Of a stretch of DNA of 64,000 nucleotides, positions 1 to 64,000 are shown piece after piece. The stretch is taken from positions 5,916 through 69,915 of the forward strand of contig CAYJVC010000004.1 in the NCBI GenBank assembly GCA_964373505.1, written 5' to 3'. The stretch comes from an uncultured Planctomycetia bacterium. Its GTDB lineage: Bacteria; Omnitrophota; Gorgyraeia; 2-02-FULL-51-18. A program made the position numbers and the translations under genes. Below the pieces are notes generated by a model. The model was not told where the DNA came from. It was given only the letters and a program-made list of their open reading frames with translations, and ran no database searches. Numbering within the stretch: the stretch's first letter is position 1; every line of letters starts with the position of its first letter.

Positions 1-57
1 AGACACAGCGCGGCCCACTTTTTAAGGTTTTTTCTGACACAGGCAGGGAAGGCGATG

Positions 58-1140
58 TTATTCGATCTCGACGACGGAGTCGAGCCCGCCGTAAGGATTG
101 GGTTCCAAGTGATCGTTGAAAGGGTCGGTGGTCCACTGGCCATCCACAACAAATTTATAGCGGTATTTTCCGGGGTCCAGGAAAACTCTCTTTTGCCACA
201 ACCCTTCCTCCGTTCTCCAGAGGAGGGATTCTTGGGATACCCGCCAGTGGTTGAAGTCGCCTACCAGGTGCACTTCCTTGGCGTCCACCGCTTTCACGAC
301 AAAGTCTTTGATGCGGTTCGAAGCCAGATCGAACCGCGCGCCATCGACCTTAATGTCCAAAGATGCTTCACCCGCGATGCGTTCCAAAAGTTCTTGCGTA
401 AGCGCAAGGTAATCCTGAGCGCCTTTGGAACGGAGGTTGTATTTTAATACCGACCGGCCCTTGGCCTGGGACTCCCGGACGGAAACGGTCTGACGGATCG
501 GGCGGGACAGGATGTGTTCGCCGAAGGAATCGCCGATCTCGCTGAGCATATGCTTCGCGAATTTCGTGCGCATGTCCACCAGGGTCGGCAACGCCCAAAC
601 GCGCGGCGTGTGCTGGAGTTTTACGCGGATAAGCTCGACCATGCTGAGGAGCTTGCTCACTCCCATCAAAGAGAATGAGCCCAGCTCAATGGGCACGACG
701 AGGGTCTGCGAGGCTCTGAGCGCATTGAACGTCAGAAAACCCAAACTGGGCGGGCAATCGATCACCACGTACTCGTAGGGAAATGAAAGCGTCCGGAGGA
801 GGCTGTAAAGCTTGGAGACCGACTCGTCCTTGTTCGTGAATTCCTGCTCGATCGTGCTTAGCAGGAGGTGCGACGGGGCCAGATCCAGCTGAGCATCGAT
901 CGGGAGTATGACGTCTTCCAAAAAATGCTTCCGCCGTTCGGGCTGCTCGGTCAGGACGTTGTAGATGGAGTTTTCCAGTTTATCGCTGCGAACGCCGAGC
1001 CCGAACGTCGCGTGCGCCTGGGGATCGAGGTCGATCAAAAGGCTCTTTTTGCCGAGGTGCGCCAGACTCGCCGCGATGTTGATCGCGGACGTTGTCTTGC
1101 CGCACCCCCCTTTTTGATTGGATAGGGCGATGACGTGCAT
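58..1140 (-). CDS. ParA/MinD-family P-loop ATPase fused to a C-terminal CBM48/AMPK-beta-type glycogen-binding domain
   Basis: 360-aa ORF with deviant Walker A KGGCGKTT at the N-terminus. The C-terminal ~75 aa (VHLVGDFNHWR...YRYKFVVDGQWTTDP...) matches the AMPK-beta GBD / CBM48 fold. Confidence 0.8.
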   Translation of the reverse strand: MHVIALSNQKGGCGKTTSAINIAASLAHLGKKSLLIDLDPQAHATFGLGVRSDKLENSIYNVLTEQPERRKHFLEDVILPIDAQLDLAPSHLLLSTIEQEFTNKDESVSKLYSLLRTLSFPYEYVVIDCPPSLGFLTFNALRASQTLVVPIELGSFSLMGVSKLLSMVELIRVKLQHTPRVWALPTLVDMRTKFAKHMLSEIGDSFGEHILSRPIRQTVSVRESQAKGRSVLKYNLRSKGAQDYLALTQELLERIAGEASLDIKVDGARFDLASNRIKDFVVKAVDAKEVHLVGDFNHWRVSQESLLWRTEEGLWQKRVFLDPGKYRYKFVVDGQWTTDPFNDHLEPNPYGGLDSVVEIE

Positions 1141-1965
1141 TTAGATAGGGGTTATTTGCAGGTCCCGGATAAAGACCATATCCCCGGGTTTATTTTCGGT
1201 GTCTTTCGAGCCGATGTCAAAACGCAGCGCCGCGACATTTTGCTCGTCGAATCTCCCCTCCGTGTTGAAGATAGGAATTTCCGCGCGCTGCCAGTCCGTA
1301 GAAAGCCCGTTGGGGAACGGCAAAAAGCGGCCCTTCTTGAACGCGGTCAGATTGTCCCTGTCCTTGATCGAAAATGTGACATGCTCTCCGCCCCGCGCGC
1401 CTTTGGCGTGGAACACGATCTTGGAGCTGCGGAGATTCATCGGCGATCTGAGGTAAAGGCTCGCCCTCGCAAACGGCGCCACAGAGCTGTTGACGAGCGT
1501 CAGGCCGGATTTGTCTTTTGAGCTTTGAAGTTTTGCGGCACCCTCAAACACGAACTCTTGGATCGGCAGCTTGTCCCCATACCGTATGTCGTCCTTGTTC
1601 GCTTGGGAGCCGGAAGGCGTTGAGTGCGAGGCCGCGGCGGGATCAGCCGGCAGCGTCGAGTTAAGCGCCGGATACTTATCGTCGACCACCTTGATATCGA
1701 CGAAGACCCGTTTTGTGGAAAAAAGACTCAGAGCCAGCAGCAAAAATGCGATGGAGGTGATGACCCAAGGTGTGACGGCTGCGGCCCGGGGTTTTTCGAT
1801 GACCTTGATCACCAGAGGCTGGTCGGATTTCCTCAGCTTTTCCGAGCCTGAGAAGTAGATGTCCGCCAGCTCCTGCTGCGTCATTTCCTGGTCGCTCTTC
1901 CGGACTGAGGAGGCGGAGACGCCCGCCTTCAGGGACTCGATCAGCTTACTCATTAAGAAGGCCAT
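1141..1965 (-). CDS. hypothetical membrane-anchored protein with an extracytoplasmic C-terminal domain, immediately upstream of the ParA-CBM48 gene
   Basis: 274-aa ORF with one hydrophobic helix (WVITSIAFLLLALSLF). Its stop abuts the parA start. I do not recognise a family. Confidence 0.5.
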   Translation of the reverse strand: MAFLMSKLIESLKAGVSASSVRKSDQEMTQQELADIYFSGSEKLRKSDQPLVIKVIEKPRAAAVTPWVITSIAFLLLALSLFSTKRVFVDIKVVDDKYPALNSTLPADPAAASHSTPSGSQANKDDIRYGDKLPIQEFVFEGAAKLQSSKDKSGLTLVNSSVAPFARASLYLRSPMNLRSSKIVFHAKGARGGEHVTFSIKDRDNLTAFKKGRFLPFPNGLSTDWQRAEIPIFNTEGRFDEQNVAALRFDIGSKDTENKPGDMVFIRDLQITPI

Positions 1966-2185
1966 TTTCCCTTAGCACGGCCTCGGTTTTTAAGATCGCG
2001 TTCTTCAGTTCCAGGAAATGGGTCACATTGATCGAAAGGCCTTTGCCGGTCGGAATTTTTTCTTCCCCTTCTTTCAGGGTCGTGTACACGCGAAGGTCCA
2101 CGAGATCATACCCCTTGAATTCGTTGATCTGCACTCTCACTTCTTCAAATTTGTTCTTTTGAAAACTGGTGACGAGAAGATTCAT
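1946..2185 (-). CDS. small PC4/YdbC-like (transcriptional coactivator p15 fold) putative ssDNA-binding protein
   Basis: 79-aa ORF whose composition and length resemble bacterial PC4-like proteins. Assignment is by pattern memory only. Confidence 0.4.
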   Translation of the reverse strand: MNLLVTSFQKNKFEEVRVQINEFKGYDLVDLRVYTTLKEGEEKIPTGKGLSINVTHFLELKNAILKTEAVLRENGLLNE

Positions 2186-2231
2186 GGCGCGGGAGCCTCC
2201 ACCTGAAATTCACTATAACAATTTTACGCGG

Positions 2232-3383
2232 TCACTGCAAAATAAATTCTTCTCCGCGGCTCAGTTCAACCGTCGGGGCGCTTTCCCGCCCCTTCCGGAA
2301 ATCCTCAAGCTTTCGGATCCGCAGGTCCAGTTTCTTAAAGCTCTTGTCGCTGACCTCGGCATATTTATCTCTGGTTTTATCGAGGGACTCGCCGAGGTCC
2401 GCGAAGCGTTTTTTGAAATTTTCGTAGTCGGCCAGGAACTGCGTGACAAGCTTCAGAATCTCATTGGCCGATTTTTCGAACGAAAAATTGTCATAAGCCT
2501 GCCGGATGATGGATAGAATACCGTAAAGCGAGTAAGGCGAGGCCAAGAGAACCTTCTGCTCGAGCGCTTCGTCCATGAGCTCAGGGGCGTGCCGGTGGAT
2601 GAAACCGAATATTTGCTCGTTCGGGATGAAAAGGATCACGTAGTCCAGCGTCTGCTCTTCCGGGTTGATATACTCTCTTTTTTTGAGTTCTCGCATCCTG
2701 TTTTTGACGTCTTTTATAAAATCATTGAGGCAGCGTTCCTTTTCGTTCCGGTCCTCCGCGTTCATGAACGCTAGGTAATTGTTCAGCGGGAATTTCACGT
2801 CCATATGGACTTTGTGGTGATCGGGGAGCGGAAAAGTGAAATCCGGGCGGGTTGAGAGGGTGTCCTGGGATTTTTCCTTGAAATAGTGAATGCCTTCGCT
2901 GAGATTGGCCGCCGTGAGAATATCCTCGGCCAACTTCGTCCCGAGGGCGCCGCGCAGCTGATTGTTGCCCATGACGGAGCTGAGCTTTTGGGTCGTCTCC
3001 GAAAGGTTGCGGGTCGCGAGCGCTGATTGCGCGAGTTTTTCATCGAGAGTGGCAAATTTATTGATCCGGTCATTTTCGAAATCGTGGATGAGCTTTGTGA
3101 TGCGCTCCAGCTCCTTGGAGAGGCTGTCCACGTGGTGCTCGATCGCATTCCTATTCTGCTCGAGCACGGCCTTGGATTTGAACTGCTCGTGGGTGAAGCG
3201 CTCATTGGCGGTCTGGATGAATCTTTCCGATTCCTGCCTGAGGCGGTTCTCGATCTCGGCGAATTGGCTGCGGATCCCCGATTCGACGGCTCGCGTCTGT
3301 GATCTCAGAAAAAAGCGCAGCGTCAAGAAAAGCGCAAGGCCCCCCAGCGAAACGGCCAACACGAGGAGGAAGGGGCTATCCAT
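2232..3383 (-). CDS. rmuC: DNA recombination protein RmuC
   Basis: 383 aa with an N-terminal TM segment, a long coiled-coil and a C-terminal RmuC nuclease-like region (YVILFIPNEQIF...LASPYSLYGIL). Confidence 0.8.
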   Translation of the reverse strand: MDSPFLLVLAVSLGGLALFLTLRFFLRSQTRAVESGIRSQFAEIENRLRQESERFIQTANERFTHEQFKSKAVLEQNRNAIEHHVDSLSKELERITKLIHDFENDRINKFATLDEKLAQSALATRNLSETTQKLSSVMGNNQLRGALGTKLAEDILTAANLSEGIHYFKEKSQDTLSTRPDFTFPLPDHHKVHMDVKFPLNNYLAFMNAEDRNEKERCLNDFIKDVKNRMRELKKREYINPEEQTLDYVILFIPNEQIFGFIHRHAPELMDEALEQKVLLASPYSLYGILSIIRQAYDNFSFEKSANEILKLVTQFLADYENFKKRFADLGESLDKTRDKYAEVSDKSFKKLDLRIRKLEDFRKGRESAPTVELSRGEEFILQ

Positions 3384-3395
3384 TTTTTCTGGAAC

Positions 3396-3572
3396 CTAAA
3401 ATTTTTTGCGGTTGCGGCTGCTGCGGGCCTTGCGACGCTTTATTTCGCTGGGTTTTTCGTAGTGTTTACGCGCCTTCAATGTTTTGAGAATGCCTTCGCG
3501 CTCTATTTTTTTCTTAAAGCGACGAAGCGCTTTCTCCAGCGGTTCGTTGGGACCCACCTCAACTCTGGACAT
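3396..3572 (-). CDS. rpsU: 30S ribosomal protein S21
   Basis: 58-aa ORF absent from the track because it is under 60 aa. It translates to MSRVEVGPNEPLEKALRRFKKKIEREGILKTLKARKHYEKPSEIKRRKARSSRNRKKF, typical of S21. Confidence 0.85.
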   Translation of the reverse strand: MSRVEVGPNEPLEKALRRFKKKIEREGILKTLKARKHYEKPSEIKRRKARSSRNRKKF

Positions 3573-3635
3573 TAATAAAAAATCCTTTCTACTTTGCCAT
3601 CAATGAGTTACGTAAATTATGGAAGAATTATAATC

Positions 3636-4658
3636 TTATTTGAAGCGGCTGTCAATGATGAGGCGGTTGTTTCTTAGCCGGATGCAGACAAAGCCGGGAA
3701 GATGCGTCTCAAGCAAGGGCTTATGCCCTGGCCGCAACATGTCAGCGACGGCCGCAAGGTGGGAAAACCCCACGCGCCGAGTGTCCCCTTTCACTTGGGT
3801 GAGCGCGCGGAGGATCACCTCTCTTTGAATAGCCGGGTGATAGCGTTGGAGCTTTTTTACGTGAAGGGTAGCCCGGCGTTTTGATCTTGTGCGGATCCGG
3901 CAAGCTTGAAGGGCGATACTTGAAATTCCGTCCAAACAATCCTGGATTTCCTGGCTGACCCGTTGGAGACTTGCCAAAGCGCTTTTGATGTTGGGGTTGA
4001 ATTCATGTTCAAGAACATGGAGCAAGCGGCGCCGAACGCGATTTCTTAAAAATGTCGTGTCGCGATTCGTTCTGTCGATGCAGAAGCGCAGTCCGTTTTT
4101 TCTTAAAAAACGGACCAGGGCACTTTTTTCAACATCCAGAAGAGGCCTCACCACCGCGAACCGGCCCTGGGCGCGTTTGTAGGGAATTCCCGACAGCCCT
4201 TTGATGCCCGAGCCTCGGATGATGCGCAAGAGCACGGTTTCGGCCTGGTCGTCGCGCGTGTGGGCGGTCGCGATGCTTTGGCAGCCGAAACGGCCGGCGA
4301 TTTTCTCAAAAAAACGGTAGCGTTCGATGCGGCCCGCTTCTTCGAGAGAGCGCCCGAGGCGCTTGGCGATCTCCTTAAGCTTAATTCTTTTGATCCGGAA
4401 CGGCAAACCGAGCTTTTCACAGCTCTGCCGGACAAGCGCTTCATGGCGTTTCGCCTGTTGAGGCCAAAGGCCGTGATTCACATGGGCCACGACGAGTTTC
4501 AGTGAGTATTTTTTCTGAAGCGCCAGGAGGATCCTCAAAAGCGCGATCGAATCAGGCCCGCCGGAAACGGCCAATACGATCGCGTCGTTTTTGTGGAACA
4601 GCGCGTGACGCTTACGGGTGAGCTCGACGGTTTCGAGTATTTTCTTGATGGACTTCAA
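3636..4658 (-). CDS. tilS: tRNA(Ile)-lysidine synthetase
   Basis: PP-loop SGGPDS (LAVSGGPDSIALL) and a TilS-like length of 340 aa. Confidence 0.85.
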   Translation of the reverse strand: MKSIKKILETVELTRKRHALFHKNDAIVLAVSGGPDSIALLRILLALQKKYSLKLVVAHVNHGLWPQQAKRHEALVRQSCEKLGLPFRIKRIKLKEIAKRLGRSLEEAGRIERYRFFEKIAGRFGCQSIATAHTRDDQAETVLLRIIRGSGIKGLSGIPYKRAQGRFAVVRPLLDVEKSALVRFLRKNGLRFCIDRTNRDTTFLRNRVRRRLLHVLEHEFNPNIKSALASLQRVSQEIQDCLDGISSIALQACRIRTRSKRRATLHVKKLQRYHPAIQREVILRALTQVKGDTRRVGFSHLAAVADMLRPGHKPLLETHLPGFVCIRLRNNRLIIDSRFK

Positions 4659-4675
4659 GGCCGGAAACCGGCGCT

Positions 4676-5143
4676 TCAGTATACGAAAATATACGTCGCC
4701 TTGTTCGAGGCGGGGTCGTATTCCACGTCCACCTCTGTTCCCGTCGCCAGCGACTTCACATCCCTGTCTTTTTCGCCGTCCGTGATGTCCGTGGTCTCAT
4801 CGACGTGGACGACGAGGCTTTTCGGGTTCGTGTCGGCCTCTGTTTCTCCGTAGAGTTTAACCGTGAGAGCCCCGGCGACTTCATCCAGCCCCGTGACCTC
4901 TCCGGAAATGAATTCCAGATTTTCCGCGTTCGCGATCTCGGCGTTTGGGGGCGTCGTTTCCGCCGGGGCCTGAGGCTCGGCCGGCTCCGTCACCTCCGTG
5001 GTCTCCGCGGTGGCTGCGGGAAGCGCTTGCGCGACCGGTGAGGCGGTTGTTTCGGTCGCGGCGCCGGCGCCTTCTTCAGCATGAGCGTTGTAACCGGCAA
5101 AACTGAAAGAACATAGAACGGCAACCAACAATAACTTTTTCAT
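4676..5143 (-). CDS. hypothetical secreted protein (signal peptide, acidic T/E/P/A-rich linker, small C-terminal domain)
   Basis: N-terminal MKKLLLVAVLCSFSFAGYNAHA signal peptide followed by a low-complexity region. Confidence 0.5.
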   Translation of the reverse strand: MKKLLLVAVLCSFSFAGYNAHAEEGAGAATETTASPVAQALPAATAETTEVTEPAEPQAPAETTPPNAEIANAENLEFISGEVTGLDEVAGALTVKLYGETEADTNPKSLVVHVDETTDITDGEKDRDVKSLATGTEVDVEYDPASNKATYIFVY

Positions 5144-5223
5144 GGGGTGCTCCGAGTGGTGATTGAGTTAGAGGGGGATTATACCATGAACCTGCGTCAT
5201 GTCAAAATAAAGGAGTTTACTCC

Positions 5224-6927
5224 CTAGGCGCTTTTTTTGAGAAGTTTTATGAACTCATTTGCGGCAACGGGTTTGCTGATGAGATACCCCTGGGCCTTGT
5301 CGCATCGGTATTTTTTCAGGATCTCCAGTTGTTCCTGCGTCTCAACGCCCTCCGCGATCACCTCCAGGTTCAGGCTGTGGGCCATCGCGATGATCGCGGT
5401 GACGATCGCGGCGTCACCCGGTTTTTTCGTGAGCTTTCTTACGAAGAGGCGATCGATCTTAAGGATGTCGAGCGGAAAGCGCTTCAAGTGGCTCAGCGAG
5501 GAATAACCGGTGCCGAAGTCGTCGATGGCGATGCGCGCGCCCATTCGTTTTAATTCGCGCAGCGTTTTTGAGATCAGCCGCGTTTTTTTCATCAGCACGT
5601 GCTCACTGAGCTCAAGCTGGATGTTTTCAGCATGCCCGCCCATTTTTTTAAGCAGGTCCTTGAGTTGCTGGATCAAGGGTCCTTCCTCCAGCTGGGGACT
5701 TGAGATATTCACCGAGAGCCTTAAGCCTTGGAACCCCTCCCGGTTCCACAACCTCAGCTCCGAAACGGCGGTTTCGAGCACCCATTCGTTGATGGGGACC
5801 ACGAGACCCGTTTCTTCCGCCAGGGGAATGAACTCCGTCGGCGAGATGAGTCCCAGTTCGGGGTGGTTCCAGCGCACCAGCGCTTCCGCGCCCGTGATGC
5901 GGCCCGTCGCCAGGTCCGCCTGTGGCTGGTAATGGATGCTCAATTCGTTTTTTTCCAGCGCGTGCCGGAGATTGTTCTCCAATCCCAGACGCTCAAGCGC
6001 GTGGGAATTCATGGAGGAGGAATAAAGCTGGCAGCTGTTCCGAGGCAAGTCTTTGGAGCGGTGCATCGCAATATCGGCGTTCTTAACGAGGCTTTCGGCG
6101 TCTTCCCCGTCATCCGGGTAGAGGCTGATACCCGTGCTGATCCCCACGACTATTTCCCTTTGATTGATATAAAAGGGGTCCCTGAAGGAATCGGCAATCT
6201 TATCCGCGATCCCCATGGCTTCGCGGGTGTGCTCGACCAAGTTAAGCAAGATCGTAAATCCGGCCCCCCCGATCCGCGCGACACTGTCGGTTTCCGGAAT
6301 GTCTTTGGTGATGCGCCGTGAGGCCATTTTCAAGAGCTCATTCCCGGCCTCGTGGCCCAGCGTGTCGTTGACCCTTTTGAAATTGTCGAGATCGAGCGAA
6401 AGCACGGCGACGAGGTGATTGCTTCCCCGCGCCTGCGCGATGGCCTGATTCAAACGGTCGATAAATAAGACGCGGCTCGGCATTCCCGTGAGCGGGTCAT
6501 AATATTCGAGGTAGTTGATCTGTTGCCGCAGATTTTCCTGGAACTTCTTTCTTTCCACCGCATGGATGAGACAAATGGCCAGCCTTTCATAGCCTTCGTT
6601 CTTCTTCACCAGGTAATCCTGGGCGCCTTTTCGCATCGCCTCCAGCGCGAGCGCTTCGTCGTCGAGGCTCGAAAGAATGACCATAGGGGCATGGGGTGAG
6701 AGGTCCTGAAGCGCCAGGAATGTGTCGAGGCCGTGGCTGTCGGGCAGGTTGAGGTCCACGATCACCGCATCCGCGCCGCCCTTTTTCAGCGCTTCTTCCG
6801 CGGATTTTAAATGTGACGCCACCTCGATGTTGAAAAGAGCCACAGCGCTCTTCTTCAACGCTTGTTTCACTCGCTGGACATCGTAGCTGTTGTCCTCTAT
6901 GAGAAGTACGGTCAAGGACAGTCCCAT
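5224..6927 (-). CDS. response-regulator receiver domain + degenerate GGDEF (GGAGF) + EAL c-di-GMP phosphodiesterase
   Basis: N-terminal REC domain (LLIEDNSYD...DLNLPD). The GGDEF-like A-site reads RIGGAGF. The EAL domain has EALVRW, DDFGTGYSSL and KIDRLFV motifs. Confidence 0.8.
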   Translation of the reverse strand: MGLSLTVLLIEDNSYDVQRVKQALKKSAVALFNIEVASHLKSAEEALKKGGADAVIVDLNLPDSHGLDTFLALQDLSPHAPMVILSSLDDEALALEAMRKGAQDYLVKKNEGYERLAICLIHAVERKKFQENLRQQINYLEYYDPLTGMPSRVLFIDRLNQAIAQARGSNHLVAVLSLDLDNFKRVNDTLGHEAGNELLKMASRRITKDIPETDSVARIGGAGFTILLNLVEHTREAMGIADKIADSFRDPFYINQREIVVGISTGISLYPDDGEDAESLVKNADIAMHRSKDLPRNSCQLYSSSMNSHALERLGLENNLRHALEKNELSIHYQPQADLATGRITGAEALVRWNHPELGLISPTEFIPLAEETGLVVPINEWVLETAVSELRLWNREGFQGLRLSVNISSPQLEEGPLIQQLKDLLKKMGGHAENIQLELSEHVLMKKTRLISKTLRELKRMGARIAIDDFGTGYSSLSHLKRFPLDILKIDRLFVRKLTKKPGDAAIVTAIIAMAHSLNLEVIAEGVETQEQLEILKKYRCDKAQGYLISKPVAANEFIKLLKKSA

Positions 6928-7019
6928 AGAGCAAGTCTACATTACTGGTTAACCCTTATCAAGATTCAGCTGTTCTAACGTGCTGGAGCGGATTCGCCTC
7001 CGGCGAAGAACCAATACAA

Positions 7020-7094
7020 TGGCGGTGAGTGGATTCGAACCACTGACATGCGATTTATGATACCGCTGCTCTAACCAGGCTGAGCTACACCGCC
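7020..7094 (-). tRNA. tRNA with CAU anticodon (elongator Met or lysidine-modified Ile2; not initiator)
   Basis: 75-nt cloverleaf GGCGGTGTAGCTCAGCCTGGTTAGAGCAGCGGTATCATAAATCGCATGTCAGTGGTTCGAATCCACTCACCGCCA. It has a G1:C72 pair, anticodon loop ATCATAA and an encoded 3' CCA. Confidence 0.8.
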
Positions 7095-7116
7095 GCAAAT
7101 TCTAAGCTAATTTTTG

Positions 7117-8202
7117 TTATTCATTTTTCACTGTTTCATGAATCCATCCGCCGCCGAGGACGCGCCGGGCTTCATAGAACACGGCCGCCTGGCCGGGCGT
7201 CACGGCCTTTTGAGGCGAATGGAACGTGACCTCAACCTCTGAATCGGAAATGATCTTGGAAATAGCCGCCGGGGTTTTTTCATGCCGGGACCTGATCTTG
7301 ACGGAGACCTCCCCCAGTCTCGGTCGGAGCTGCCAGTTGACGCGGCGCACGATCATGCGCTCCGCATAAAGGTCCTTTTCCCTTCCGATCACTACTTCGT
7401 TTTTATCGGCGCGGATCTGGGTCACAAAATAAGGGCTCGGATCGGTGATCCGGATACGTTTGCGCTGGCCCACCGTGAATTCGTGGCTTCCCGTATGCTC
7501 TCCCATTATTTTTCCGTCCGTCCCCACAAAAACACCCTTGCCGGGAAGGCGCTCGGGCGCGGCTTGTTTTACGAATTCCGTGTACTTATTTTTTACAAAA
7601 CAAATCTCCTGGCTGTCGGGTTTGTCGTGCACGCGGAGGCCCAGTTTTTCGGCGATCGATCGCACTTGGCTTTTTTGGAGGTCGCCGATCGGCAAAAGCG
7701 TTTTAGAAAGCTGATCTTGGTCCAGGCCGAACAATACGTATGACTGGTCTTTGGAAAGGTCGGCCCCTTCCATGATGAAAAAGCGCTTTTGATCCCCGTC
7801 AAAGCCGATCCTGGCATAGTGGCCCGTCGCCACGGACTGGGCCTCGAGCTCGCGCGCCTTGTCCAAAAGGATCCCGAACTTGACCGTGCGGTTGCATTCG
7901 ATGCAGGGGTTGGGCGTGCGGCCCGCGAGGTACTCCTCCACAAAATAATCCATCACGGACTGCTTGAAGTCAGAGGCAAGGTCCATCACGTAATACGGGA
8001 TGTTGATCTTTCGCGCGACCGAGCGGGCATCGTCGATGTCCCGGAGCGAGCAGCAACCTTTGGATTTTTCGTCGCGGCATTCGTCATTCGCCCAAGTTTT
8101 GATCGTGACGCCGATGACATCCAGGCCCTTCTCTTTAAGCAGGTAGGCGCACACCGAGCTGTCGACGCCTCCGGACATGGCGACAATGACGCGTGGGTTC
8201 AA
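7117..8202 (-). CDS. mnmA: tRNA-specific 2-thiouridylase
   Basis: N-terminal [15 protein letters not shown]-loop and a 361-aa length typical of MnmA. Confidence 0.9.
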
Positions 8203-8384
8203 GGGTTGGGTTTTTTGTCTTCTTTGGGGCCGGAGGAGTCACCGGAGGACTCCTTGAAGGCTTTTTTGAATTCGCGGATCCCCTCGCCGAGGCTCTTCCC
8301 GATCTCGGGCAGGCGGTTGGCCCCGAAAAGGAGCAGGCACACAAGCAATATGACTAAAAGTTCAGGAAAACCGACGCCAAACAT
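8199..8384 (-). CDS. tatA: twin-arginine translocase subunit TatA/E
   Basis: 61 aa reading [42 protein letters not shown], the canonical TatA TM plus amphipathic helix. Confidence 0.9.
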
Positions 8385-8416
8385 GGCCTATAGACTACTC
8401 CGTTTCCCAATGGGTG

Positions 8417-9403
8417 TCAACGGGCTCTCTCCAGGCAATGAAAGGCAAGGTTCCGGAGGCTTTCCCTGTAAGGCGATTCCTTGAAACCCTCCAAGCCGGA
8501 CAGCGCTTCGTCGATAAAGGCCTTCGCCTTTGACATTGCCCGATCCACGGATTTAGTATCAATGGCTAGGTTTTTGATCTCTTCAAAAGTAACGAGAGAA
8601 GTGCCGTCCATTTTTTTCAAAAGCGCGCGGCGGTCCGCTTCCTCGAGCGCCTGGAACAAATACAACGCCGGGAGTGTGACGTCGTTTTTTAAGATATCCA
8701 GACCCGTTGTCTTCCCGAGGTCTTCGGTGTTCCCGACGATGTCCAGGCAATCATCGACGATCTGGAACGCCATGCCGAGAGCGTGGCCGTAACGCCCCAT
8801 TTTTTCAATGGAGCTTCTCGCGACCCCCGAAAAATAGGCGCCGCCCATGCAAGCCGCTTGAAAAAGCGCGGCCGTCTTTTGACGGATGATCCGAAGGTAG
8901 GTGTCTTCGCTCATCCGGAAATCATTTCTTTTCTCGATCTGTTTCATCTCGCCTTCGCACATTAAGCGCGCGCAATCGGCGAATGCCTCATTGAGCCAGA
9001 CGTCTTTGAAACCGGCGAGGACCACGAATGACTTGGCGTAAAGGTAATCGCCCGAAACGATCGATATCTCCCTCCCCCACTTCGAGAAAACAGAAGGTTG
9101 GTTCCGGCGGAGGTCGGAATTGTCGATCACGTCGTCGTGGATCAGCGTGGCCGTGTGCAACAGCTCACTCAGGACCGCGAGCTTGATCACGTCGTCATTG
9201 GCTTTTCCCTCAAGCTTTGAGGAAAGGATCACGAGCGCCGGTCTCAAGTGCTTGCCCGTCATCTGTAGCAGGTGCCCATGGATCTCCTGTATCAGCGGGT
9301 CGCCGGAAGCCAGCTCTTTTTTTAAGGCCTCAGCGAAGATTGAAAGTTCTTTTTCCACCGGCGCGTAGATTTCCTGGAGGCTCGTTTTTTTTAAAAGGGT
9401 CAC
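8417..9403 (-). CDS. polyprenyl diphosphate synthase (IspB/heptaprenyl-type, trans-IPPS)
   Basis: First DDxxD motif (LIHDDVIDNSDLRRNQPS) and a second aspartate-rich region (IVDDCLD). Confidence 0.8.
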   Translation of the reverse strand: MTLLKKTSLQEIYAPVEKELSIFAEALKKELASGDPLIQEIHGHLLQMTGKHLRPALVILSSKLEGKANDDVIKLAVLSELLHTATLIHDDVIDNSDLRRNQPSVFSKWGREISIVSGDYLYAKSFVVLAGFKDVWLNEAFADCARLMCEGEMKQIEKRNDFRMSEDTYLRIIRQKTAALFQAACMGGAYFSGVARSSIEKMGRYGHALGMAFQIVDDCLDIVGNTEDLGKTTGLDILKNDVTLPALYLFQALEEADRRALLKKMDGTSLVTFEEIKNLAIDTKSVDRAMSKAKAFIDEALSGLEGFKESPYRESLRNLAFHCLERAR

Positions 9404-10440
9404 AGATGGATATCCTTCAGGCTGTTGCGGAGGCCCTCGGAACTGGTCAAAAGTAACCGGCCGTTTTTGTTCTCCTCAATAAAGAGCGCTTCGATCCCTT
9501 CCTCTTTATGGCGATCAATGAATTCATAGCTTTTCTCGGGCCCCAGAATGAAGAAAAGGCGGCTTAAAAGGTTTGCGAACGCGATGTTCTCGGCCGTAAC
9601 CGTGACACCTACCACCCCATTCATCGGGGGCTCTCCGGTTTTAGGGTTGATCATAAGTGGAGTTCGCTTTCCCTTGTAGATAAAAAAATCCTCGTAGTCG
9701 CCGGTGCTGGAAGTAGCCTTCTCGACTTGAAGCTCGAGGATCGCCGCGTATTCGTCGATGTTTCGGGGGTGGTCGATGCCGAACCTCCAATGGCGGCTTT
9801 CAGGCGCCAAGCCTATCCAGCGCGTGTTTTCGCCGACTTTGATCATTGCGGAGGCGACTCCCTGGTTCTTTAAGTGCAAGAGCGCCTTATCGGCCGCGTA
9901 GCCCTGCGCCGGCGCGTCGACATTGATCTTGACGCCCGTTTTTTGACGCGTCAACGTCTTGGCGGTTGTGTCGAGATTTAGCCGCTGGTAGCCCGTCAGG
10001 GCCAGCGCTTCCTGTATGGCCTCCGCGGACGGAGGCTCGCTTTTTTCTTTGGCGTTCGCCCAGAGTGTTTTGAGCGGCACGTCCGTGATATCAAAAGCTC
10101 CGTCCGATATCCCGGCAAGTCTCAAGGATTCCCCGACGACGAAAAAAGTGTCATCGTCGAGCGTCACCGGCCGGCCGTCGGCGGAATGGTTGAACCGCCA
10201 GACGAGGCTCTCCTCGTTTTGGCTGTACATTTTGCCCTCAATGTCCTTAATGATCTCGAACGCCTTGTCGAGGAGGGTGGAATTTTTCTCGCGCGTCTGG
10301 CCGGCGCTGAAGATCGTGATCGTGAACGCCGTGCCCATGATATTCCGCGAGCGTTCAAGCTGTTTTTGCCCCAAATAGTCGGCGCCGGTCAGTGCCACGC
10401 AAAGACCGAGCGGCAAAACAAGTTGCAAAATTCTCTTCAC
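9400..10440 (-). CDS. apbE: FAD:protein FMN transferase (ApbE family), likely secreted
   Basis: ApbE-like body. The track ORF overlaps the hemL 3' end, so I place the start at GTG (VKRILQLVLPLGLCVALTGA signal-like N-terminus), 7 nt after the hemL stop. Confidence 0.65.
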   Translation of the reverse strand: MKRILQLVLPLGLCVALTGADYLGQKQLERSRNIMGTAFTITIFSAGQTREKNSTLLDKAFEIIKDIEGKMYSQNEESLVWRFNHSADGRPVTLDDDTFFVVGESLRLAGISDGAFDITDVPLKTLWANAKEKSEPPSAEAIQEALALTGYQRLNLDTTAKTLTRQKTGVKINVDAPAQGYAADKALLHLKNQGVASAMIKVGENTRWIGLAPESRHWRFGIDHPRNIDEYAAILELQVEKATSSTGDYEDFFIYKGKRTPLMINPKTGEPPMNGVVGVTVTAENIAFANLLSRLFFILGPEKSYEFIDRHKEEGIEALFIEENKNGRLLLTSSEGLRNSLKDIHL

Positions 10441-10447
10441 AGCGATC

Positions 10448-11698
10448 TCACCATTTTTCAAGAGCGCGAAGCGTTTTTTCGAATTCGCACGCCGTGTGGG
10501 AACCGGAAATGAAGCTCGTTTCAAACGCCGACGGCGGCACGTAAATCCCATATTCTAGCATCTTATGAAAAAATTTCCTGAATTCTTTTCTATCGGTTTT
10601 CATGACATCGCGAAAATGGACCGGTTGCCGAGCGCTGCAAAAGACCGTGAACATGGAGCCGAGGCTTTGGATCACCGCTTTTTTCTTTCGTCTGCGCAGC
10701 AGGACCCTCGCCTCTTTCAGGAAGGCCTTGGCGCTTTGGCCGAGAGCGGCATAGAAGGGCTTCGAGAGCCTGGAAAGCACCGACCGGCCGGCGACCATGG
10801 AAAGAGGGTTGCCCGAAAGCGTCCCCGCCTGATAAACCGGGCCTGCCGGCGAAAGCGCGTTCATGATCTCTTCCCGGCCGCCAAAGGCGCCGACCGGAAG
10901 CCCGCCGCCGATGATCTTTCCGAGTATCGTCAGATCCGGCTCGATGCCGTAGAGGTGTTGCGCGCCGCCGTAGCCGACGCGAAAGCCCGTGATCACCTCA
11001 TCGAAGATGAGAACCGCCCCCGCTTTTTTTGTTTCGCGTCTCAATCGACTCAAAAATTCTTTTTTAGCCGGGACCAGACCCATATTCGCGGCGACGGGTT
11101 CAACGATGGCACAGGCGATGTCCCGCGCGTTTTTAAAAAAGGCGGAGAGCTGGTCGGAATTATTGTATTCGAGCACCGTGGTCAGGCCGGCCAGTTCCTC
11201 CGGAACGCCGGCCGAATCGGGCGAGCCGAAAGTGGCAAGTCCGCTTCCCGCCTTCACGAGCAGGCTGTCGGCGTGGCCGTGGTAGCAGCCTTCGAATTTC
11301 ACGAGCCGCTTTCGGCCGGTGAATCCGCGCGCGAGCCTCACGGCGCTCATGACGGCCTCCGTGCCGGAACTTGTGAACCTTATTTTTTTGAGCGAGCCGA
11401 AGGCTTTTTGGATCTCTTTGGCCAGCGCCGTTTCGTATTCGGTGGCGGTGCCGAAGCTCGTGCCTCTCGAAGCCTGTTCCCGTATCGCTTTTGAAGTTTC
11501 TTCATCGGCATGGCCGAGAAGGATCGCGCCCCAGGACAGGCAATAATCAATGAGGCGTTTTCCGCCGTTGTCGAAGAGATACGGCCCCAGTCCCTGCCGC
11601 ATAAAAACAGGCTCCCCACCGACGGCCCTGAAGGCACGGACGGGGCTGTTGACGCCGCCGGCGATGCACCGCCGGGCTTGGCTCCAGGCGCGGCTCAC
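10448..11698 (-). CDS. hemL: glutamate-1-semialdehyde 2,1-aminomutase
   Basis: 416 aa with GGVNSPVRAF and LIFDEVITGFRVGYGGAQ motifs. It is class III aminotransferase-like and uses a GTG start. Confidence 0.9.
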   Translation of the reverse strand: MSRAWSQARRCIAGGVNSPVRAFRAVGGEPVFMRQGLGPYLFDNGGKRLIDYCLSWGAILLGHADEETSKAIREQASRGTSFGTATEYETALAKEIQKAFGSLKKIRFTSSGTEAVMSAVRLARGFTGRKRLVKFEGCYHGHADSLLVKAGSGLATFGSPDSAGVPEELAGLTTVLEYNNSDQLSAFFKNARDIACAIVEPVAANMGLVPAKKEFLSRLRRETKKAGAVLIFDEVITGFRVGYGGAQHLYGIEPDLTILGKIIGGGLPVGAFGGREEIMNALSPAGPVYQAGTLSGNPLSMVAGRSVLSRLSKPFYAALGQSAKAFLKEARVLLRRRKKKAVIQSLGSMFTVFCSARQPVHFRDVMKTDRKEFRKFFHKMLEYGIYVPPSAFETSFISGSHTACEFEKTLRALEKW

Positions 11699-11814
11699 CC
11701 CACCCCCTGCTTTCTTCCGCCATCCATAGTTTCAATCCCACGATTGGCGGAATGATTCGTCAAAGACGAATCAAAAAATCCGCGGGATTTTTTAGAAGCA
11801 GGGGGTGGGGTCAT
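11695..11814 (-). repeat. family-A palindromic intergenic element (copy a) with 39-aa linker micro-ORF MTPPPASKK...RKQGVG
   Basis: Arms CCCCACCCCCTGCTT / AAGCAGGGGGTGGGG. The micro-ORF ATG overlaps the hemB TGA (ATGA) and its TGA overlaps the hemL GTG (GTGA). Confidence 0.75.
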
Positions 11815-12788
11815 CGCGCCAGCTTCCACCGCACGAGCGCTTTGGCCCAATAACTGATAATGAAATCGGCGCCGGCCCTTTTCAGGGAAAGATGCGTTTC
11901 GTAAACAGTCTTCTTTTCGTCCAGCCATTTTTGCCGCGCGGCGGCTTTGATCATCGCGTATTCACCGCTGACACTGTAGGCGCCGACAGGGCAGCCGAAT
12001 TTGTCCTTGATCCGCCAGAGGATGTCGCCGAAGGCGAGTGCGGGTTTTACGAGGAGCATGTCTGCGCCCTCCTCGAGGTCGGTCTGCGCTTCCCGGAGCG
12101 CTTCGTGGCTGTTGGCAGTGTTCATTTGATAGCTCGAGCGGTCCCCGAACGCGGGCGCGTTTTCAGCCGCGTTACGGAATGGCGCGTAGAAGGAGGAGGC
12201 ATACTTCACGGCATAGGACAGGATCGGTGTGTGCTGAAAGCTGTTTTTATCCAGAGTGCCGCGGATCGCCAGGACTCGCCCGTCCATCATATCGGAGGGC
12301 GCGAGGACATCGGCCCCGGCCCGGGCGTAAGACAGCGCGATCTTAGCGAGTGTCCCCAGCGTCGCGTCGTTGGCGATCCGGCCGTTTTGCAGGTGCCCGC
12401 AGTGGCCGTGGCTTAAATATTCGCATAGGCAAACGTCCGCGAAGATCAGAAGCTTTGAGCACCTTTTTTTGAGAGCGCTTATCGCGCGCTGTACAACCCC
12501 CCTTTTGGCGAAGGCTTGGCGCCCGGCAGCGTCTTTTTTCGCCGGGATGCCGAAGAGGATGATGGAAGAAACCCCCAGCGACTCGAGCCTTGCGGCCTCT
12601 TCGGTCAGCGTCTTCGGGGAGAACTGAAACTGACCGGGCATCGACGGGATCTCCGCGGTCCCCGATAAACTTTCTTTAACAAAAAGAGGCTGGACGAGGT
12701 CCTTGGTGAGAAGCGAATGCTCTTCTATCAGCGCGCGCAGCTTCGGGTTCTCTCGGAGCCTTCTGAGTCGGACGAGCGGGTATTTCAC
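11811..12788 (-). CDS. hemB: porphobilinogen synthase (delta-aminolevulinic acid dehydratase)
   Basis: 325 aa with a typical HemB N-terminus (LRRLRENPKLRALIEEHSL) and active-site lysine region. Confidence 0.9.
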   Translation of the reverse strand: MKYPLVRLRRLRENPKLRALIEEHSLLTKDLVQPLFVKESLSGTAEIPSMPGQFQFSPKTLTEEAARLESLGVSSIILFGIPAKKDAAGRQAFAKRGVVQRAISALKKRCSKLLIFADVCLCEYLSHGHCGHLQNGRIANDATLGTLAKIALSYARAGADVLAPSDMMDGRVLAIRGTLDKNSFQHTPILSYAVKYASSFYAPFRNAAENAPAFGDRSSYQMNTANSHEALREAQTDLEEGADMLLVKPALAFGDILWRIKDKFGCPVGAYSVSGEYAMIKAAARQKWLDEKKTVYETHLSLKRAGADFIISYWAKALVRWKLAR

Positions 12789-14323
12789 CTAAAGTTTCCT
12801 TTTCCGGCCGATCGGCAAATGGCTTCCACCAGCCCGTCGATCGTGAAAACCTTTGCCTGGCAATGGGGTTTCAAGCCGTATTTTTTCAAAGTATGGGACG
12901 TGACAGGGCCGATGCTCGCGAAACGAATCCGTTTTGAGATCTTTTTCACGCTCGCGGGCGTAAGTATTTTAACAAAATGGTCCACCGTTGACGAGCTTGT
13001 AAATGTCACGGTGTCCACTTCCCCCCGAAGCAGTGCCTGCAACGTCTCGCGTGGGACCTTTTTTGGTATCCGCGTCAAGTAACCCGTGACCCGCGTGACA
13101 TTTGCACCGAGTTTTTTGAGCCCCTCTTCCAGCTCCGGAGGCGCCAGAGAGGCCCTTACGAGCAGGAATTTTTTTCCGTAAACGGGGACCCTCCCCGATT
13201 GAAGGGCCTCCACAATGGCCGAGGTTTCAAAACGCGGCGGCAGAAGGTCAACTTTAAGCCCTTTGGCCTCAAGCGCCTTCTGGGTTTCAGGGCCGACGCA
13301 GGCGATGTGAACACCTTGGAGGGCCCGGGCGTCTTTCCTGTGCCGGTTTCGAAGGCGGTTGAAGAAGGCCTCGACGCCGTAGGTGCTCGTAAACACAAGC
13401 CAGTCATAACGGGCGATCGTTTGGAGAGCATCATCCATTTCCTTGAAGTCGGAAAGCGGAGCTATCTCAAGGACGGGAAGCTCGAGCGCCTCCCCGCCCA
13501 TTTCCCTGATCCGGTCCGCCAGCGTGTTGGCTTTGTCGCGCGTGCGTGTCACCACGATTTTTTTGCCGAAAAGAGGCAGTCGCTCATACCAGCCGAGTTT
13601 TTTTCTTAGGGGCACCACTTCTCCAACAATGAGGATCGCCGGGGCGTTCATTCCCTTCTTTTTCACTTTTTGCGCGATATTGGACAGCACGCCGTCACAG
13701 GAGCGCTGCCGGGGAAGCGTGCCCCATTCGATCACGCAGATGGGAGTGGTCGCGGGCATCCCCGCGTGCATAAGCCGCTGGGCGATCTTGGCTAAATTAT
13801 AGAACCCCATGTAGATCACGATCGTGCCGTTCAGGGCCGCGATCTTGTTCCACGGGACCGAGTCCAGATTTTCGTCATGAGCGCGGTGGCCGGTTAGAAA
13901 AGTGACGGAGGCATTGTGCTTGCGGTGTGTGAGCGGAATACCTGCGTAGGCTGCGCAGGCCGTGGCGCTCGTGACACCGGGAATGACCTCAAAAGGTATT
14001 TTGTGTCGGTGAAGATAAAGCGCTTCTTCCCCCCCGCGTCCGAATAGATACGGGTCACCGCCTTTTAGCCGGACAACCTTTTGTCCTCTTCGGGCGGCCC
14101 GAAGGATCATCCGGTTGATTTTTTTTTGTGAAAAAGGGTGATAACGGAATCGCCTTCCGACGCAAAGACAGAGGCACCCATGCCTGGCGTGCTTTAAATG
14201 TTCGGGATTCGCCAAAGTGTCATAAACAATAAGATCCGCTTCCTGGATGCAATGAGCGGCCTTGAGCGTCAAAAGCCCCGGATCGCCGGGTCCGGAGCCG
14301 ACCAAAGACACCTTGCCGGTCAT
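12785..14323 (-). CDS. fused uroporphyrinogen-III C-methyltransferase (CobA/SUMT) and uroporphyrinogen-III synthase (HemD)
   Basis: N-terminal SUMT domain (VSLVGSGPGDPGLLTLKA) and C-terminal HemD-like domain. I place the start at ATG MTGKV, overlapping the hemC stop as ATGA; the track ORF extends upstream. Confidence 0.8.
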   Translation of the reverse strand: MTGKVSLVGSGPGDPGLLTLKAAHCIQEADLIVYDTLANPEHLKHARHGCLCLCVGRRFRYHPFSQKKINRMILRAARRGQKVVRLKGGDPYLFGRGGEEALYLHRHKIPFEVIPGVTSATACAAYAGIPLTHRKHNASVTFLTGHRAHDENLDSVPWNKIAALNGTIVIYMGFYNLAKIAQRLMHAGMPATTPICVIEWGTLPRQRSCDGVLSNIAQKVKKKGMNAPAILIVGEVVPLRKKLGWYERLPLFGKKIVVTRTRDKANTLADRIREMGGEALELPVLEIAPLSDFKEMDDALQTIARYDWLVFTSTYGVEAFFNRLRNRHRKDARALQGVHIACVGPETQKALEAKGLKVDLLPPRFETSAIVEALQSGRVPVYGKKFLLVRASLAPPELEEGLKKLGANVTRVTGYLTRIPKKVPRETLQALLRGEVDTVTFTSSSTVDHFVKILTPASVKKISKRIRFASIGPVTSHTLKKYGLKPHCQAKVFTIDGLVEAICRSAGKGNFR

Positions 14324-15285
14324 TCCCGGGCCTCCTTCATTAGTTTTCCGGCGCCTTTTTTCAGCATTTTTTTTGCCAGGACCCGCGCGAGCGTCTCGGA
14401 TCGTAGGATGGGTCCTTCGATCTGGCCGGTCACGGCAGCCTCCGTTCGAACGGAAAACACCGCCGCGCGGATCCGGAGCCTCTTCTTTCTCAATTCGGTA
14501 TGTACCCCGACCGGGACGCGGCATCCACCGCTCAGGCTTTTCAGGAGCGCTCTTTCCGCGCCGACCATTTTTTCTGTTTTGGGGTCGTTCAGCGATTTGA
14601 GGATCCGAAGTGCGAAGCGGTCAGCCTTTCGCACCTCAAGGCCGAGCGCCGCCTGCCCCACGGCCGGCAGAACCGTTCGGGGGTCCAAGGGAGAAGCGTA
14701 TCCCAGGTATTTTTTGAGTCGCAAAAGGCCGGCTCTGGCGACGACCACCGCGTCTAACTCTCCGCCGTGAAGCGCTTTTTTTATGCGCGTGTCGAGGTTC
14801 CCGCGGATGTCTACGAAATTTAAATCGGGCCTTGAGAGCTTCAGTTGCCTTTTTCGCCGCGGGCTTCCGGTGCCGACCGTTGCATTCCTGGGAAGTGTCT
14901 TGAGCGTGTAACGGCGCCGTGAAACCAGCACGTCTTTCGGGTCCATGCGTTTCGGGACCGCCGCCAGGCACAGCGCTTTGGGCAGATCCGTCGGAAGGTC
15001 TTTCAGGCTGTGGACCGCCAGGTCCACCTCTTTTTTCAGGAGCGCTTTTTCGATCGCTTTCGTGAATACGCCGACGTTCTTTTTTTTAAAAAGTTCCACG
15101 CTTTGAAATTCATCGCCCCGGGTTTTAATGACGATCAAGGGGAATGAGATACGGGGGAATTTCTTTTTCAGTTTTCTTTGGATCTCGCGCGACTGGGCCA
15201 GCGCCAAGGCGCTCCCGCGGGTGCCGATTCTTAAGACCGAACCGGGAGGCTCGTTTCTCAAGCGAGGCGCTCCTTGGAGAGCCAT
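14320..15285 (-). CDS. hemC: hydroxymethylbilane synthase (porphobilinogen deaminase)
   Basis: LRIGTRGSALALAQS N-terminal motif. The start is ambiguous: ATG at 15285 overlaps hemA by 28 nt, or TTG at 15261 overlaps the hemA stop. Confidence 0.8.
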   Translation of the reverse strand: MALQGAPRLRNEPPGSVLRIGTRGSALALAQSREIQRKLKKKFPRISFPLIVIKTRGDEFQSVELFKKKNVGVFTKAIEKALLKKEVDLAVHSLKDLPTDLPKALCLAAVPKRMDPKDVLVSRRRYTLKTLPRNATVGTGSPRRKRQLKLSRPDLNFVDIRGNLDTRIKKALHGGELDAVVVARAGLLRLKKYLGYASPLDPRTVLPAVGQAALGLEVRKADRFALRILKSLNDPKTEKMVGAERALLKSLSGGCRVPVGVHTELRKKRLRIRAAVFSVRTEAAVTGQIEGPILRSETLARVLAKKMLKKGAGKLMKEARE

Positions 15286-16286
15286 TTCATGAAATGCCCG
15301 GTTTGGGTCCGGATCAGGCGGAAGCATTCCGCGATCTCGCTCTTACGCGCGGCGAGATTTTGGTCGGCAATGGTTTTCAGGTCGTCCACGTTGTACAGGT
15401 AGACGTTGTCGAGTTTTTCAACGGACGGCTCCACGTTGCGGGGGACGGCGATGTCGATCACGAAAAGAGGCCTTTCATGCCGCGCGCGCATCCACGCGCG
15501 GACCTGCTTTTCTCGGACCAGCACGCACGGCGCGAGCGTCGAGGTGATCAAAATATCGATCTCCCGCACACGGTTTTCATACACGTCATGTGAAAGCGCT
15601 TCGCCGCCGAGCTCGGAAGCGAGCTCTTGAGCTCTCGCGATATGCCTGTGCGAGACGATCAGGGAGTGGGCGCCTTTTGCAACCATGGCCTTGGCGACCT
15701 GTGTTGCCATCTCGCCTGTCCCGATCACCATGACACGCGTGTTTCGCAGTTCCTCGAATATTTTTTCGGCCAGATCCACGGCGACAGATGCCACGCTCAC
15801 TTTGCCGGCGCCGATCTGGGTGTGGCTCCTTAAGTTTTTTGCGACTTTGAGCGAGCGCTGAAAAAGCGTGTTCAGCACTTTTCCGGTCTGGCGGATCTTG
15901 TGCGCTTCAAGATACGCTTCCTTCACCTGACCGGTAATTTCCGTCTCTCCCAGCACCATCGAATCGAGGCCGGCCGCCACTGAAAAAAGATGCTCGATGG
16001 AGTCCGGCTGCTTCAGCAGGTAAAGCTTGTCCTCGAAGTCCCCGAGAGCCACCTGTGAGTATTCGCTTAAGAATCTTTTCACGCGCCGCACGGATTCGCC
16101 TGTGTTTTGGCCGACACCGTAGATTTCGGTGCGGTTGCAGGTGGAAAGAAGCACGCGCTCCTCGAAAATGCGCCGTTCCTCCAGAAGCCTTAGGAGTTCC
16201 GGGGTCTTGTGTCTGGGGATATTCAGTTTCTCCCGGATCTCCAGCGGCGCCGTCTTGTGATTCAATCCCAGGACCGTGATCTCCAT
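15258..16286 (-). CDS. hemA: glutamyl-tRNA reductase
   Basis: MEITVLGLNHKTAPLEIREKL N-terminus and an NAD-binding GTGEMA motif. The track ORF carries a spurious 75-aa upstream extension. Confidence 0.9.
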   Translation of the reverse strand: MEITVLGLNHKTAPLEIREKLNIPRHKTPELLRLLEERRIFEERVLLSTCNRTEIYGVGQNTGESVRRVKRFLSEYSQVALGDFEDKLYLLKQPDSIEHLFSVAAGLDSMVLGETEITGQVKEAYLEAHKIRQTGKVLNTLFQRSLKVAKNLRSHTQIGAGKVSVASVAVDLAEKIFEELRNTRVMVIGTGEMATQVAKAMVAKGAHSLIVSHRHIARAQELASELGGEALSHDVYENRVREIDILITSTLAPCVLVREKQVRAWMRARHERPLFVIDIAVPRNVEPSVEKLDNVYLYNVDDLKTIADQNLAARKSEIAECFRLIRTQTGHFMKWLSKERLA

Positions 16287-16288
16287 GA

Positions 16289-17107
16289 TCAATAGCCCCG
16301 GTGAAAGCCGGAGGGAGCGTAGATCGAGCTCATCAGCGTGATGAAGAGAAAAATGAATATGAATACGGTCCCCAGCGCGATCTTTTGGCCGCGCCGCAGC
16401 GCGCTTAGGCGGAAACAGAGCACGGTCCAGTACATCACGCAAGTAAGGAACGAGAGCGAAACCTTCGGGTCTTTCAGGATTTCCCCGAGGCCCCGCATTT
16501 CGCTGGCCCATATAAACCCGCTCGCGATCCCGAGCGAAAAGAGAACGACGCCGGCCGAGAGCGACACAAAATGAAGCCGGTCAAGCGTGTTGAGCGGCGG
16601 CAATTTCATGAGCATCCTTCCCGGGTGTTTGGACTTGAGCTGTGCCGACTGCAGAAGGTACATGACGGCAGCGGAGACCGAAAGGATGAGGCTCGTGAAT
16701 CCGCTTAAGATAAGCCCTGTGTGGATCCAGAGCCACGTGGACCGCTGCAGCGGAACCGCCGCCTCATGGGGGCGCGACAGAAGAACGGCCAAAAGACAGA
16801 ACAAAAGTACGATCGGCAGCGAAAAAAGAAGAAGGAAACGTGTTTTTGACCGCCACTCGATAATGAAGGAGGTCGTGATCATGAGAAACGAAACGCTCTC
16901 AATGGTCTGGGCGAGCGTTGTGATCGGGAAGACAGGGTTTTTCAGGAACCAGAATAAAAGCAGCGCGAAATGAACGAGCAGGCTCGCGAGCACGATCGAC
17001 CGGGCCGGTTTGTACAAAGCTTCGTTTTGCAGCTCGAAGCTTAGAAAGTAAAACACCAGGCCCGCCAGATACCCGAAAAAAACGGCTAGGAGCGCATACG
17101 GGGTCAT
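16289..17107 (-). CDS. hemX: CcsA-family integral membrane protein (HemX-like, as in the Bacillus hemAXCDBL cluster)
   Basis: 272 aa, multi-TM, with a cytochrome c assembly CcsA-like core. It sits directly upstream of hemA. Confidence 0.6.
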   Translation of the reverse strand: MTPYALLAVFFGYLAGLVFYFLSFELQNEALYKPARSIVLASLLVHFALLLFWFLKNPVFPITTLAQTIESVSFLMITTSFIIEWRSKTRFLLLFSLPIVLLFCLLAVLLSRPHEAAVPLQRSTWLWIHTGLILSGFTSLILSVSAAVMYLLQSAQLKSKHPGRMLMKLPPLNTLDRLHFVSLSAGVVLFSLGIASGFIWASEMRGLGEILKDPKVSLSFLTCVMYWTVLCFRLSALRRGQKIALGTVFIFIFLFITLMSSIYAPSGFHRGY

Positions 17108-17934
17108 AGACGTTGCCTGAATTGGTCGAAGGCTTCGGCACTCATATCAAAACCGTGACGAGCATCGGGGAACCTCCCGCTTTTGACTTCCCGTAAAAAG
17201 GAGCGGACGGATTTCTCAAAGACCGCTCGGGCATGGGCATAGCGTTTCACGTGACGCGGCTTGAACTGCGTGAAGAGGCCCACGAGGTCCTGGAACACGA
17301 GCACCTGCCCGTCGCAGAAAGGTCCCGCCCCGATCCCGATGGTCGGAATCTTGAGCGTGTTCGTGATTATCTGGGACACGCGGCTCGGGATGCATTCCAG
17401 CACGACGGAAAACGCACCGCCTTTTTCGAAAAGAAGCGCCTGGTTGAAAATGGCCAGCGCTTCCGCCGCGTTCCGACCGCGCACCTTGAAGCCGGATTTT
17501 TGGTTCACGGTCTGAGGGGTCAGGCCCACATGCCCCATGACCGGGATGCGATGACGGACCAGGGTGTTTAAGATCGCAGGGGTCCGTTTGCCCCACTCCA
17601 GTTTAACCGCGTCAACGCCCGCTTCTTCCATGAATCGCTTAGCCGACCCCAGCGCCTGCGAAACTCCTTGTTCGACGCCGCTTAAGGGCAGGTCGGCGAT
17701 CAGTTTCGCATTTTTCACGCCGCGCCTTACGGCCTTCGCGTGGTGGATCATCTCGTCCATCGTGACGCACCTCGTCGAGGGGTAACCCAAAAGGACCATG
17801 CCCACCGAATCCCCCACCAGCACAAAGTCGACCCCTGCCTTGTCCAGAATTTCGGCTGTCGGAGTGTCGTAGGCGGTTAAGACCACCCATTTTTTATGCT
17901 TTTTTTTTGCCGCTTTGAGTTGTCGAATGATCAA
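17104..17934 (-). CDS. panB: 3-methyl-2-oxobutanoate hydroxymethyltransferase
   Basis: KKWVVLTAYDTPTAEILDKAGVDFVLVGDSVGMVLLGY, typical of PanB. Confidence 0.9.
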   Translation of the reverse strand: MIIRQLKAAKKKHKKWVVLTAYDTPTAEILDKAGVDFVLVGDSVGMVLLGYPSTRCVTMDEMIHHAKAVRRGVKNAKLIADLPLSGVEQGVSQALGSAKRFMEEAGVDAVKLEWGKRTPAILNTLVRHRIPVMGHVGLTPQTVNQKSGFKVRGRNAAEALAIFNQALLFEKGGAFSVVLECIPSRVSQIITNTLKIPTIGIGAGPFCDGQVLVFQDLVGLFTQFKPRHVKRYAHARAVFEKSVRSFLREVKSGRFPDARHGFDMSAEAFDQFRQRL

Positions 17935-18809
17935 CGTTTTTTATTTAAAGAACCGACTATCTCCGGGACGAGTTCTTCCCAGCCGATGGCCATGAGATGG
18001 ATGCCCTGCACGTGCGGTTGGATGGCTTCTATCGTTTCACAGGCGATCGCCGCGCACGCTTTCTTCGCATCCGCCGCGTCCCCAAGCCTTTTTATCATTT
18101 CCTTGGGAATAAAAATTCCCGGGATCTTTTCGTTCATGAAGATGGCCATCTTCGCGGATTTCAGAAGAATAATGCCGGCCAGGATCGGCGTGTTAAATCC
18201 CTCCGAGCGGTAGCGGTCAATGAACTTTTTGAACCGCGCCAGATCGAAGACACCCTGAGTTTGAAAAAAATCTGCGCCGTTTTCTACTTTTTTTTTGGTT
18301 TTCGCGATCTCAACCTCGAGGTTATCCACGCAAGGGTTCATCGCCGCGCCCACCGAAAAACGCGGCGCGCCGTCGAGTTTATGACCCGCCATGTCGAACC
18401 CCGCCCCCATTTTTTTAATGACTGAAATAAAATCGGCCGAGTCCACATCGAAGACGGGTTTCGCTTCCGGGTGGTCGCCGATCGTGATAGGATCGCCGCT
18501 TAAGACCAGTACGTGGGATATCCCCAGCACCGATGCCGACAGAAGATCGGATTGGAGTGCCAACCGGTTTTTGTCGCGGCAGGTCATCTGCATGATCGGC
18601 TCGATGCCGAAATCCTTCAAGAGGTGACAGGCCGCAATGGAACCCAATTTCATCAACGCGCTTTGCTGGTCGGTCACGTTGGCCGCGTGCACGTGGTTCT
18701 TCAAGTAAGCGGCCTGTTTAAAAAACGGGGCAAGGTTTGTGCCCTTGGGAGGGCCGAGCTCCGCCGTTACGACAAACTCTGATTCCTTTAAGTTTTCCAC
18801 TAGCTGCAT
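17931..18809 (-). CDS. metF: 5,10-methylenetetrahydrofolate reductase (MetF family)
   Basis: 292 aa with an MTHFR-like N-terminus (VTAELGPPKGT...) and a TIM-barrel signature. Confidence 0.7.
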   Translation of the reverse strand: MQLVENLKESEFVVTAELGPPKGTNLAPFFKQAAYLKNHVHAANVTDQQSALMKLGSIAACHLLKDFGIEPIMQMTCRDKNRLALQSDLLSASVLGISHVLVLSGDPITIGDHPEAKPVFDVDSADFISVIKKMGAGFDMAGHKLDGAPRFSVGAAMNPCVDNLEVEIAKTKKKVENGADFFQTQGVFDLARFKKFIDRYRSEGFNTPILAGIILLKSAKMAIFMNEKIPGIFIPKEMIKRLGDAADAKKACAAIACETIEAIQPHVQGIHLMAIGWEELVPEIVGSLNKKR

Positions 18810-19661
18810 TTATTTTTCGCTCGCTTTCGCAAGCCGGATCATGTTTCTGACCAGCATGACGTTCGTGACGGGCCCCACACCCCCCGGCACGGGGCTCAAA
18901 TAGGCCGCCCTTTTCCTCGCCGACTCGAACTCCACGTCCCCCACGATCTTTCCGTTCACGACGTTTTCGCCCACGTCGATCACGATCGAACCCGGTTTCA
19001 ACCATTGTCCTTTGATGAGGCCCGGTCTTCCGGCGGCCGCCACGACGATCTCGGCATTTTGTAGATGGCGCTTCAGGTTCTTTGTTTTTGAGTGACAAAC
19101 AGTCACGGTCGCATGTTTGTCCACGAGAAGCACCGCAATGGCTTTGCCGATCAAGTCACTTCGCCCGACCACCACCGCATTTTTTCCGGCGATATTGGGT
19201 TTGACCGATTCGATGAGCATGAGCGCCGCATTGGCGGTGGGCGAAAGAACCCCAAAACGGCCGAGCGTTCCCGTCAGGCGCTTTAAATAGGTCCTTCCCT
19301 CGACGTCCTTTGAAGGGCTCACATGGTCCAAGATGCGGGCGGGATCCAGGTGCGCGGGCAGCGGTGAAAACACGAGGATCCCCGTGATCTGGGGATTGCG
19401 GTTCAGCGCTTCGATCTTGTCCAGGACCATTTTTTCCGATTCGTTCTCCGAAAAGACGCACGGATTCCAACCGATCCCCGTGCGTTTGAGAAGCCGTCCC
19501 AGGTGTTTGGAATAGAGCGCGGCATCTTTGGCTTGGCCGACCTGCACGGTGGCGAGCGTCAGGTCGCAGCCTTTGGCGAGAAGCGTCTTTATTTCGCGAG
19601 CCGCACTCGACAAGTAGTCTTCAGCGATCTTTTTGCCGTTGATCAAGCGGGCCGTCGCCAT
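18810..19661 (-). CDS. folD: bifunctional methylenetetrahydrofolate dehydrogenase/methenyl-THF cyclohydrolase
   Basis: 283 aa with LINGKKIAEDY... and VVGRSDLIGKAIA, typical of FolD. Confidence 0.9.
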   Translation of the reverse strand: MATARLINGKKIAEDYLSSAAREIKTLLAKGCDLTLATVQVGQAKDAALYSKHLGRLLKRTGIGWNPCVFSENESEKMVLDKIEALNRNPQITGILVFSPLPAHLDPARILDHVSPSKDVEGRTYLKRLTGTLGRFGVLSPTANAALMLIESVKPNIAGKNAVVVGRSDLIGKAIAVLLVDKHATVTVCHSKTKNLKRHLQNAEIVVAAAGRPGLIKGQWLKPGSIVIDVGENVVNGKIVGDVEFESARKRAAYLSPVPGGVGPVTNVMLVRNMIRLAKASEK

Positions 19662-20356
19662 TGCCGAGCCTTCCTGATCTTATTCGCTTGTTTGAGCGAG
19701 CTTCTTTCGAGCGACTCGAGGCGAAGCCCCACCTTCGTGGCGTGTTTTTTGTCAAGCAGGCTTTTTAAATTTACTTCCACGTTCCATCGCGCGGCGCGGA
19801 ACGCGGCTTCCAGAAGAAGCGCGGCTTCCGCCAGGTCGCTCGCCAGCCAGCGACTTGTGCGGGAAACCTCCCCCACGGCCATCCGGAGACTTTCATGGCA
19901 AAGCGAGCAGACCTCCAAGGGGATTGCGGCGCACGTTTCGAGCGCCCTTTGATAAAAGGGGCCGGACCTCTTCTTTTTGCCGATCCTCGAAAGCCTTAAG
20001 AATGCCTGCGCGTCTTTTGTGGCAAGCGTCAAGAGGCCCCGTCTTATTTTTCGCAACTTTTTTAAATGCGCGGCCGATTTTTTGCTGAATTTTCTCTTCT
20101 GGTTGATCCCGGCCGTCATTTCAAGCAGTGCGACGCCCAGCGCCGCCGTGACCGAAGCCGCGCTTCCTCCGCCCGGGGTCACGGAGGAGGAAGCCAGCCT
20201 ATTTAGGAATTCATGAAGCGGCTGTTTTGAGAAATGGAGCCCCGCGGGTATGCCCGCAGCACCTTCTACTTTTGCCCGCGGGGCGGAATCCTGAGCAAAG
20301 ACCCCGCTCCTGGGCGGGGTCTGCGTCGAAGGATCAAAGGGGTTGGCGACATTCAA
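19643..20356 (-). CDS. formiminotransferase-cyclodeaminase C-domain-like / methenyl-THF cyclohydrolase (FchA-like)
   Basis: TPGGGSAASVTAALGVALLEMTAG motif characteristic of the FTCD_C cyclodeaminase family. Confidence 0.6.
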   Translation of the reverse strand: MNVANPFDPSTQTPPRSGVFAQDSAPRAKVEGAAGIPAGLHFSKQPLHEFLNRLASSSVTPGGGSAASVTAALGVALLEMTAGINQKRKFSKKSAAHLKKLRKIRRGLLTLATKDAQAFLRLSRIGKKKRSGPFYQRALETCAAIPLEVCSLCHESLRMAVGEVSRTSRWLASDLAEAALLLEAAFRAARWNVEVNLKSLLDKKHATKVGLRLESLERSSLKQANKIRKARQWRRPA

Positions 20357-20357
20357 A

Positions 20358-21518
20358 CTATTTACCCATTCCGACGCGTTGCGCTTGTTGGAATACCTTT
20401 CCCTCGGTGCGAATGGACGGTGCGATGATGAGTTCGGTCAGTTGAAGCTCGCGGATATTGCTCGCGCCGACGTTTCCCATGCAGGTTTGAAGCGCGCCCA
20501 TGAGGTTTTGGCTTCCGTCATCGAGCCTCGCCGGGCCGTAAAGAATTTCTTCCAAGGTTCCCGTGGTGCCCACGTGAATGCGGGTGCCGCGCGGAAGGTT
20601 CGCGTGAGGCGTGGCCATGCCCCAATGAGTGCCGCCGCCCGGCGCTTCCTTGGCCCTCGCGAACGCCGAACCCACCATGACGGCGTCCGAGCCGCAGGCA
20701 AACGCTTTGCAGATATCGCCGCCCGTGCTCATTCCGCCGTCGGCGATGATCGGGACGTATTTTCCGTGTTTTTTATAATAGAAATCGCGCGCGGCCGCCG
20801 CATCGCAAATCGCAGTGACCTGCGGCACGCCCAGTCCTAAGACGCCGCGTGTGGTGCAAGCGGCGCCGGGCCCGATGCCGATGAGAAGGCCCGCGGCTTG
20901 GGTGTCCATAAGTTCGAGTGTGGTCTGGTAGGTCACACAGTTGCCGATGATGACGGGGATCTTTAAGGATCTGCAGAATTTGGCCAGATCAAGAGTCTTG
21001 TATTCCGTTGAAATATGCCGGACCGTCGAGACGGTGGACTGGACGATGAAAATATCGCAGCCGGCGTGCTGCGCAATTTTTCCGAATTCCTGGGCGCGTT
21101 GCGGAATGCTCGATACGCAGGCGACACCGCCCCGTTTTTTGATCTCTTGGATACGTTTTGCGACGAGTTTTTCCCGGACCGGCTGTCGGTAGAGGGACTG
21201 GATGAGGTGGGTAGATTCCTCGAAGTTTGCTCGGGCGATCTTCTTCAAGACTTCGGAAGGATTTTCATACCGCGTTTGCACACCCTCCAGGTTCAGGCAC
21301 GCGACGCCGCCCAGTTTGGACATGCGGACGGCAAAGTTCACATCCACGACGCCGTCCATCGCCGAAGCGATGATCGGCACGCGGAACTTCCTCTTGCCGA
21401 CCTGCCAGGCGGTGTCCACCTCATTGGGGTTGATCGTCACCGAACCGGGCACAAGTGCTATTTCATCAAATCCGTAGCAGCGCCTGGCTTTTCTCCCCCG
21501 TCCCAACCACATCCCCAT
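20358..21518 (-). CDS. IMP dehydrogenase / GMP reductase family protein lacking a CBS pair
   Basis: GFDEIALVPG start and a catalytic loop GIGPGAACTTR; at 386 aa it is too short to contain CBS domains. Confidence 0.7.
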   Translation of the reverse strand: MGMWLGRGRKARRCYGFDEIALVPGSVTINPNEVDTAWQVGKRKFRVPIIASAMDGVVDVNFAVRMSKLGGVACLNLEGVQTRYENPSEVLKKIARANFEESTHLIQSLYRQPVREKLVAKRIQEIKKRGGVACVSSIPQRAQEFGKIAQHAGCDIFIVQSTVSTVRHISTEYKTLDLAKFCRSLKIPVIIGNCVTYQTTLELMDTQAAGLLIGIGPGAACTTRGVLGLGVPQVTAICDAAAARDFYYKKHGKYVPIIADGGMSTGGDICKAFACGSDAVMVGSAFARAKEAPGGGTHWGMATPHANLPRGTRIHVGTTGTLEEILYGPARLDDGSQNLMGALQTCMGNVGASNIRELQLTELIIAPSIRTEGKVFQQAQRVGMGK

Positions 21519-21536
21519 AAATTTTTTCTCCTTATT

Positions 21537-22037
21537 TTAGAATCTCGTTTTGACCTCAGGTTTAGCCTGTTCAAGGATCGGTTCTGTTGTATCCGTCGTA
21601 GCGCCCGCGGCTCCGCTCACCACCTGGCCGACGCCGGGAATGGGTGCGGTGACCGTGCTCGCGGCTTGCCCGGTTTTAACCAATACGTCCTGAACGGCCT
21701 CTCCCAACGGCAGCGAATCACGCTTGGGGGTCGCGACGCCGGTTTTCGTGATTTTCGTGATCCGCACATCGCCTTTTTTGTCTTCGATGGTGAATTCGAC
21801 GAGGTCATGGCGGTTGATCTCTTTCAGGAGCTTTGGCGAGGCGACGACAAACTCGGTCTCATCACCGCCCACGAAGCCTTCGATCGGCTTGTGTTTGAGC
21901 GTTACACGGGAATAAACCGGGTCCGAGCTTACCACTTCTCCGCTGCCTTCAAACTGTTTTGGGGCCGAATCGCCTGAAAATGCGTAAGAGGTTAGGAATA
22001 AAGCGGTAAGAGTAAAAAAGAAAGCTTCTTTTCTCAT
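21537..22037 (-). CDS. hypothetical secreted protein
   Basis: Signal peptide MRKEAFFFTLTALFLTSYAFSG. This is the first gene after the groEL terminator. Confidence 0.5.
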   Translation of the reverse strand: MRKEAFFFTLTALFLTSYAFSGDSAPKQFEGSGEVVSSDPVYSRVTLKHKPIEGFVGGDETEFVVASPKLLKEINRHDLVEFTIEDKKGDVRITKITKTGVATPKRDSLPLGEAVQDVLVKTGQAASTVTAPIPGVGQVVSGAAGATTDTTEPILEQAKPEVKTRF

Positions 22038-22076
22038 GGAAGACTCCGTGATTAATTGGGGTTGAATAAGGGCGTT

Positions 22077-22106
22077 ATTTTATCAGAAGTGGGAGGAAAA
22101 TGACAA
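22077..22106 (-). promoter_or_regulatory. putative sigma70 promoter (TTGTCA-18-TGnTAAAAT) for the 21537-22037 gene
   Basis: Read on the minus strand there is a -35 TTGTCA and an extended -10 TGATAAAAT, followed by ACGGAG 7 nt before the ATG. Confidence 0.4.
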
Positions 22107-22110
22107 TAAA

Positions 22111-22150
22111 AAACCCGGGCTCTTCGAATGAAGAACCCGGGGTTTTTTAT
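22111..22150 (-). terminator. rho-independent terminator after groEL (hairpin flanked by A- and T-tracts, potentially bidirectional)
   Basis: aaaaaaCCCGGGCTCTTCgaatGAAGAACCCGGGgttttttat forms an 11/12-bp stem with a U-tract on the minus-strand transcript. Confidence 0.7.
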
Positions 22151-22211
22151 AAAAACTTAACGGACTTGTTCTCCGAAGCCAAAGACGCGAAAGCGCTTTG
22201 GCGAAGGAGAA

Positions 22212-23846
22212 TCAATACATCCCTCCGCCCATTCCGCCCCCCGGGGGCATGGCGGGCATGGCCGACTTGTTCTCCTCGGGAAGATCGGTGATCAGCGACT
22301 CGGTGGTCAAGAGAAGTGCCGCAATGGAGGCGGCGTTCTGCAGGGCCGTACGGGTCACCTTGGCGGGGTCAATGACACCCGCATCGATGAGGTCCTCGTA
22401 TTTGTCATTATTGACGTTATAGCCGATGTTACCGGACTCGTTCTTTACCCGGTCGACGACCACGTCGCCGACGGCGCCCGCGTTGAACGCGAGCTGGCGC
22501 AAAGGCTCGTCGATGGCGCGCTTGATGATCTGCGCGCCCACCAGTTCGTCGCCTTTAAGGTCCATCCTCTCGAGCGCTTTGCTTGAGCGGATCAGCGCTA
22601 CGCCGCCGCCGGGGACAATTCCCTCTTCCACCGCGGCGCGAGTCGCATGAAGCGCATCCTCGACTCTTGCCTTTTTTTCTTTCATTTCCGTTTCGGTCGC
22701 GGCGCCGACATTGATGACCGCTACACCCCCGGCGAGCTTGGCCAGGCGCTCCTGGAGCTTTTCCTTGTCGTAATCGGAGTCGGAGTCCTCGATCTGCTTT
22801 TTGATCGTCGCGATGCGGCCGTTGATGTCCGCTGTTTTTCCGCCGCCTTGGATGATCGTCGTATCTTCTTTGTCGATCGTGACGCGCTTGGCGCGGCCGA
22901 GATCTTCAACGCGCACATTCTCAAGCTTGATCCCAAGGTCCTCGGTGATGGCCTTGCCGCCGGTCACGACCGCGATATCCCCCAACATTTCCTTGCGGCG
23001 GTCGCCGTACCCGGGCGCCTTGACCGCGCAGACTTGCAGAGTGCCGCGTAATTTGTTGACAACGAGTGTCGCCAGCGCCTCGCCCTCGGTCTCTTCGGAG
23101 ATGATGAGAAGCGGCTTGCCGCCTTTGGCGACCTTTTCGAGGATGGGCAGAAGATCCTTCATTGAAGAAACCTTCTTTTCGTGGATCAGAATGTAGGCAT
23201 CCTCCAGCGTCGCTTCCATGCGATCGGGGTCCGTCACAAAGTACGGTGAGAGGTAGCCCTGGTCAAACTGCATGCCCTCTACGACGTCAAGCGTCGTCGC
23301 CGTCGATTTGGCTTCCTCCACGGTGATCACGCCGTCCTTGCCGACTTTTTCCATCGCTTGGGCGATCAGATCACCGATCTCGCTGTCATTGTTCGCGGCG
23401 ATCGTGGCGACCTGCGCTATTTCTTTCTTGCCTTTGATGGGTTTGGAAAGCTTTTTCAGGTTTTCCACGACCTGCTCGACGGCCTGTTCGATCCCGCGCT
23501 TAAGGGCCATGGGATTTGCGCCGGCCGTGACATTCTTCAAGCCTTCGCGGAATATCGCTTCGGCGAGGACCGTCGCGGTGGTCGTACCGTCGCCGGCGTT
23601 GTCACTGGTTTTTGAAGCGACTTCCTTGACCATTTCAGCGCCCATATTCTCGTACGGGTCCTTCAGCTCGATCTCCTTAGCCACGGTCACGCCGTCCTTG
23701 GTGATCGTAGGTGAGCCGAATTTCTTGTCGATGCAGACGTTGCGACCCTTGGGCCCCAGCGTCACTTTGACCGCGCGGGCCAGTTGCTCAACACCGCGGA
23801 GAACCGAGCGTCTGGCTTCGTCGCTATACAGTAATTGTTTTGCCAT
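22212..23846 (-). CDS. groL: chaperonin GroEL
   Basis: 544 aa with the ATPase motif [10 protein letters not shown] and a C-terminal GGM repeat tail ([10 protein letters not shown]). Confidence 0.95.
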
Positions 23847-23874
23847 GACTTGAACTCCTCCTGTTTCCGTTTAC

Positions 23875-24171
23875 TTAATTAAGGATCGCTAAAATGTCGT
23901 CTTCCTTGATGATGAGGTAGTCACCCACGCCGATCTTGACTTCGGTGCCGGCATACTTTCCGAAAAGCACCTGATCGTTGACTTTCACTTCCAGCGGGGT
24001 CAATTTCCCTTCTTCGCTGACGCGGCCCTTGCCCACCGCGATTACTTTCCCGCGCTGTTGCTTCTCCTTGGCCGTGTCCGGGATCACGATGCCGCCGGAT
24101 GATTTTTCCTCAGCCTCAAGCGGTTCCACCAAAACCCTGTCACCTAAAGGTTGTATCTTCGAGTTTGCCAT
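23875..24171 (-). CDS. groS: co-chaperonin GroES
   Basis: 98 aa reading [32 protein letters not shown]. Confidence 0.95.
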
Positions 24172-24197
24172 TCTACCCTCCTGTTAAACTTGTGTTG

Positions 24198-24224
24198 TTA
24201 GCACTCACCTTTATTGAGTGCCAG
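24198..24224 (-). promoter_or_regulatory. CIRCE operator (HrcA binding site) upstream of groES
   Basis: TTAGCACTC-N9-GAGTGCCAG matches the CIRCE consensus TTAGCACTC-N9-GAGTGCTAA at 16 of 18 positions. Confidence 0.8.
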
Positions 24225-24230
24225 TAGTTG

Positions 24231-24258
24231 ATTCTATGGATTATCGGGATTTTGTCAA
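24231..24258 (-). promoter_or_regulatory. sigma70-type promoter for groESL (TTGACA-16-TAGAAT) immediately upstream of CIRCE
   Basis: Read on the minus strand there is a -35 TTGACA and a -10 TAGAAT separated by 16 nt. Confidence 0.6.
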
Positions 24259-25008
24259 GAACTTTTTTTGATAGCTCAAAAGGATGCCCCGGAGGGTCAA
24301 ATGGGGCTCAATTTTACGGATGGAACGGCAGTAGCGGGACATAAACGGCGCATAACCCCCCGTCGCGATAACTACGGGGTTAAACTGCCTGTATTTTTTA
24401 ATAATTTCGACGATCCGGTCACAGAGCCCCCCTATTCCGAAGCTGCAACCGGCGCGGATACTCTCCACCGTATCGGCCCCGAGGACGCTTCTGGGATGTG
24501 AAAGCCGGATACGGGGTAAGAGCGCCGTTTGCTGGAACAGCGCCTCCAGGCTTATTTCAATACCCGGGGCGATCACGCCGCCGAGGTATTCCCCTTGCCT
24601 TGAAACCACGTCAAATGTGATCGCGGTGCCGAAATCGATCACAATGGCTTCTTTTTTATACTTTTCAAACACCGCCACCGCGTTCATCAAACGGTCCATG
24701 CCGACCTGCCTCGGGTTCCTGTATCGGTTGACGATCGGCGCTTTAAGGTCCCGGCCGATCACCAAGGTCCGGAGGGCAAGTTTCCTCGACAGCTCTTTTT
24801 TTAGGAAACGATCGACGGATGGCACGACGCTTGCGATGACCGCCGAGTCTATGCGCTTAAGCGGGAAATTCCTGCGCGCCGCAGTGCAAATGCGATTTTT
24901 GTATCCGCGGGTGGGGATCCGAGCGGTTTTCACGAGCCGGTTGCCCGAGAAAAAAGCGAGCAGAATGCTCGAATTTCCGACGTCGATCGCAAGAATGTTA
25001 TTTTTCAT
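24241..25008 (-). CDS. coaX: type III pantothenate kinase
   Basis: [20 protein letters not shown] start. The track ORF has a 27-aa upstream extension overlapping the birA 3' end. Confidence 0.85.
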   Translation of the reverse strand: MKNNILAIDVGNSSILLAFFSGNRLVKTARIPTRGYKNRICTAARRNFPLKRIDSAVIASVVPSVDRFLKKELSRKLALRTLVIGRDLKAPIVNRYRNPRQVGMDRLMNAVAVFEKYKKEAIVIDFGTAITFDVVSRQGEYLGGVIAPGIEISLEALFQQTALLPRIRLSHPRSVLGADTVESIRAGCSFGIGGLCDRIVEIIKKYRQFNPVVIATGGYAPFMSRYCRSIRKIEPHLTLRGILLSYQKKFLTKSR

Positions 25009-25960
25009 GATGGACGTCGCCCGCAAGTATTTTTTCCTGAAGACCCGAATCCGTGCGGATCCATAAGGCGCCTTCCTTGTCGATGCCAAGGGCGGTCCCT
25101 TGGATCTTTCGGCCCATCACGGTTGCGGTCACCCGTTTTCCAGAAGTCGACGAAAACTCTTCCCAATTTTTGCCGAGCGTTTCGAAATCCCTCTTCTTGA
25201 GGTGCGTATAATCGGATTCAAGCGTTTCAAGGAGTCTTTGGGCGATCTCGACGCGCGAGTGCGGCATGCCTGTGATCTCTTTCAACGAGGTGGCGCCTTT
25301 CACGAGTTCCCCTGCGCCCGCATTCACATTGATCCCGATCCCCACAACGACGAAATTCACGCGATCAGGCTCCGAGCTCATCTCGGTCAAAATACCACAA
25401 AGCTTCTTTTCTTGGAATAAGACGTCATTTGGCCATTTGATATGAAATCCGCACCCTGTCAGGGTTCTTAGGGTCTTCACGACCGAGACGGCCGCCATCA
25501 GCGTCACCTTCGACACTTCCGTCGGGGACAACTCGGGCCTCAAGAGCACCGAAACCAATATATTCTTGTATTTCGGGGACACCCAGCTCCGGCCGAGACG
25601 CCCGCGGCCTCGGGTCTGGTGTTCGGCGAATACGCACACACCCTCTTTCAAGCCCTCTTCGCCCAGATGGAACACCGCATCATTGGTTGAGCGGGTCTCC
25701 TCGTAAGAAATGATCTGCCGGCCGATAAATTTGGTTCTAAGTCCTGCGGCCAATTCATCCGGAAACAGTCGATCGGGGATCCCGAGGAGCCGGTACCCGA
25801 GATGCGGCTCGGCGCCGATCTCATAACCCAAATGTCGGAGGGTCTGGATCTCCTTCCATACGGCGGAGCGCGACACCTTGAGCCTCTTGGAGATCTCCTC
25901 TCCGGAGAGGAAGCCCGCTTTCTCTTCTCGTAAGAACGCTAAAACCGCATTGTCTTTCAT
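24998..25960 (-). CDS. birA: bifunctional biotin--[acetyl-CoA-carboxylase] ligase and biotin operon repressor
   Basis: N-terminal HTH ([32 protein letters not shown]), a GRGRLGRSW motif, and the usual birA-coaX adjacency. Confidence 0.9.
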
Positions 25961-27954
25961 ACGTTGACGCTTTTTTCTTTCTCCAGCTTTTTTTGAATGG
26001 ATTTGATCTGGTCGCGCAAAAGGATCGCCCGTTCGAACTGGAGGTTGTGCGCCGCCTCCTCCATCTCGGCCTCGAGATCGCTTAAGACCTGCAGGACATC
26101 CCCGACCCCCTCCGGAAGCCCCGCCGCCTCCTTCACGATCTCCCGCGCTTTCTTAATGGCCTCGATCCCCTCCCTTATTTCTTTCCGGATGGTCGTGGGT
26201 GTGATGCGATGCTTTTTGTTGTACTCCGCTTGCAGCTTGCGGCGGCGTGTCGTTTCCTGGATCATCTTTCGCATGGACTCCGTCACCGTGTCGGCGTACA
26301 GGATGACCTGGCCGCGGACGTGCCGCGCCGCTCGGCCCGCGACCTGGATCAGGGAGGTTTGGCTTCTCAAAAAGCCTTCCTTGTCCGCATCGAGCACGAC
26401 GACCAGCGAAACTTCCGGCAGGTCAATGCCTTCCCTTAAAAGATTGATCCCCACGAGGCAATCGAATTTTCGAAGCCGCAGGTCCCGCAGGATCTCAACG
26501 CGCTCGATCGCGTCGATCTCAGAGTGGAGGTATTTTACGCGGATGTCCGCCGTTTTCAGGTAATCCGCAAGTTCCTCGGCCATGCGTTTCGTGAGCGTGG
26601 TGACGATCACACGCTCTTTGTCCCTCGCGCGTTTTTTTACCTCTTCCATGAGATCGTCGATCTGGCCCCGCGTGGGCCGCACCTCCACCGGCGGGTCGAG
26701 GAGCCCCGTCGGCCGGATGAGCTGCTCCACGATGCGGGCCGATCTCCTGAGCTCGTAATCGGACGGTGTCGCGGACATGAACACGAGCTGTTTGGCGAAC
26801 GCTTCAAATTCTTCGAATCTCAAAGGCCGGTTGTCGAGCGCCGACGGAAGCCGGAAACCGTACTCCACGAGCGTTTCTTTGCGGGCACGGTCGCCGAAAT
26901 ACATGCCGCGGATCTGCGGGATCGTGATGTGTGATTCGTCGATCACCGTCAGAAAATCCTCGGGAAAATAATCCATGAGGCAATAGGGGCGCGACCCCGG
27001 CGGGCGCCCCGTGAGGGTGCGGGAATAATTCTCTATCCCTGAGCAAAAACCGAGCTCCCGCATCATTTCCATGTCGTAACGCGTCCTCTGCTCAAGACGT
27101 TGGGCCTCCACGAGCTTATTTTGCGATCCCAGTTCCCTCAAGCGCTCCTCGAGTTCTTTTTCTATGCCCACGAGCGCTTGTTCAAGCCGCGTCTGGGTGG
27201 TCACAAAGTGCTTGGCGGGATAGATTGCGCCGGATTCGAGCGACTGAAGCGCTTTTCCTGTCAGCGGATCGATACGCGAGAGCCTTTTTATTTCCTCCCA
27301 TTCGTATTCGATCCGGATCGCGGTCTCCTCATAGGCGAGAAACACCTCCACCACGTCCCCCCGGACCCGGAAAGCGCCGCGCTTGAAATCCACATCGTTT
27401 CTCTGGTACTGGATATCCACGAGTTTTTTTAAAAGTTCCTCCCGCGGAAGGCGCCGGCCGAGCTTAAGAAAAACAAGCATTTCCGAGTACTCCGCCGGCG
27501 AGCCCAATCCGTAGATCGCGGACACGGACGCGACCACAAGGCAGTCGCGGCGTGACAGGAGCGAACTTGTCGCGCGAAGCCGGAGCCTGTCGATGTCTTC
27601 ATTGATCGAAGAATCTTTTTCAATGTAAGTGTCGGTCGTCGGAATATAAGCCTCCGGCTGATAATAGTCGTAATAACTTACGAAGTACTCCACCGCGTTT
27701 TCGGGGAAGATCTTCTTGAATTCACTGTAAAGCTGAGCGGCCAGAGTCTTGTTGTGGGACAAGACGAGCGTCGGACGGCTTAAGTTCGCGATCACGTGGG
27801 CCATCGTGAAAGTTTTGCCGCTGCCGGTGACGCCCAGAAGCGTCTGGGCACGCTCGCCGGCCAGGAGGCCCTGCGTTAGTTTTTCGATGGCCTGCGGCTG
27901 GTCCCCCTTCGGGGTCATTTTAGACTGTATTTTAAAGTTCATACTCCGCGTCAC
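25957..27954 (-). CDS. uvrB: excinuclease ABC subunit B
   Basis: 665 aa with [14 protein letters not shown] Walker A, GDQPQAI, and a C-terminal UvrB/UvrC interaction region. Confidence 0.95.
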
Positions 27955-27968
27955 CCGCGAATGTCACG

Positions 27969-28820
27969 TCAACCGACGATGTCGAGCGCCACGTCGATGG
28001 AAGGCGCGTGGTGCGTCAGAGCGCCCACGGAGATCCTCTCCACCCCTGTTTGGGCGTAGTCCAGCACATTGTCGAGCGTGATGCTGCCTGAGGCCTCAAA
28101 AAGGATCTTGCCGCCCGTTCTCCTTCTTAGGTTGACCGCTTCACGCACGCTCTCCACGCTCATATTGTCGAGGAGAATATAGTCGACCGGTGTTTTCAGG
28201 GCTTCTTTCAGTTCCATGAGATTTTTTACCTCGACCCCGACAAGGGCGCGCTTCAACACGGACTCTTTTAAACGGGAAACGACGGAGCCAATGGATTCCT
28301 TCCGGAGGATCCTCAGGTGATTGTCCTTGATGAGCGCCTGGTCGTACAGCCCCATGCGGTGGTTCAGGCCGCCGCCCCTTGCGACCGCGTATTTTTCAAA
28401 AAGCCTCAAACCGGGCGTAGTCTTGCGCGTGTCCAGGATGTTGGCCTGCGTATTTTTCACTTTCTCGACGAATTCACGGGTGCGCGTGGCGACCCCTGAA
28501 AGATGGCTTAAGAAATTGAGCGCTGCGCGTTCCGCGATCAAAATGGAGGCGGCTGAACCTTCAATATAAGCCACTTCGCGGTTTTTTTCGATCCTTTCTC
28601 CGTCCCGGGCCACCGGGAGAAAGCGTAGGTCTTCGTCGACCAGGCGGAACACGCGTTCGGCGATCTGGAGGCCGCACAGGATGCCGGCCTCTTTGAATTC
28701 AATATCCGCTTTGATGTGCCGGTCTTTGGGGATGATCGAAGAGGTCGTGATGTCTTTCGACCCCACGTCTTCCCGGATGGCCTGCTTGACGATCGGGTCT
28801 ATCTGGCTTATCTGGAGCAT
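27969..28820 (-). CDS. nadC: nicotinate-nucleotide pyrophosphorylase (carboxylating)
   Basis: QPRTase-like body. I prefer the start at ATG MLQISQ (28820); the track start (TTG at 28871) would read through the family-B hairpin. Confidence 0.75.
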   Translation of the reverse strand: MLQISQIDPIVKQAIREDVGSKDITTSSIIPKDRHIKADIEFKEAGILCGLQIAERVFRLVDEDLRFLPVARDGERIEKNREVAYIEGSAASILIAERAALNFLSHLSGVATRTREFVEKVKNTQANILDTRKTTPGLRLFEKYAVARGGGLNHRMGLYDQALIKDNHLRILRKESIGSVVSRLKESVLKRALVGVEVKNLMELKEALKTPVDYILLDNMSVESVREAVNLRRRTGGKILFEASGSITLDNVLDYAQTGVERISVGALTHHAPSIDVALDIVG

Positions 28821-28833
28821 TGAAGTTCTCTCT

Positions 28834-28871
28834 TGACTTCGACGGGTCCTGCCGCTTCGGCTCGAAGTCAA
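28834..28871 (-). repeat. short family-B hairpin (copy B1) between valS and nadC
   Basis: TTGACTTCGACGGGTCCTGCCGCTTCGGCTCGAAGTCAA shares the core TTCGACGGGTCCTGCCGCT with copies at 50377-50487 and 57685-57828. Confidence 0.6.
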
Positions 28872-28875
28872 ACAG

Positions 28876-31596
28876 TTAATCTGTAAGGACCTTTAAATTT
28901 TCCAGAAGGCGTTTTTTGCGGTTTTCAAGTTCTTCGGCCCTTTTCTGCTCCTTCTCCACGATCTCCTTGGGTGCCTTCTTCAGAAAATCCTCGTTTTGGA
29001 GCCGGCCCTCGAGGCCGCGGATCATGCGCTCGACGTCCTCAAGCGCGGATTCGATGCGCTGGCGTTCTATCTGCGTGTCGATAAGGCCCGAAAGCACCAC
29101 ATAGGTTTCCACGCGGCCGATGTTGGCGACCGCCGATTCTTTGGGTCGCGCGACGTTTTTGCCTATCTGCAGTGACGAAACCTTCGCCATTTGCACGATG
29201 TAGGTGGAGTATTCTTTCAGGATCTTCAATTCGCGGTCGCGTGAAGTCTTGATCGCCACGGCCACAAGCTCCTTCGGATCGATCTGCCAGGCCGAACGCA
29301 CGTTTCGGATGGCCTGGATCTCGCTCGTGATGAGCTCAGCCTCGGCCTCCACTTTCGGGTCGATGCGTTTCTTATCCGGCTTCGGCCAGGAGCTTATCAT
29401 GATGGACTCCCCTTTATGCGGGATCTTCTGCCACACCTCTTCGGTGATGAACGGCATGAAAGGGTGTAAAAGTTTGAGCGATTTATCAAGCACTTCATTG
29501 AGTGTCCACTGGGTGCCTTCGGATTTGAGGTTGGGTTTGGCCAATTCCACGTACCAGTCGCAGAACTGGTGCCAGAAGAAATCGTAAAGCGTGGAAGTCG
29601 CTTCGTTGAAACGCAGCTTTTCCAGGCTTTCCGTGACGCTGAAGATGGTCTGGTTCAGCCGGCTTAGGATCCAGCGGTCGAAGGGGTTGAAAGCCGCAAG
29701 CTTCGGCGCATTGCCGCCTTTCAGGAAGCCGGTGATCCGCTTTTTGTCCAGGTTCATGATCACGAACCGCGAGGCATTCCAAACCTTGTTCGTGAAATTA
29801 CGCCCCACCTCGAATTTTTCTTTGGAGGCGTGAACGTCCTGTCCTTCCGCAGTGATCGATAGGATGCCGTAGCGCAGCGCATCGGCGCCATATTCTTCGA
29901 TGATGTGGATGGGGTCGACGGCATTGCCGAGCGATTTCGACATCTTGGCGCCTGTCTCGTCCCGCACGATGCCATGGATGTAGACCTCCTGGAAAGGTTC
30001 CTTGCCCATGAATTCATGGCCGGCCATGATCATGCGCGCAACCCAGAAGAAGATGATCTCGTAGCCGGTGACAAGGCAAGAGGTCGGGTAAAAGAATTTG
30101 AGATCCTTGTTGGATTCGGGCCAGCCGAGCGTGGAAAATGGCCACAGCCAGGAAGAAAACCAGGTGTCCAGGACGTCGGGGTCCTGCGCGAGGTCCACGA
30201 GGCCGCAATGAGGGCACTGTCGGGGAGTCTCTCGCGAGACAATCATGCCGGGTTCGGTGTATACTTTTTGCTCTTTGGCAGGTTGGACAACGATGCATTT
30301 GGCGCGGCAGGGTTCGCAATACCAAACGGGGATCCGGTGCCCCCACCAGATCTGGCGCGAAATACACCAGTCCCGGACGCTGTTCATCCAGTCAAGATAA
30401 ACCTTGGTCCAGCGCTTCGGAGTGAAGGTCGTCCGGCCCTCTCGGACGGCCGCGATCGCGGGCTTTGCCAGCGGCTTCATGCGCACGAACCACTGAGGAG
30501 AAAGGGTGGGTTCGACGATCGTCTGGCAGCGGTAGCAGTGGCCGACCGCGTGCACATGTTCTTTCATTTCCAAAAGGATCCGCCGGTCCTCGAGTTCGGT
30601 GACAATTTTCTTTCGCGCTTCGAACCGGTCAAGCCCGCGGTAAGGGCCCGCGTTTTCATTGAGCGTGCCGTCGGGGTTCAGGATATTCATGAACTCAAGC
30701 CCGTGCTTTTCGGCAAGCTTAAAATCCACGGGGTCGTGGGCCGGCGTGATCTTGAGGGCACCCGTGCCGAATTGCGGGTCGATCAGGTCGTCCCGGATGA
30801 CCGTAAGGCGCCGGTTGAGAAGAGGCAGGATGACGGTTTTGCCTTCCAGGTGCCGGTAACGCTCATCTTTGGGGTTGAATCCCACGGCCGTGTCGCCCAG
30901 CATCGTCTCGGGACGTGTCGTCGCGATCGTCAAATGCTGATCGGTCCCTTCGATCGCGTATTTCAGATAATAAAGATGGCCCGTGATCTCCTTGTGCTGC
31001 ACCTCTTCGTCGGACAAGGCCGTCTGGCAGCGCGGACACCAGTTGATGATGTATTTGCCGCGATAAATGAGCCCCTTTTCATAAAGGCGCACGAACACTT
31101 CCCGCACGGCCCGCGACAACCCCTCATCCATCGTGAACCGGGTGCGCTCCCAGTCGCACGAAGCGCCCAGGCGATGGAGCTGGCGGATGATCGTGTGGCC
31201 GTATTTCTCTTGCCATTTCCAGACGCGTTTCAGGAATTCCTCGCGGCCCAGCGCTTGCCGTGAGAATCCCTCTTCCTTCAAGGATTTTTCAACGACGTTT
31301 TGCGTCGCAATGCCGGCGTGGTCGGTGCCCGGGACCCAGAGCGCCTCAAATCCTTTCATGCGCTTGTAGCGGATGAGAATGTCCTGAAGGGTGTTGTTCA
31401 GCGCGTGGCCCATGTGGAGAATGCCGGTCACGTTCGGCGGCGGGATCACGATCGTATAAGGTTTTTTTTTCGACCGGGCAGACGCGGTGAAGTAGCGCTT
31501 CGCCAGCCACTCTTGGTACCGGCTCTTCTCGACCTGCTTGGCGTTGTAGACCTTTGGGAGCTCGTGGCTCGGGCTGTGAAGTGTCTGGGGGTTCAT
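28876..31596 (-). CDS. valS: valine--tRNA ligase
   Basis: 906 aa with HMGH and KMSKS motifs and a C-terminal coiled coil. Confidence 0.95.
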   Translation of the reverse strand: MNPQTLHSPSHELPKVYNAKQVEKSRYQEWLAKRYFTASARSKKKPYTIVIPPPNVTGILHMGHALNNTLQDILIRYKRMKGFEALWVPGTDHAGIATQNVVEKSLKEEGFSRQALGREEFLKRVWKWQEKYGHTIIRQLHRLGASCDWERTRFTMDEGLSRAVREVFVRLYEKGLIYRGKYIINWCPRCQTALSDEEVQHKEITGHLYYLKYAIEGTDQHLTIATTRPETMLGDTAVGFNPKDERYRHLEGKTVILPLLNRRLTVIRDDLIDPQFGTGALKITPAHDPVDFKLAEKHGLEFMNILNPDGTLNENAGPYRGLDRFEARKKIVTELEDRRILLEMKEHVHAVGHCYRCQTIVEPTLSPQWFVRMKPLAKPAIAAVREGRTTFTPKRWTKVYLDWMNSVRDWCISRQIWWGHRIPVWYCEPCRAKCIVVQPAKEQKVYTEPGMIVSRETPRQCPHCGLVDLAQDPDVLDTWFSSWLWPFSTLGWPESNKDLKFFYPTSCLVTGYEIIFFWVARMIMAGHEFMGKEPFQEVYIHGIVRDETGAKMSKSLGNAVDPIHIIEEYGADALRYGILSITAEGQDVHASKEKFEVGRNFTNKVWNASRFVIMNLDKKRITGFLKGGNAPKLAAFNPFDRWILSRLNQTIFSVTESLEKLRFNEATSTLYDFFWHQFCDWYVELAKPNLKSEGTQWTLNEVLDKSLKLLHPFMPFITEEVWQKIPHKGESIMISSWPKPDKKRIDPKVEAEAELITSEIQAIRNVRSAWQIDPKELVAVAIKTSRDRELKILKEYSTYIVQMAKVSSLQIGKNVARPKESAVANIGRVETYVVLSGLIDTQIERQRIESALEDVERMIRGLEGRLQNEDFLKKAPKEIVEKEQKRAEELENRKKRLLENLKVLTD

Positions 31597-31618
31597 AACT
31601 TATGTAACTCAGTGACCC

Positions 31619-33181
31619 TTAATTTATGAGCTTGTATTCGATCGCGTCCACGAGCGCCTCCCAACTGGCATCGATGATGTTGCTCGAGACACCGACCGTC
31701 GTCCAGATCTTTTTGTCGTCCCTGGACTCGATGATCACGCGCACCTTGGCGGCGGTGCCGGCTTCGGAATTAACGACGCGTACTTTGTAGTCGTCCAGAT
31801 GGATCTCTTGAACTTGGGGGTAAAACGGCCGCAGCGCTTCCTTGAGCGCTTTGTCGAGCGCATTCACCGGGCCATCCCCTTGCGCCGTGGCAGTGTTTTC
31901 CTCTTTTCCCACGGTGAGCCGGATTTTGGCCGTGGAATCGGGGTTTTTATCGGCGATATTTTCAGCAAGAACCTCAACTTTCTTGAATTCAAAGAATTTT
32001 TTCCTTTTTCCGGTGACTTCCCGGAGCAATAGCTCGAAACTGGCCTCGGCCGATTCGTATTGATAGCCCTCATTTTCCTTTTCCTGCACTTTTTGGAGGA
32101 TCTTACGGGTCTCAGGCGATTCCTTCTTTAACTCGATGTCGAGTTCCTGCGCCCTCAGCATGATGTTCGTCTTTCCTCCGAGCTCCGAAATGAGAAAGCG
32201 CCGCCGGTTGCCCACAAGCGACGGATCAATGTGCTCGTAGGTCTGGGGATTTTTCATGACCGCGTTGATGTGGACGCCGCCTTTGTGCGCGAAAGCGCTC
32301 TGGCCGACATAGGGCTGGTTCTTAGGCAGCGCCATGTTGCCCACTTCGCTCACAAAACGCGCCACTTCCGTGAATTCCTTAAGTTTCTGCGGCGCCACGC
32401 AGGCATAGCCGAGCTTCAACTGAAGATTGGCGGTGATGGCCAAGAGATCGGGATTGCCGCAGCGTTCTCCGAACCCGTTGACGGTCCCCTGAACATGCGT
32501 TGCGCCCGCTTCGACGGCCGCCACCGCGTTCGCGATCCCCACCCCGCAGTCGTTGTGCGTGTGGATCCCGAGGGTTCCGCCGAGTTTCGCGCGCACCTCG
32601 GAGACGATCTGTGAGACCTTGGACGGAAGGCTGCCGCCGTTCGTGTCGCAAAGCACCAGCACCGAGGCGCCGGCCTCAAGCGCAGCCTCAAGGGTTTTCA
32701 ACGCATACGCGGGATTTTGCGTGTAACCGTCAAAAAAATGCTCGGCGTCGTAGACCACTGTTTTTTCTTTGGATCTTAAATACCGCACCGAATCCTGGAT
32801 CATGCGGATATTTTCTTCCAGCTCCGTTTTAAACACTTCTTGGACGTGCATGTCCCAGCTTTTGCCGAAGATCGTAATGACTTGGGTGCCGGCGGCCACG
32901 AGGCCCCTCAGGTTGTCGTCTTCGGCGGCCTTCGTGCGGGCCTTGCGCGTTGAACCGAATGCGACGATCTGGGAATTTTTCAGCTTCACTTTCCGGATCT
33001 GGTCAAAAAACTCAATATCTTTCGGATTGGCACCCGGCCAGCCGCCCTCGATAAAGTGAAGCCCCAGCTCGTCGATCCTTTTGGCGATCAGGATCTTGTC
33101 CTGAACGGAAAAAGAGATCCCCTCACTTTGCGAGCCGTCTCTCAAGGTGGTGTCGTAGATCTGGATCCGCTTGGAGGTCAT
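31619..33181 (-). CDS. (R)-citramalate synthase / 2-isopropylmalate synthase family (CimA-like) with C-terminal LeuA-dimer domain
   Basis: IQIYDTTLRDGSQSEGISFS...IEGGWPGANPKDIEFF. It sits at the head of the lysC-thrB-like-thrC-hom block, suggesting the citramalate route to isoleucine. Confidence 0.65.
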   Translation of the reverse strand: MTSKRIQIYDTTLRDGSQSEGISFSVQDKILIAKRIDELGLHFIEGGWPGANPKDIEFFDQIRKVKLKNSQIVAFGSTRKARTKAAEDDNLRGLVAAGTQVITIFGKSWDMHVQEVFKTELEENIRMIQDSVRYLRSKEKTVVYDAEHFFDGYTQNPAYALKTLEAALEAGASVLVLCDTNGGSLPSKVSQIVSEVRAKLGGTLGIHTHNDCGVGIANAVAAVEAGATHVQGTVNGFGERCGNPDLLAITANLQLKLGYACVAPQKLKEFTEVARFVSEVGNMALPKNQPYVGQSAFAHKGGVHINAVMKNPQTYEHIDPSLVGNRRRFLISELGGKTNIMLRAQELDIELKKESPETRKILQKVQEKENEGYQYESAEASFELLLREVTGKRKKFFEFKKVEVLAENIADKNPDSTAKIRLTVGKEENTATAQGDGPVNALDKALKEALRPFYPQVQEIHLDDYKVRVVNSEAGTAAKVRVIIESRDDKKIWTTVGVSSNIIDASWEALVDAIEYKLIN

Positions 33182-34407
33182 GCCTTGTTTGACCTTTCGA
33201 GTTTGAATTTGTTGTGCAAAAGCCGGACCGCTTTTTCAGCCTCGCTTTTTTTGACGACGCAGGAGATCTTGATCTCGCTGGTGGAGATCATCTCGATATT
33301 GATCCTGTTCTTTCCGAGCGTCTCAAACATCGCGGCCGCAACACCCGCATGGCTTCGCATGCCGATGCCGACCACGGAGACCTTTGCGATATTCGGATCG
33401 AGCAGCACTTCTTTTGCGCCGATCTTCTTCGAGGCGGCTTTGAGCGCGTGCACGGCCCGGAGAGCGTCGCCTTTGGGCACCGTGAACGAGATGTCCGTGT
33501 TGAAGGCGGACTTCCCGATATTCTGGATGATCATGTCCACATGGATCCCCTTGTTCGCAAGGGTCTTAAAAATGCCCGCCGCGATGCCGGGCCGGTTGGG
33601 GACGCCTCGCACAGAAATTTTAGCTTCGTTTTTATTTAAAGTTACGCCGCGGATCAATACGTCTTCCATTGAGCTATCCTCCTTCACGATCCATGTGCCT
33701 TCGTTTTTTGTAAAACTGCTCCTGACATGAAGCGGAATATGGTGCTTACCGGCCAACTCGATAGACCGCGACTGCATGACCTGTGCGCCGCTCGAGGCCA
33801 TTTCCAGCATCTCCTCATAACTGATCTTCCGGATTTTCCTGGCTTTTTTCACAAGGCGCGGGTCCGTGGTGAATATTCCCTCGACATCCGTGTAGATCTC
33901 GCAGGCGTCGGCCTCCAGCGCCTTTGCAAGCGCAACCGCGGTTAGGTCGCTGCCGCCGCGGCCGAGTGTGGTGATGTCATTTTGCGGGTTGACTCCTTGA
34001 AAGCCCGCCACGATCACAACCTTCTTATTCTTAAGCTCCCGTAAAATACGTTGGGTATTGATATGGCGGATGCGCGCGCAGGTGTGCGCGGGGCTTGTGC
34101 GAATGCCCACCTGCCAGCCCGTAAATGAAACAGCCGCGCTCCCGAGCTTCTCGAGCGCCATCGCCAGAAGCGCCATGGAGACCTGCTCCCCCGTGGACAT
34201 CAGAACATCGAGTTCCCGCTCGGAAGGTTTTCGTGTGATCCGGGAAGCGAGCCCCAAAAGTTCGTCCGTCGTGTCGCCCAACGCACTCACCACGACCACG
34301 AGGCGGTGCCCTTTTTTTCGGGTGTCATCGATCCGGCGGGCGACATTTTTGATCCGGTCGGGATTTGCGACGCTTGAGCCGCCGAATTTCTGCACGATCA
34401 GTTTCAT
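33178..34407 (-). CDS. lysC: aspartate kinase
   Basis: MKLIVQKFGGSSVANPDRIKNVA start and C-terminal ACT domains. The track ORF includes a 15-aa extension that is really the family-A element. Confidence 0.9.
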   Translation of the reverse strand: MKLIVQKFGGSSVANPDRIKNVARRIDDTRKKGHRLVVVVSALGDTTDELLGLASRITRKPSERELDVLMSTGEQVSMALLAMALEKLGSAAVSFTGWQVGIRTSPAHTCARIRHINTQRILRELKNKKVVIVAGFQGVNPQNDITTLGRGGSDLTAVALAKALEADACEIYTDVEGIFTTDPRLVKKARKIRKISYEEMLEMASSGAQVMQSRSIELAGKHHIPLHVRSSFTKNEGTWIVKEDSSMEDVLIRGVTLNKNEAKISVRGVPNRPGIAAGIFKTLANKGIHVDMIIQNIGKSAFNTDISFTVPKGDALRAVHALKAASKKIGAKEVLLDPNIAKVSVVGIGMRSHAGVAAAMFETLGKNRINIEMISTSEIKISCVVKKSEAEKAVRLLHNKFKLERSNKA

Positions 34408-34490
34408 CCCACCACCTCTTTTCGAGGCGGCATAGCCGCCTCCGCGTGACAAACTGAAATTGAAAATTTCAAAAGAGGGGGTGGGGTCAT
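34404..34490 (-). repeat. family-A palindromic element (copy b) with 28-aa micro-ORF MTPPPLLKFSISVCHAEAAMPPRKEVVG
   Basis: Arms CCCACCCCCTCTTTT / AAAAGAGGTGGTGGG. Its ATG overlaps the apgM TGA and its TGA overlaps the lysC ATG (ATGA at both ends). Confidence 0.75.
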
Positions 34491-35632
34491 TTCAAAAAAT
34501 GCTCCATGAGCGGGTGTCCTTCAGGGAATTGAAGTTTGCTTTGAGCCGCCGTTTTTTCGTTGAAGCCCGGGTGCTTTTCCGCGGCGAATCCGTGCCCCGC
34601 GATGAGGAACGGCACCGGCCCGTGAGCAGCCGAACGGCTCGCGGAGGATGTCGCCGTGTCCGTGCAAACGAGCAAACGGTGATCCCCCAGGTTTTCCAGG
34701 CACTTCGTGGCAATTCCCACAACCTGCGCATCAAAGCGTTCGATCAGACGAATTTTTGTTTTCCAGGGATCGGTTTCGGGTTGTACCTGGTCTGCGGCCA
34801 TGTACACGAACGTGAGTTCATGGTTTCGGAGCGCCTTTTCAAGGTCGTCGACGACCTTGAAACCCAGGGACAGTCCGAGCCCCTTGGCAAAATCAGCCTG
34901 AGAAAATACGGCGCCGTCCACGCCAAAGCGATCCTTGAAACGGGGAAGCCGGGGCCGGCGGCCCTGCCCCCAGGGCCAGATCATGTTCGCCGGATTTTCC
35001 CCGAGGTCTATCCTGACCCGGTTGATCTCATGGTGCTCCAGAACGGTCTTGGATTTTTCCATGAGACTTGTGATGACCTCGGCGTCTTCCCCCTTCGGGA
35101 GCACCTTGGCCATTTTCTGACCGATCGCCCGTGAAGGCGGAACGCACTCCAGCTCATCGAGACTTTCGGCCTTTTCAGGGTCACGGATCATCAGGATATT
35201 TTTGTAGCCTTCTCTCGGATAGAACTTGATCTGCGGGCTTGAGAGTTTTTTATTGAGTTCCTCGATCAAGAGTGAGGACTCCTCGGGCGGAATGAAGCCT
35301 GCGCTTACATCTGCCAGAAGCCCGTCCGAAACCGTGACAAGGTCGCAGCGGAACGCGATCTCATTGTCGTCCTGGGAGATACCGGCTGCGGCGGCCTCAA
35401 GCGGCGCAACCCCCGTGTAAAATTCTTCCGGAGGGTAACCCAGAATGGCCATCGCCGCGACGTCGCGTGTTAGGGCCAATTTAGGCGACGTGAAGATCGC
35501 CGAACCCACACGGCCTTTTTTTGCCAATTGATGCAAAAATGGGGCTTTTGCCAGTTCCATCGGCGTGCGGCCGCCCAGAGCCTCGACCGGATCGTCCGTG
35601 GCCGCTTCGCAAACCAACACCGCGTATTTCAC
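34487..35632 (-). CDS. cofactor-independent phosphoglycerate mutase (archaeal ApgM type); by context a candidate non-orthologous homoserine kinase
   Basis: 381-aa ApgM-family protein that starts with GTG. It is embedded between lysC and thrC with hom upstream, and no classical thrB is present in the block. Confidence 0.6.
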   Translation of the reverse strand: MKYAVLVCEAATDDPVEALGGRTPMELAKAPFLHQLAKKGRVGSAIFTSPKLALTRDVAAMAILGYPPEEFYTGVAPLEAAAAGISQDDNEIAFRCDLVTVSDGLLADVSAGFIPPEESSLLIEELNKKLSSPQIKFYPREGYKNILMIRDPEKAESLDELECVPPSRAIGQKMAKVLPKGEDAEVITSLMEKSKTVLEHHEINRVRIDLGENPANMIWPWGQGRRPRLPRFKDRFGVDGAVFSQADFAKGLGLSLGFKVVDDLEKALRNHELTFVYMAADQVQPETDPWKTKIRLIERFDAQVVGIATKCLENLGDHRLLVCTDTATSSASRSAAHGPVPFLIAGHGFAAEKHPGFNEKTAAQSKLQFPEGHPLMEHFLK

Positions 35633-35715
35633 CCCATCCCCTCTTTCTGAGGCGCCAACGGCGCCTCGGCGTTGTACGCTGAAATTGAAAAATTCAAAAG
35701 AGGGGATGGGGTCAT
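35629..35715 (-). repeat. family-A palindromic element (copy c) with micro-ORF MTPSPLLNFSISAYNAEAPLAPQKEGMG
   Basis: Arms CCCCATCCCCTCTTTT / AAAGAGGGGATGGGG. It makes an ATGA overlap with the thrC stop and a GTGA overlap with the apgM-like start. Confidence 0.75.
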
Positions 35716-36770
35716 AGTTTTATCGTTTCCAGGATCGCCTCAAGTTTGGCGGGCACCGTTTGCGGTTCTCGGACGGCTTTGACCGCGTAGTCGGGGTCCT
35801 TGAGGCCATGTCCCGTCAACACGCAGACGATCGTAGCCTTTTTTTTCCCCGTAAAATAATTCCGCTTCGCCAATTTCAACACACCGGCGACGCTGGCCGC
35901 GCTCGCGGGCTCCACGAATACGCCGTCATTTTTAGCCAAGAATTCATAGGCGTTCAGGATTTCCTCGTCCGTGACCGAATCGATCACGCCGCCGGATTCG
36001 TCGCGCGCGGCCTCGGCCGGTTTCCAACTCGCCGGGTTCCCGATCCGGATCGCGGTCGCGAGGGTCCTGGGCTCGGGCACCACTTTTTTATTCACGATCG
36101 GCGCGGCACCCTCCGCCTGAAACCCGAGCATCACGGGCTTCGCAGGTACGACTTTTTTGTCGAAGTATTCCTTGTAACCCTTCCAGTAGGCCGTGATATT
36201 TCCCGCGTTCCCGACCGGGATCGCGTGGAAGTCCGGCGCTTGATGGTCCAACTGATCGCAAATCTCGAAGGCCCCCGTCTTTTGCCCTTCGATCCGGTGC
36301 GGGTTCAGGGAATTCACGAGTTTTGCCGGATACTTCGAGGAAATTTCTTTGACCATCTGAAACGCGGCGTCAAAATTTCCGTCGAGCGCCAAGACTTGCG
36401 CACCGTGGATCAACGCCTGGCCGAGCTTTCCCAGCGCCACGGCGCCCTTCGGGATCAACACCACGCATTTAAGCCCCGCCTTTGCCGCGTAGGCGGCCGC
36501 CGAGGCGGACGTGTTGCCGGTGGAAGCGCAGATCACGACCTTAGCCCCCTCCTCGCATGCCTTGGAAATGGCCACCGTCATTCCCCGGTCCTTGAAGGAA
36601 CCGGTGGGATTCAGGCCCTCATATTTCAAATAGACCGAGGCTTTCAGGTTTTTCGAGAGCGCTTCGGAAAAGATCAGAGGCGTATTTCCCTCGTTCAGAG
36701 TGACGACAGGGGTCGCGGCGCTCACGGGCAGATACGCCCTGTATTTTTCGATGACCCCGCCCCACCTCAT
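35712..36770 (-). CDS. thrC: threonine synthase
   Basis: 352 aa with a PLP-lysine region GSFKDRG. Confidence 0.9.
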   Translation of the reverse strand: MRWGGVIEKYRAYLPVSAATPVVTLNEGNTPLIFSEALSKNLKASVYLKYEGLNPTGSFKDRGMTVAISKACEEGAKVVICASTGNTSASAAAYAAKAGLKCVVLIPKGAVALGKLGQALIHGAQVLALDGNFDAAFQMVKEISSKYPAKLVNSLNPHRIEGQKTGAFEICDQLDHQAPDFHAIPVGNAGNITAYWKGYKEYFDKKVVPAKPVMLGFQAEGAAPIVNKKVVPEPRTLATAIRIGNPASWKPAEAARDESGGVIDSVTDEEILNAYEFLAKNDGVFVEPASAASVAGVLKLAKRNYFTGKKKATIVCVLTGHGLKDPDYAVKAVREPQTVPAKLEAILETIKL

Positions 36771-38074
36771 GGCTCGACCCGTATCACGACCGTTTTTTCG
36801 CGAACGTCCTTGGCCCGGTCGATCTCGGAAAGCGCCCCTCTCAAGTCCCTTTCCTCCGCCTCATACGTAAGGATGATGACGGGAACCGAGCGGCTTGAGT
36901 GAGATTCCTTCTGGTGCACGCTCAAGATGGAGATCCCGTGTTTCCCTAGGCTTTGGGCGATCCGGCCGAGAACCCCCGGCCGGTCCGCCACCTGAAAACG
37001 CAGATAATATTTTGAGACGAGTTTCCCGATCGGCAGCACTTTCTGCGGCGTCGCGGACCATGACGCGCAGGCTTCTACATCGGCCTCCTGAGAAATTTTT
37101 TTGGCAATGTCGATCACGTCGCTCACGACGGCGGAAGCGGTTGGGAACATTCCCGCGCCGCGGCCGTAAAAAAGAAGATCGCCGGCCTGATTGGCATGAA
37201 CGAACACGGCGTTGTAAACGCCGCGCACATGGGAAAGCGGGTGGTCCATCGGCAGCATCGTCGGATGCACGCGAAGCTCAAGCCCCTCTTTCAGCTTTTT
37301 GCCGATCGCCAGGAGTTTGATCGCGTAGCCAAGCTCCTTCGCATAGGTCACATCCGCGGCGTTGAGCGAACGAATGCCTTCCACGTGGATCGACCGGAAC
37401 GGAAGCTCGGCTCCAAAGGCGAGGCGCGCGAGCAGGGCCAATTTATGCGCGGAGTCGGTCCCGTCGATGTCGAGCGCGGGGTTCTTTTCGGCGTAGCCTT
37501 TCCGCTGAGCCTCTTTTAGAGCTTCGTGGAAGGGGCTTGCGTTCTCGGACATGGCCGACAGAATGCTGTTGCAGGTCCCATTCACGATGCCCAGAAAATG
37601 TGAAATTTTATTGGACGCCAGGCCCTCCGTTAGTGATTTGACGATTGGGATCCCGCCACAGACACTCGCCTCGATCCCCAACTTCCTATGGTGGAGAAAG
37701 GCCTCATTAAAAAGGCTCTTGCCCTGCTCCGCCAACAGCGCCTTGTTGGCCGTCACGACGTGCTTGCCATGGCGAAACGCTCCAAGAATGATGCCTTTTG
37801 CAGGATGGACCCCTCCTATCAACTCGACCACGATGTCGATCGTCGGGTCTTTCCAAAGATCGGAAGGACGACCCGTCAGAAGCGCGCGCGGCACCACGAG
37901 CGGCCTTTTTTTGGAAACGTGCCTTACGCAGACTTTTTTGATCACAAGCCGCAATCCGGTTTTGGCCTCGATTTCTTTGGCGCCGGACCGGAGGATCCGG
38001 TACACACCCCTTCCCACGGTTCCAAGCCCCAGAATTCCTATAGCGATCGTTTTAGCCGGCAGGGATCCGGTCAT
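36767..38074 (-). CDS. hom: homoserine dehydrogenase (with C-terminal ACT domain)
   Basis: IAIGILGLGTVGRGV Rossmann N-terminus, 435 aa. Confidence 0.9.
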   Translation of the reverse strand: MTGSLPAKTIAIGILGLGTVGRGVYRILRSGAKEIEAKTGLRLVIKKVCVRHVSKKRPLVVPRALLTGRPSDLWKDPTIDIVVELIGGVHPAKGIILGAFRHGKHVVTANKALLAEQGKSLFNEAFLHHRKLGIEASVCGGIPIVKSLTEGLASNKISHFLGIVNGTCNSILSAMSENASPFHEALKEAQRKGYAEKNPALDIDGTDSAHKLALLARLAFGAELPFRSIHVEGIRSLNAADVTYAKELGYAIKLLAIGKKLKEGLELRVHPTMLPMDHPLSHVRGVYNAVFVHANQAGDLLFYGRGAGMFPTASAVVSDVIDIAKKISQEADVEACASWSATPQKVLPIGKLVSKYYLRFQVADRPGVLGRIAQSLGKHGISILSVHQKESHSSRSVPVIILTYEAEERDLRGALSEIDRAKDVREKTVVIRVEP

Positions 38075-38093
38075 TTTTCTCTTTCATAAATTG

Positions 38094-38169
38094 TCGGGGT
38101 GGTGAGATTTGAACTCACGATCTCGCGCACCCCAAGCGCGCGCTCTGGACCAAGCTGAGCCACACCCCG
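38094..38169 (-). tRNA. tRNA-Pro (GGG anticodon)
   Basis: Cloverleaf CGGGGTGTGGCTCAGCTTGGTCCAGAGCGCGCGCTTGGGGTGCGCGAGATCGTGAGTTCAAATCTCACCACCCCGA with anticodon loop TTGGGGT. CCA is not encoded. Confidence 0.8.
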
Positions 38170-38177
38170 TATAATTT

Positions 38178-39188
38178 TCATAGGTTTTCCTTGTAAGGCT
38201 CGCGGTGCATCAGCGCTTTCACCACCTGACGCGGCTCCGCGCCTTTGAATAAAATATGATAAACCGCTTCCGAAATAGGCATGGCAATTTTGTGCTTTCT
38301 GGCCAATCGGGTGGCCGCCTCGGCGGTCGCGACACCTTCTACGACCATCTCAGTGCCTTTCAGGACATATTTAAGGCCGACGCCTTTCGCGATCTCTTTG
38401 CCAAGCCAACGGTTGCGGCTTTGGGGACTGAGGCAGGTCGTCGTCAAATCACCCAGGCCGCTTAAACCCATGAATGTCTCGCGCCGGGCGCCCATGGCTG
38501 TCCCGAGTCTGGCCATTTCCGCCAGGCCGCGCGCAAAAAGCACGGCGCGCGTGTTCGCGCCGAACCCGAGGCCCTCCACGATCCCGGAGCAGATCGCGAT
38601 CACATTTTTGATCGACCCCCCGAGCTCGACACCCACCAGGTCGTCGTTTTCAAAAAGGCTAAATGCGGCTGTCTCAAAGATCTTTCTTATTTTTTTCGGG
38701 TCTCCGCGGCGGTTGGAAGCAACGGAAGCGGCCGAGGGCATTTTCAGCGCGACCTCGCGGGCGATGCAGGGGCCTGAGATCACACTGAGCGGAACGCGTC
38801 CGAGCTCATCCGCCACCACTTGGGACATGGTTTTGAGGCTTTTTGTCTCAATGCCTTTTGCGACCGACACAAAGCTCAGATGCCGAAGTCCTGTCTTGCC
38901 GATTTTTTTCAGCACGCCGCGCATGAATTGCGACGGCGCCGCCAACACCGCGATGTCCGCTTGACGGCAGGCCTCATGAATGTCCGGGGTCAGCCGCACC
39001 TTTTCCGGTATCCGAAAGCCGGGTAGAAATTTTACATTCTCCCTTTTTCGCCGGATTTCTTCCACGTATTCGGGAAACGCGCCCCACAGACGGACTTCAT
39101 ATCCTTTTTCCGCCAAAAGCAGCGCCAGCGTCGTGCCCCAGCCGCCGTCGCCTAAAATGCTTATTTTTGTATCTTTATATACCGTCAT
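38178..39188 (-). CDS. gpsA: NAD(P)H-dependent glycerol-3-phosphate dehydrogenase
   Basis: KISILGDGGWGTTLALLLAEKGYEV Rossmann N-terminus, 336 aa. Confidence 0.9.
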   Translation of the reverse strand: MTVYKDTKISILGDGGWGTTLALLLAEKGYEVRLWGAFPEYVEEIRRKRENVKFLPGFRIPEKVRLTPDIHEACRQADIAVLAAPSQFMRGVLKKIGKTGLRHLSFVSVAKGIETKSLKTMSQVVADELGRVPLSVISGPCIAREVALKMPSAASVASNRRGDPKKIRKIFETAAFSLFENDDLVGVELGGSIKNVIAICSGIVEGLGFGANTRAVLFARGLAEMARLGTAMGARRETFMGLSGLGDLTTTCLSPQSRNRWLGKEIAKGVGLKYVLKGTEMVVEGVATAEAATRLARKHKIAMPISEAVYHILFKGAEPRQVVKALMHREPYKENL

Positions 39189-39226
39189 GAGTTAAGAAAA
39201 TTTTTTGACCGTGCAACGAAAGCAGT

Positions 39227-39256
39227 AAGTATAACAAAGCCGTGGAGAACGGTCAA
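39227..39256 (-). promoter_or_regulatory. putative sigma70 promoter (TTGACC-18-TATACT) upstream of gpsA
   Basis: Read on the minus strand in the 89-nt gap between the 39278 gene and gpsA. Confidence 0.45.
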
Positions 39257-39277
39257 TTAAAATGGAATCGAGTGGGC

Positions 39278-39661
39278 TTAACGCGTTTCGGTGGAAAGGT
39301 GCTGGTCGGAAACCATATCGTATTTGATGCTGTGCATGAACACGACGGCAAAGATATGGAGGTCCTGTACGACGTAGAAGCTGCCTATCACACGGTAGAG
39401 CATCTGGCCGATGCCTGTTTTTTGATCGTAGATTTTGCGGATCGTGACGTGGCGGTCTTTTTTCGGGTGGTTTTGAGAATGGTGATTCATCCAATATTTC
39501 AGCTCCTCGGGATCCCGGATCTCATTCTGTTCCGAAACATAGTAAGTGTATTTCTTCTCGGCCTTCGCCACAAAGCCCTCCATATCAATGATCTCTACGA
39601 TAGAGAGATTCTTGCGGTGGTGATTACCCGAGGTTGAAGATTTGATCATTACTTCTCTCAT
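39278..39661 (-). CDS. hypothetical protein (127 aa, Lys/His-rich, no recognised family)
   Basis: ORF immediately downstream of a 128-nt strongly AT-rich island. It is the only gene in the window with its own obviously foreign-looking upstream region. Confidence 0.4.
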   Translation of the reverse strand: MREVMIKSSTSGNHHRKNLSIVEIIDMEGFVAKAEKKYTYYVSEQNEIRDPEELKYWMNHHSQNHPKKDRHVTIRKIYDQKTGIGQMLYRVIGSFYVVQDLHIFAVVFMHSIKYDMVSDQHLSTETR

Positions 39662-39789
39662 TTTTTACATCCAATACTAGATATTAAATATATTAAATAA
39701 GCGATCTAAAAAAAACCACCGATTAAAGTATACATGTAAGCGCTTGGAATTACAAATTATGGATAAGTTATATCTATATATTTATTCTA
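39662..39789 (-). promoter_or_regulatory. AT-rich (~25% GC) intergenic island, probable promoter/regulatory or curved-DNA region
   Basis: The composition is in sharp contrast to the ~57% GC surroundings. It contains a T8 run and several TATA-like hexamers. Confidence 0.4.
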
Positions 39790-40392
39790 TTAATTATCAT
39801 GTTCATCACTCTTATCTTTGAGTCGTGAAATATTAGACCGATGCGTCCATACAGCCAAAATAAAGAGAAAAACAGCATAACTGATGGTAAACCCCGAACA
39901 GTTGAATAAGACGGCAAAGATAACAAAGGAGCCCACGGCCCCCAAAGAACTGATGGATACAGTTTTCCGGGTCACCCGCATGAGGAGGAGCCAGACAGTC
40001 ATCATGAAAGCCAATATCAGAGGGAACCCCGCGCCAATGGCGCCGGCGCCCGTCGCGATCCCTTTACCTCCCCTCCCGCCAAGAAAAGGCGTGAAAATAT
40101 GCCCGAAGACGGCACCGAGGCCAATGAGGAGGGAAAGTTCCGGCAAAGAGAGGTTGAATGAAGGTGCCGTGAATCTGGACAGAATAAGCGCCGGCAGAAA
40201 TCCCTTTAAGAAATCGATCGTAAAAATGAGGGCGCCCATTTTTTTTCCCAAAAGGCGCGCGGCGTTGGTGGCGCCCACATTGCCGCTCCCGTATTTACGG
40301 ATATCGGCGCCCTTGAAGAGCCTCACAAATAGATACGCGGTCGGGATGGCGCCCGTGAAAAAAGCCGCCAAAAATGCGGCGACAAATGGCAT
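39790..40392 (-). CDS. plsY: glycerol-3-phosphate acyltransferase PlsY
   Basis: GSGNVGATNAARLLGKK motif. I place the start at ATG MPFVAAF, making a TAATG overlap with the pgsA stop; the track ORF has a 140-aa spurious extension. Confidence 0.85.
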   Translation of the reverse strand: MPFVAAFLAAFFTGAIPTAYLFVRLFKGADIRKYGSGNVGATNAARLLGKKMGALIFTIDFLKGFLPALILSRFTAPSFNLSLPELSLLIGLGAVFGHIFTPFLGGRGGKGIATGAGAIGAGFPLILAFMMTVWLLLMRVTRKTVSISSLGAVGSFVIFAVLFNCSGFTISYAVFLFILAVWTHRSNISRLKDKSDEHDN

Positions 40393-40940
40393 TAGCGAAG
40401 CAACCTCTCGCCCATCCGGATGTACAGCGCGCCCGACCAGAGGGTCACAATGACCGTTCCCATGAACAAGAGAAACCTCGCGGGCGCGGGCGCAGCCGCA
40501 AGCGAGAGAAAAAGCGTCAACATTTGGAACACGGTCGTGATCTTTCCGATAAAAAGAGGCTCGGCCTTGAGCTCCCCGGTCAAGAGGAAGACGATCGCTG
40601 AGCCGATCAGGATGATCATGTCCCGCGCGATGACGGGGATCGCCACCCAAGCCGGTATCCGCATCGAATCCGGGAGGTTGGGCATGAGCGTCAATGACAG
40701 AAATCCGCTCAAAAGAAGTAATTTGTCCGCGATCGGGTCGAGATAACTTCCCAGAACCGTTTTTTCGTTGAGCCTTCTCGCCAGGTACCCGTCTATGCCG
40801 TCGGTGGTGCACGCGACGAGGAACACGCCGATACTTGCCAGATGAAAAAAGCTCCTCTGGGGTGAATAGTAAGAAAGAAGGGTCACAAATAGCGGCACGA
40901 GGATGATCCTGAAAAGGCTGAGATTATTCGGAAGGTTCAT
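40392..40940 (-). CDS. pgsA: CDP-diacylglycerol--glycerol-3-phosphate 3-phosphatidyltransferase
   Basis: CDP-alcohol phosphatidyltransferase motif DGIDGYLARRLN...GSYLDPIADK. Confidence 0.85.
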   Translation of the reverse strand: MNLPNNLSLFRIILVPLFVTLLSYYSPQRSFFHLASIGVFLVACTTDGIDGYLARRLNEKTVLGSYLDPIADKLLLLSGFLSLTLMPNLPDSMRIPAWVAIPVIARDMIILIGSAIVFLLTGELKAEPLFIGKITTVFQMLTLFLSLAAAPAPARFLLFMGTVIVTLWSGALYIRMGERLLR

Positions 40941-40953
40941 CGGTGTTTTAAGT

Positions 40954-41505
40954 TTATTTTAAGGTCCCGAGTTTGTGGAGCGGCCACCAGCGGAAAAGCG
41001 CTTTGCCGACCATGTTTTTTTTCGGGACAAAGCCCCAAAAGCGGCTGTCCTGCGAATTGGCGCTGTTGTCTCCGAGCACGAAGTAAGAGTCTTTGGGCAC
41101 CCGGATTTTTTCATTCGGGTTCGCATAAGGGTCGTGATTGTAATAATAAAATTTTCCAAAGCTCTCGGGATCATCCAATACCCTGCCGTCGACAGTGATT
41201 TTGCCGTCCTTGATCTCCACGGTCTCGCCTTCGAACGCAACGAGTCTTTTAATGAAATCTTTTTTCTTATCCTGGGGGAATTTGAACACAATGATGTCCC
41301 CCCGCTTCGGGGGTTCGAAGCGGTAAATGTACTTGTTGACGAAGAGCTTGTCCCCCTCCGCGAGCGTCGGTCGCATGGAACCGGAAGGGATCTTGAAGGC
41401 CTGGATCACATAGCTGCGGATGATGAGAGTGAGAACCAGCGCTACGGCGATCGATTGCGCCCACTCCTTCAGTTCCCGCAGAACGACTTCCTTGGAGATC
41501 CGCAC
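40954..41505 (-). CDS. lepB: signal peptidase I
   Basis: IPSGSMRPTL and GDNSANSQDSRFWGFV boxes. Confidence 0.9.
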   Translation of the reverse strand: MRISKEVVLRELKEWAQSIAVALVLTLIIRSYVIQAFKIPSGSMRPTLAEGDKLFVNKYIYRFEPPKRGDIIVFKFPQDKKKDFIKRLVAFEGETVEIKDGKITVDGRVLDDPESFGKFYYYNHDPYANPNEKIRVPKDSYFVLGDNSANSQDSRFWGFVPKKNMVGKALFRWWPLHKLGTLK

Positions 41506-41506
41506 G

Positions 41507-43309
41507 TTAGGACTCGATCTTTAAAGCGGCCAGGAATGCCTCTTGTGGGATCTCCACTTTGCCGAACTGTTTCATGCGCTTCTTGCCCTCTTTCTGCTTT
41601 TCCCACAGCTTGCGTTTTCTCGTGATGTCGCCGCCGTAGCATTTGCTCGTGACGTTTTTTCCCATGGGCCTTACGGATTCGCGCGCGATGATCTTTCCCC
41701 CGATCGCGGCCTGGATGACCACCTCGAACATCTGCCTGGGGATGAGCTCCTTTAGTTTTTCGCAGAGCGCGCGGCCCTTTGTTTGGGCCTTATCGTGATG
41801 CACCATGGAACTGAACGAATCGCAGATCTCCGAGTTGATGAGGATGTCGAGTTTCACGACGTCACTATCCCGGTGCCCCTTCACCTCGTAGTCCAGCGAG
41901 CCGTAACCCTTCGAAATGGATTTGACGCGGTCATAGAAATCAACGATGATCTCGGCCAGCGGAAAGTCATAGATCACTTTGACCCTCTCCTCGTCGATAT
42001 GCTCGGTGGAAATGTACCGACCGCGGCGTTGCTCGCAGAGCTCAAAGATCGCGCCGATGCAATTTTGGGGAATGAGGATGGCGGCATGTACGAACGGCTC
42101 AAGGATTTCCCGGACCTGGCTCGGATCCGGCATCTTGGAAGGATTGTCCACTTCAACGAGGTTTCCGTCTAACTTCCGCACCTTGTAGACGACGCTGGGC
42201 GTGGTGATGACGAGACTCATGCCATATTCGCGCTCCAGTCTTTCCTGCACGATCTCCATATGGAGAAGTCCGAGGAATCCGCACCGGAAGCCAAACCCGA
42301 CGGAAGCCGAGTTTTCTATTTCATAAACGAACGAGGAGTCGCTCAAGGACAGTTTTTCTATCGAGTCCTTCAGCGCCTGGAAATCCGCAGAGTTGACCGG
42401 ATAAATGCCGGCAAACACGAGCGGGCGGATCTTCTTGTAACCCGGGAGCGCTTCCTCCGTCGGACTCAGCGCGTCCGTGACGGTGTCCCCGTTTTCCACC
42501 TCTTTTGCGTTTCGGATGTTGCAAGAGACATAGCCGACTTCGCCGGGCCCGAGGGATTCACAAGCTGTAGGTTTGGGCGTCAGGTTGCCGATGCCCAACA
42601 CATCGTAGGTTTTCCCCGCGGCCAGCATCTTTATTTTCATGCCCTTTTTCAGGACCCCGTTGAACACACGAACGTACACGATCACGCCCTGGTATGCGTC
42701 GTACTGGGAGTCAAAAATAAGCGCCTGAAGCTTTTTAGCCGGGTCCCCTTCCGGCGGCGGGATCACCTCCACCACCCGATCCAGGATTTGGGTGATGCCG
42801 GTCCCCATCTTGGCGCTGGCGAGCAGGATCTCATGCTCGTCGATTCCGAGATATTTGTGGATCTGTTTTTTTACCTTTTCCGGTTCGGCCGTGCCGAGGT
42901 CTATCTTATTGATGACGGGAATGATCTCGAGGTCATTCTCCATCGCCAGGTACAGATTGGCCACGGTTTGCGCCTCGACGCCCTGACCGGCGTCCACAAG
43001 AAGCAGCGCCCCCTCGCAGGCGCGCAGGGACTTGGCGACCTCGAACGTGAAGTCCACGTGGCCCGGCGTGTCGATCAGGTTGAGCGTGTAGTTCTTGCCG
43101 TCTTTTTTGGAATGATAATTGATCTTGACCGCGCTCGCCTTGATCGTGATGCCGCGCTCCTGCTCCAGCGCCATATCGTCCAGGAGCTGGTTGTGGAATG
43201 TGCGGCTGTCAATGGCGCCGGTGTGCTCGAGGATACGGTCGGCTAGCGTGGACTTGCCGTGATCGATATGCGCGATGATCGAAAAATTACGGATATGCGC
43301 CTGCCTCAT
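41507..43309 (-). CDS. lepA: elongation factor 4
   Basis: 600 aa with a GTPase start IRNFSIIAHIDHGKSTLADR and a LepA C-terminal domain. Confidence 0.95.
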   Translation of the reverse strand: MRQAHIRNFSIIAHIDHGKSTLADRILEHTGAIDSRTFHNQLLDDMALEQERGITIKASAVKINYHSKKDGKNYTLNLIDTPGHVDFTFEVAKSLRACEGALLLVDAGQGVEAQTVANLYLAMENDLEIIPVINKIDLGTAEPEKVKKQIHKYLGIDEHEILLASAKMGTGITQILDRVVEVIPPPEGDPAKKLQALIFDSQYDAYQGVIVYVRVFNGVLKKGMKIKMLAAGKTYDVLGIGNLTPKPTACESLGPGEVGYVSCNIRNAKEVENGDTVTDALSPTEEALPGYKKIRPLVFAGIYPVNSADFQALKDSIEKLSLSDSSFVYEIENSASVGFGFRCGFLGLLHMEIVQERLEREYGMSLVITTPSVVYKVRKLDGNLVEVDNPSKMPDPSQVREILEPFVHAAILIPQNCIGAIFELCEQRRGRYISTEHIDEERVKVIYDFPLAEIIVDFYDRVKSISKGYGSLDYEVKGHRDSDVVKLDILINSEICDSFSSMVHHDKAQTKGRALCEKLKELIPRQMFEVVIQAAIGGKIIARESVRPMGKNVTSKCYGGDITRKRKLWEKQKEGKKRMKQFGKVEIPQEAFLAALKIES

Positions 43310-43392
43310 GCGGGTTTCACCCCACCCTCTGATCGGCTCATCTTTGATGAACCGATCGCTCTAAGATCGTTGCGATCAGGCGGTGGGGTCAT
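43306..43392 (-). repeat. family-A palindromic element (divergent copy d) with micro-ORF MTPPPDRNDLRAIGSSKMSRSEGGVKPA
   Basis: Arms CCCCACCGCCTGATCG / CGATCAGAGGGTGGGG. It makes ATGA overlaps with the phosphohexomutase stop and with the lepA ATG. Confidence 0.7.
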
Positions 43393-44819
43393 TTCAGGCT
43401 GAACGCGAGCTCTTTCCCGTCCTTCACGAGCGCTTCCGCCAGTTCCCGGGAAGTTGCCTCGGAATAAATCCTCAAAAGGGGCTCGGTGCCGGAGAGGCGG
43501 AAAAGAAGCCAGCTGTCGTCCTGGAGTATGAACTTCATCCCGTCCCGGCTCTTGATCTCCTTGATGCGTTGATCTTTGAGCTCCTTGGGGGGATGGGTTC
43601 TCAGGTGTTGAAAAAGCTTGGGTTTAAGCTCATTCGGATACGCCAGATCATTGCGGACATAATAGAGTTTTCCATATTCCTTCTCGACGCCGCTCAATAT
43701 TTCCTCGAAACTCTGCTTCCTCATAGCCATCATTTCAATCAGCAAAAGCGCCGACAGCATGCCGTCGCGCTCATACAGATAATCCTGGAAGCCGATCCCG
43801 CCCGATTCCTCCCCGCCGATCAAAACATTCTCGCGGCGCATGATCTCGCAGATGTATTTGAAGCCGATGGGCGTTTCGTGGATCGTGAGGTTCAGTTTCC
43901 TGGCCACTTTATAGATGAGCGCCGTGTTGGAGATGGTCGTGACGACGCTTCCTCTCCTTTTCAGGTCTTCCACAAAATGGATCATGATGAGTGACAGGAG
44001 CGTGCCGGGTGTGACAAACTCCCCGCCGGGACGGACCGCGCCGATGCGGTCCGCATCGCCGTCCGTTACGACCGCCAGATCAAATTCCCTGTTTCTCATG
44101 CGTTCGATCGTCTCCGGAATGTTCCGGGGGATGGGCTCGGGATTAAGGCCGCCGAACGTGATGTCCCGCTCGCCGCGCGTGGTCGTGACCCTGATCTTGC
44201 CGCCGCTCAGGATATTTTCAATATGACCGTCGCCTGCGCCGTGCATGGAGTCGACCAGAATCTTGAACGGCGCTTGCTTTAGCATGTCCATCCGCACATA
44301 TTTTTTGACGAACGCGAGGTACTTTTCGTTGAGATTTTCCACTCTCGGATTTTCGCCGGAAAAAGGCGTTTTTTTGACGGTGTTCTTCCCTAACAGCTTT
44401 TCCACGGCATCCGTGAGGGCCTTGTCGGCAGAGCCGCCGAAGTCCGTTTTGATCTTGATGCCGTTGTAGTCCGGCGGGTTATGGCTGGCCGTCACGGCGA
44501 TCCCCGCATCGCACTTACGGTCGACGATCGTGAAGCTGATGGCCGGCGTCGGGCAAGCTTGATCGGAAAGAAGGACATCAATGTTGTTCGCGATCAACAC
44601 TTCGGTGAAGGTTTTCGCGAAATTTTCTGAATTTTTGCGCGTGTCATAGCCGACCGCGACCTTCGGCCGCAGCGCAACCGACGGGTGCTTCAAGTTTTCG
44701 TTCAAGAAATCGCCGAACGCCTGAGCGACGAGCTCCACATTTTCGAACGTAAATTCTTTGTCCATGAGCGCGCGCCAGCCGTCAGTGCCGAATTTTATAA
44801 CTGAGGCGCCCGCGCTCAT
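43389..44819 (-). CDS. phosphoglucomutase/phosphomannomutase family protein
   Basis: Active-site loop TASHNPPDYNGIK and a metal-binding DGDADR motif. Confidence 0.85.
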   Translation of the reverse strand: MSAGASVIKFGTDGWRALMDKEFTFENVELVAQAFGDFLNENLKHPSVALRPKVAVGYDTRKNSENFAKTFTEVLIANNIDVLLSDQACPTPAISFTIVDRKCDAGIAVTASHNPPDYNGIKIKTDFGGSADKALTDAVEKLLGKNTVKKTPFSGENPRVENLNEKYLAFVKKYVRMDMLKQAPFKILVDSMHGAGDGHIENILSGGKIRVTTTRGERDITFGGLNPEPIPRNIPETIERMRNREFDLAVVTDGDADRIGAVRPGGEFVTPGTLLSLIMIHFVEDLKRRGSVVTTISNTALIYKVARKLNLTIHETPIGFKYICEIMRRENVLIGGEESGGIGFQDYLYERDGMLSALLLIEMMAMRKQSFEEILSGVEKEYGKLYYVRNDLAYPNELKPKLFQHLRTHPPKELKDQRIKEIKSRDGMKFILQDDSWLLFRLSGTEPLLRIYSEATSRELAEALVKDGKELAFSLK

Positions 44820-45463
44820 TTTCTTGGCCTAAGATCCGAGATGGCTTGCGCGGTGTCCGTCCTGCCGAATATGGCGGTGCCGGCCACGAGAATATTGGCT
44901 CCCGCGTCGAGGGCCTGGGGTGCGGTCTCGCGGTTGATGCCCCCATCCACCTGAATGTCCCCGTCAAACACCGTGCGCAGGCGCCTCACCTTCTCCATGA
45001 CTTCCGGCATGAATTTCTGCCCGCCGAACCCCGGATTCACCGTCATGAGGAGAACAAGATTTATGTCCTTCAGGTGCTCTTCGATCCGGTTGAGCGGCGT
45101 CTCGGGTTTTAAGGATACTCCGCAGCCGACGTGGAAGGAATGCACGATCTCGATGCACTCGTGCAGATTTCCAAAACACGCCTCCGCATGAAAAGTAATG
45201 TGGTCCGCGCCCGCCTCGACGAAGCTTTGGATATACCGATCGGGCCGCTCGATCATGAGGTGCACGTCGAGCGGCAGCTTCGTGACCGAACGAACGGCTT
45301 TTACGATCAGGGGGCCCACCGAGAGGTTCGGCACGAAATGACCGTCCATGACGTCGATGTGCAGAAGGTCGCAGCCCGCCTTTTCCACCCGGGTGACCTC
45401 ATCGGCCAGGTGCGCAAAATCCGCCGCCAGGAGCGACGGGGCGATTTTCACAGCCCGTTTCAT
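44816..45463 (-). CDS. rpe: ribulose-phosphate 3-epimerase
   Basis: KIAPSLLAADFAHL...HIDVMDGHFVPNLS. I place the start at ATG MKRAV, overlapping the upstream stop as ATGA. Confidence 0.85.
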   Translation of the reverse strand: MKRAVKIAPSLLAADFAHLADEVTRVEKAGCDLLHIDVMDGHFVPNLSVGPLIVKAVRSVTKLPLDVHLMIERPDRYIQSFVEAGADHITFHAEACFGNLHECIEIVHSFHVGCGVSLKPETPLNRIEEHLKDINLVLLMTVNPGFGGQKFMPEVMEKVRRLRTVFDGDIQVDGGINRETAPQALDAGANILVAGTAIFGRTDTAQAISDLRPRK

Positions 45464-46746
45464 GAACCTTGCCCTAAGCCCGAGAGGAGCTTGGAAAAAT
45501 TCTTCCGCATTTTGTGGACCCCGGGGCCCACCGCCGCTAAATTGCATCGATCGGACCTGAAGATCTCCCGAGCGACACGTCGGACGTCGCCCGGCTTGAC
45601 CTTATTTACGCGCCCCATGACTTCTTTCGGGGTTTTGCAACGGCCCAGGCAAACGAGGCTTTCGCCCACCCACAGCATGTGGTTCATCGTGCTTTCTAGC
45701 CCAAGTTCCATCTGCCCTATCTGAAATTCCTTGGCGCGCGCCAGTTCGTCCTCGGCGGGAGCCTCATCGGCTATTTTCTTAAGCTCCGCCAGAATGGTCC
45801 GAAGCGCTTCCTCGGACTTTTGGTTGTCGACGCCGGCGCTCACCATAAAAGCGCCGGTGTCATGATAACGCCTTATGTGGGAGCCGATGTCATAAGCCAG
45901 GCCTTTTTCTTCCCTTACTTCATTGAAGAGGCGTGAGGACATATTGCCGCCAAGGATCACGCTCAAAAGATCAAGCGCATACTGATCGGAGTGTTCCTTC
46001 GCGGGAGCATGAACACCGAGCACGAGGTGTGTTTGCTCGGTTTTCTTGGGCAGTACTCGGAGGCGGCATCCGCTCTGGCTCGGTTTGAACTTATTCAGGT
46101 GTTTTTTTTGCGATGGACGTGTTCTTGAAAATACGCCGTTCACCAGCTGAACGAGTTTTTGAATCGTGACGGCGCCCGAGGCGGCGACTGTAATGTTCTG
46201 TGGGCCGTAATATTTTTCCCTAAAATCCTGCAGATCCTGCCGGGAGAGTTTTGCCACGGATCGGAGCGTTCCGGCCAGCGGCCGCCCGAGCGCGTGGTCG
46301 GGCCAGATAAGAGCCGAAAATACCTCTTCCACAAGCTCGGAAGGGTGATCCAGGGTCATTTTGACCTCTTCCATAATGACCGTGCGCTCTTTTTTAATGT
46401 CTTGGGGGTCCAGGGATGCGTTTAAGACCATGTCTGACAGGATCTGGAACGCTTCTGCCAGGTATTTCCCCGATGTCTTGGAGAGGTAACACGTGTATTC
46501 CTCGGAGGTGAACGCGTTGAGGCTTCCGCCGACGCCTTCGATCGCTTCTTTGATCTCTTTGGCGGTGCGGTGGGTGGTGCCTTTGAAGACCATGTGCTCC
46601 AGAAAGTGCGCGACACCGTTCAGCTTTTCGGATTCATCACGGCCTCCGGCGTGAACCCAGATCCCCAGGGACACCGATTTTCGTCCGGAAAGCGGCGCGG
46701 CCACTACGCGCACGCCATTGGGCAGTTTCACGGTTTCATAGTTCAT
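45460..46746 (-). CDS. M16-family zinc peptidase (insulinase-like)
   Basis: HFLEHM (HxxEH) motif. I place the start at MNYETVKLPNG; the track ORF has a 93-aa extension overlapping ruvX. Confidence 0.8.
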   Translation of the reverse strand: MNYETVKLPNGVRVVAAPLSGRKSVSLGIWVHAGGRDESEKLNGVAHFLEHMVFKGTTHRTAKEIKEAIEGVGGSLNAFTSEEYTCYLSKTSGKYLAEAFQILSDMVLNASLDPQDIKKERTVIMEEVKMTLDHPSELVEEVFSALIWPDHALGRPLAGTLRSVAKLSRQDLQDFREKYYGPQNITVAASGAVTIQKLVQLVNGVFSRTRPSQKKHLNKFKPSQSGCRLRVLPKKTEQTHLVLGVHAPAKEHSDQYALDLLSVILGGNMSSRLFNEVREEKGLAYDIGSHIRRYHDTGAFMVSAGVDNQKSEEALRTILAELKKIADEAPAEDELARAKEFQIGQMELGLESTMNHMLWVGESLVCLGRCKTPKEVMGRVNKVKPGDVRRVAREIFRSDRCNLAAVGPGVHKMRKNFSKLLSGLGQGS

Positions 46747-47162
46747 GGTTTGGCTCTTTGGGATTCGAGATAACCCTGGAGGATGAGCGTCGCGGCGAGT
46801 CGGTCGCTTTGTGTTTTCTGTTTGGCCCTCGACAGGCCTTCCTCGATCATGAGACGCCCCGCCTGTCGGCTTGAGAGGCGCTCGTCCCAGGTTTTGACGG
46901 GAACCCCGAGCGCCATCTGGAGCTTGGGGACAAGATCCAGGACCTGTTTGGCTCGGGGCCCGAGTGTCCCATTCATGTTCACCGGCAGGCCGATCACGAT
47001 CTGGCGGGCATGGGTTTGTCCGCAAACCTTTTGCAGTGCTTGAAGCACGTTCTCACTCCCTTTGTTTTCGATCGTCTCAAGCCCCTGGGCCGTCAAGCCC
47101 AAGGGGTCCGACACGGCCACTCCGATCCTTTTTTCTCCGAAATCCAACGCCAAGATCCTCAT
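46743..47162 (-). CDS. ruvX: Holliday-junction resolvase-like RNase H-fold nuclease YqgF/RuvX
   Basis: MRILALDFGEKRIGVAVSD start, 139 aa. Confidence 0.85.
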   Translation of the reverse strand: MRILALDFGEKRIGVAVSDPLGLTAQGLETIENKGSENVLQALQKVCGQTHARQIVIGLPVNMNGTLGPRAKQVLDLVPKLQMALGVPVKTWDERLSSRQAGRLMIEEGLSRAKQKTQSDRLAATLILQGYLESQRAKP

Positions 47163-48151
47163 CGCCGCGAAAGAAGCGCCGCCTCCTCGGAAAGACCTTT
47201 TTTACAGATCAGCGTACCCTGTTTTGTCTGTATCACGATCAGGTCCTTGACTCCCAGCGTGATGACAGGCGTTGGGTGGTGATTCAAGATCAAAGAGCCG
47301 TGCGTGTCATCCGTGTGGCAGACCCCTCGGACAAGATTATCGTGTCTGTCACGTTCACCCTTCCGGTGAAACATGTCCCAGCTTCCCATGTCGCACCAGT
47401 CCATTTTGGTTTTGATTACGACGAGGTTCTTCGCTTTTTCGAGAAGCGCGTGATCGATGGAAATTTTGGGTAAGCCGGTGTAACGAAGCCGTCCAAATTC
47501 CGGCGCCTTTTTTTTCATGGCCTCGAGAAATGTGCCGATCCGCCACGTGAAGATCCCCGCATTCCACAGAAAACGCCCTGATCTCAGGTACTGCGCAGCC
47601 TTCGCGTGGCCGGGTTTTTCGGCAAAATGTTTTACCCTATAAGCCGACGGGCAGGCGGACATCGCCGCGCCCGCCTCGATATAGCCGTAACCGACGGCGG
47701 CGAACGTGGGTTTGATCCCCACGGTCACGAGCGATCCTTCTTTTTGGGCGAGGGCGATGGCGTCGCTTAGGGTTTTTTGAAAAAGCTTTTCGTTCCGGAT
47801 GAGATGGTCTGCCGGAAAAAAGGAAACCACGGTTTCGACGCCAAAACGTTCCCCGATCGCGCGGCAGGAGAGATAAATGGCGGCCGCCGTGTTTCTCCTT
47901 GACGGCTCAAGGATGAGGTTTTGTTTTTTTAATCCCGGAAGTTCGGCCTGAATGAGCCCCGCCTGCTTCCGGGTCGTCACCACATAAACGTTATTCTTCG
48001 CATAGACCCGCAGGAGTCTTTGATAAGTTTTCTGCAGGAGAGATTCCTTATTGTCGAGGCGGATGCTGTATTTGGGAAATTTCTTGTGGGTCAGCGGCCA
48101 GAACCGCTCCCCGGGCCCACCCGCTAGGATGACCGCCTTGGCGCTAGTCAT
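47159..48151 (-). CDS. mannose-1-phosphate guanylyltransferase-like nucleotidyltransferase
   Basis: AVILAGGPGERFWPLT sugar-nucleotidyltransferase N-terminus. The start is uncertain between M1 and M10. Confidence 0.65.
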   Translation of the reverse strand: MTSAKAVILAGGPGERFWPLTHKKFPKYSIRLDNKESLLQKTYQRLLRVYAKNNVYVVTTRKQAGLIQAELPGLKKQNLILEPSRRNTAAAIYLSCRAIGERFGVETVVSFFPADHLIRNEKLFQKTLSDAIALAQKEGSLVTVGIKPTFAAVGYGYIEAGAAMSACPSAYRVKHFAEKPGHAKAAQYLRSGRFLWNAGIFTWRIGTFLEAMKKKAPEFGRLRYTGLPKISIDHALLEKAKNLVVIKTKMDWCDMGSWDMFHRKGERDRHDNLVRGVCHTDDTHGSLILNHHPTPVITLGVKDLIVIQTKQGTLICKKGLSEEAALLSRR

Positions 48152-48938
48152 GGATGGCCTTTGCGAACGGGCGCACAAATTTTTTTGCGAACGCCTCGGC
48201 GTTCAAATGAAGATGCGCGGCCAGCGTGTTTACCAGGGCGCTGCCTACGATGACGCCGTCGGCGATCTTTGACACCTGCTTCGCACGGGCAGGATCTGAG
48301 ACGCCGAAACCCACGCACACCGGGAGTGCCGTCATTTTCTTGATAGCGGAAATATTTTTACGGACGCTCTCCGTCACAAGGTGATGGGCGCCGGTTACGC
48401 CGGTCAGGGAAACGTAGTAAATAAAACCCCTCGAGGCTCCTACGATAAGCCGGCGCCGTGCCCCGGTGCTTGTGGGCGCCAAAAGATACACCAGGTCCAC
48501 GCCGTTCCTGCGCATGAGCGCGCGGATGTCTTTTTCCTCGTCCGGCGGTAGGTCCGGCACTATCAAACCGTCCACGCCGGAGTCGCGCGCGGCCTTCGCG
48601 AAATGAGCCGGGCCCATCGCGAGGATCGGATTGAGATAGCTCATGAGGAGGATCGGGGTGCTTGATTTCCTGCGGGCTTTTTTCACAAGCGCTAAAATTT
48701 TACGCAGCGTCGTGTGTCGCTTGAGCGACCGGTTGGAAGCCTCCTGGATGACGGGCCCGTCCGCCAAGGGGTCTGAAAAAGGCACCCCCAGCTCAATGAG
48801 GTCCACCCCCGCCTTCTCCAATGTGCCGATCAACTCCCCGGTCATTTTGAGGCTTGGGTCGCCGGCCGTGATAAAAACGACAAGCGCCTTTTTCCCTTCC
48901 TTTTTCAGCGCTTTGAATTTTTTTTCTATACGATTCAC
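48144..48938 (-). CDS. trpA: tryptophan synthase alpha chain
   Basis: 264 aa that starts with GTG and is typical of TrpA (LVVFITAGDPSL...). Confidence 0.9.
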   Translation of the reverse strand: MNRIEKKFKALKKEGKKALVVFITAGDPSLKMTGELIGTLEKAGVDLIELGVPFSDPLADGPVIQEASNRSLKRHTTLRKILALVKKARRKSSTPILLMSYLNPILAMGPAHFAKAARDSGVDGLIVPDLPPDEEKDIRALMRRNGVDLVYLLAPTSTGARRRLIVGASRGFIYYVSLTGVTGAHHLVTESVRKNISAIKKMTALPVCVGFGVSDPARAKQVSKIADGVIVGSALVNTLAAHLHLNAEAFAKKFVRPFAKAIHD

Positions 48939-49021
48939 CCCACCCCCTCCTTTTGAGACAACGATGTTGTCTCAATGCTATGCATCAAAATTGAAAATTT
49001 TAAAGGAGGGGGTGGGGTCAT
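48935..49021 (-). repeat. family-A palindromic element (copy e) with micro-[31 protein letters not shown]
   Basis: Arms CCCCACCCCCTCCTTT / AAAGGAGGGGGTGGGG. It makes an ATGA overlap with the trpB stop and a GTGA overlap with the trpA start. The AAGGAGG Shine-Dalgarno site lies in the 3' arm. Confidence 0.8.
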
Positions 49022-50223
49022 AGATGCAAAACCTTTGAAACGCTTTCCATGTCTTTGTCGCCCCGTCCCGAGAGGCAAACCACGATCACTTCTTTCTTTT
49101 TAAAGCGTGATTTGTGTTTGGCCAGATACCCGAACACGTGCGCGGTTTCAAGCGCCGGAATGATGCCCTCGGTTTGGCTTAAAATTTTCATCCCCAAGAG
49201 CGCTTCCTTGTCGGTCGCCGATACGTATTCCGCGCGGCGGATCTTTTTCAGGTACGCATGTTCAGGGCCTACGCCGGGATAGTCGAGACCCGCCGAGATC
49301 GAGTGCGCGAGTTTCACCTGTCCGTCCCGGTCCTGCAACACCTCGCTTTTTGACCCGTGCAGGACGCCGATCTTGCCCAAAGACAGTGTCGCCGAATGGC
49401 GGTCCGTGCCCAGGCCATGGCCTGCCGCCTCCACACCGATAAGTTTCGTTCTGCTTTTAAGGAAAGGATAAAAAAGGCCGATGCTGTTCGACCCGCCGCC
49501 CACGCAGGCGATGCAGGTGTCGGGCGAACGAACCCCCAGAGGCCTTAACTGCGCAATCGTCTCTTTTCCGATCACCGATTGAAAATCCCTCACCATCACG
49601 GGGTACGGATGAGGCCCGATCACCGAGCCAATAATGTAATGCGTGTCCTTCACATGAGTGACCCAGTCGCGGATCGCCTCGTTCACGGCGTCTTTCAAGG
49701 TCCGCGAGCCGGATCTTACAGGGATCACGCGCGCGCCGAGGAGTTTCATGCGGAATACGTTGAGCGCCTGCCGCTCGATGTCCACCTGCCCCATGTAAAC
49801 ATCGCAGGGAATACCGAAAAGAGCGCACACGGTCGCGGTCGCAACGCCATGCTGCCCGGCTCCCGTTTCGGCGATCACGCGCTTTTTGCCCATGCGAAGC
49901 GTCAAAAGCGCCTGCCCAATCGTGTTGTTGATCTTGTGGGCGCCGGTGTGGAGAAGGTCCTCCCGCTTAAGATAGACTTTTTTCACGCCGAGATATTCGG
50001 CCAGGTGCCGGGCTTCGGTGAGCGCAGTCGGGCGACCGGCAAAATTCCTCAGGTAATGGCTGACTTCCTTTTTGAATTTCGGATCGAGCCGAGTGCTCCG
50101 GTAAGCTTTCTCAAGCTCTTCCAGCGCGGCCATCAAGGTTTCGGGCACGTACTTCCCTCCGTACGGCCCGAAGTGGCCGCGCGAGTCCGGAACTTTGGTT
50201 CGGCGGTTACGCTGATCTGGCAT
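49018..50223 (-). CDS. trpB: tryptophan synthase beta chain
   Basis: 401 aa with a PLP-binding region HTGAHKINN. Confidence 0.95.
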
Positions 50224-50920
50224 TTTGGATGAATTCTTTCAAAAGTTCATGGTCCTTGATCCCCGGGCGCTTTTCCACGCCGCTCGAGACGTCCACGCCG
50301 TAGGGTGAAAGTGTCTGAATGGCTTTCCGGACGTTGCTGGGACGAAGCCCCCCTGAAATAATCACTGGTTTTAGTCGATCTCGAAGGTCACGGGTCCTGC
50401 CGCTCCGAGAGCCCATTTTTTGCAAGTGTTTCCCTTGCAAAAAATGGGCGCCCCTCTCCGCGTCACCCGTGACCTTCGAGATCTCGGCTGACAACATTTT
50501 CCAATTGAAATTTTGCCCGCTTCCTCCGTATCGGCCTGTTACTTGTGTGTCAAATAAATAGGCGTCCGCGGGAAAGCCGAGAAGATTTTCCAAATGAAAC
50601 CCTTCATCGACGCGAAAAGCCTTTATGACTTTACAACAACGGAGCTTTTTTGTATAGGCCCGGGTTTCGTCCCCGTGAAGCTGCACCGCGCTTAAGCCGC
50701 AGAGCCGGGCTATCATCTCCACTTTCCTGGGGTTTTCGTTCACGAAAACCCCCACCGTCGTGACAAAGGGTCCGAGTTTTCCTATGATCTCTTGTGCCCT
50801 TTTTGGGGTCAGCCGCCGCGGGCTTTTGGCGAATACGAACCCGAGCGCGTCGGCCCCACACCCAAGTGCGGCGCGCGCGTCGGGCAAATTCGTGATCCCG
50901 CAGATCTTAACCCTGACCAT
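50207..50920 (-). CDS. trpF: phosphoribosylanthranilate isomerase carrying an in-frame ~37-aa insertion derived from a family-B palindromic element
   Basis: VKICGIT...[16 protein letters not shown] then an extra [36 protein letters not shown] before the conserved PVIISGGL. Confidence 0.8.
50377..50487 (-). repeat. family-B palindromic element (copy B2) inserted in-frame within trpF
   Basis: CGATCTCGAAGGTCACGGGTCCTGCCGCTCCGAG...CGCGTCACCCGTGACCTTCGAGATCTCG with ~20-bp perfect inverted arms. Length is a multiple of 3. Confidence 0.75.
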
Positions 50921-51698
50921 AGCCTGTTCCGCGAAGTTCCGAAAGCGCCTTTTTGACGTTCTTCTTCGTGAGAAGGCTCTCTCCCACCAGCACGGCCCGG
51001 ACCCCGAGTTTTTTTAAAAACAAGATCTCCCCATGGTTTTGTATCCCGCTTTCCGACACCACGCAGAGAGCTCGAGGAATATTTTTAACTAATTTTTCGG
51101 TCGTGCGAATGTCCACCGTGAAAGTTTTCAGGTTCCGGTTGTTGATGCCGATGAGCTTTGCGTGGATCGCCAGGGTTTTTTTAAGTTCCGCTTGCGTGTG
51201 CACTTCCACGAGCGCGTCGAGCCCGAGCCGTCGGGCCAAATTCCGGAAGCGCCTCAGCTTTTCACGGGTCAAGAGGGCCGCGATGAGTAAGACCGCGTCG
51301 GCGCCGAGGAGCCTTGATTCGTAGATCTGGTACTCATCGATGAGGAAGTCCTTCCTTAGAATGGGGAGCGTGACGGCTCTCCGTACTTTTTTGAGATCGA
51401 CGGCACCCCCGCCGAAAAATTTTTTGTCCGTCAGAACGGAAAGTGCCCGCGCCCCCGCTTCCTTGTAGCTCTGGGCGATCTTTACGGGATCAAAAGCGGT
51501 CCGTAATACCCCTTGGGAGGGCGATCTTCTCTTGATCTCGGCGATCACCGAGATCCCGTTCCCTTTCCGCAGCGCCTGGAGGAAACGAGGTCTCTTTCTT
51601 TTAAGACGTAAGACCTCCTTTTTTAGGACGGCGAGCGGCTTGATCCTTTTAAGCGAGGCAACTTCCTTTTTTTTATTAGCTATGATCTTGCCGAGCAT
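50907..51698 (-). CDS. trpC: indole-3-glycerol phosphate synthase
   Basis: VIAEIKRRSPSQG motif, 263 aa. Confidence 0.9.
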   Translation of the reverse strand: MLGKIIANKKKEVASLKRIKPLAVLKKEVLRLKRKRPRFLQALRKGNGISVIAEIKRRSPSQGVLRTAFDPVKIAQSYKEAGARALSVLTDKKFFGGGAVDLKKVRRAVTLPILRKDFLIDEYQIYESRLLGADAVLLIAALLTREKLRRFRNLARRLGLDALVEVHTQAELKKTLAIHAKLIGINNRNLKTFTVDIRTTEKLVKNIPRALCVVSESGIQNHGEILFLKKLGVRAVLVGESLLTKKNVKKALSELRGTGYGQG

Positions 51699-52717
51699 TA
51701 GGCAACGTCCCGCGTGAACGAAGCGATCCTTTCAAGTGCCCCGTAAGCCGCACCCGACGCTAAGTGTTTTCGAACGGCCTCTACTCCTTCCTTCAGCGAG
51801 GCCGCCTTTCCGGCCACGTAGAGTGCGGCGCCCGTATTCAAAAAAACGATATCGCCGTGCGCGCCGCGCTCGCCTTTTAGGACGCCCATGGCCGCGGCCT
51901 TGCAGTCGTCCAGGGTTAGACACTGAATGTTCTCTAGCCGAGCTTTTTTGATCCCAAGATCGCCGGGTGAAACCGTATAACTTTTGACCCTGCCTTTATC
52001 CAGTTCAGCGACCCGTGTTTCATCGCAGGTGGTTATTTCGTCGAGCCCGTCCTTTCCATGGACTACGAGCGCGCGTTTTGAGCCAAGCTCCAGGAGCGTC
52101 TTAGCGAGCGTTCCCACAAGCCGCTCGTCATACACGCCGATCAACTGGTAAAGCGCGCCGGCCGGATTTGAAAGCGGTCCGAGCAGGTTGAATAGGGTCT
52201 TGCCCCCGATCTTTTTCCGGGCGGGCATCGCGTATTTCGTGGCTTCGTGAAATTTGGGCGCGAAGAAGAAACCAAAATTATTTTGGTCGATGCAGGCCTC
52301 GATGGCCGGAACGGGCAGGTCTATCCTTACCCCCAGCGCTTCGAGAAGGTCCGCGCTGCCGCATTGGCTCGAAACCGAGCGGTTGCCGTGTTTGCCGACC
52401 TTGACGCCCATCGAGGCGGCGGTCAGCGCCGAGAGCGTTGAGATATTGAGCGTATGCTTGGCGTCCCCGCCCGTGCCGCAGGTATCCAGAAGTTCGGCGT
52501 AACGTCGGGTGAGCTTCAGCGCATGTTGGCGCATGACCTTGGCTGCGGCCGCGATCTCTTCGGCCGTTTCACCCTTGTCTCTCAAGAGGAGGAGAAATTC
52601 TTCGATCTCCGGGTCCCTCAAGACGCCTGTCATGATAGCCTCCATCATGTGTGTCATGTCGGCCGGGCTTAAGGGCTCTTTTTTACCTAATTTGAAAAAG
52701 ACGTCGTTGACTATCAT
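51698..52717 (-). CDS. trpD: anthranilate phosphoribosyltransferase
   Basis: CGTGGDAKHTLNISTL...KHGNRSVSS motifs. Confidence 0.9.
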   Translation of the reverse strand: MIVNDVFFKLGKKEPLSPADMTHMMEAIMTGVLRDPEIEEFLLLLRDKGETAEEIAAAAKVMRQHALKLTRRYAELLDTCGTGGDAKHTLNISTLSALTAASMGVKVGKHGNRSVSSQCGSADLLEALGVRIDLPVPAIEACIDQNNFGFFFAPKFHEATKYAMPARKKIGGKTLFNLLGPLSNPAGALYQLIGVYDERLVGTLAKTLLELGSKRALVVHGKDGLDEITTCDETRVAELDKGRVKSYTVSPGDLGIKKARLENIQCLTLDDCKAAAMGVLKGERGAHGDIVFLNTGAALYVAGKAASLKEGVEAVRKHLASGAAYGALERIASFTRDVA

Positions 52718-53286
52718 TATTGGGTCAGACGGAGGAAATTTTTCAGGATCTCTTTGCCGGACTGCGTCAGGATGGATTCAGGATGGAACTGGACTCCGTA
52801 AACCGGGTATCGTTTGTGTTGAAGGCCCATGATCTCCTTTTCCCGGGTCTCGGCCGTGATCTCCAGCTCTTTCGGCAGGCTTTTTCTTTCGACCAAAAGC
52901 GAGTGGTACCTTGTACCGATGAACGGATTATCGATATTTTTGAAGATCCCCTTCCCGGTGTGGTGAATCCGCGAGGTTTTTCCGTGCATGAGCCTGGCCG
53001 CACCCACCACTTTTCCGCCGTAGGCTTCGCCTATGCACTGATGCCCCAGGCAGACGCCGAGGATCGGGACCTTGTCGCCGAGCTTTTGGATGATCTGGAG
53101 GGAAATGCCGGCCTGCTTCGGGTTGCCGGGGCCCGGCGAGATCACGATGCGGCTTGGTTTCATTTTTTTGATCCGGGGTATCGTGATTTCGTCATTCCTG
53201 AAAATTTTAAGTTCCTGCCCCATTTCGCCCAGGTACTGCACGAGGTTATAAGTGAACGAGTCATAATTGTCGATCATCAGGATCAC
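52717..53286 (-). CDS. trpG: anthranilate synthase component II (glutamine amidotransferase)
   Basis: [18 protein letters not shown]...GVCLGHQ. I place the start at GTG, overlapping the micro-ORF TGA; the track ORF reads on into the repeat. Confidence 0.85.
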
Positions 53287-53438
53287 CCCATCCCCTCCTT
53301 TTGAGACGACATTGCCCCATCCCCCGTTTGAATGATTGCTTCGCAATCAGTTCGCGGAGCGAACCAAACAGGGGATGGGGTTGTCGTCCCAATGCTTTGC
53401 ATAAGAATTGAAAATTCTAAAGGAGGGGATGGGGTCAT
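53283..53438 (-). repeat. family-A element (copy f) with nested internal duplicate; 51-aa micro-ORF MTPSPPLEFSILMQSIGTTTPSPVWF...SSQKEGMG
   Basis: Outer arms CCCCATCCCCTCCTTT / AAAGGAGGGGATGGGG plus an inner CCCCATCCCCTGTTTG / CAAACGGGGGATGGGG pair. ATGA overlap with the trpE stop and GTGA overlap with the trpG start. Confidence 0.75.
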
Positions 53439-54931
53439 GGCGCACCTCCGCCTTCGGCGGATTCGATCGCTTTGAGAAGCGCTCGGGCTTTATTGACGGT
53501 CTCCTGATATTCATGCTTGGGGACGGAGTCCGTCACAATGCCCGCCCCCGCCTGCACGGTGGCGACGCCGTTCTTCACCAATAGGGTGCGGATCGCAATG
53601 CAGGAGTCGAGGTTCCCCGAGTAGCTGAAATAACCCACGATGCCGGAATAAAGACCGCGCTTCTGGTTCTCCAGTTCGTCGATGATCTCCATGGCCCTCA
53701 CCTTGGGAGCTCCTGAGACCGTGCCCGCCGGGAATGTCGCGCGCAAAAGGTCGAAAGGCGTCCCGCCTTTTTTCATAAGTCCCTCCACGGTGCTCACGAT
53801 GTGCATGACATGTGAATAACGCTCGATCGTCATAAATTCGGGCACTTTCACGGATTTAAATTCGCAAACACGGCCCAGGTCATTGCGACCGAGGTCCACA
53901 AGCATCAGGTGCTCGGCGCGTTCCTTCGGGTCGTTCAGAAGTTCCTTTTCAAGTTTCAAGTCCTCTCGGGGGCTTTTGCCGCGGCGCCGCGTGCCTGCGA
54001 TCGGCCGGAGAGTCGCCTTTCGGTCCTCACAACGCACATGCATTTCAGGCGACGAGCCGACGATTTGGAAATCTTCGCAATTCAAATAAAACATGTAGGG
54101 CGAGGGGTTGATGGAACGAAGCGCGCGGTAAATATCGAACGCGTCCGAGTGAACGGCCGTGCGGAACGACTGAGACAGCACGACCTGAAAAATATCGCCC
54201 GCCTTGATGTAGCGCTTGGCGGTGAGAACGGCTTTCTCAAAGGCCGCTTTCGTGAAATTAGAATCAACTTTAGGCCCATTAGAGGAAGCGGCTTCCGGGT
54301 GTGAACCCGCGCCTGCCGCGGCGGCCCTCAACTTTCGGATCTGGTGATCTATTTTCTCGCACGCGTGCGCGTAAGCCTCCTCGGCGCTCGTGAATTCGTC
54401 CAAAAAAACATTGGAGACGACTTTGATCTTTTGATTCAACCGGTCAAAAATGAACAGCGTATCGGTAAAAATAAAGATCGAGTCGGGAAGTTGAAGCGTG
54501 TCTTTGTTTTTATCGGGGATCCGCTCGATGAATCGCACCGTGTCGTAACCCAAGTAACCGACCGCGCCTCCGGCGAACGGGGGGAGTCCTTTCACCGGCA
54601 CGGTGCGGTAGCGTTTGAGAAGTTTCTCAAGCTCACCGAGCGGATCGCGCCGTGTCTCGAAGGATTCTTCGACGCCGTTCTTCAGCAACGTGATGCGCCG
54701 TCCCTTGCTCTTAAAGACGAGCGAAGGCTCCCCGCCGAGGAACGAATAGCGCGCGACGCGCTCACCGCCTTCCACGGATTCGAGAAGGTAGGCATAGGGC
54801 CGGTCCCCCATTTTAAGGAACGCGGAAACCGGCGTGTCCAGGTCCGCCAGGATCTCGCGGTAAACGGGGATCAGGTTCCCTTTTCTTGCGAGTTTCAGGA
54901 AGTCGCTTTTACCCGGAAAAAAAGAAGCCAC
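53435..54931 (-). CDS. trpE: anthranilate synthase component I
   Basis: 498 aa with a chorismate-binding C-terminal domain (GAGIVTDS...). Confidence 0.9.
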   Translation of the reverse strand: MASFFPGKSDFLKLARKGNLIPVYREILADLDTPVSAFLKMGDRPYAYLLESVEGGERVARYSFLGGEPSLVFKSKGRRITLLKNGVEESFETRRDPLGELEKLLKRYRTVPVKGLPPFAGGAVGYLGYDTVRFIERIPDKNKDTLQLPDSIFIFTDTLFIFDRLNQKIKVVSNVFLDEFTSAEEAYAHACEKIDHQIRKLRAAAAGAGSHPEAASSNGPKVDSNFTKAAFEKAVLTAKRYIKAGDIFQVVLSQSFRTAVHSDAFDIYRALRSINPSPYMFYLNCEDFQIVGSSPEMHVRCEDRKATLRPIAGTRRRGKSPREDLKLEKELLNDPKERAEHLMLVDLGRNDLGRVCEFKSVKVPEFMTIERYSHVMHIVSTVEGLMKKGGTPFDLLRATFPAGTVSGAPKVRAMEIIDELENQKRGLYSGIVGYFSYSGNLDSCIAIRTLLVKNGVATVQAGAGIVTDSVPKHEYQETVNKARALLKAIESAEGGGAP

Positions 54932-55330
54932 TCAATACACCTTCGCGGGATCGAATACGCGCTCATCCGTGATCTGACGCGAGCCGTCTTTTTCCACCTT
55001 TTCGAAATAACAGCTCAAATACCCCTTGTGGCAGCCGGCGACCTTTTGATCGATGATGAAAAGGAGCGATTTTCCCTCGCAGTCGGCGCGGAATTCCCTA
55101 ACAGCCTGCGTGTGGCCGGAGCTTTCGCCCTTCATCATGAGTTTGTTCTGCGAGCGCCGGAATAGATAAATGAACCCCTTCTCAAGCGTGGCCCTGAGTG
55201 CTGTGTCATTCATGTAACACAGCGTCAAAACTTTTTTGCTGGCCGCGTCCTGGATGATCGCCGGGATCAAGCCGGTTTGCGCGTCAAATTTAAGCATGCT
55301 CTTTATTTTCTGAAAATCCGTTTCAGTCAT
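54932..55330 (-). CDS. hisI: phosphoribosyl-AMP cyclohydrolase
   Basis: HisI-like 132 aa. I prefer the start at the second ATG (MTETDFQ), which has AGGAG 8 nt upstream. Confidence 0.8.
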   Translation of the reverse strand: MTETDFQKIKSMLKFDAQTGLIPAIIQDAASKKVLTLCYMNDTALRATLEKGFIYLFRRSQNKLMMKGESSGHTQAVREFRADCEGKSLLFIIDQKVAGCHKGYLSCYFEKVEKDGSRQITDERVFDPAKVY

Positions 55331-55341
55331 AACCACTCCTA

Positions 55342-55506
55342 TTAACATGTGTCATTTCGAGCGCCCGCCAAAGGCGGGTCCGCCTCAGGCGGAAAGCGAG
55401 ACCAGCCTGTCCCTGCCCGTCCGGCAGGCGGGCGGCAGGCAGGAATCTCATCAAGTCGTGTGATGAGATCTCTCGTCGCTTCGCTCCTCGAGATGACATG
55501 GTTCAT
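55342..55506 (-). repeat. family-C multi-hairpin GC-rich intergenic element between hisF and hisI, spanned by a 54-aa linker ORF
   Basis: Outer inverted repeat GTCATTTCGAGCG / CGCTCCTCGAGATGAC enclosing three further hairpins. The linker ORF MNHVISRSEATRDL... starts 3 nt after the hisF stop. Confidence 0.5.
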
Positions 55507-55509
55507 GTC

Positions 55510-56271
55510 CTACAATCTAACGTGGACTCCTTTTCTACTTAGGTATTGTTTCGCCTGTTTCACCGTGAATTCCCTAGTGTGAAAAATACTCGCCGCCAAG
55601 ACTGCGTCCGCCCGCCCCTTCGTAAGTCCATCGGCCAGGTGCTTCAGATTTCCGGCCCCGCCCGAGGCGATCACGGGAATTCCGACCGCATCCGAAACGG
55701 CGCGCGTAAGCCCAAGGTCATAGCCGCTTTTCGTGCCGTCCCGGTCCATGCTCGTGAGAAGGATCTCACCCGCGCCCAGCGCTTCCGCTTTCCGGGCCCA
55801 CTGAACCGCATCCAGCCCTGTCCTATTGCGGCCGCCGTGCGTGTAGACCTCCCACCCATGGCCGCGGGGCCTGCGTTTCGCGTCAATCGCCGCGACGATG
55901 CACTGCGAACCGAATCGTGAAGCGCTTTTCTTCAAGAACTTCGGATCTTTTACGGCCGCCGTGTTGATGGATACCTTGTCTGCGCCGGCGTTCAGGAGGC
56001 TGCGGATGTCTTGCAGAGTGCTGACGCCGCCTCCAACCGTGAGCGGCATGAACGCTTTCTCGGCCGTCCGCCGCACGAGTTCAAGCAGGATGCCTCTTTT
56101 TTCGTGCGAGGCCGTGATGTCGAGGAACACGAGCTCATCCGCGCGCTGCTTGTCGTAATAGACCGCGCAGGCGACAGGGTCGCCGGCATCACGAAGGTCC
56201 ACAAACCGCGTGCCCTTGACCACGCGGCCGGCCTTCACGTCCAGACAAGGAATTATACGTTTTGCGAGCAT
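55510..56271 (-). CDS. hisF: imidazole glycerol phosphate synthase cyclase subunit
   Basis: 253 aa reading [17 protein letters not shown]... Confidence 0.95.
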
Positions 56272-56984
56272 ACTTGAATAGCTTCTTTTAGCGTGAATTT
56301 GTTCTCATAAAGCGCTTTGCCTATCACGACCCCCCGGATGTTCTTTTTCTTGAGTTTCATCAGCGCTTCGAGGTCCTTCAGCGAACTCACGCCCCCGGAG
56401 GCGATAAGGTCGAGGTTCACGGCTTCACTGGCGTTTTTTATCTCTTTGATGTTCAACCCGGAAAGAGCCCCGTCCTTTGAAATATCCGTGTAGATCACGG
56501 TTTGCCCGCCGAGCTTTTCAAATTCTTTGATGAATTGGACGGCATTTATTTTTGTGACCTTTGTCCAGCCGTCCGTCGCGATGAGCCCGTCCCGTGCATC
56601 GACGCCGATGATCGCCTTCTCCTTAAGCTCGGACACGAGCTCTTTTATGAATCCTCTGTCGAGACACGCCTGGGTGCCGAAAATGACCCACCCGGCGCCC
56701 ATCGCCAGATACCTAGCCGCGGTTTGGAGGCTGCGGATGCCGCCTCCCACCTCGACCGGGGTCCGCACGGCGTTTAAGATCCGCTCGATCGTCTTTATGT
56801 TTTTCGGCTCGCCTTTCAGCGCCCCGTCCAGGTCCACCACGTGGATCCTGGACGCCCCCTCCTCTTCAAAGCGCCTGGCGATATCTTCCGCCTTTTCCGA
56901 ATAGATCTTTTCGGCCTTGAAGTCTCCTTGGAAAAGACGGACAACCTTACCGTCCTTGAGGTCGATCGCGGGGATAGGGATCAC
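56253..56984 (-). CDS. hisA: 1-(5-phosphoribosyl)-5-[(5-phosphoribosylamino)methylideneamino]imidazole-4-carboxamide isomerase
   Basis: Starts with GTG: (M)[16 protein letters not shown]... Confidence 0.9.
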
Positions 56985-57067
56985 CCCGCCCCCTCTTTCC
57001 GAGGCGCCAGCGGCGCCTCGACGTTGCAGGTTGAAATTAAAAATTTTGAAAGAGGGGGTGGGGTCAT
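56981..57067 (-). repeat. family-A palindromic element (copy g) with micro-[31 protein letters not shown]
   Basis: Arms CCCCACCCCCTCTTTC / GAAAGAGGGGGCGGGG. Its ATG lies 6 nt after the hisH TAG stop and its TGA overlaps the hisA GTG. Confidence 0.75.
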
Positions 57068-57073
57068 GCGAGG

Positions 57074-57688
57074 CTACTTAAGACGGACGAAGTTCTTGAC
57101 GATCCGAAGGCCCGCGTTCTGGCTTTTCTCGGGATGGAACTGGGTCGCAAAGATATTATCGCGCCAGACGCTGGAGCAGAATCCAAACCCGTAATCGGTG
57201 GTGGAGGAGACCCAGCTTGTGTCCTGGGGGGCGCCGTAGAACGAATGCACAAAATAGAAAAAATCGCCCGGACGGATCCCCTGGAAAAGCGGACAGTCTT
57301 TTTTTTTGAGGTTCAACGTGTTCCAGCCCATGTGCGGGATCTTGAGTCTTACTCGGAATTTTTTCACCTTTCCGCGGATGATCCCAAACCCGGCGGACTT
57401 GCGCTTGCCTTCATTTTCCTCGCTCTCCTCGAATAAAAGCTGCAGCCCCAAGCACAAGCCAAGATAGGGCGTGCCCCCAAGCACTTTTTTACGGATTACG
57501 TCCACCAGCCTCCGCTTCTCAAGCTCGCGGACAGCCGCCGTAAAGGCACCGACACCGGGCAGCACGATCATTTCGGCGTTGGCGATGTCGGATCGGGACG
57601 ACGTGATCCTGGGTTTGGCCCCGCCCTTCTCGAACGCCTTCTCGACGCTGCGGAGATTGCCCATCCCATAATCCACAATAGCAATCAT
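57074..57688 (-). CDS. hisH: imidazole glycerol phosphate synthase glutamine amidotransferase subunit
   Basis: MIAIVDYGMGNLRSV...GVCLGLQ. Confidence 0.95.
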   Translation of the reverse strand: MIAIVDYGMGNLRSVEKAFEKGGAKPRITSSRSDIANAEMIVLPGVGAFTAAVRELEKRRLVDVIRKKVLGGTPYLGLCLGLQLLFEESEENEGKRKSAGFGIIRGKVKKFRVRLKIPHMGWNTLNLKKKDCPLFQGIRPGDFFYFVHSFYGAPQDTSWVSSTTDYGFGFCSSVWRDNIFATQFHPEKSQNAGLRIVKNFVRLK

Positions 57689-57828
57689 TCGACAAACCAG
57701 TCTGGATTCGACGGGTCCTGCCGCTGCGGCAGCCCCAATGGTTCCCGCGTCACTGCGGAGCGCTGCGAGCGAATGGGGCGCCCCGCCTCCGCGTCACCCG
57801 TCGAATCCAAAATCTCTGCGAAAATCAT
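57685..57828 (-). repeat. family-B palindromic element (copy B3) filling the hisB-hisH gap, spanned by a 47-aa linker ORF MIFAEILDSTGDAEAG...NPDWFVE
   Basis: Arms GATTCGACGGGTCCTGCCGC / CGCGTCACCCGTCGAATC. The linker ATG overlaps the hisB TGA (ATGA) and the linker TGA overlaps the hisH ATG (ATGA). Confidence 0.7.
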
Positions 57829-58451
57829 AATTTCCCTTTTGTTGAAGGGATAAACTTAATGCGTTCGTCGAGCGCCGTGGCCCAATCGAGCGCCTTGGCA
57901 AGCGCTTTAAAGGTCGCTTCGATGATGTGGTGAGACTGCTCGCCCGCGATGAAATCCACGTGCAGCGTAAGCCCTAGGTGTCCGGCGAACGACTCCCAAA
58001 AGTGTTTGGCGTCCGCGAGCGTGTAGTCCCGATCGCCTTTTTTTTCACGAAGCGCCGGGTGATCGATCCATTTTGTTTTCGGGTGAGTGTGCATATGAAA
58101 CGAACCGCGTCCGCTCAAGTCAATGGACACGCGTGTTTGGGTCAGCGCCTCGTCGAGCGGTGCGCGGAAATCCGCGAATCGCCGTATCCCTTTTTTGTCG
58201 CCCAGCGCTTTTTTGAACGCCTCCCCGAGCGCTATGCCGACGTCTTCGTTCGTGTGGTGCTTGTCAATGTGAAGGTCCCCTTTGGCCTTGAGCACAAGAT
58301 CAAACAGCCCGTGCTTGGCCAAAGTTTCGAGCATATGGTCCAAAAAACCGATGCCGGTGCTGACTTTTGCACGGCCCTTGCCGTCGATGTTGAGCTCGAC
58401 GACAACGCTTGTTTCCTTCGTTTTTCTGCTATACTTAACCGCTCGTTTCAT
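57825..58451 (-). CDS. hisB: imidazoleglycerol-phosphate dehydratase
   Basis: 208 aa with IGFLDHML, HHTNEDVGIALG and HIIEATFKALA motifs. Confidence 0.9.
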   Translation of the reverse strand: MKRAVKYSRKTKETSVVVELNIDGKGRAKVSTGIGFLDHMLETLAKHGLFDLVLKAKGDLHIDKHHTNEDVGIALGEAFKKALGDKKGIRRFADFRAPLDEALTQTRVSIDLSGRGSFHMHTHPKTKWIDHPALREKKGDRDYTLADAKHFWESFAGHLGLTLHVDFIAGEQSHHIIEATFKALAKALDWATALDERIKFIPSTKGKL

Positions 58452-58546
58452 GTCAGCCCCGTTTTTTCACCCCATCCCCTATTTCGTGACGCAAAGCGTC
58501 ACCTTTTGATTTGCTTTGCAAATCAAGAAATAGGGGATGGGGTCAT
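58452..58546 (-). repeat. family-A palindromic element (degenerate copy h); micro-ORF truncated to MTPSPIS
   Basis: Arms CCCCATCCCCTATTTC / GAAATAGGGGATGGGG with a different internal loop. ATGA overlap with the hisD stop. hisB uses its own ATG 20 nt downstream. Confidence 0.65.
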
Positions 58547-59772
58547 TTGTTTTTATAAAACCTTATTTTCACGGATTCCACGTGCTTGGTCAACCCTTCC
58601 AGCCCTCCGATGTGTTCGATGGCGGACTTCACTTTTTCCAGCGCCTTGCGGTTATAGGAAATGACATGCGAGCTTTTGAGAAAGTCGCTCACCCCCAGGC
58701 CCGAAAAAAAGCGCGTGGTGCCATTGGTCGGCAGCACATGGCTCGGCCCCGCCAGGTAGTCCCCGACCGCCGTGGGCGTGTAGGGGCCGATAAAAATAGC
58801 GCCCGCGTGCTTCACGTCCTTCAGGATCCTTTGCGGGCTCTTCACGAGGATCTGCAAGTGTTCGGGCGCGATCTGGTTGATGACGTCCACACCCTGTTTC
58901 AGGTTTTTCACAAGAATGATATAGCCTCGGGCCGGAACTTTCCGGATGAGCTTCGCCAGGCGCTTCGAAGGCGTCACTAAGATCGCAGTGCCCATGTGGT
59001 GTTCGCTTTGTGCCAGGAGGTCCGCGGCCACAAAATCCGGGTCGGAATGGTCATTGGCCAGGATCACGACTTCCGAGGGGCCCGCGATCATGTCGATGTC
59101 GCAATAGCCGAATACCTGGCGCTTGGCCTCCGCCACATACGCATTGCCGGGGCCGATAATCTTGTCCACGCGCGGGATCGACTTGGTGCCGAGTGCCATC
59201 GCCGCAATGGCCTGCGCCCCCCCGACCTTAAAAATACCGTCGACTTTGAGGAGGTTCGCGACCGCCAGGATATGCGGATCCACGGACTTGTGTTCATCGG
59301 GAGGCGTCGCCAGATACACCTTTTCCACGCCCGCGATCTTCGCCGGAAGCACCGTCATGTACACGGTCGACGGCAGCGGCACGGTGCCGGCTGGGATGTA
59401 GATCCCGACGGATTCCAAGGGCCTCACCCTCTCGCCGAGGATCGCACCGTCTTCGGTCACCATTTTCCAGGAGCGCTTGGTCTGCTTGCGGTAGAAACGG
59501 TTGACATTCTCGACCGCCAGCTTAAGCGATGACACGAAATCGGGATGGAGGTTCTGGTAGGCGCCGTTTATTTCGCTTTCGGTGACACGGAGCTCCTTCG
59601 CGGAAAGCTTCACTTTATCGAATTTGCGCGTGTAGCGGAGCACGGCCTCATCGCCGTCGTTTTTCACGTCGTCGATGATGCGGCGCACCTTTTCCTCGAT
59701 TCGCCGGTCCCGCCGCACGGACCGTCGGAAAAGCTTCTCGAATTTCTTGCTCCAGGGTTTTATGATCTTCAC
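58543..59772 (-). CDS. hisD: histidinol dehydrogenase
   Basis: 409 aa with a HisD-like C-terminal catalytic region. Confidence 0.85.
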   Translation of the reverse strand: MKIIKPWSKKFEKLFRRSVRRDRRIEEKVRRIIDDVKNDGDEAVLRYTRKFDKVKLSAKELRVTESEINGAYQNLHPDFVSSLKLAVENVNRFYRKQTKRSWKMVTEDGAILGERVRPLESVGIYIPAGTVPLPSTVYMTVLPAKIAGVEKVYLATPPDEHKSVDPHILAVANLLKVDGIFKVGGAQAIAAMALGTKSIPRVDKIIGPGNAYVAEAKRQVFGYCDIDMIAGPSEVVILANDHSDPDFVAADLLAQSEHHMGTAILVTPSKRLAKLIRKVPARGYIILVKNLKQGVDVINQIAPEHLQILVKSPQRILKDVKHAGAIFIGPYTPTAVGDYLAGPSHVLPTNGTTRFFSGLGVSDFLKSSHVISYNRKALEKVKSAIEHIGGLEGLTKHVESVKIRFYKNK

Positions 59773-62351
59773 AGGTTCTGCCTTATGATCTTTTCACCCA
59801 GCGCCAGCGCTTCGCCGATCTTGGCGACATTCTTGCCGCCGCCCACCGCAAACTCGGGCCGGCCGCCGCCGCTTCCTTCCACGAGGGACGATATCTCTTT
59901 GACGATCTTGCCCGCATGGAAGCCTTTTTGCGCGATCCCCCGGCTGCAGCCTACCACGAGGGAAACCTTGCCGCCTGTTTCGCACTCCCAGAGCGCGGCG
60001 AACGGCACTCCGAGCCCTTTGAGATGGTCGAAAGTTTTCTGAAAAAGCTCGGGGTTTGCGTGCCTTTCTTTCCAGACAAAAAACTTCACTCCGTTCACTT
60101 CCGGTGATTTCGACAATGATCTTTCGGCGGAGGCCCTCAGTTTCTTGAGCGCGGCGCCGAGCAGCACGGATCTTGATCTTTCCACATTCTGCGCCAGTTC
60201 CCTAAGGCGCGATAAGAGCGATTCCTTGGCCGCGCCGAAACTCGCGCTTAAATCCTCCAGCTCTTTTTGCGCGGCTTCGAGAAGCTTCGAGGCGCCCCGG
60301 CCCGTCACGGCCTCGAGGCGCCGCACGCCTGCCTGGATCGAGCTTTCCGAAATAATCTTGAAAAAACCGATCTCGCCCGTGAACTCCAGATGTGTGCCGC
60401 CGCAGAGCTCCTTGGAAAAATCGCCGGCGGACACGACGCGCACCCGGTCGCCGTACTTTTCTCCAAAAAACGCTATGGCGCCCGCTTTCAGGGCTTCCTC
60501 TTTTGACATCACTTTTTTATCCAACCGGATATTTTTTTTGATCTCGTAGTTCACGAGATCCTCCACTTCCCTGAGTTTGTCGGCGCTCACGGCGCCAAAA
60601 TAGGTGAAATCAAAACGCAGGCGGTCGGGCGCCACGAGCGAGCCGCTTTGTTTTACCTGGTCACCCAGGACTTTCCGCAGCGCGCTGTGCAAAAGGTGCG
60701 TGGCCGTGTGATTTTTCATGATGTCCGTGCGGCGTTCGGTATCGACTTTGAGCTCGTAAGTTTTTCCGACTTCCGGTCTTCCCTTTTTAACAGCGACTTT
60801 ATGCAGCACAATCTTTTCATGCGCCTGCGTGTCCAACACCTCGACTTCGAGACCGGGTCCGAAGATACGGCCGGTATCGCCGATCTGTCCGCCCGCCTCG
60901 GCATAGAACGGCGTGCGGTCGAATGCCCATAGGTTCTCGCCGATCACACGAAGCAATTTTCCGCTGCCTTCACAGCCGGCATAACCGAAAAACTCCGTCG
61001 GCGGCAGGCCCTCGGTAAGCTCATAAAGATCGTTTTTCTTGAAAATTTCGCTGGATATCTTACTACGCTCGCGAGATCTATTTTTTTGCTGTTGAATTAA
61101 TTTGTCGAATTCCTCAAGTCCTTTATTGAACATAATTCCTTCCGGAACTCTCCTCCTTAATAAATCAATTACAAGATCTTTGGGAACGCCGTGAGTGTCA
61201 TAATATTTAAACATGATCTCTGCCATGCTCCGCAGCCGTTGCTTGCCGCTAGGTACGACGCCCCTGCTAAGATACCGATCCATCTCTTTTTCGCAGTTAG
61301 GAACTTGCGACCTAATGATCTCCATTAAAGAATTCTCTTCGCGTTCAATGGTCCTTGAAATTTCTTCCTGTTTTTTAACAATTTCAGGATAAGCATCACC
61401 CATCATGCGGGCAACCATCCCAACCGTATTTTTGAATTGTCCAGGGTTAGCGCCGGCACTGGTCAAATGATCGCAGCCCAAGCGGATTAATTTACGCACC
61501 ACGTACCCGCGCCCTTCATTCGAGGGCCCTACACCATCCGCGATGCAGAACACAACGGCACGCGCATGATCCATGGCAGCATTTTCATGTTCAGGGGTCT
61601 TTTTGTCGTTCTTCAAAAGCTTCTTGAGCTCCCTGCGAAATTCACGGAACGTGTCGATTTCGAAGTTACTTTCCACGCCCTGCAGCACGGCCGCCGTGCG
61701 TTCGAGTCCCATGCCGGTGTCGATGTTCTTTTGCGGCAGAGGCTTCAGGGAGCCGTCCGACTGCCGGTCGAACTGCGTGAAAACGAGGTTCCATATCTCG
61801 ACGCCTTTGCCGGGCGTCTCGCCGATGTAGATCTCGGAGCAGGGTCCGCAGGGGCCGTTGGGTCCGTCGGCCTTCGCATTGAAGGGCCAGAAATTATCGA
61901 CCGCGCCCATGCGGATGATTTTGGGGTCCGGAAGCCCGATCTTTGTTTTCCAGATATTGAAAGCTTCGTTGTCCTCCTCGAACACGGAAACCCAAAGTTT
62001 GTCTTGAGAAAGTCCAAGCTCCTTCGTGACAAATTCCCAGCCCCAGGCGATCGCTTCTTCCTTAAAATAATCGCCAAACGAGAAATTACCGAGCATTTCA
62101 AAAAAAGTGTGGTGGGTGGTGGTCTTGCCGACGCGCTCAAGGTCTGCGGTGCGCAGGCACTTCTGACAGCTGACAGCGCGTTTCACGTCTTTCTTCAATC
62201 CCAGAAAATAAGGTTTGAACTGGTTCATGCCGGCGCCCGTGAACAAAAGCGAAGCATCGTCCGTCGGCACCAGTGAGTCGCTCGGAAACACCTGGTGCGC
62301 CTTGGATCTAAAAAAATCGAGATACCGTTGTCTCAGTGCGTCTGTTTTCAT
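59769..62351 (-). CDS. alaS: alanine--tRNA ligase
   Basis: 860 aa with an N-terminal class II core (RQRYLDFFRSKAHQVFPSDSLVP) and a C-terminal DHHA1-like region. Confidence 0.95.
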   Translation of the reverse strand: MKTDALRQRYLDFFRSKAHQVFPSDSLVPTDDASLLFTGAGMNQFKPYFLGLKKDVKRAVSCQKCLRTADLERVGKTTTHHTFFEMLGNFSFGDYFKEEAIAWGWEFVTKELGLSQDKLWVSVFEEDNEAFNIWKTKIGLPDPKIIRMGAVDNFWPFNAKADGPNGPCGPCSEIYIGETPGKGVEIWNLVFTQFDRQSDGSLKPLPQKNIDTGMGLERTAAVLQGVESNFEIDTFREFRRELKKLLKNDKKTPEHENAAMDHARAVVFCIADGVGPSNEGRGYVVRKLIRLGCDHLTSAGANPGQFKNTVGMVARMMGDAYPEIVKKQEEISRTIEREENSLMEIIRSQVPNCEKEMDRYLSRGVVPSGKQRLRSMAEIMFKYYDTHGVPKDLVIDLLRRRVPEGIMFNKGLEEFDKLIQQQKNRSRERSKISSEIFKKNDLYELTEGLPPTEFFGYAGCEGSGKLLRVIGENLWAFDRTPFYAEAGGQIGDTGRIFGPGLEVEVLDTQAHEKIVLHKVAVKKGRPEVGKTYELKVDTERRTDIMKNHTATHLLHSALRKVLGDQVKQSGSLVAPDRLRFDFTYFGAVSADKLREVEDLVNYEIKKNIRLDKKVMSKEEALKAGAIAFFGEKYGDRVRVVSAGDFSKELCGGTHLEFTGEIGFFKIISESSIQAGVRRLEAVTGRGASKLLEAAQKELEDLSASFGAAKESLLSRLRELAQNVERSRSVLLGAALKKLRASAERSLSKSPEVNGVKFFVWKERHANPELFQKTFDHLKGLGVPFAALWECETGGKVSLVVGCSRGIAQKGFHAGKIVKEISSLVEGSGGGRPEFAVGGGKNVAKIGEALALGEKIIRQNL

Positions 62352-62845
62352 TCTTCCTTGAATAATTCATCAAACACGCCGAATATGACATCGTCACCGA
62401 AGCCCCGGCGCTTGAGAAGACCGTAAAGTCGCGCCTTCTTTTTCTCGCGCGGAAGACCGGTCATTTTCTGGAAGCGGCCGCGCACGAGATCTTTCGCTAT
62501 CTTCCTCTCGTCGTAATCTTCCAGATTCTTAAGCGTTTCCCCAATGAGCGGACCCGGGACGCCCTTTCGCTTCAGGTCTATTTCCAGCTGCCTCCGGCCC
62601 GAAGGACGCGAGTAAATGCGCGAGGATGCGTACAGCTTTGCGAACTTCACGTCGTCCAAAAGCCCCTGCTTCTTAAACGACTCAATCACCTCATCGACAA
62701 GCGGAACAAGATATTTTTTCTTCATGAGAAGCCGTTTCTTAAGTTCCTCGACGCTCCTCGGGCTGAACGACAAAAGTCTCAAAGCATCGCTTTTAGCTTT
62801 GAGAAGCAAAGCCTCTCTGGTCGCTGCGCCTTCTTTTTCAGGCAT
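62348..62845 (-). CDS. recX: recombination regulator RecX
   Basis: 165 aa, immediately downstream of recA, with a three-helix-repeat composition. Confidence 0.8.
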   Translation of the reverse strand: MPEKEGAATREALLLKAKSDALRLLSFSPRSVEELKKRLLMKKKYLVPLVDEVIESFKKQGLLDDVKFAKLYASSRIYSRPSGRRQLEIDLKRKGVPGPLIGETLKNLEDYDERKIAKDLVRGRFQKMTGLPREKKKARLYGLLKRRGFGDDVIFGVFDELFKEE

Positions 62846-62863
62846 AGGAGTGAACGAATTGAA

Positions 62864-63949
62864 CTATGAAGAATGTGCCGTCGCTAGGGACTTTTCCGCG
62901 ATCTTTTTCTCTATGGCGTGTAAAAGCTTCGGGTTCTCTTTGAGGAATGATTTCGCGTTTTCGCGGCCCTGGCCGAGCTTCTCGCCTTCATAAAGGATCC
63001 AGCTGCCGCTGGGTTTTACGATCTCAAGGGTTTCCGCGACGTCCAGGATGCTTCCCACCGCCGACACCCCCTCGTCGTACATGAGATCGAACTCGGCTTG
63101 CTTGAAGGGTGCGGCGACCTTGTTCTTTACGACCTTCACGCGCACCCGGCCGCCGACGATCTCCTCGCCACGCTTGATCTGCGCGATGCGGCGGATATCG
63201 AGGCGCACGGAGGAGTAAAACTTAAGTGCGCGGCCTCCGGGCGTTGTCTCAGGATTACCGAACATAACCCCCAGCTTTTCACGCAGCTGGTTAATGAAAA
63301 TAACACAGCATTTGGACTTGGAAATGGCTGAGGTGAGTTTTCTCAAAGCCTGGCTCATCAAGCGGGCCTGAAGCCCCATATGAGACTGGCCCATTTCACC
63401 TTCGATCTCAGCTTTTGGCACGAGCGCCGCCACGGAGTCCACGACGACGAGGTCGATCGCGTTGGATCGCACAAGCATCTCGACGATCTCGAGCGCCTGC
63501 TCTCCGGTGTCCGGCTGGGAGATCAAAAGATCGTCCAGGTTTACGCCCAACTTTTTGGCATAAGCCGAATCAAACGCGTGCTCTGCGTCGATAAACGCCG
63601 CCGCGCCCTTTTTCTTCTGAGTTTGAGCAATAATGCTTAACGTAAGCGTGGTTTTACCGCTGGATTCAGGTCCAAAAATTTCAACCACGCGGGCTCTGGG
63701 GACACCTCCGACACCGAGGGCGAGATCAAGCGCAATGGCTCCGGTGGGAATGACCGGTATATCTAATCTTACGTTCTCGCCAAGCGTCATGATGGAGCCC
63801 TTGCCGAACTGCTTCTCAATTTGGCTTACGGCCAGCGTGATGGCTTTCTGCTTGTCGGCGAATTCCTTGTCACGCACCCCTTCTGTCTCTTTGACTCCGG
63901 CCTTTACTTCTGCTTTCTTTTCTTTGACTTCTCTGGCTTGGCGACTCAT
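62864..63949 (-). CDS. recA: recombinase RecA
   Basis: Walker [24 protein letters not shown], and a long Lys/Glu-rich N-terminal extension. Confidence 0.95.
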
Positions 63950-64000
63950 GCGATTCTCTCCATGTTAAGCTGTTGATAGGGCTTAAGAGGCTACCCCGAA

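Follow-up and report, generated by a model that had tools for sequence, protein, structure and literature searches.

Mycobacterial MIRUs and the RPEs of Rickettsia appear, by analogy, to be the closest described counterparts of the element reported here. MIRUs (Supply et al. 1997, via PMC12548453) are short, seemingly mobile repeats of operon junctions that insert at start codons; the ends of their ORFs overlap the flanking stop and start codons (–4 nt spacing), and they are thought to limit the impact on downstream expression through translational coupling. RPEs and ORF-bearing MITEs (ERIC/IRU, YPAL and the 107-bp Correia element) are small palindromic mobile repeats whose contiguous ORFs let them persist when inserted in frame within coding genes (PMC10969869; PMC2229807). 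Classical coupling itself proceeds by RNA unfolding or by termination-reinitiation at ATGA/TGATG overlaps (PMC12548453; PMC6728339). Our literature search returned no description of the present motif, of Omnitrophota repeats or of MITEs that rebuild a ribosome-binding site (RBS) or start codon, and yielded the MIRU and RPE analogies only.

The locus lies in a 64-kb stretch of the metagenome-assembled genome of an uncultivated Omnitrophota bacterium (hereinafter designated the window), where an 80-nt element separates trpB from trpA. We consider it probable that this element is a non-autonomous MITE-like insertion into the trpB/trpA ATGA overlap, one that relays ribosomes through a 28-codon ORF to trpA. 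Both genes are on the minus strand in the ORF list: trpB (49018..50223) carries a PALP domain and matches the TIGR00263 equivalog at 598 bits (cut-off 392), and trpA (48144..48938) matches TIGR00262 at 265 bits (cut-off 102). The trpB C-terminus can be aligned with those of two relatives (L100 and L104) as far as the stop codon, and the trpA N-terminus, read from the GTG at 48936-48938, aligns with the MNRI... of its homologues.

Read on the minus strand, the junction has the layout ATGA[80 nt]TGA. The trpB stop TGA (49018-49020) forms the last three letters of ATGA, whose ATG (49019-49021) opens a micro-ORF of 28 codons (48935..49021); the micro-ORF stop TGA (48935-48937) shares TG with the trpA GTG. 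The intervening element (hereinafter designated X; 48938..49017, CCCC...GGGG, family A) is bounded by terminal inverted repeats. The 5′ arm CCCCACCCCCTCCTTT (49002..49017) holds the anti-SD CCTCCTT, and in the 3′ arm AAAGGAGGGGGTGGGG (48938..48953) the SD AAGGAGG (48946-48952) is separated by a spacer of 7 nt from the terminal G (48938), which serves as the first base of the new GTG. Three hairpins fill the interior: an A/T hairpin AAAATT-TTC-AATTTT (48987..49001), evident from both the fold and the family-A alignment and the most conserved interior block of the family; a small hairpin GATGC-ATA-GCATT in the fold (48974..48986); and an inner G/C hairpin GAGACAAC-ATC-GTTGTCTC (48955..48973), whose stem can be extended to 10 bp by flanking TT/AA. 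A Logan assembly made independently from the same organism (L103) has this element-trpA junction as well, and its contig ends within the element.

This anatomy had largely been read correctly in an earlier note on the same DNA. The mRNA-sense sequence that it quoted matches the minus strand of 48935-49021 exactly, and we recover the ATGA-embedded trpB stop, the 28-codon micro-ORF, the TG shared with the trpA start, and an AAGGAGG perfectly complementary to CCTCCTT of the 5′ arm, the stem enclosing both SD and start codon. Two figures call for adjustment: the 8 nt given for the SD position is the distance from its last base to the start, the spacer being 7 nt, and the inner hairpin TTGAGACAAC/GTTGTCTCAA is present as described, but as written it comprises 10 bp with a 3-nt loop, not 9. 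Membership of a repeat family was also rightly proposed, the trpA copy being one of nine in the window with common termini; the mobile, MITE-like nature of the element went unrecognised there.

The arms pair as a 16–17-bp stem (perfectly complementary over 16 nt in the trpA copy), and the element as a whole folds at –50.7 kcal/mol, compared with –25.2 ± 3.5 kcal/mol for shuffled sequences (z = –7.2). The fold is conserved across the five family-A copies. Pairing is kept in 96.5% of cells in the outer helix, 93% in the A/T hairpin, 76% in the small hairpin (the weakest) and 100% in the inner G/C hairpin, with both-sided changes at three, two, three and three pairs, respectively; compensatory changes occur in all four helices, and 93.9% of cells are paired overall versus 46–56% in slid controls. 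A MITE derived by simple deletion would not be expected to have conserved internal hairpins, and it is not obvious what a translation-friendly element would need them for. DNA-level causes such as transposase ends or hairpin-templated repair, rather than RNA function, could be what keeps the arms complementary.

Comparison with relatives identifies the element as an insertion that duplicated 3 bp of its target. In the syntenic relatives L100 (GCA_001804125.1) and L104 the trpB/trpA sites are empty, taking the form of 4-nt GTGA/ATGA overlaps, and because removal of X together with one TGA from the window restores the same uninterrupted overlap, ATGAATCGT, we read the junction as a filled site. 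The restored start MNRIEKKF compares with VTRIENKF in L100, MTRIQKKF in L104 and the MNRI(D/E)KKF that begins most TrpA homologues. L100 also has empty sites at trpE/trpG and at the hisA start, and judged against L100 and L104 the TGA is duplicated at all three loci. Relatives L100 to L104 hold no copies of the repeat, and the element is absent from the orthologous trpB/trpA junction of L100, L104, L121 and L122. The long N-termini of some TrpA homologues (P0058, P0018) raised the possibility of in-frame copies at the same junction, which was rejected: the long N-terminus in L122 is a gene-caller artefact (the junction is an ATGAATAG overlap), and L121 has a 54-nt in-frame extension with no recognisable element.

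From this alignment of filled and empty sites, the micro-ORF ATG is the ancestral trpA start codon, and the two TGAs are the two target copies, the trpB stop being the 5′ one and the micro-ORF stop the 3′ one. The new trpA GTG consists of the terminal G of the element plus the duplicated TG, placed exactly at the conserved TrpA N-terminus, and its SD is a piece of the terminal repeat. With an RBS, a start-codon base and an ORF of its own, the element probably leaves the downstream gene translatable.

Nine copies of the repeat occur in the 64-kb window, all in sense orientation at gene junctions and all with the termini CCCCAYCCCCT / AGGGGRTGGGG; the arm motif occurs 14 times where 0.46 occurrences are expected. 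Related copies were found at 20 other loci, and X ranges from 63 to 113 nt. Besides the trpA copy, family A is represented on the minus strand at the hisA start codon (56981..57067, where the upstream stop TAG lies 9 nt before ATGA), at another gene junction (35629..35715), before an aspartate kinase gene (34404..34490, with a partly decayed 3′ arm and a downstream ATG start) and at trpE/trpG (53283..53438). The last of these carries a nested element (53315-53380) in the loop of its inner hairpin, flanked by CAA on both sides; taking out 66 + 3 nt gives back a gap-free 80-nt family-A element, and the 51-codon micro-ORF of the composite is still open. Three further minus-strand copies have the same termini and different interiors. 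At the PGM/lepA junction (43317..43392, X = 69) the ORF continues to the lepA ATGA (43306), and close relatives of this copy occur in L024; before a hemL-like gene (11695..11814, X = 113) a 39-codon micro-ORF stops on the GTG of that gene; and after the hisD stop (58467..58546, X = 73) lies the only copy with X = 1 mod 3, its ORF shut after seven codons and the hisB start 18 nt further on. The micro-ORF is open in seven of eight window copies. All five family-A copies have the same interior orientation, though either orientation delivers SD + G, and with n = 5 the bias is not significant. As a search key the bare-arm pattern CCCCAYCCCCT N40-70 AGGGGRTGGGG proved too generic over genome contigs, drawing in unrelated hairpins of many phyla; relatives among the matches listed were L024, L030, L054 and L067. 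The specific pattern had no matches in viral contigs.

Reading frames across the repeat are biased toward openness. We collected 20 non-redundant groups from the window and at least five other metagenomes, and in 19 of them, against 8.1 expected from interior shuffling, no stop codon interrupts the frame that the flanking NTG sets; the groups are not fully independent (four are family A, and the search pattern demanded TGA flanks). The other two frames are stop-free in seven and ten of the 20. Lengths are biased as well, X being 0 mod 3 in 12 groups, 2 mod 3 in seven and 1 mod 3 in one; the groups have A (12), G (four) or T (four) as their 5′ flanking base, and none has C. Four contexts have no start codon to fix the frame (the nested copy, SucD, OGG and the PanD tail), and in each the repeat is read as ACC CCA YCC CCT. 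In-frame members within genes, all with X = 0 mod 3, are found in sucD (L107), in an OGG-like gene (L067) and also in the panD tail. Family A and L117, in which X is 2 mod 3, have a canonical GGAGG/GAGG beside the core; of the 12 groups with X = 0 mod 3, just one does.

How the rebuilt start site might be reached can be gauged from a thermodynamic model. Pairing between the terminal repeats of the transcript is predicted to hold the SD and GTG in a stem of about –50 kcal/mol, closed until a ribosome comes in from trpB. In the model, opening the segment from the SD to GUG+3 costs 28.9 kcal/mol in free mRNA, 8.8 kcal/mol once a ribosome stands at the trpB stop, and 4–6 kcal/mol when one occupies micro-ORF codons 1–7; the reconstructed ancestral junction costs 7.7 kcal/mol. 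These values suggest that a ribosome at the trpB stop cuts the opening cost of the trpA RBS from about 29 to about 9 kcal/mol. Coupling of trpA to upstream translation via the element fits the frame statistics, the depletion of the start-disrupting length class and this model.

We propose the following route, inferring micro-ORF translation and coupling from sequence statistics and equilibrium folding and presuming a mobilising enzyme. The old trpA ATG now opens the 28-codon ORF across the element, and a ribosome terminating at the trpB UGA would melt the first 9–11 nt of the 5′ arm. The same ribosome or a successor could reinitiate at the overlapping AUG, translate the element and terminate at the UGA that overlaps GUG, where the now exposed SD would support reinitiation on trpA. 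Through such relay reinitiation the insertion would be nearly invisible to the operon, and the coupling of trpA to trpB would be kept, probably tighter than before. Stalling on polyproline (MTPPPP) was considered as an opening mechanism and rejected, since half of the copies encode TPSP.

An alternative route would leave the micro-ORF idle, the element being tolerated selfish DNA, with trpA translated by direct 30S binding (through stem breathing, the trpB-terminating ribosome or RNase processing) and any effect of the element being REP-like protection of upstream mRNA. The modelled cost with the trpB-stop ribosome alone (8.8 kcal/mol) is indeed close to the ancestral 7.7 kcal/mol, REP and ERIC hairpins in operons stabilise upstream mRNA (PMC2229807), and the peptide is unconserved between subfamilies except where the terminal repeats dictate residues. 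We nonetheless regard this account as unlikely, because it leaves the 19 of 20 open frames and the near-absence of X = 1 mod 3 unaccounted for and does not explain why the host ORF at trpE/trpG has stayed open despite a nested insertion. Nor do the open window ORFs and their common N- and C-terminal residues make a functional small protein (MTPPPP...KEGVG) credible to any real degree: the common residues are exactly those set by the terminal repeats, interiors are unrelated between subfamilies, and lengths run from 28 to 51 aa.

As to the kind of element, the features of a MITE are present (terminal inverted repeats, a target duplication seen in filled and empty sites, small size, and dispersed copies with no transposase gene); because a search for long-range terminal-motif pairs in the window and all fetched loci found no autonomous IS or transposase with matching ends, what supports the MITE label is the terminal repeats, the duplicated target and the number of copies. 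That missing partner would also suit a single-strand HUH/Y1 mover of the IS200/IS605 or REP-RAYT type, as opposed to a DDE element, for which the left TGA would be the recognised target, the right TGA the element's own and the hairpins recognition structures. Multiple conserved hairpins with compensatory changes, the placement of all nine window copies on one strand and a TGA to the left of eight of the nine (the metagenome copies being uninformative here, as the pattern demanded TGA flanks) speak for such a mover. We think it rather improbable all the same: the ends base-pair as genuine terminal inverted repeats, unlike those of IS200/IS605, the CAA/CAA flanks of the nested copy are better explained by duplication of 3 bp than by a right end that is fixed, copies in other genomes occur in both orientations relative to genes, and the element is without the GTAG or CGTC tag that REPs carry (PMC3733652). 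A regulatory RNA evolved by the host specifically for trp, such as an attenuator, riboswitch or protein-binding site setting the TrpB:TrpA ratio, would make sense of a strong conserved fold between the genes for the paired subunits of a single enzyme, whose stoichiometric coupling is important. Since the same element stands before aspartate kinase, hisA, hisB, trpG, hemL-like and lepA genes, it is not a trp regulator, and its absence from the orthologous junction in the four relatives, together with the target duplications, brings this highly improbable reading close to refuted. Rfam searches agree, with tRNAs only at the gathering threshold over the whole window and, in a permissive scan of 48880-49080, generic miRNA-hairpin noise of at most 26 bits against thresholds of at least 40; no intrinsic terminator (GC hairpin + U-run) or promoter (–35/–10) was found inside the element, and ARAGORN reported nothing in it. 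For the conserved A/T block, neither an IHF site nor a promoter gained support from the promoter scan or from inspection.

We return to the MITE-like relay as the preferred reading. If its mechanism holds, the element is a mobile one that restores the translation signals it interrupts and so spares its host, in contrast to inteins, IStrons and splicing, which remove themselves, and this would explain how repeats can build up inside the tight biosynthetic operons of small-genome uncultivated bacteria. A broader proposal, which we make tentatively and hold to be somewhat short of probable, is that family A, as a MITE lineage, has become specialised in colonising the ATGA overlaps of essential operons: its terminal repeat would supply a complete initiation module (SD, 7-nt spacer, G of GTG) in either orientation, and its 80 nt (2 mod 3) the relay ORF, so that insertion would be non-polar and downstream translation strictly upstream-dependent. 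If true, family A would be a natural portable 'translational coupling cassette' within a superfamily whose members survive either as relays (2 mod 3) or as in-frame fusions (0 mod 3). The copies offer natural experiments on coupling, with serial –4 overlaps, relay ORFs of 28–51 codons and an RBS in a –50 kcal/mol stem, which bear directly on the ongoing debate between RNA unfolding and ribosome reinitiation, and the 80-nt unit could become a compact synthetic-biology part that enforces strict coupling. On the practical side, these elements break assemblies (as in L103) and mislead gene callers, leaving 'MTPPP' N-terminal extensions and wrong starts in Omnitrophota MAGs.

Set against described systems, the element resembles MIRUs in that an ORF within a repeat overlaps the neighbouring operon genes at their stop and start codons, a functional resemblance only. 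MIRUs are direct, often tandem 40–100-bp units of Mycobacterium without terminal inverted repeats or a hairpin, whereas here we find single palindromic units in Omnitrophota, MITE-like, with a 3-bp target duplication and a terminal repeat that both provides and buries the SD and start-codon base. The likeness to RPEs, compared by description, lies in the in-frame relatives in sucD, the OGG-like gene and the panD tail; the trpA copy itself is intergenic and, with X = 2 mod 3, a stop-start relay rather than an in-frame fusion, and RPEs are about 100–150 bp long, Rickettsia-specific, of a different host phylum, and without described rebuilding of an RBS or start. ERIC, Correia and YPAL duplicate TA, compared with 3 bp here. 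With REP, BIME and REPIN sequences the element shares abundant G+C-rich hairpins co-transcribed in operons, with possible mRNA stabilisation. REPs, however, are 20–40 bp long, make no target duplication, are RAYT-linked and are located after stop codons, whereas this element starts with CCCC, is 80 nt long, has a 3-bp duplication and rebuilds a start site. IS200/IS605-derived PATEs have no terminal inverted repeats or duplication and insert 3′ of a fixed short target, in contrast to the terminal inverted repeats seen here and the nested copy flanked by CAA on both sides. The arrangement also resembles classical coupling, where a downstream RBS is sequestered until an upstream ribosome opens it and the stop codon shares a 4-nt overlap with the start, an overlap that occurs here two times in succession; what sets this junction apart is that a mobile element brought the structure and the second overlap, and placed a short relay ORF between the two genes.

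The trpB and trpA genes form the end of a trpD-C-F-B-A operon (Pfam scan of trpD-A only), with trpE and trpG directly upstream as judged from the trpG start and from synteny with L100, a relative lacking the elements. trpB (49018..50223, minus strand) encodes a PALP domain and scores 598 bits against TIGR00263 (cut-off 392), and trpA (48144..48938, minus strand) matches Trp_syntA at 2e-88 and TIGR00262 at 265 bits. The minus-strand sequence quoted in the earlier note for 48935-49021 matches exactly, and the stop-start overlaps described there are present on both sides of the element: the trpB TGA lies within ATGA, and a micro-ORF of 28 codons runs from the ATG of this ATGA to a TGA at 48935-48937 that shares TG with the trpA GTG. 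AAGGAGG pairs perfectly with CCTCCTT of the 5′ arm and lies 5′ of the GTG as claimed, at a distance of 7 nt rather than 8 nt, and the inner hairpin given as 9 bp comprises 10 bp in the sequence as quoted.

TrpA homology places the host in Candidatus Omnitrophota, the best named match (74% identity) being Omnitrophica bacterium RIFCSPHIGHO2_02_FULL_51_18 (L100), and the his-trp-lepA region is syntenic among L100, a second relative (L104) and the window. trpB and trpA overlap by 4 nt in L100 and L104 (...gcacctGTGACGCGA; ...gctctATGACCCGC), and the window reads ...gcatctATGA[80 nt]TGAATCGT. In silico deletion of the 80 nt and one TGA yields ATGAATCGT, encoding MNRIEKKF, the N-terminus of nearly all TrpA homologues. 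Corresponding pairs of empty and filled sites (X, inserted length) are found at trpE/trpG (L100 ATGATTTTAATGATCGAC versus window ATGA[X]TGATCCTGATGATCGAC) and at the hisA start (L100 ctccATGATTGCT versus window cgcATGA[X]TGATCCCT), where the TGA is not an upstream stop. A nested 66-nt copy with CAA/CAA flanks (53315-53380, minus strand) occupies the loop of the inner hairpin in the trpG copy, whose micro-ORF stays open over 51 codons despite it; once 66+3 nt are removed, the remaining 80-nt element aligns gap-free with the other copies of its family. [quoted passage not shown] Because the arms are perfect complements, the same 16 nt would lie upstream of the start in either orientation. At the lepA junction (43306-43392, minus strand), 11 extra nt (ATGAAACCCGC) remain relative to the L100 ATGA overlap after removal of the copy, reflecting either a history other than simple insertion or a 7-nt spacer in the ancestor.

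The window contains 14 occurrences of the arm motif (0.46 expected). Eight outer copies and the nested one were identified, every one on the minus (coding) strand and with common termini (ATGACCCCAYCCCCT...AGGGGRTGGGGTGA). Five copies share the trpA-copy interior (hereinafter family A) and precede an aspartate kinase gene, the gene at 35629, trpA, trpG and hisA; those before a hemL-like gene, lepA and hisB, and the nested copy, have these termini around unrelated interiors. The upstream gene terminates at the TGA of the leading ATGA in 7/8 copies, and the ORF from the leading ATG is open up to a TGA overlapping the downstream start, also in 7/8. Outside this 64-kb window, family A is known from a single Logan contig only. 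By crude gene calling, the minus strand encodes about 52 of 58 window genes. Elements occupy roughly 8 of about 51 junctions between co-directional genes, and several 4-nt NTGA overlaps are empty (e.g., near 62350, 59771, 33180, 17933 and 12787). In a Logan assembly made independently from the same organism (ERR4904390, locus L103), the contig begins within the trpA element (L103 1-81), and the PGM/lepA copy lies at 5631 of 5880, about 250 nt short of the opposite end. The break within the trpA element fits fragmentation of short-read assemblies by these repeats.

The RNA of the trpA copy is predicted to fold into a three-way junction at -50.7 kcal/mol (200 shuffles, -25.2 ± 3.5, all of them less stable; z = -7.2). 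Across the five family-A copies, standard pairs occupy 93.9% of pair cells versus 46-56% with partners slid, and eleven pairs, distributed over all four helices, are altered on both sides. An outer-stem Y/R position is C in the trpA and hisA copies and T in the trpG and 35715 copies; this C-G/U-A switch is discordant with interior similarity and therefore arose on at least two occasions. Based on five sequences, one of which supplied the structure, these values support a conserved family-A fold, in a pairing pattern that fits an RNA constraint or a DNA-hairpin constraint alike.

Constrained partition functions, which describe equilibrium folding and ignore kinetics and ribosome sterics, give a cost of 28.9 kcal/mol for opening the trpA SD..GUG+3 region in free mRNA, 8.8 kcal/mol with a ribosome footprint at the trpB UGA, and 4-6 kcal/mol with a ribosome on micro-ORF codons 1-7; the reconstructed ancestral junction costs 7.7 kcal/mol around its AUG. 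The most likely order of events in this model is trpB termination, AUG reinitiation, micro-ORF translation and trpA translation. The ribosome terminating trpB would melt the 5′ arm; this ribosome or a following one would reinitiate at the overlapping AUG, translate through the element and terminate at UGA/GUG, where the exposed SD would retain it for trpA, and the trpA start would be closed to an uncoupled 30S. The whole analysis is computational and uses sequences from metagenome assemblies.

A metagenome scan for TGA-flanked arms recovered 16 loci (GC 0.47-0.68) with highly diverse interiors of two or three hairpins each, and a genome scan added, among the matches listed, four further relatives; the metagenome pattern demanded TGA flanks, and target diversity is thus outside its reach. 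In 20 non-redundant, partly related groups, the frame from the flanking NTG is stop-free in 19 (8.1 expected from interior shuffling), and the two other sense frames are open in 7 and 10. X mod 3 is 0 in 12 groups, 2 in seven and 1 in one, and the base preceding TGA is A in 12, G in four, T in four and C in none. When X is 2 mod 3, as in the trpA copy, the ORF ends on the 3′ TGA overlapping the GTG (relay class); when X is 0 mod 3, the insertion is in frame directly behind the start codon. In the almost absent 1 mod 3 class, ribosomes would pass over the new start out of frame; in its sole case, the copy upstream of hisB, the ORF closes early and the element is set apart from the start. In-frame examples include 27 codons inserted in sucD at an internal Met-Thr ATGACC (L107), 27 codons in an OGG-like glycosylase gene with the element in opposite orientation (L067/L120) and a C-terminal tail of panD (L110/L114); the L111 copy is intergenic. 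The repeat frame is identical in every translated context (ACC CCA YCC CCT, T-P-P/S-P). Relay-class elements (family A and L117) typically have a canonical GGAGG/GAGG adjoining the core; only 1/12 in-frame groups has one. At the sequence level, the wider family shows the imprint of selection by translation, and the statistics on frame and length speak for actual use of the displaced start codons. No copies were found in a scan of viral contigs. Hairpins of the form CCCCAYCCCCT...AGGGGRTGGGG without TGA flanks, often CCCCATCCCCTAAAGGGG..., were also retrieved by the genome scan (L001-L099) and are frequent, among the matches listed, in Chitinophagaceae, Cytophagales, Planctomycetia, Anaerolineae and Actinomycetota; they may represent a much wider element set sharing the terminal motif, or convergence.

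No Rfam family, tRNA, promoter or terminator was found within the element. A trp-specific regulator is excluded because copies at many junctions, including those before non-trp genes, share termini and stop/start layout, and a REP identity is ruled out for an element that lacks the GTAG/CGTC tag and has a target duplication. The terminal inverted repeats and the CAA flanks of the nested copy rule out an IS200/IS605-type element. Mobilisation by a single-strand mechanism is unlikely but keeps some probability, because no transposase partner was found in the window or the fetched loci and the internal hairpins could be its recognition structures.

Other palindromes occur nearby and in relatives. 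A second, unrelated family at hisB/hisH (57688-57828, minus strand) has the same stop/start arrangement, with ATGATT at both ends, a fold of -73 kcal/mol and a 47-codon micro-ORF whose ATG overlaps the hisB stop (ATGA) and whose TGA overlaps the hisH ATG (ATGA). Related to it through the shared core CGGGTGACGCGGAG...CGGCAGGACCCG is an in-frame palindrome in trpF (~50377-50483, minus strand; 50-nt arms, 80% complementary, -74 kcal/mol), which contributes about 26 extra residues to TrpF (237 aa versus 211 aa in L100). In L100, which lacks family A, the spacer between hisB and hisH contains a palindrome of its own, ~200 nt long (L100 1605-1824), and that between hisD and hisB a 'gtcatcctgagcaaagcgaaggatctc' motif (930-978). 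In Omnitrophica CG1_02_46_14 (L121 3001-3058), TrpA is extended in frame at its N-terminus by 18 codons (MNSVFDNPSQSSPAKGGV-NRID...), beginning at the trpB ATGA overlap; the extension contains CCCCAGCC...GGGCGGGG with TAA/TAA flanks and may represent a short element, now decayed, at the trpB/trpA junction.

A palindromic MITE with a terminal repeat that itself forms the SD-spacer-start module, a TGA target within NTGA starts, two length classes that each keep translation intact, and the presence of such elements in Omnitrophota all appear undescribed in the literature searched. The in-frame relatives resemble Rickettsia RPEs and other ORF-bearing MITEs (PMC10969869; PMC2229807). The closest functional analogue of the element is the mycobacterial MIRU, described in PMC12548453, section 11 (citing Supply 1997) as a repeat that is mobile and targets start codons, which couples the ORF inside it to the gene at a spacing of -4 nt.

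Follow-up and report, generated by a model that had tools for sequence, protein, structure and literature searches.

The locus considered here raises the question of how a long palindrome can come to lie within the codons of a housekeeping enzyme, and to what kind of element such a palindrome might belong. The gene concerned, trpF, encodes phosphoribosylanthranilate isomerase and is part of a trpD-C-F-B operon on the minus strand of the window (the whole 64-kb stretch of DNA that was analyzed), with the same gene order being found around trpF at the loci of its two closest relatives (L002 and L005). A sequence-only reading of the window had proposed that the palindrome is inserted in frame, that it accounts for an extra segment of TrpF, and that further copies of it lie between genes. 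The DNA and the TrpF translation read as quoted there, and the palindrome is indeed carried in frame: the open reading frame is continuous, with no stop inside the element and no break in frame on either of its flanks, and its product matches the Pfam PRAI family from end to end (PF00697; E = 3e-43; residues 4-233 over profile positions 1-193 of 193).

An alignment with 14 orthologues, taken from the best 120 TrpF homologues, shows that the protein keeps the invariant C7, D124, G132/G133/G135, and S189-G190-G191; among these, the Cys and the Asp are presumably catalytic, after the Thermotoga maritima PRAI. It is 237 aa long versus about 203 aa in orthologues, and nearly all of the best 120 homologues listed span 200-221 aa. 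Between a conserved W and the P of a PV motif there are 44 residues in the window TrpF and exactly 10 in 12 of the 14 aligned homologues. These 12 are without the segment that matches the palindrome, as expected of an insertion; the same segment in unrelated lineages would instead point to an ancestral loop. The net gain is 34 residues (102 nt), slightly under the palindrome's 37 codons, and the earlier estimate of about 37 added residues is to be lowered to that extent. In an AlphaFold2 model based on a 15-sequence alignment (mean pLDDT 84.9; pTM 0.82), the barrel is intact, with pLDDT above 90, and the insert protrudes, at low confidence, after helix α6 (140-151) and ahead of strand β7 (186-188), its arm-encoded stretches being modeled as two short helices around residues 157-174 (pLDDT <50). 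This is the structural check that the sequence-only reading had called for. In (βα)8 barrels, the loops that lead from a helix to the next strand sit on the face opposite the active site. We infer from the model that an insertion in the α6-β7 loop should be tolerated by TrpF, and the finding is probably benign for the enzyme, since the insert is placed on the noncatalytic face of the barrel.

At the nucleotide level, a repeat search delimits two arms of 50 nt (50377-50426 and 50434-50483) that are 80% complementary across a 7-nt gap (Table 1). Folded as single-stranded DNA, the region 50370-50495 reaches -42.5 kcal/mol, compared to -15.1 +/- 2.6 kcal/mol for shuffled versions (z = -10.55), with 0 of 200 shuffles being as good. 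A covariance model of the family (R1) recognizes the trpF copy at 50381-50479 with 59.1 bits (E = 4e-12). The outermost helix, P1, has 14 perfect bp outside the core. Within the left core, CGGGT closes P1 and is followed by a CCT bulge, a G:C pair, a C.T mismatch, and a CGC that opens the second helix, P2. The distal stem is a perfect 15-bp helix, and the family consensus for the region of the 3' loop strand and the right core reads ..GGGGnnCCCCnCnTCGCGTCACCCG.

Table 1. Features of the trpF element, its host operon, and the related copies in the 64-kb window
Feature	Coordinates	Strand	Sequence or parts	Basis or remark
Whole hairpin element	50377-50483	+ (element-sense, antisense to trpF)		Inverted repeat, DNA fold, R1 model
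Left P1 arm	50377-50390	+	GATCTCGAAGGTCA	Pairs with 50470-50483; specific to the trpF copy
Left conserved core	50391-50403	+	CGGGTCCTGCCGC	Exact in every pattern match by construction
Distal hairpin P3	50412-50448	+	CCCATTTTTTGCAAG / 7-nt loop / CTTGCAAAAAATGGG	Sequence, fold; differs among copies
C-rich 3' internal-loop strand, P2 3' strand, right core	50449-50469	+	CGCCCC, TCTC, CGCGTCACCCG	
Right P1 arm	50470-50483	+	TGACCTTCGAGATC	
trpF (phosphoribosylanthranilate isomerase)	50207-50920	minus	237 aa	ORF list, Pfam, homologues; hosts the insert
trpC	50907-51698	minus		Overlaps trpF
trpB	49018-50223	minus		Overlaps trpF
Second full copy	57703-57809	+		hisB-hisH spacer, antisense to flanking genes
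Internally deleted copy	28834-28871	+	Arms TTGACTTCGA / TCGAAGTCAA around CGGGTCCTGCCGCTTCGGC	
Remnant, right core only	27944-27957	+	CTCCGCGTCACCCG	25-nt spacer

The trpF palindrome is not alone in the window. There are exactly three occurrences of the 14-mer CGGGTCCTGCCGCT (at 28843, 50391, and 57712), each on the plus strand, where simple arithmetic gives a chance expectation of about 0.0005 for exact matches; the claim of a repeat family with intergenic copies is borne out to this degree. Both of the additional copies that had been named are present, but they differ in makeup from what had been assumed. The first is internally deleted, retaining only the arms, the left core, and TTCGGC between two minus-strand genes, and the second is a full copy whose limits are narrower than the 57685-57828 assigned to it earlier. 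The latter has the arms TGGATTCGA / TCGAATCCA, scores 69.6 bits against R1 (E = 1.3e-14), and shares 60% identity with the trpF copy over the interior; the identities of the flanking hisB and hisH genes were assigned by synteny with L002. A scan of the window with R1 finds just these two full copies, and the right-core remnant immediately precedes the start codon of a gene on the minus strand. The three copies with the 14-mer have common cores, and their outer arms are unrelated in sequence yet complementary within each copy; no direct target duplications flank any of the three. The setting had been described as a high-GC genome, which should be toned down to moderately high, the GC content being 50-59% in 2-kb windows and mostly about 55-57%.

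Beyond the window, we searched the GTDB, with one genome per species, using the pattern CGGGTCCTGCCGC-N(40-70)-CGCGTCACCCG. At least 115 loci from several phyla match this pattern exactly. The 24 core positions (13 nt plus 11 nt) are identical in these loci by construction, and core variability is thus undersampled by a search that fixes them. The matches listed come from Omnitrophota, Solirubrobacterales and Conexibacteraceae, Chloroflexota, the Coxiellales genera Coxiella and Rickettsiella, Patescibacteria (Saccharibacteria and Roizman-, Gottesman-, Davies-, Levyi-, Uhr-, and Doudnabacteria), and metagenome-assembled genomes (MAGs) labeled Planctomycetes, Gamma- or Deltaproteobacteria, and Bacillota. 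Rickettsia itself is absent from the genome matches listed, although Rickettsiella and Coxiella are present. Several genomes contribute many copies each, one Omnitrophota MAG having 10 among the retrieved loci, and R1 finds 103 copies in 98 loci. MHFI01, the genome of L002 with the closest TrpF relative, also has a canonical copy elsewhere (L030). Judged by its sequence, then, the trpF element belongs to a repeat family with a core conserved across phyla. A canonical copy returned no BLAST match from 72,556 plasmids and 50,697 phage records, and the core pattern none from 2.9 million IMG/VR contigs. Searches of Rfam 15 at the gathering threshold recovered only tRNAs in the window and only tRNAs and RNase P RNA in 18 loci, and at E values of up to 10, single copies and a larger 300-nt repeat gave only noise. 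The core sequences used as text queries retrieved unrelated primers from the literature, keyword searches on Patescibacteria and Omnitrophota found no description of such an element, and a protein search with an element-encoded peptide returned nothing. Within the collections and literature searched, the family is apparently undescribed.

Its members have a common architecture. Read on the strand that starts with CGGGT, a variable arm is followed by the CGGGT:ACCCG helix, a CCU bulge, a G:C pair, a C.U mismatch, and P2, which comprises CGC and 4-6 variable bp; then come an internal loop with a C-rich 3' side (RSCCCC) and P3, a variable hairpin that often has a further insert closed by GUSC/GSGC, after which the strand returns through P2', CGCG-U-C-ACCCG, and the complementary arm. 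The elements measure 70-110 nt, with three helices and a core-to-core distance of 64-94 nt. Over 71 copies, the covariation of the arm positions and P2 is 0.299, against 0.106 +/- 0.009 for column shuffles, with none of 500 shuffles reaching the observed value and a maximum of 0.138 when partners are slid by 1-3 columns; the P1 flank positions adjoining the core are among those that covary. The diverged copies found with R1 show compensatory changes in the core itself (C:G to U:A or G:C; G:C to C:G), and in three of them the C.U mismatch is swapped to U.C. The core behaves as a structure under constraint on its shape.

Taking these findings together, we consider it probable that the 107-nt segment in trpF is one copy of a multicopy family of hairpin-forming DNA repeats, which came to lie in the codons for the α6-β7 loop, with insertions that broke genes having been purged and tolerated in-frame ones being translated. 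Mobility is suggested by the copy number and by the near-identical interiors (84-98% identity within one genome) at unrelated sites.

How long individual copies persist bears directly on this reading. Extra residues at the site are confined, among the 14 aligned orthologues, to the two closest relatives, with 8 in L002 (P0003) and 5 in L005 (P0002); their TrpF proteins are 61-63% identical to that of the window in BLASTP. In the L002 trpF DNA, about 39 nt align, at the same codons, with the 3' (element-sense) part of the element, taking in the arm GAGATCTCGAAG, the CCCC tract, and, in diverged form, the right core, and in L005 a weaker alignment covers about 30 nt. The simplest reading of these sequence remnants is a single ancestral insertion, which two lineages then eroded through in-frame deletion and decay. 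Accordingly, with the two nearest relatives holding an eroded remnant at the same site, the trpF insertion is probably old, and for a palindrome of such age to be near-perfect, the hairpin would have to be under selection, renewed by gene conversion from other copies, or inserted anew in the same place. A comparable case is offered by five Solirubrobacterales species, which have a copy at an orthologous site in the gene for the pyruvate dehydrogenase (PDH) E2 component in spite of clearly diverged flanks. Here, the P2 stems differ by compensatory changes, and three copies have different but still pairing apical stems, two of which close near-identical loops; such a pattern would fit either replacement by paralogous copies or strong selection on structure.

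Such persistence suggests that the element could be a structured nucleic acid of use to the host, for instance, a hairpin of RNA or single-stranded DNA to which a conserved cellular protein binds, or an RNA with a catalytic or regulatory role, with selection maintaining each copy and the trpF copy being one that lies by chance in coding sequence. The core shared by several phyla and missing from the plasmids, phages, and IMG/VR contigs searched, together with the PDH E2 copies, accords with such an element no less than with purely selfish DNA, and the strong stem covariation, the swapped C.U mismatch, and a trpF copy that stayed intact while sister lineages eroded theirs are all in its favor. 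There is also a modest excess of G.U pairs in the predicted folds of the element-sense strand (200 versus 134 on the complement); against this, 91 of 112 copies have their more stable fold on the complementary strand. Further, copies occur in both orientations relative to genes, which would make a function at the transcript level inconsistent, and the element lacks an Rfam match even at E values of up to 10. Truncated and eroded copies exist, a high copy number with near-identical interiors in one genome is the habit of proliferating repeats, and the swapped apical stems at an orthologous site have the appearance of paralogous overwriting. On balance, we regard usefulness to the host as an unlikely explanation of the family.

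Fold energy and G.U counts contradict each other as to which strand would be the functional one. As a separate observation on strand, the flanks read in the element-sense direction have a positive GC skew for 71 copies and a negative one for 40 (P = 0.004), with the window showing the opposite.

The manner in which copies sit within genes provides a second line of evidence. For this we used 93 copies from low-GC loci, chosen because ORF calls are reliable there, and counted a copy as lying in an ORF if it was in frame and stop-free with at least 40 codons on either side. By this definition, 36 of the 93 read through long ORFs, one is a possible split gene, and the remaining 56, which either just abut a long ORF or are clear of any, are mostly between genes. 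Hosts verified by reading the translations include tgt and queA in a Nanosyncoccus MAG, ileS (two copies), a ppsA-like gene, a carbamoyltransferase, GT2 and GT39 glycosyltransferases, and the PDH E2 gene of Solirubrobacterales. Within ORFs, 25 copies are antisense and 9 sense; between genes, the corresponding split is 25 versus 19. Host genes run through copies on either strand and in at least four frames, and the encoded peptides, such as TGDA...GRTR (trpF and three others), GRVTR...RQDPP, TGD...AAGPV, and TGPAA...RVTR, are unrelated to one another, which places the conservation at the level of nucleotides.

If the element were an intervening sequence, such as a small intron or an excised hairpin, that is removed after transcription, the mature TrpF would be of normal length. 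A stable hairpin that joins both flanks, a core as strongly conserved as that of a ribozyme, and the presence of copies in essential genes of tiny genomes would all suit this explanation. However, removal at the RNA level would free the insert from the reading frame, and frame loss would be expected in two-thirds of the genic copies, as opposed to the 36 in-frame copies and the single candidate split gene observed. Copies also occur on either strand of the host gene, no ribozyme or intron family of Rfam 15 is matched, and the bulge-helix-bulge geometry is lacking. We therefore reject intron-like removal as highly improbable, and the insert is, on the evidence of these reading frames, most likely translated rather than spliced.

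An alternative that dispenses with a repeat family altogether is that the segment is a lineage-specific loop of TrpF, palindromic by chance or through a local inverted duplication. It could appeal to the EISK-x-T-x-D motif at the segment start, which is also present in the two closest relatives, and to the helices that AlphaFold2 models from both arm-encoded stretches. We give it very little credence, given that the 13-nt and 11-nt cores flank hairpins at two further sites of the window and, beyond it, in unrelated genes and spacers at no fewer than 115 loci, that the fold is far more stable than that of shuffled sequences in a gene whose aligned orthologues mostly go without the segment, and that the asymmetric core could not result from a simple fold-back copy. 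Last, an artefact of assembly or sequencing, such as a chimera or a read folded back on itself, is conceivable in that library artefacts can yield palindromes and the source is a MAG. It is almost certainly not the explanation, because the independent Logan assembly ERR3478686 (L001) encodes an identical TrpF protein and element, the frame is kept on both sides with none of the frameshifts against which the sequence-only reading had cautioned, and the same architecture recurs across hundreds of independent assemblies.

Returning to the repeat-family reading, the arms vary among copies. Those outside the core usually have 3-5 bp but can reach 25 bp. In the genomes of Roizmanbacteria and of Omnitrophota JACPAY, the arms of most copies are unrelated yet complementary (e.g., L007, L050b, and L056 of Roizmanbacteria); in other lineages, a portion of the arm is passed on as a feature of the subfamily. 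In the GT39 gene, the insertion adds a net 84-93 nt over minimal orthologues, close to the 91 nt of the core, and the arms take up native loop length; the net gain in TrpF exceeds the core by 23 nt, and no single rule emerges from the two cases. For the long-armed GT39 copy, no empty site was recovered, the nearest relative being 56% identical. As for enzymes that might act on the element, all-against-all BLAST of 1,748 flanking ORFs gave housekeeping clusters as the only recurrent neighbors, an apparent enrichment of UvrA near copies proving to be a generic ABC-ATPase cluster. Approximate RAYT and IS608 TnpA queries in phmmer found no match among ORFs from all six frames of the window and of 120 loci, i.e., about 1 Mb of flanks.

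We propose that the element probably entered the TrpF loop in the common ancestor of the window genome and its two nearest sequenced relatives. Insertions that break genes would be removed by selection, and those that persist would be of a length that is a multiple of three, free of stops, and located in tolerant loops or linkers, to be translated from then on. In TrpF, the outcome would be an extra stretch of 34 residues, probably flexible, that projects from the barrel face opposite the active site and that the enzyme would be expected to tolerate. The identical core may reflect recognition of the folded strand by a trans-acting protein. One possibility for the copy-specific arms, which we offer as a guess, is that replication creates them by switching templates at the hairpin or that they derive from the target site; hairpin-promoted template switching would make one flank complementary to the other and might be a plausible source of arms.

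Several parallels are suggested by known repeats. The nearest in behavior are the Rickettsia palindromic elements (RPEs), reportedly described by Ogata et al. in 2000. RPEs are hairpin repeats of about 100-150 bp that occur in spacers and in frame within genes (PMC10969869, PMC3733652); they are found mainly in Rickettsia, with each family encoding a conserved peptide in one frame (PMC10969869), and in Rickettsia conorii most of the 44 RPE-1 copies lie in ORFs, according to a review. Like the RPEs, the trpF family is a dispersed palindromic repeat with many copies (here, 107 nt, with two full and two partial copies in 64 kb), resides in frame in unrelated housekeeping genes at a similar share (36 of 93 here), and occupies places predicted to be compatible with the protein fold, and neither has a known transposase. 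Unlike them, it encodes unrelated peptides on both strands in at least four frames, with conservation at the level of nucleotide and structure, and it has a GC-rich core that is identical across phyla; RPEs were compared by description only. Of the likeness to Rickettsia elements that had been drawn from the sequence, in-frame carriage stands, and does so family-wide, but a conserved encoded peptide was not found, and the trpF element would seem to resemble RPEs in behavior only.

REP sequences are 20-40 nt long, with a 5- to 13-bp stem, a short loop, and an unpaired terminal GTAG/CGTC tag, and REPs of the CGTC type have no associated transposase (PMC3733652; PMC3116915). REPs and REPINs share with the trpF family the form of hairpin repeats without target-site duplications that occur in several phyla, sometimes inside genes, often as inverted doublets (here, L073 and L079) and at times within longer copy-specific palindromes, and the right core of the trpF family contains CGTC. 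In contrast, the element of this family spans 70-110 nt and comprises three helices, a bulge of 3 nt, and an internal loop rich in C; it has no terminal GTAG, and its CGTC lies only inside the right core, where it spans paired positions and a mismatch. MITEs possess conserved terminal inverted repeats and direct target duplications (PMC5896051). Those such as the Correia elements and QMITE1 and QMITE2 of Coxiella burnetii are likewise small, noncoding, multicopy elements that form stem-loops and can overlap ORFs, but in the trpF family it is the termini that vary and the interior that is conserved (>84% identical), and the window copies lack flanking direct repeats. The attC sites of integrons are imperfect hairpins of 50-150 nt that are recognized in their folded form, with conserved ends, extrahelical bases, and a variable distal part. 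The likeness here is one of architecture only (an imperfect hairpin with conserved ends, unpaired bases, and a variable distal part), as the R''/R' boxes (RYYYAAC / GTTRRRY) and cassette arrays are lacking and some copies are inside ORFs. By the features tested, the trpF family differs from RPEs in lacking a conserved peptide, lies outside the REP, MITE, and Rfam classes, and is a structured, core-conserved hairpin repeat distributed across phyla.

Other candidates were set aside in the course of this comparison: an attC site proper (no R boxes), an element derived from tmRNA or tRNA (no tmRNA was found, and the similarity of an arm containing TCGA is probably due to chance), a K-turn (no tandem G.A pairs), a bacterial SECIS element (the frame containing UGA is the avoided one), and an intron of the bulge-helix-bulge type (geometry absent). 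An SRP RNA fragment and the hairpins of DGRs or retrons were weighed and dropped.

More speculatively, the family may represent an undescribed cross-phylum class of hairpins, whose invariant core, with its bulge and mismatch, would be recognized by a widespread enzyme that acts on single-stranded DNA or RNA in folded form. The copies of this class would stay intact over long periods through selection or gene conversion, would routinely become translated loops in essential proteins of streamlined bacteria (Patescibacteria and Omnitrophota), and would acquire their own complementary arms at each insertion by hairpin-driven copying. We put this forward as a tentative proposal that is possible rather than probable.

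Palindromic repeats carried in frame within genes have so far been a curiosity mainly of Rickettsia. For the organisms considered here, the copies in essential genes of very small genomes amount to natural insertion scans, revealing where proteins tolerate 25-35 extra residues, and the orthologous copies make rates of decay, conversion, and re-insertion measurable. The element also inflates proteins and mimics lineage-specific loops, which bears on the annotation and structure prediction of proteins from uncultivated lineages. For the family, the identical 24-nt core in distant phyla constitutes a precise bait for the protein that recognizes it, and it is the family itself, rather than the insertion in trpF, that is the more interesting result.

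Inside the gene for the E2 subunit of PDH in Solirubrobacterales, the hairpin element typified by the copy in trpF occupies an orthologous position in five species (loci L034, L035, L053, L062, and L113 of our searches). These copies carry multiple compensatory changes in P2 (the second helix, which lies beyond the core) and in the apical stem, and their flanks have diverged. In the GT39 glycosyltransferases of Roizmanbacteria and their relatives, several orthologues possess unrelated inserts of 15 to 40 amino acids (LDTQFF..., IPEFFDSVG...; columns 156-200 of alignment A4) in the same loop that carries the element in L050. Other element families may have a hot spot in this loop.

At two loci, L073 and L079, the element forms inverted pairs whose members are separated by 13-40 nt (see the table), and these resemble REPIN doublets, in which two neighboring copies are inverted; the second copy in each pair has a diverged core bearing the U.C swap, i.e., the reversed C.U core mismatch. 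In the Omnitrophota genome JAHFFE01, the core is set within a larger repeat, about 300 nt in length and conserved across three loci (L025, L070, and L071). It spans the core from about 30 nt on the upstream side to 190 nt on the downstream side and has a fold z-score of -5.2; a comparison of this repeat with Rfam yielded no match. Unlike the window, which has a full copy (57703-57809) in its hisB-hisH spacer, the nearest relative, L002 (MHFI01000036.1), has a different nested palindrome of about 170 nt there (3440-3610), with a faint likeness to the element cores in CGGGGAACCTCGGC...GCCGTATCCCGG; this palindrome was not recognized by R1, the covariance model of the trpF-type element. In L005, the other of the two closest relatives, the spacer is absent altogether.

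The left arm and the start of the core of the window's spacer copy (57703-57716) read CTGGATTCGACGGG, which we take to be identical to the conserved 5' tRNA-like segment of Escherichia coli tmRNA. A search of the window with ARAGORN found no tmRNA, and the likeness is probably a chance product of a TCGA-based palindrome.

Across 111 element copies, taken from the window and from loci 4 kb or longer, the flanking GC skew on the element-sense strand (that which carries CGGGT in the left core) is positive for 71 and negative for 40 (p = 0.004). It is possible that element orientation is linked to replication direction; the window's own copies run counter to the trend, lying on the C-rich strand. 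Separately, on an Uhrbacteria contig (L072), a bacterial RNase P RNA gene (2267-2640) and a copy of the element lie about 2.7 kb apart and do not overlap.

Family A copies in the window and inverted element pairs at other loci
Feature	Sequence	Position (strand)	Setting
Family A copy	window	11697-11811	between minus-strand genes
Family A copy	window	35631-35712	between minus-strand genes
Family A copy	window	48937-49018	between minus-strand genes; after trpB stop at 49018
Family A copy	window	53282-53438	between minus-strand genes
Family A copy	window	56980-57067	between minus-strand genes
Family A copy	window	58469-58543	between minus-strand genes
Family A half sites	window	near 18398 and 34477	
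Inverted element pair	L073	530-630 (+) with 670-765 (-)	
Inverted element pair	L079	3608-3715 (+) with 3729-3833 (-)	

The window harbors a second palindromic family, family A of the sequence-only reading, located in the gaps between genes of the minus strand. Read along the mRNA strand, CCCCAYCCCCUCYUUU follows the stop codon of the preceding gene, and its complement, AAARGAGGGGRUGGGG, holds a Shine-Dalgarno-like AAGGAGG and runs up to the following start codon. Family A looks like a repeated intercistronic hairpin in which the ribosome-binding site would be sequestered.

Follow-up and report, generated by a model that had tools for sequence, protein, structure and literature searches.

The junction between trpE and trpG (positions 53438-53283, minus strand) belongs to a trp operon whose gene order, according to the ORF list and Pfam, is trpEGDCFBA; Pfam confirms trpE, trpG, trpD, trpB, and trpA. 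Positions refer to the window, which is the whole 64-kb stretch of DNA analysed here. The spacer is made up of ATGA, a palindromic core of 149 nt, and TGA. Read in the direction of the genes, the junction has the following features, all on the minus strand.

53435-54931 (-), trpE, anthranilate synthase component I (Pfam Chorismate_bind and Anth_synt_I_N; TGA stop at 53435-53437)
53283-53438 (-), micro-ORF of 51 codons, overlapping the trpE stop at its beginning and the trpG start at its end (ORF list)
53435-53437 (-), left TGA of the 3-bp target-site duplication, identical with the trpE stop; with A53438 it forms ATGA
53286-53434 (-), composite core of 149 nt: 80-nt A-type element, 66-nt inner element, and 3-nt duplication
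53419-53434 (-), outer 5' terminal inverted repeat, CCCCATCCCCTCCTTT (inverted-repeat search)
53404-53418 (-), outer hairpin 1, AGAATTTTCAATTCT (folds and covariation)
53392-53402 (-), outer hairpin 2, ATGCAAAGCAT (folds and covariation)
53382-53390 (-), outer hairpin 3, 5' arm, GGGACGACA; shares its final bases with the left CAA
53381-53383 (-), left CAA, 3-bp duplication of the inner insertion
53315-53380 (-), inner element of 66 nt with terminal inverted repeats and two hairpins
53365-53380 and 53315-53330 (-), inner terminal inverted repeats, CCCCATCCCCTGTTTG and CAAACGGGGGATGGGG, respectively
53350-53364 (-), inner hairpin (GTTCGC-TCC-GCGAAC)
53333-53349 (-), inner hairpin (TGATTGC-GAA-GCAATCA)
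53312-53314 (-), right CAA duplication
53303-53311 (-), outer hairpin 3, 3' arm, TGTCGTCTC (folds and covariation)
53286-53301 (-), outer 3' terminal inverted repeat, AAAGGAGGGGATGGGG, containing a Shine-Dalgarno motif
53283-53285 (-), right TGA duplication, the stop of the micro-ORF; with G53286 it gives the GTG start of trpG (53284-53286)
52717-53286 (-), trpG, glutamine amidotransferase component of anthranilate synthase (189-aa GATase ORF; Pfam GATase), with the regenerated GTG start

A preliminary description of this locus had reported a 156-nt copy with an outer and a second, inner pair of arms, and this holds in sequence as well as in coordinates; the micro-ORF of 51 aa that it drew from ATGA at the trpE stop to GTGA at the trpG start is present in the ORF list. 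The ATG of the micro-ORF overlaps the trpE stop as ATGA, and its TGA overlaps the GTG of trpG. Since the left TGA forms ATGA together with A53438, the old start ATG (53436-53438) now opens the micro-ORF. The GTG of trpG is followed by ATC CTG ATG ATC GAC, and the encoded N-terminus is that of relatives whose trpG starts at a -4 overlap. The Shine-Dalgarno motif AAGGAGG (53294-53300) lies inside the outer 3' arm, with the GTG 7 nt downstream. No homologue of the micro-ORF peptide was found in the protein collection searched, and neither a promoter nor a terminator nor a tandem repeat was found in the trpE-trpG composite.

With their flanks counted, the outer arms comprise 23 nt and are 91% complementary; the inner arms comprise 16 nt, are 94% complementary, and lie 34 nt apart. 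The 10-mer CCCCATCCCC occurs eight times in the window, compared to an expectation of 0.19 (none of 100 shuffles reached eight), and a 16-mer arm with up to three mismatches has 17 matches in the window compared to 1.4 expected. These repeats are not a product of chance, and the layout of the inner unit matches that of stand-alone copies. For the composite, folding predicts a single nested rod with -99.3 kcal/mol and z = -11; the loop of hairpin 3 is replaced there by the inner stem, and the un-nested copy between trpB and trpA has the same predicted fold minus the inner stem. Compensatory changes were seen in 12 of 35 stem pairs, in all stems of the five A-type copies, and therefore the fold of these copies is maintained. 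Searches with Rfam 15 gave no family at the gathering score, the window yielding two tRNAs only; within the trpE-trpG region, the only match was a sub-threshold microRNA-precursor hairpin with 21 bits, compared to 77 bits required.

A repeat family at start codons

A search of the window with the termini alone recovered nine units at eight sites. In addition to the composite, the following copies are present.

48938-49017 (-), 80-nt A-type copy, trpB/trpA; the closest un-nested relative of the outer element
34407-34486 (-), 80-nt A-type copy, apgM/lysC junction
35632-35711 (-), 80-nt A-type copy, junction of the thrC-like gene and apgM
56984-57063 (-), 80-nt A-type copy at the start codon of hisA (hisH/hisA)
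58470-58542 (-), 73-nt two-hairpin copy, hisD/hisB
43320-43388 (-), 69-nt two-hairpin copy, pgm/lepA; the structural class of the inner unit
11698-11810 (-), 113-nt copy, hemB/hemL junction

Read on the gene strand, the copies at all eight sites are preceded by ATGA and followed by TGA. The units are 50 to 113 nt in size (149 nt for the composite), and the only ORF that they contain is a read-through frame of 28 to 51 codons. They are bounded by terminal inverted repeats of 16 to 21 nt, with no more than two mismatches in 20 of 22 elements, with two or three small hairpins between them. All subfamilies have CCCCAYCCCCT as their first 11 nt and otherwise differ. The 80-nt copies are just 65 to 86% identical to each other, and this does not support the recent proliferation that had been suggested for them. 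Some 11 to 12 further units were found in other MAGs, all of them labelled Omnitrophica or Planctomycetia; these further copies (11, with 66 to 89 nt) were recovered with a paired-end pattern from a collection in which each species is represented by one genome. In viral contigs, the family pattern had no match. TGA was present on both sides of all 10 copies that had been found without TGA as a search condition. Two candidates for extra copies in the window were rejected as unrelated: an 80-nt spacer (5144-5223) with a promoter-like TTGACA/TATAAT and a solo end-like motif at position 21507, which is coding.

Orientation relative to the gene strand is uniform within each subfamily (5/5, 4/4, and 3/3), an outcome with a probability of about 1/512 if orientation were random. 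The openness of the ORF does not explain this uniformity because most copies are open both ways. Neither a transposase nor a Y1/RAYT gene turned up in the window ORFs scanned (25 in the case of the transposase), and the window and ~150 kb of other loci yielded neither a full-length IS nor a long-range pair of ends. Structurally, the family has every feature by which a MITE is recognized except a known parent IS.

All copies except the nested one are located at NTGA gene starts; position -4 of the site (A in 13, G in 4, T in 3, and C in 1 case) reads as a start codon. Four junctions that are occupied in the window are empty in syntenic relatives. At hisD/hisB, L002 has AAATGAAAAAACG, compared to AAATGA, 73 nt, and TGAAAAAACG in the window. 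At trpE/trpG, the bare overlap with a single GTGA or ATGA is found in L002, L130, L131, and L132; hisH/hisA is empty in L002, and trpB/trpA is empty in L131. Because syntenic relatives show the unoccupied sites, we conclude that insertion of the elements duplicates 3 bp, TGA. In the window, eight occupied sites, six of which are stop/start overlaps, stand beside seven unoccupied -4 overlaps, and roughly 50% of the candidate NTGA junctions of this Omnitrophota stretch are taken by the family. The trpE/trpG junction itself contains a 50-nt element in L003 and a 14-nt relic in L133, in which the Shine-Dalgarno/GTG arm alone is left; both of these may be either orthologous to the outer copy of the window or independent insertions, as TrpE identities fit the two origins alike.

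The copies also follow a rule with regard to reading frame. Starting from the left NTG, 21 of 22 elements are open, and only the 73-nt copy fails. A length of 3n+2 places the stop exactly at the right TGA, and a length of 3n leads in frame into the new GTG; members of the latter class would add 23 to 29 residues if translation begins at the old start codon. When the interiors were shuffled with their composition kept, 0.09 to 0.81 of the trials were open, and one-third of random lengths fall into the wrong class. Counting ~15 independent subfamilies, we estimate a probability of ~1e-6 to 1e-7 that the rule arose by chance, which is very unlikely. In the window, the chain of overlapping stops and starts is kept in seven of the eight copies: six have ATGA...GTGA with an open frame, and a seventh (43320) is relayed via a further overlap. 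The peptides encoded by the micro-ORFs are not conserved among copies; the constraint is on read-through rather than on the product.

Origin of the inner unit

The inner unit of 66 nt has the termini of the family (CCCCAYCCCC.../...GGGGRTGGGG) and a direct repeat of CAA on both sides. If 66+3 nt are deleted in silico, exactly 80 nt remain; their alignment with the other four 80-nt copies is gap-free, and they are identical to the trpB/trpA copy in 69 of 80 positions. Insertion took place in the apical loop of outer hairpin 3 (duplicated positions 52-54; consensus loop 53-55). The identity of the inner to the outer interior is 0.55 in forward and 0.53 in reverse orientation, compared to a background of 0.45 to 0.55. 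Furthermore, the order of terminal repeat, hairpin, hairpin, and terminal repeat is the one found in stand-alone copies of 66 to 69 nt (L011, L004a/b, and position 43320 of the window). The inner interior matches that of L011 best in reverse orientation (0.67 versus 0.52, a modest difference), and the inner arms resemble those of L012. By its sequence, the inner unit is a member of a subfamily different from family A, with the termini alone in common. That one family member inserted into another is the best reading because of the CAA repeats, the restoration of 80 nt, an interior that does not derive from the outer element, and the stand-alone layout.

With the CAA duplication, the restored 80-nt unit, and its gap-free alignment, the idea of an element inserted into an element put forward in the preliminary description is borne out. 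Its label "family A" is right for the outer, 80-nt A-type unit and wrong for the inner one. The extra segment relative to the trpB/trpA copy is indeed palindromic, although it does not consist of 24 residues: 69 nt correspond to 23 codons. Of the checks proposed at that time, the inspection of the inner unit revealed terminal repeats of its own (16 nt) and a length divisible by three (66 nt, plus 3), and the alignment of the A-type copies gave the result mentioned above. The third, a search for intermediate forms in related genomes, had a negative outcome; no outer copy lacking the inner unit was found at trpE/trpG among the relatives available because the nearest of them are only ~81% identical in TrpE. 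The frame, as had been stated, is preserved after the secondary insertion: the 69 nt gained amount to 23 codons without a stop, their register (A|CC CCA) is that of a canonical insertion, and hence, the micro-ORF grows from 28 to 51 codons with both overlaps kept. Taken as a single event, this frame keeping could be chance (roughly 0.3 to 0.4).

A targeted metagenome scan for the succession of left end, left end, and right end gave no second nested example; all 115 metagenome matches to this signature were simple C-rich repeats unrelated to the family, without family ends flanked by TGA. The duplication of CAA is a single atypical event, compared to TGA elsewhere. The nested copy as such is an ordinary and expected by-product of an active MITE family, in view of the fact that mobile elements do land in one another.

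We propose, with a probability of roughly 0.8, that the spacer was made by two successive insertions of non-autonomous, MITE-like transposons of one Candidatus Omnitrophota family. In the first step, an 80-nt A-type element would have inserted into the TGA of an ancestral overlap of trpE stop and trpG start (NTGA). The left TGA would still have terminated trpE, and the last G of the element, together with the duplicated TG, would have provided a new GTG start for trpG, with AAGGAGG supplied by the 3' repeat arm 7 nt before it. The old ATG would have opened a short ORF through the element, ending at the duplicated TGA that overlaps the new GTG. In the second step, a 66-nt two-hairpin member would have entered the apical loop of the resident hairpin 3 and duplicated CAA. 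The anatomy, the duplications, the empty sites, and the frame rule are demonstrated by the data, whereas mobilization may have been brought about in trans by a DDE-type transposase. Uniform orientation is unexpected for a DDE element that has symmetric ends and inserts randomly, and this observation counts against the model, as do the lone CAA duplication, the failure to find a second nested example or the outer copy alone at this site, and the negative search for a transposase in the window and the other loci.

The preliminary description had left the choice between self-insertion and internal duplication, i.e., an expansion of the palindrome in which the inner arms were copied in place from the outer element. 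Inner and outer arms do begin with the same 10 nt (CCCCATCCCC), but beyond the termini, the two interiors are no more alike than background, the layout of the inner unit recurs in stand-alone copies at other loci and in other MAGs, and the unit has its own 3-bp duplication, with whose removal the canonical 80 nt are restored exactly. Copying in place is hardly credible in the face of these data, and of the two origins, it is self-insertion that stands. An assembly artefact, in which reads of two repeat copies were collapsed or chimerized at the junction, has to be considered as well. The source is a MAG, the repeats have ends of 10 to 16 nt in common, repeat families are a known source of mis-assembly, and a gap-containing tandem pair in L014 resembles a scaffolding problem. 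However, a Logan contig of run ERR4904390 (L001), identical to the window over all of its 2878 nt, passes through the same nested structure, although it may derive from the same reads. In exact-protein look-ups, TrpG and TrpE had no match, and TrpD matched only this identical contig. Furthermore, the common ends are far below a typical k-mer or read length, and an exact 3-bp duplication, a restored 80-nt unit, and an intact frame are unexpected of a chimera; we regard an artefact as very improbable.

A different mode of mobility is conceivable, in which a Y1 transposase of the HUH type acts on single-stranded DNA, as in PATEs of the IS200/IS605 type or in REPINs with their RAYT, and the nested copy results from insertion into an extruded hairpin loop. 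The uniform orientation within subfamilies would fit, as would the richness in hairpins, the apical hairpin loop as the target of the nested insertion, and the arm-to-arm covariation, which suggests selection on the folded form. Elements of the IS200/IS605 type are not known to make a target duplication and have a fixed cleavage motif at the right end. In contrast, the 3 nt at the right end of the Omnitrophota units vary with the target (TGA or CAA), and neither the empty site nor the 80-nt outer element is recovered unless they are dropped. With their length, the genuine terminal inverted repeats of the family also look different from IS200/IS605 ends, and the window ORFs scanned contain no Y1 gene. 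Such a mechanism is therefore quite unlikely. The structure could also be seen as an intercistronic RNA module selected by the host for coupling or mRNA stability, its mobility being ancient or incidental and the longer rod regulating the stoichiometry of trpE and trpG. Compensatory changes in all stems argue for this, and so do the near-universal open frame, the Shine-Dalgarno motif and GTG within a stem, a placement only at gene starts in housekeeping operons, and the relic in L133, which retains just the Shine-Dalgarno/GTG arm. Yet relatives manage with a bare 4-nt overlap at the same junctions, and therefore the module is dispensable; moreover, peptide sequences are not conserved and a single nested copy is known. 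As a replacement for two insertions, we consider this module unlikely, and it addresses the persistence of the copies rather than the origin of the nested structure; it is compatible with them.

Relation to known elements

The Omnitrophota repeats resemble bacterial MITEs in their small size, non-coding nature, and multiple copies, in having both terminal inverted repeats and target duplications, in forming stable hairpins, in differing in presence and absence between relatives, and in their location within transcribed operon spacers. The Chunjie MITE has 178 to 235 bp and makes duplications of 9 bp. The Omnitrophota units are far shorter (66 to 113 nt), and their duplication has 3 bp and is almost always TGA at an NTGA start. 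Unlike bacterial MITEs, they have termini that rebuild a GTG and bear a Shine-Dalgarno motif, and no parent IS is known. In the reviews and surveys of prokaryotic MITEs that were searched, there was no mention of Omnitrophota, of nested copies, or of termini that rebuild a start codon. Plant MITEs are reportedly often nested in one another; for prokaryotes, no report of a nested MITE was found in the MITE reviews searched.

MIRUs are direct, often tandem repeats that are used as VNTRs and are not known to have terminal inverted repeats. They are described as inserting at start codons with an internal ORF coupled at -4 nt, whereby the impact on expression is minimized (Supply et al. 1997, via PMC12548453). 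The Omnitrophota family, with ATGA...GTGA and an open micro-ORF at start codons in operons, has this arrangement as well and is functionally like MIRUs. However, it has inverted repeats of 16 to 20 nt, a 3-bp duplication, and no tandem array, and it occurs in another phylum; the likeness described here is one of arrangement. Rickettsia palindromic elements (RPEs) are palindromic mobile units with an open frame that insert in frame into host ORFs (PMC10969869). They have in common with the Omnitrophota family an open frame compatible with insertion, and the members of 3n length are in frame with the downstream gene and may extend its product. RPEs have ~150 bp and lie within coding regions, whereas the Omnitrophota units are placed exactly at the start codon, and since they contain an internal restart (Shine-Dalgarno motif and GTG), the native protein can still be made.

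[quoted passage not shown] In contrast to the composite described here, in which there is no promoter-like site, REP2 also has a promoter, and it is not described as an element with terminal inverted repeats and target-site duplication at stop/start overlaps. IS1397, ISKpn1, and ISPpu9/10 are IS elements that target palindromic repeats (Tobes & Pareja 2006, PMC1525189). As in the nested copy, a mobile element inserts there into the hairpin of another palindromic repeat, but here both partners are tiny, non-autonomous, and of one family. REP/BIME, REPINs (RAYT), and PATEs derived from IS200/IS605 are also short, hairpin-rich repeats of operon spacers with uniform orientation and covariation of arms; the Omnitrophota family differs from them in that its duplication follows the target (TGA or CAA) and its terminal inverted repeats are long, and no Y1 transposase was seen.

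Coming back to the two-insertion model, the nested copy is the clearest internal evidence that the repeats are mobile and that 3 bp are duplicated whatever the target sequence. The family is more interesting than the nesting: the ends of a MITE serve as a portable Shine-Dalgarno motif and start codon. Since insertion rebuilds the ribosome-binding site and the start codon, the operon should keep working. In the predicted fold, the 5' arm, just past the trpE stop and within the first codons of the micro-ORF, pairs with the 3' arm that bears the Shine-Dalgarno motif and the GTG, and in the mRNA, the outer repeat stem would mask both. Ribosomes that terminate at trpE or read the micro-ORF would melt the stem and re-initiate at the GTG. 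In this way, trpG would stay translationally coupled to trpE, as it was through the ancestral 4-nt overlap.

It is imaginable that the repeats are a hitherto undescribed "stealth" MITE of the Omnitrophota, whose ends evolved such that insertion at NTGA is nearly neutral, with a rebuilt start and an arm that acts as a ribosome-binding site, and whose length and sequence are selected for read-through and re-initiation so that coupling is kept. We see the odds for and against this proposal as even. Possible gates of the coupling would be the repeat stem and the polyproline start MTPPP. The "stealth" proposal takes the nested copy to mean that the family is truly mobile and the CAA duplication to mean that the enzyme is not strictly tied to TGA; the exclusive use of NTGA elsewhere would then result from selection or from a targeting mechanism directed to start codons. 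If the presumed read-through and coupling are real, the repeats would be a natural counterpart of the mycobacterial MIRUs, of the type that has terminal inverted repeats and target-site duplications, and they would offer ready-made natural linkers of the "bicistronic design" kind. For annotation, it is relevant that gene callers misplace the start of trpG; on the Logan contig, a product of 186 aa is called from an internal ATG.

The trpE/trpG junction in relatives

In a relative carried on NCBI GCA_002779345.1 (PEWW01000193.1; locus L133), the trpE/trpG junction at 3998-4017 reads ATGA AGGAGGCGACGGGG TGA. The 14-nt segment between the two TGA copies is a relic that resembles a family member's right arm, the one bearing the Shine-Dalgarno motif, and it now provides the ribosome-binding site and GTG start of trpG. 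A different, family-like element of 50 nt with shortened arms (CCCCACCAC...GTGGTGGGG) is found at the same junction in locus L003 (ENA ERZ27254759, 1573-1629). TrpE of this relative is 81% identical, and a third relative at equal distance, locus L002, has an empty trpE/trpG site. The 50-nt element may represent either a repeated hit of the junction or a shared ancient insertion.

Micro-ORF starts and the annotated start of trpG

Every micro-ORF in the window, that is, every short ORF running from the stop overlap of the upstream gene through the element to the downstream start overlap, opens with MTP(P/S)P (for example, 48935-49021 and 53283-53438), because the element terminus is CCCCAYCCCC. 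The trpB/A copy opens with MTPPPP. Polyproline at the very start of the micro-ORF might cause ribosome stalling on the 5' stem arm. Gene callers place the trpG start at an internal ATG, giving a product of 186 aa, both in the Logan contig that is identical to the window over its 2878 nt (ERR4904390; L001, 376-936) and in L002 (11437-11997), and not at the GTG overlapping the stop codon; hence, the exact 189-aa product is absent from the records.

Copies departing from the simple stop/start pattern

Two copies in the window depart from this pattern:
58430-58545, region with the 73-nt copy at the hisD/hisB junction
43300-43392, region with the 69-nt copy at the junction of pgm (phosphoglucomutase) and lepA

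The hisD/hisB copy, with a length of 3n+1 and a stop after 7 codons, is the sole element that violates the rule that the frame from the old start codon stays open. It is also the sole site at which the regenerated GTG does not serve as a gene start. This GTG opens a 5-codon ORF whose end lies 1 nt upstream of the ATG of hisB (58451), and therefore, the N terminus of hisB is unlike that in L002. The 69-nt copy shares its frame with a short relay: an ORF begins at an ATG that overlaps the pgm stop, passes through the element and terminates at a TGA that overlaps the ATG of lepA. If the element were absent, the two genes would be connected by a 4-codon ORF (ATG AAA CCC GCA TGA).

Paired copies, orientation and an unrelated spacer

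In locus L014 (4224-4491), two 81-nt copies lie head to tail with a single TGA in common, the second being broken by a run of N; the pair reflects either tandem insertion into a regenerated GTGA or a scaffolding artefact. Another pair lies in the window:
34407-35711, span of a pair of A-type copies, each of 80 nt and both oriented alike
34487-35632, the apgM-like phosphoglycerate mutase gene that they flank

This layout resembles a composite transposon, and the pair could in principle mobilise the gene.

The whole window has 55 long non-overlapping ORFs, all but three of them (52) on the minus strand, and therefore, all family copies have one orientation relative to transcription and presumably to replication too. 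The three plus-strand ORFs (10016-10378, 16587-16973 and 39242-39637) had no match in Pfam and may not be genes. An 80-nt spacer at 5144-5223 has the A-type length and is unrelated to the family; within it, upstream of the gene at 4676-5143, lies a near-consensus TTGACA-17-TATAAT promoter-like site.

Follow-up and report, generated by a model that had tools for sequence, protein, structure and literature searches.

The junction between hisB and hisH raises the question of why a repeat element lying between two genes should be filled from end to end by an open reading frame (ORF) that overlaps both of them, and whether this reflects a constraint on the hand-off of ribosomes, the way in which the element inserts, or chance. 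The window, by which we mean the whole 64,000-nucleotide stretch of DNA that was analysed, carries all the genes in its hisB/hisH part on the minus strand. A 47-residue ORF occupying the gap, with an ATG and a TGA that overlap the two neighbours, had been described in a first-pass annotation, and re-deriving the gene layout showed this description to be exact. The features of the junction are as follows.

57825-58451, minus strand: hisB, imidazoleglycerol-phosphate dehydratase (PF00475), the upstream gene
57825-57828, minus strand: ATGA in which the hisB stop TGA is overlapped by the linker start ATG (57828-57826)
57685-57828, minus strand: linker ORF of 47 codons filling the entire hisB-hisH gap; product MIFAEILDSTGDAEAGRPIRSQRSAVTREPLGLPQRQDPSNPDWFVE
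57689-57824, minus strand: 136-nt spacer, the inserted family-B element; net gain of 135 nt (45 codons) over the 1-nt spacer of the relative L190
57800-57809, minus strand: 5' outer arm of the element, TGGATTCGAC, pairing with 57703-57712
57713-57799, minus strand: conserved core of 87 nt, made up of 5' GGGTGACGCGGAG (57799-57787), a variable paired interior and 3' GCGGCAGGACCC (57724-57713)
57703-57712, minus strand: 3' outer arm, GTCGAATCCA
57685-57688, minus strand: ATGA in which the hisH start ATG is overlapped by the linker stop TGA (57687-57685)
57074-57688, minus strand: hisH, glutamine amidotransferase, the downstream gene

hisB ends in AAA TTA TGA and hisH begins with ATG ATT GCT. Of the three sense frames, that of the linker alone is open across the element. 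The 20 nt upstream of the hisH ATG contain no Shine-Dalgarno sequence. An AAGGGA is found 5 nt upstream of the linker ATG, inside the end of hisB; this is the former ribosome-binding site of hisH, now placed ahead of the linker ATG.

Two relatives, L187 (the Omnitrophica MAG MHFI01) and L190, were found through their TrpF homologues and have the gene order alaS-hisDBHAFI-trpEGDCFBA in common with the window. L190 is 90% identical to the window in HisD, 89% in HisB and 79% in HisH, and for L187 and L190 taken together the values are 90%, 87-89% and 79%. The junction of L190 reads AAG TTG TGA A GTG ATC GCA, that is, a stop, one base and a start, from which it follows that the window carries a net insertion of 135 nt, or 45 codons. 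It also follows that both ATGA motifs of the window are host sequence, derived from the Leu-TGA end of hisB and the Met-Ile ATGAT start of hisH, since their counterparts TTG TGA and GTG ATC are present in L190. The L190 junction already has GTG AAG TGA, a mini-ORF of two codons whose phase is that of the linker. At the junction of L187 there is a palindromic element of approximately 190 nt that belongs to a different family and is unbridged: a TAG within the element closes the frame started by GTG, and hisH comes with an AAGGA Shine-Dalgarno sequence of its own. No copies of family B, or of the other repeat family of the window, family A, were found in the 20-kb syntenic block of L187 and L190. 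A metagenome scan with HisH gave only relatives of 56% identity or less, which therefore provide no empty site. A 4-nt overlap between hisB and hisH was seen in 5 of 36 distant relatives in the metagenome scan.

The element had been assigned to a second family of repeats that is not related to family A, and the finding of further copies in the window bears this out:

50377-50483, minus strand: second full family-B copy, in frame inside trpF (50207-50920), with 15-bp perfect arms and its core at 50392-50468
28834-28870, minus strand: deletion derivative in a short intergenic spacer, with 9-bp arms and the 3' core only
27944-27956, minus strand: solitary 5' core, GGGTGACGCGGAG, in a 26-nt intergenic spacer

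The solitary 5' core is flanked by the TGA of the upstream gene (27969-27971) and the ATG of the downstream gene (27940-27942), and its own GTG (27952-27954) is in frame with that ATG. The core of the his copy scores 82.9 bits (E=4e-17) with the covariance model, and in the window covariance model R1 recovers only the two full copies, those at his and in trpF.

The his spacer folds as one long imperfect hairpin of -74 kcal/mol (z = -3.8), with no shuffled sequence folding as well, and the trpF copy folds better than this (z = -8.4). The two copies have a 5' block, ACGGGTGACGCGGAG, and a 3' block, AGCGGCAGGACCCGT, in common. Their interiors differ yet are paired, and their outer arms also differ, each pair being perfectly complementary. 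From the outside in, the consensus fold comprises the variable arms, GGGU paired with ACCC, an asymmetric internal loop, CGC paired with GCG, a second loop, a covarying stem and an apical module, of which there are at least two types; compensatory changes are seen in 11 of 19 predicted pairs (alignment and RNAalifold). The two halves of the core differ from one another in a fixed, conserved way, as is apparent when GGGTGACGCGGAG is set against the reverse complement GGGTCCTGCCGC. Elements range from 66 to 190 nt and cores from 66 to 95 nt, with outer arms of 0-58 bp that are often perfect. In both full copies of the window the length of the insert is a multiple of three. Palindromes are nested in family B: an invariant asymmetric core lies within outer arms that are specific to the lineage.

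To see the wider distribution, one genome per species was scanned for the pattern GGGTGACGCGGAG-N40-70-GCGGCAGGACCC. More than 105 loci with this two-core pattern are among the matches listed, where 0.03 would be expected by chance, and the genomes in which these listed matches lie carry 11 phylum labels. The labels among them include Omnitrophota, Planctomycetia, Patescibacteria (including Uhrbacteria) and Gammaproteobacteria (including Legionellaceae and Coxiellaceae), together with Rokubacteria, Limnocylindrales, Nitrospirae, Eubacteriales, Opitutales, Chitinivibrionia and Aminicenantes. About 40 of the loci listed belong to a single Omnitrophota MAG, JACPAY01, in which there are sub-families with shared arms, for example GTGTCTCAATTTGGC and GCTCTGTCGAA; GGTSGTGTCTCAATTTGRC is an example of the ends of sub-families in many-copy genomes. 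The GC content of the elements is 58-86%, while that of the hosts spans 34% to 73%. In the first 100 loci (L002-L101) model R1 finds 114 copies, and in 690 kb of unrelated metagenome contigs it finds none. BLAST gave no significant match to the his copy among plasmids or phages, nor to a Coxiellaceae copy among plasmids. A scan of IMG/VR with the core pattern gave no match, and a literature search with the core strings returned no relevant paper. Family B has apparently not been described so far.

Copies of the element are also found within genes. In-frame copies with Pfam domain matches on both sides are present in trpF (PRAI), DnaX, GHMP kinase, MnmE, where the copy sits within the G domain, amine oxidase, ribosomal protein L1 and CobA/BtuR, where the copy is antisense. 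Cytidylate kinase, also identified with Pfam, carries a copy as an N-terminal extension. Further copies were noted in TruB, BirA and PurL, host genes that were recognised by eye only. Among the copies the core is read in two sense frames (..GDAE.. and ..VTRS..) and in antisense frames (...SASP...). The 3' core is translated as QRQDP in one copy and as SGRTRD in another, and since the his and trpF copies read it in different frames it is the nucleotide sequence that is conserved rather than the peptide.

The copy in trpF is in frame and free of stops. TrpF of the window is 237 residues long, as against 200-221 residues in all 120 of the 120 best homologues, and the alignment shows approximately 34-36 extra residues between FNW and KPVIISGGL. 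AlphaFold predicts the barrel with confidence and models the insert as a loop, residues 155-181, with pLDDT below 50. The trpF gene of L187 retains the left arm and a decayed 5' core, which shows that the insertion in trpF is old and has been eroded in this relative by an in-frame internal deletion.

Stop triplets are depleted in the family. The interiors of 53 non-redundant copies contain 49 on the two strands, whereas 73.7 +/- 6.4 are expected from dinucleotide-preserving shuffles, none of 500 shuffles being as low, and for all 98 distinct cores the figures are 86 observed and 127 expected. In the invariant core there is a stop in just one of the six frames, the TGA of GGGTGAC, which overlaps a GTG. 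As the copies are related, the depletion could in part descend from an ancestor that was poor in stops. With in-frame copies in real genes and stop triplets depleted, the proposal in the first-pass annotation that the element has a translated-through design is supported.

Is the bridging of junctions by an ORF more than would be expected by chance? Gaps with an element are bridged more often than control gaps without one, both at low-GC loci (6/21 against 45/1198, p=1e-4) and at high-GC loci (13/69 against 112/1417, p=0.004), an enrichment of 2.4-fold to 7.6-fold in counts that rest on crude ORF-based gene calls, with spurious ORFs among them in high-GC genomes. Within the window, among gaps of 50-320 nt, an ORF touches both neighbours in 8 of 10 that bear a palindrome (family A or A-like, family B, or an unclassified hairpin run at hisF/hisI) and in 1 of 10 others (p=0.003). 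Viewed across the family and the genome, the pattern is non-random.

Further bridges were seen at L010 (before a purS-like gene), L002, L023, L078, L065, L055, L098 and L020. Another Omnitrophota genome, L066, has family-B copies at both hisA/hisF and hisH/hisA. At hisH/hisA, hisH runs into the element and ends at the TGA of the core, the overlapping GTG starts a 40-codon ORF, and the TGA of this ORF shares bases with a TTG that precedes the hisA ATG by 6 nt and is in frame with it.

It would seem reasonably probable that a MITE-like or RPE-like element entered the coupled hisB/hisH junction, that the linker probably relays ribosomes to hisH, and that selection filters the copies that survive. 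On this explanation the element would have entered a tight, coupled junction after the lineage had split from its closest sequenced relatives. Since its length is divisible by three and it has no in-frame stop, the insert left the reading frame of the former junction intact. With the AAGGGA within the end of hisB as their binding site, ribosomes would initiate on the linker ATG, where it overlaps the stop of hisB, and translation of the 47 codons would melt the -74 kcal/mol hairpin. Termination would follow at the linker TGA, and hisH would then be initiated anew at the overlapping ATG, the linker peptide itself presumably being without function. That the linker is translated and needed for the expression of hisH, with reinitiation after it, is what we infer from the sequence. 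Copies that break coupling at junctions, or the frame inside genes, would be removed by selection, and because the family is poor in stop triplets on both strands survival would be likely. The missing Shine-Dalgarno sequence of hisH and the relocated ribosome-binding site fit a constraint to keep the hand-off. We read family B as a MITE-like or RPE-like element, with purifying selection acting to keep translational coupling.

The main competing explanation is that the ORF is incidental: a GC-rich, stop-poor insert happens to be 45 codons long and hisH is expressed in some other way. For a single copy this is easily imagined. With one of three sense frames open and one of three phases fitting, the phasing of the his copy would arise by chance about 1 time in 9, and slightly more often if other acceptable outcomes are counted, so that taken alone the his copy is only mildly improbable. 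The double overlap is also cheap, since a TGA that follows A, G or T makes a start codon, and a start codon that precedes A makes a TGA. Chance cases do exist: the single bridged gap of the window without a palindrome spans a tRNA gene (38094-38169) with just such a doubly overlapping ORF. Moreover, L187 tolerates an unbridged palindromic element at the very same junction, and of the copies between co-directional genes only about 20-30% are bridged, most junction copies being unbridged. Against this stand the enrichment of bridging across loci and within the window, the multiple-of-three length of both full window copies, and the fact that hisH lies directly after a -74 kcal/mol hairpin and lacks a Shine-Dalgarno sequence, whereas the unbridged hisH of L187 has one. 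On balance we consider an incidental ORF unlikely, although it is by some way the most serious of the alternatives.

These same observations set the limits of the constraint. The first-pass annotation had suggested that insertions inside operons must preserve ribosome hand-off throughout the genome, and had named copies that are out of frame or contain stops as the evidence that would speak against this. Such copies are found: at L004, L037, L044, L046, L085, L087 and L059 no sense frame, or none of the six frames, is free of stops. The suggestion holds to the extent that junctions filled by an element are bridged far more often than others, but bridging is not a universal property of the family. 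The rule is therefore better seen as a filter on survivors where coupling matters than as a property of the insertion mechanism.

A different explanation is that the element acts as a structured RNA in the operon transcript, as a stabiliser, a processing site or an attenuator, the core being an RNA motif and the ORF irrelevant. Roles of this kind in transcripts have been reported for REP and ERIC elements. The strength of the folds (z = -3.8 for his and -8.4 for trpF) and the combination of covarying stems with invariant internal loops are what such an RNA would show, and copies lie in sense orientation to neighbouring genes about twice as often as not (22 against 10, p=0.05, in a tally made by eye). 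However, neither strand is favoured: one has 80 G:U pairs and the other 93, and the two fold with equal energy (Wilcoxon p=0.61). Copies are found in both orientations relative to host genes, also within genes, where antisense copies are in frame. Rfam 15 gave no match at E<=10 for the his copy and none at the gathering score for the window and 18 loci, and a search for terminator or promoter signals found none. Given its strand symmetry and the occurrence of both orientations, family B has the behaviour of mobile DNA and not that of a strand-specific RNA.

Direct repeats also point to transposition. Repeats of at least 8 nt at symmetric distances outside the arms are found in 11 of 104 copies, compared with 1% when the flanks are mismatched (p=1e-7); most copies show no flanking direct repeat. 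The repeats in family B are 7-10 nt long, and examples such as TTGGCCGC, AATAATCG and CCTCATGGAG are unrelated to each other, as expected for target duplications made by a transposase. Strand symmetry, the two orientations, the direct repeats and the shared arms together point to a non-autonomous DNA transposon with a conserved hairpin core. A role for the RNA hairpin may exist as a side effect of this mobile DNA, though as the explanation of the locus a structured RNA seems improbable.

Several known classes of element were considered and set aside. The idea of a ribozyme, riboswitch or other strand-specific RNA was given up in view of the strand symmetry and the antisense copies in genes. 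Integron attC sites lie in cassette arrays, and the base of their hairpin carries R'' and R' boxes (RYYYAAC ... GTTRRRY). In family B there is no GTTRRRY, the bases flanking the core vary (GAC/GTC, CGC/GCG, GAG/CGA, TAC/GTA) and the copies sit in housekeeping operons rather than in cassette arrays. For dif/Xer sites, Tn3-type ends and group II or other introns the hallmark motifs are missing, and frames are preserved.

The first-pass annotation had also raised the possibility of a dedicated mechanism that targets ATGA junctions; in its fullest form the transposase would duplicate the ATGA overlap and so make the double overlap itself. The his copy is indeed flanked by ATGATT, at 23 and 24 nt from the core, repeats that contain ATGA are seen at L002 (ATGAAGA), L010 (CATGA) and L055 (CATGAT), and the family appears to make target duplications of approximately 8-10 bp. 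But both motifs were in place before the insertion, in the TTG TGA A GTG ATC of the L190 empty site, so a duplication of ATGA is unneeded, and the case for ATGATT as a target duplication is weakened because host sequence can explain the repeat. The target repeats elsewhere are unrelated to it (TTGGCCGC, AATAATCG), and many copies lie inside genes, in ordinary spacers without ATGA or beside tRNAs. We regard targeting of ATGA as very improbable, and for family B this part of the earlier proposal finds no support.

That the linker is a genuine small-protein gene is scarcely credible, for although a 47-residue protein of NCBI source is recorded in the protein collection, a search of 5.8 billion proteins found no homologue of the peptide but itself, the his and trpF copies read the 3' core in different frames, and near-identical DNA copies are laden with stops (3 of 3 sense frames at L004, 5 of 6 frames at L032).

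More tentatively, one may go beyond a filter on survivors and suppose that family B is a hitherto undescribed class of 'translation-transparent' mobile palindromes, spread across phyla and shaped by selection on the element itself for the passage of ribosomes in nearly any frame. In the invariant core two sense frames and all the antisense frames are open, and the one closed frame ends in a GTGA overlap of stop and start, which is the overlap used at the hisH/hisA junction of L066. The depletion of stops on both strands, the open frames of the core and the built-in GTGA would fit such an element, which we consider possible but rather doubtful. If true, it could colonise genes and coupled junctions that are otherwise closed to mobile DNA, and at junctions such elements would create linker ORFs that serve as ribosome relays.

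To our knowledge, coding palindromes have been a puzzle ever since the RPEs of Rickettsia, both their movement and the tolerance of them being unexplained. Family B widens the data on such palindromes with more than 100 copies, many phyla, direct repeats and dated insertions with empty sites, and the invariant core must be what the mobilising enzyme reads. It also suggests, as the literature cited here does not, that translationally coupled genes can accommodate a small mobile hairpin between them, provided that an ORF through it relays the ribosome. For annotation the consequence is that bridging ORFs of 30-60 codons get called hypothetical proteins. The findings bear on models of operons in uncultured lineages such as Omnitrophota, and on the origin of new protein segments.

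How does family B compare with known elements? Classical MITEs such as ERIC and Correia are small, non-coding, multicopy elements with terminal inverted repeats and target duplications, which are co-transcribed with operons and occasionally contain ORFs. Family B shows the traits of a MITE in being shorter than 300 bp, multicopy and without a transposase gene, with terminal inverted repeats. In MITEs, however, it is the terminal repeats that are conserved, whereas in family B the core in the interior does not change from phylum to phylum, and the arms outside it differ between lineages but stay paired.

The architecture resembles that of QMITE2 of Coxiella burnetii, which in its full-size form is 150-190 bp long with terminal inverted repeats and unique direct repeats of 7-11 nt, and which also exists as a small hairpin of 83-100 nt, conserved in its stem and variable at its tip (PMC5896051). 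QMITE2 is known from distant taxa as well (PMC5896051). Family B is similar in its hairpin of approximately 90 nt, variable tip, arms and direct repeats, a match made by description rather than by sequence, and it is present in MAGs of Coxiellaceae and Legionellaceae. QMITE2 lies mostly at the 3' ends of genes and between genes, overlapping the 3' ends of its neighbours by only 1-10 bp, and, in contrast to family B, it is not reported to have copies in frame within genes (PMC5896051). It is also said to contain a GTAG REP and to serve as a target for IS1111 (PMC5896051). No association with IS1111 was seen in 8-kb windows around family-B copies, and GTAG is found 3' of the core in the gammaproteobacterial copies only, where it is part of the stem.

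REPs, tagged with GTAG or CGTC, are units of 20-40 bp that form inverted dimers (REPINs) with a long hairpin and are associated with RAYT transposases (PMC3733652). They are sometimes nested in longer palindromes, lie mostly between co-directional or convergent genes, where their ends can supply stop codons, and in some cases are intragenic, encoding 20-30 residues (PMC3733652). The nested layout and the occasional location in genes are shared with family B, but the halves of a REP dimer are near-identical whereas those of the family-B core differ in a conserved way, and the polarity of the tag does not fit.

The RPEs are palindromic repeats found in frame in unrelated housekeeping genes, where they add a surface segment to the protein (Ogata et al, 2000, 2002, as summarised in PMC10969869 and PMC3733652). 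RPE families reportedly encode a conserved peptide and are known from Rickettsia and its relatives (PMC10969869, PMC3733652). By these accounts they differ from family B, in which two sense frames and the antisense are used with no conserved peptide, and whose core occurs in genomes labelled as 11 phyla rather than in the Rickettsia lineage; the bridging of coupled genes, seen in family B, is not known to have been described for RPEs. Compared by description only, the two are nevertheless alike in being palindromes of approximately 100-150 bp that lie in frame in housekeeping genes and are translated with them as an added surface segment, and on this basis RPEs would appear to be the closest known elements in behaviour.

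The motif GGGTGAC, the invariant 5' core of all copies of family B, the mobile hairpin of nested palindromes that fills the hisB-hisH gap, includes a GTGA stop/start overlap.

Window 57793-57799, minus strand: GGGTGAC of the his copy of family B
L066 1327-1330: GTGA overlap in a family-B core of the Omnitrophota MAG JACPAY01

In 11 of 109 family-B copies the TGA of this motif ends an ORF that comes in from upstream and is at least 100 codons long, and for five of these 11 the overlapping GTG starts an ORF extending to the next gene. The GTG of the core likewise starts an ORF reaching the next gene at the hisH/hisA junction of JACPAY01 (L066). The hisA gene of this MAG (L066 545-1211) is seemingly split over two reading frames; either a genuine frameshift or an artefact of assembly may be the cause.

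Doubly overlapping ORFs can also appear by chance, and a region of the window that holds a tRNA gene serves as a warning.

Window 38094-38169: tRNA gene between two protein genes
Window 38075-38177: region that holds this tRNA gene

The ORF that spans the tRNA gene is 36 codons long and has an ATGA overlap at each end.

Family A, a second palindromic repeat family unrelated to family B, was found at the following positions. The copies at 43310 and 11699, whose interiors differ, were missed by the repeat finder.

Window 34402-34490: family A copy
Window 35627-35715: family A copy
Window 48933-49021: family A copy
Window 53283-53438: family A copy between trpE and trpG, with a second copy nested inside it and flanked by CAA
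Window 56979-57067: family A copy
Window 58460-58546: family A copy
Window 43310-43388: further copy, differing interior
Window 11699-11810: further copy, differing interior

On the sense strand the elements read ATGACCCC(A/T)CCCC...GGGG(T/A/C)GGGGTGA. Both ends are TGA, as a direct repeat, and this suggests that a 3-bp target duplication would accompany insertion. At hisA, trpG and trpA the GTG start of the downstream gene is made up of the last G of the element followed by TG, and some copies carry GGAGG just upstream. The nested insert between trpE and trpG adds 69 nt, or 23 codons; an ORF of 51 codons stays open through both copies, its overlaps with the trpE stop and the GTG start of trpG still in place.

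In a family-B copy from a Planctomycetia MAG (L085 ~30-210, minus strand; L056), the outer arms hold an inverted duplicate, 22 nt long, of the adjoining tRNA gene's 3' end, suggesting that arms can grow by copying host flanks; template switching at the hairpin would be one way. Two copies can also lie close together in opposite orientation, as in L100, where they are ~40 codons apart within a PurL-like ORF, and in L094 (5122-5209 and 5560-5647), where complementarity of the flanks over >70 nt creates a much larger palindrome. A minimal derivative (L059 ~2018-2040) has the 5' core, GGGTGACGCGGAG, joined directly to the 3' core, GCAGGACCC, with the entire interior deleted; alongside the pair of half-copies present in the window, it shows decay by internal deletion.

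At the junctions of the relatives L187 (Omnitrophica MAG MHFI01) and L190 that match family A sites, the genes overlap by 4 nt or lie 5-6 nt apart, the exception being hisD/hisB in L187 (49 nt). Two further his junctions hold other hairpins or palindromes.

Window 55349-55509: hisF/hisI gap, 161 nt
L187 3430-3647: palindromic element of ~190 nt at the hisB/hisH junction

The hisF/hisI gap, a 4-nt overlap in relatives, contains a series of small, GC-rich hairpins that belong to no recognised family. It is crossed by an ORF of 54 codons that starts 3 nt past the hisF TAG and stops ~15 nt short of the hisI ATG; this ATG has an AGGAG of its own. In L187, the closest named relative, the hisB/hisH element is unrelated to family B and has no bridging ORF, and the spacer after it contains a Shine-Dalgarno sequence for hisH.
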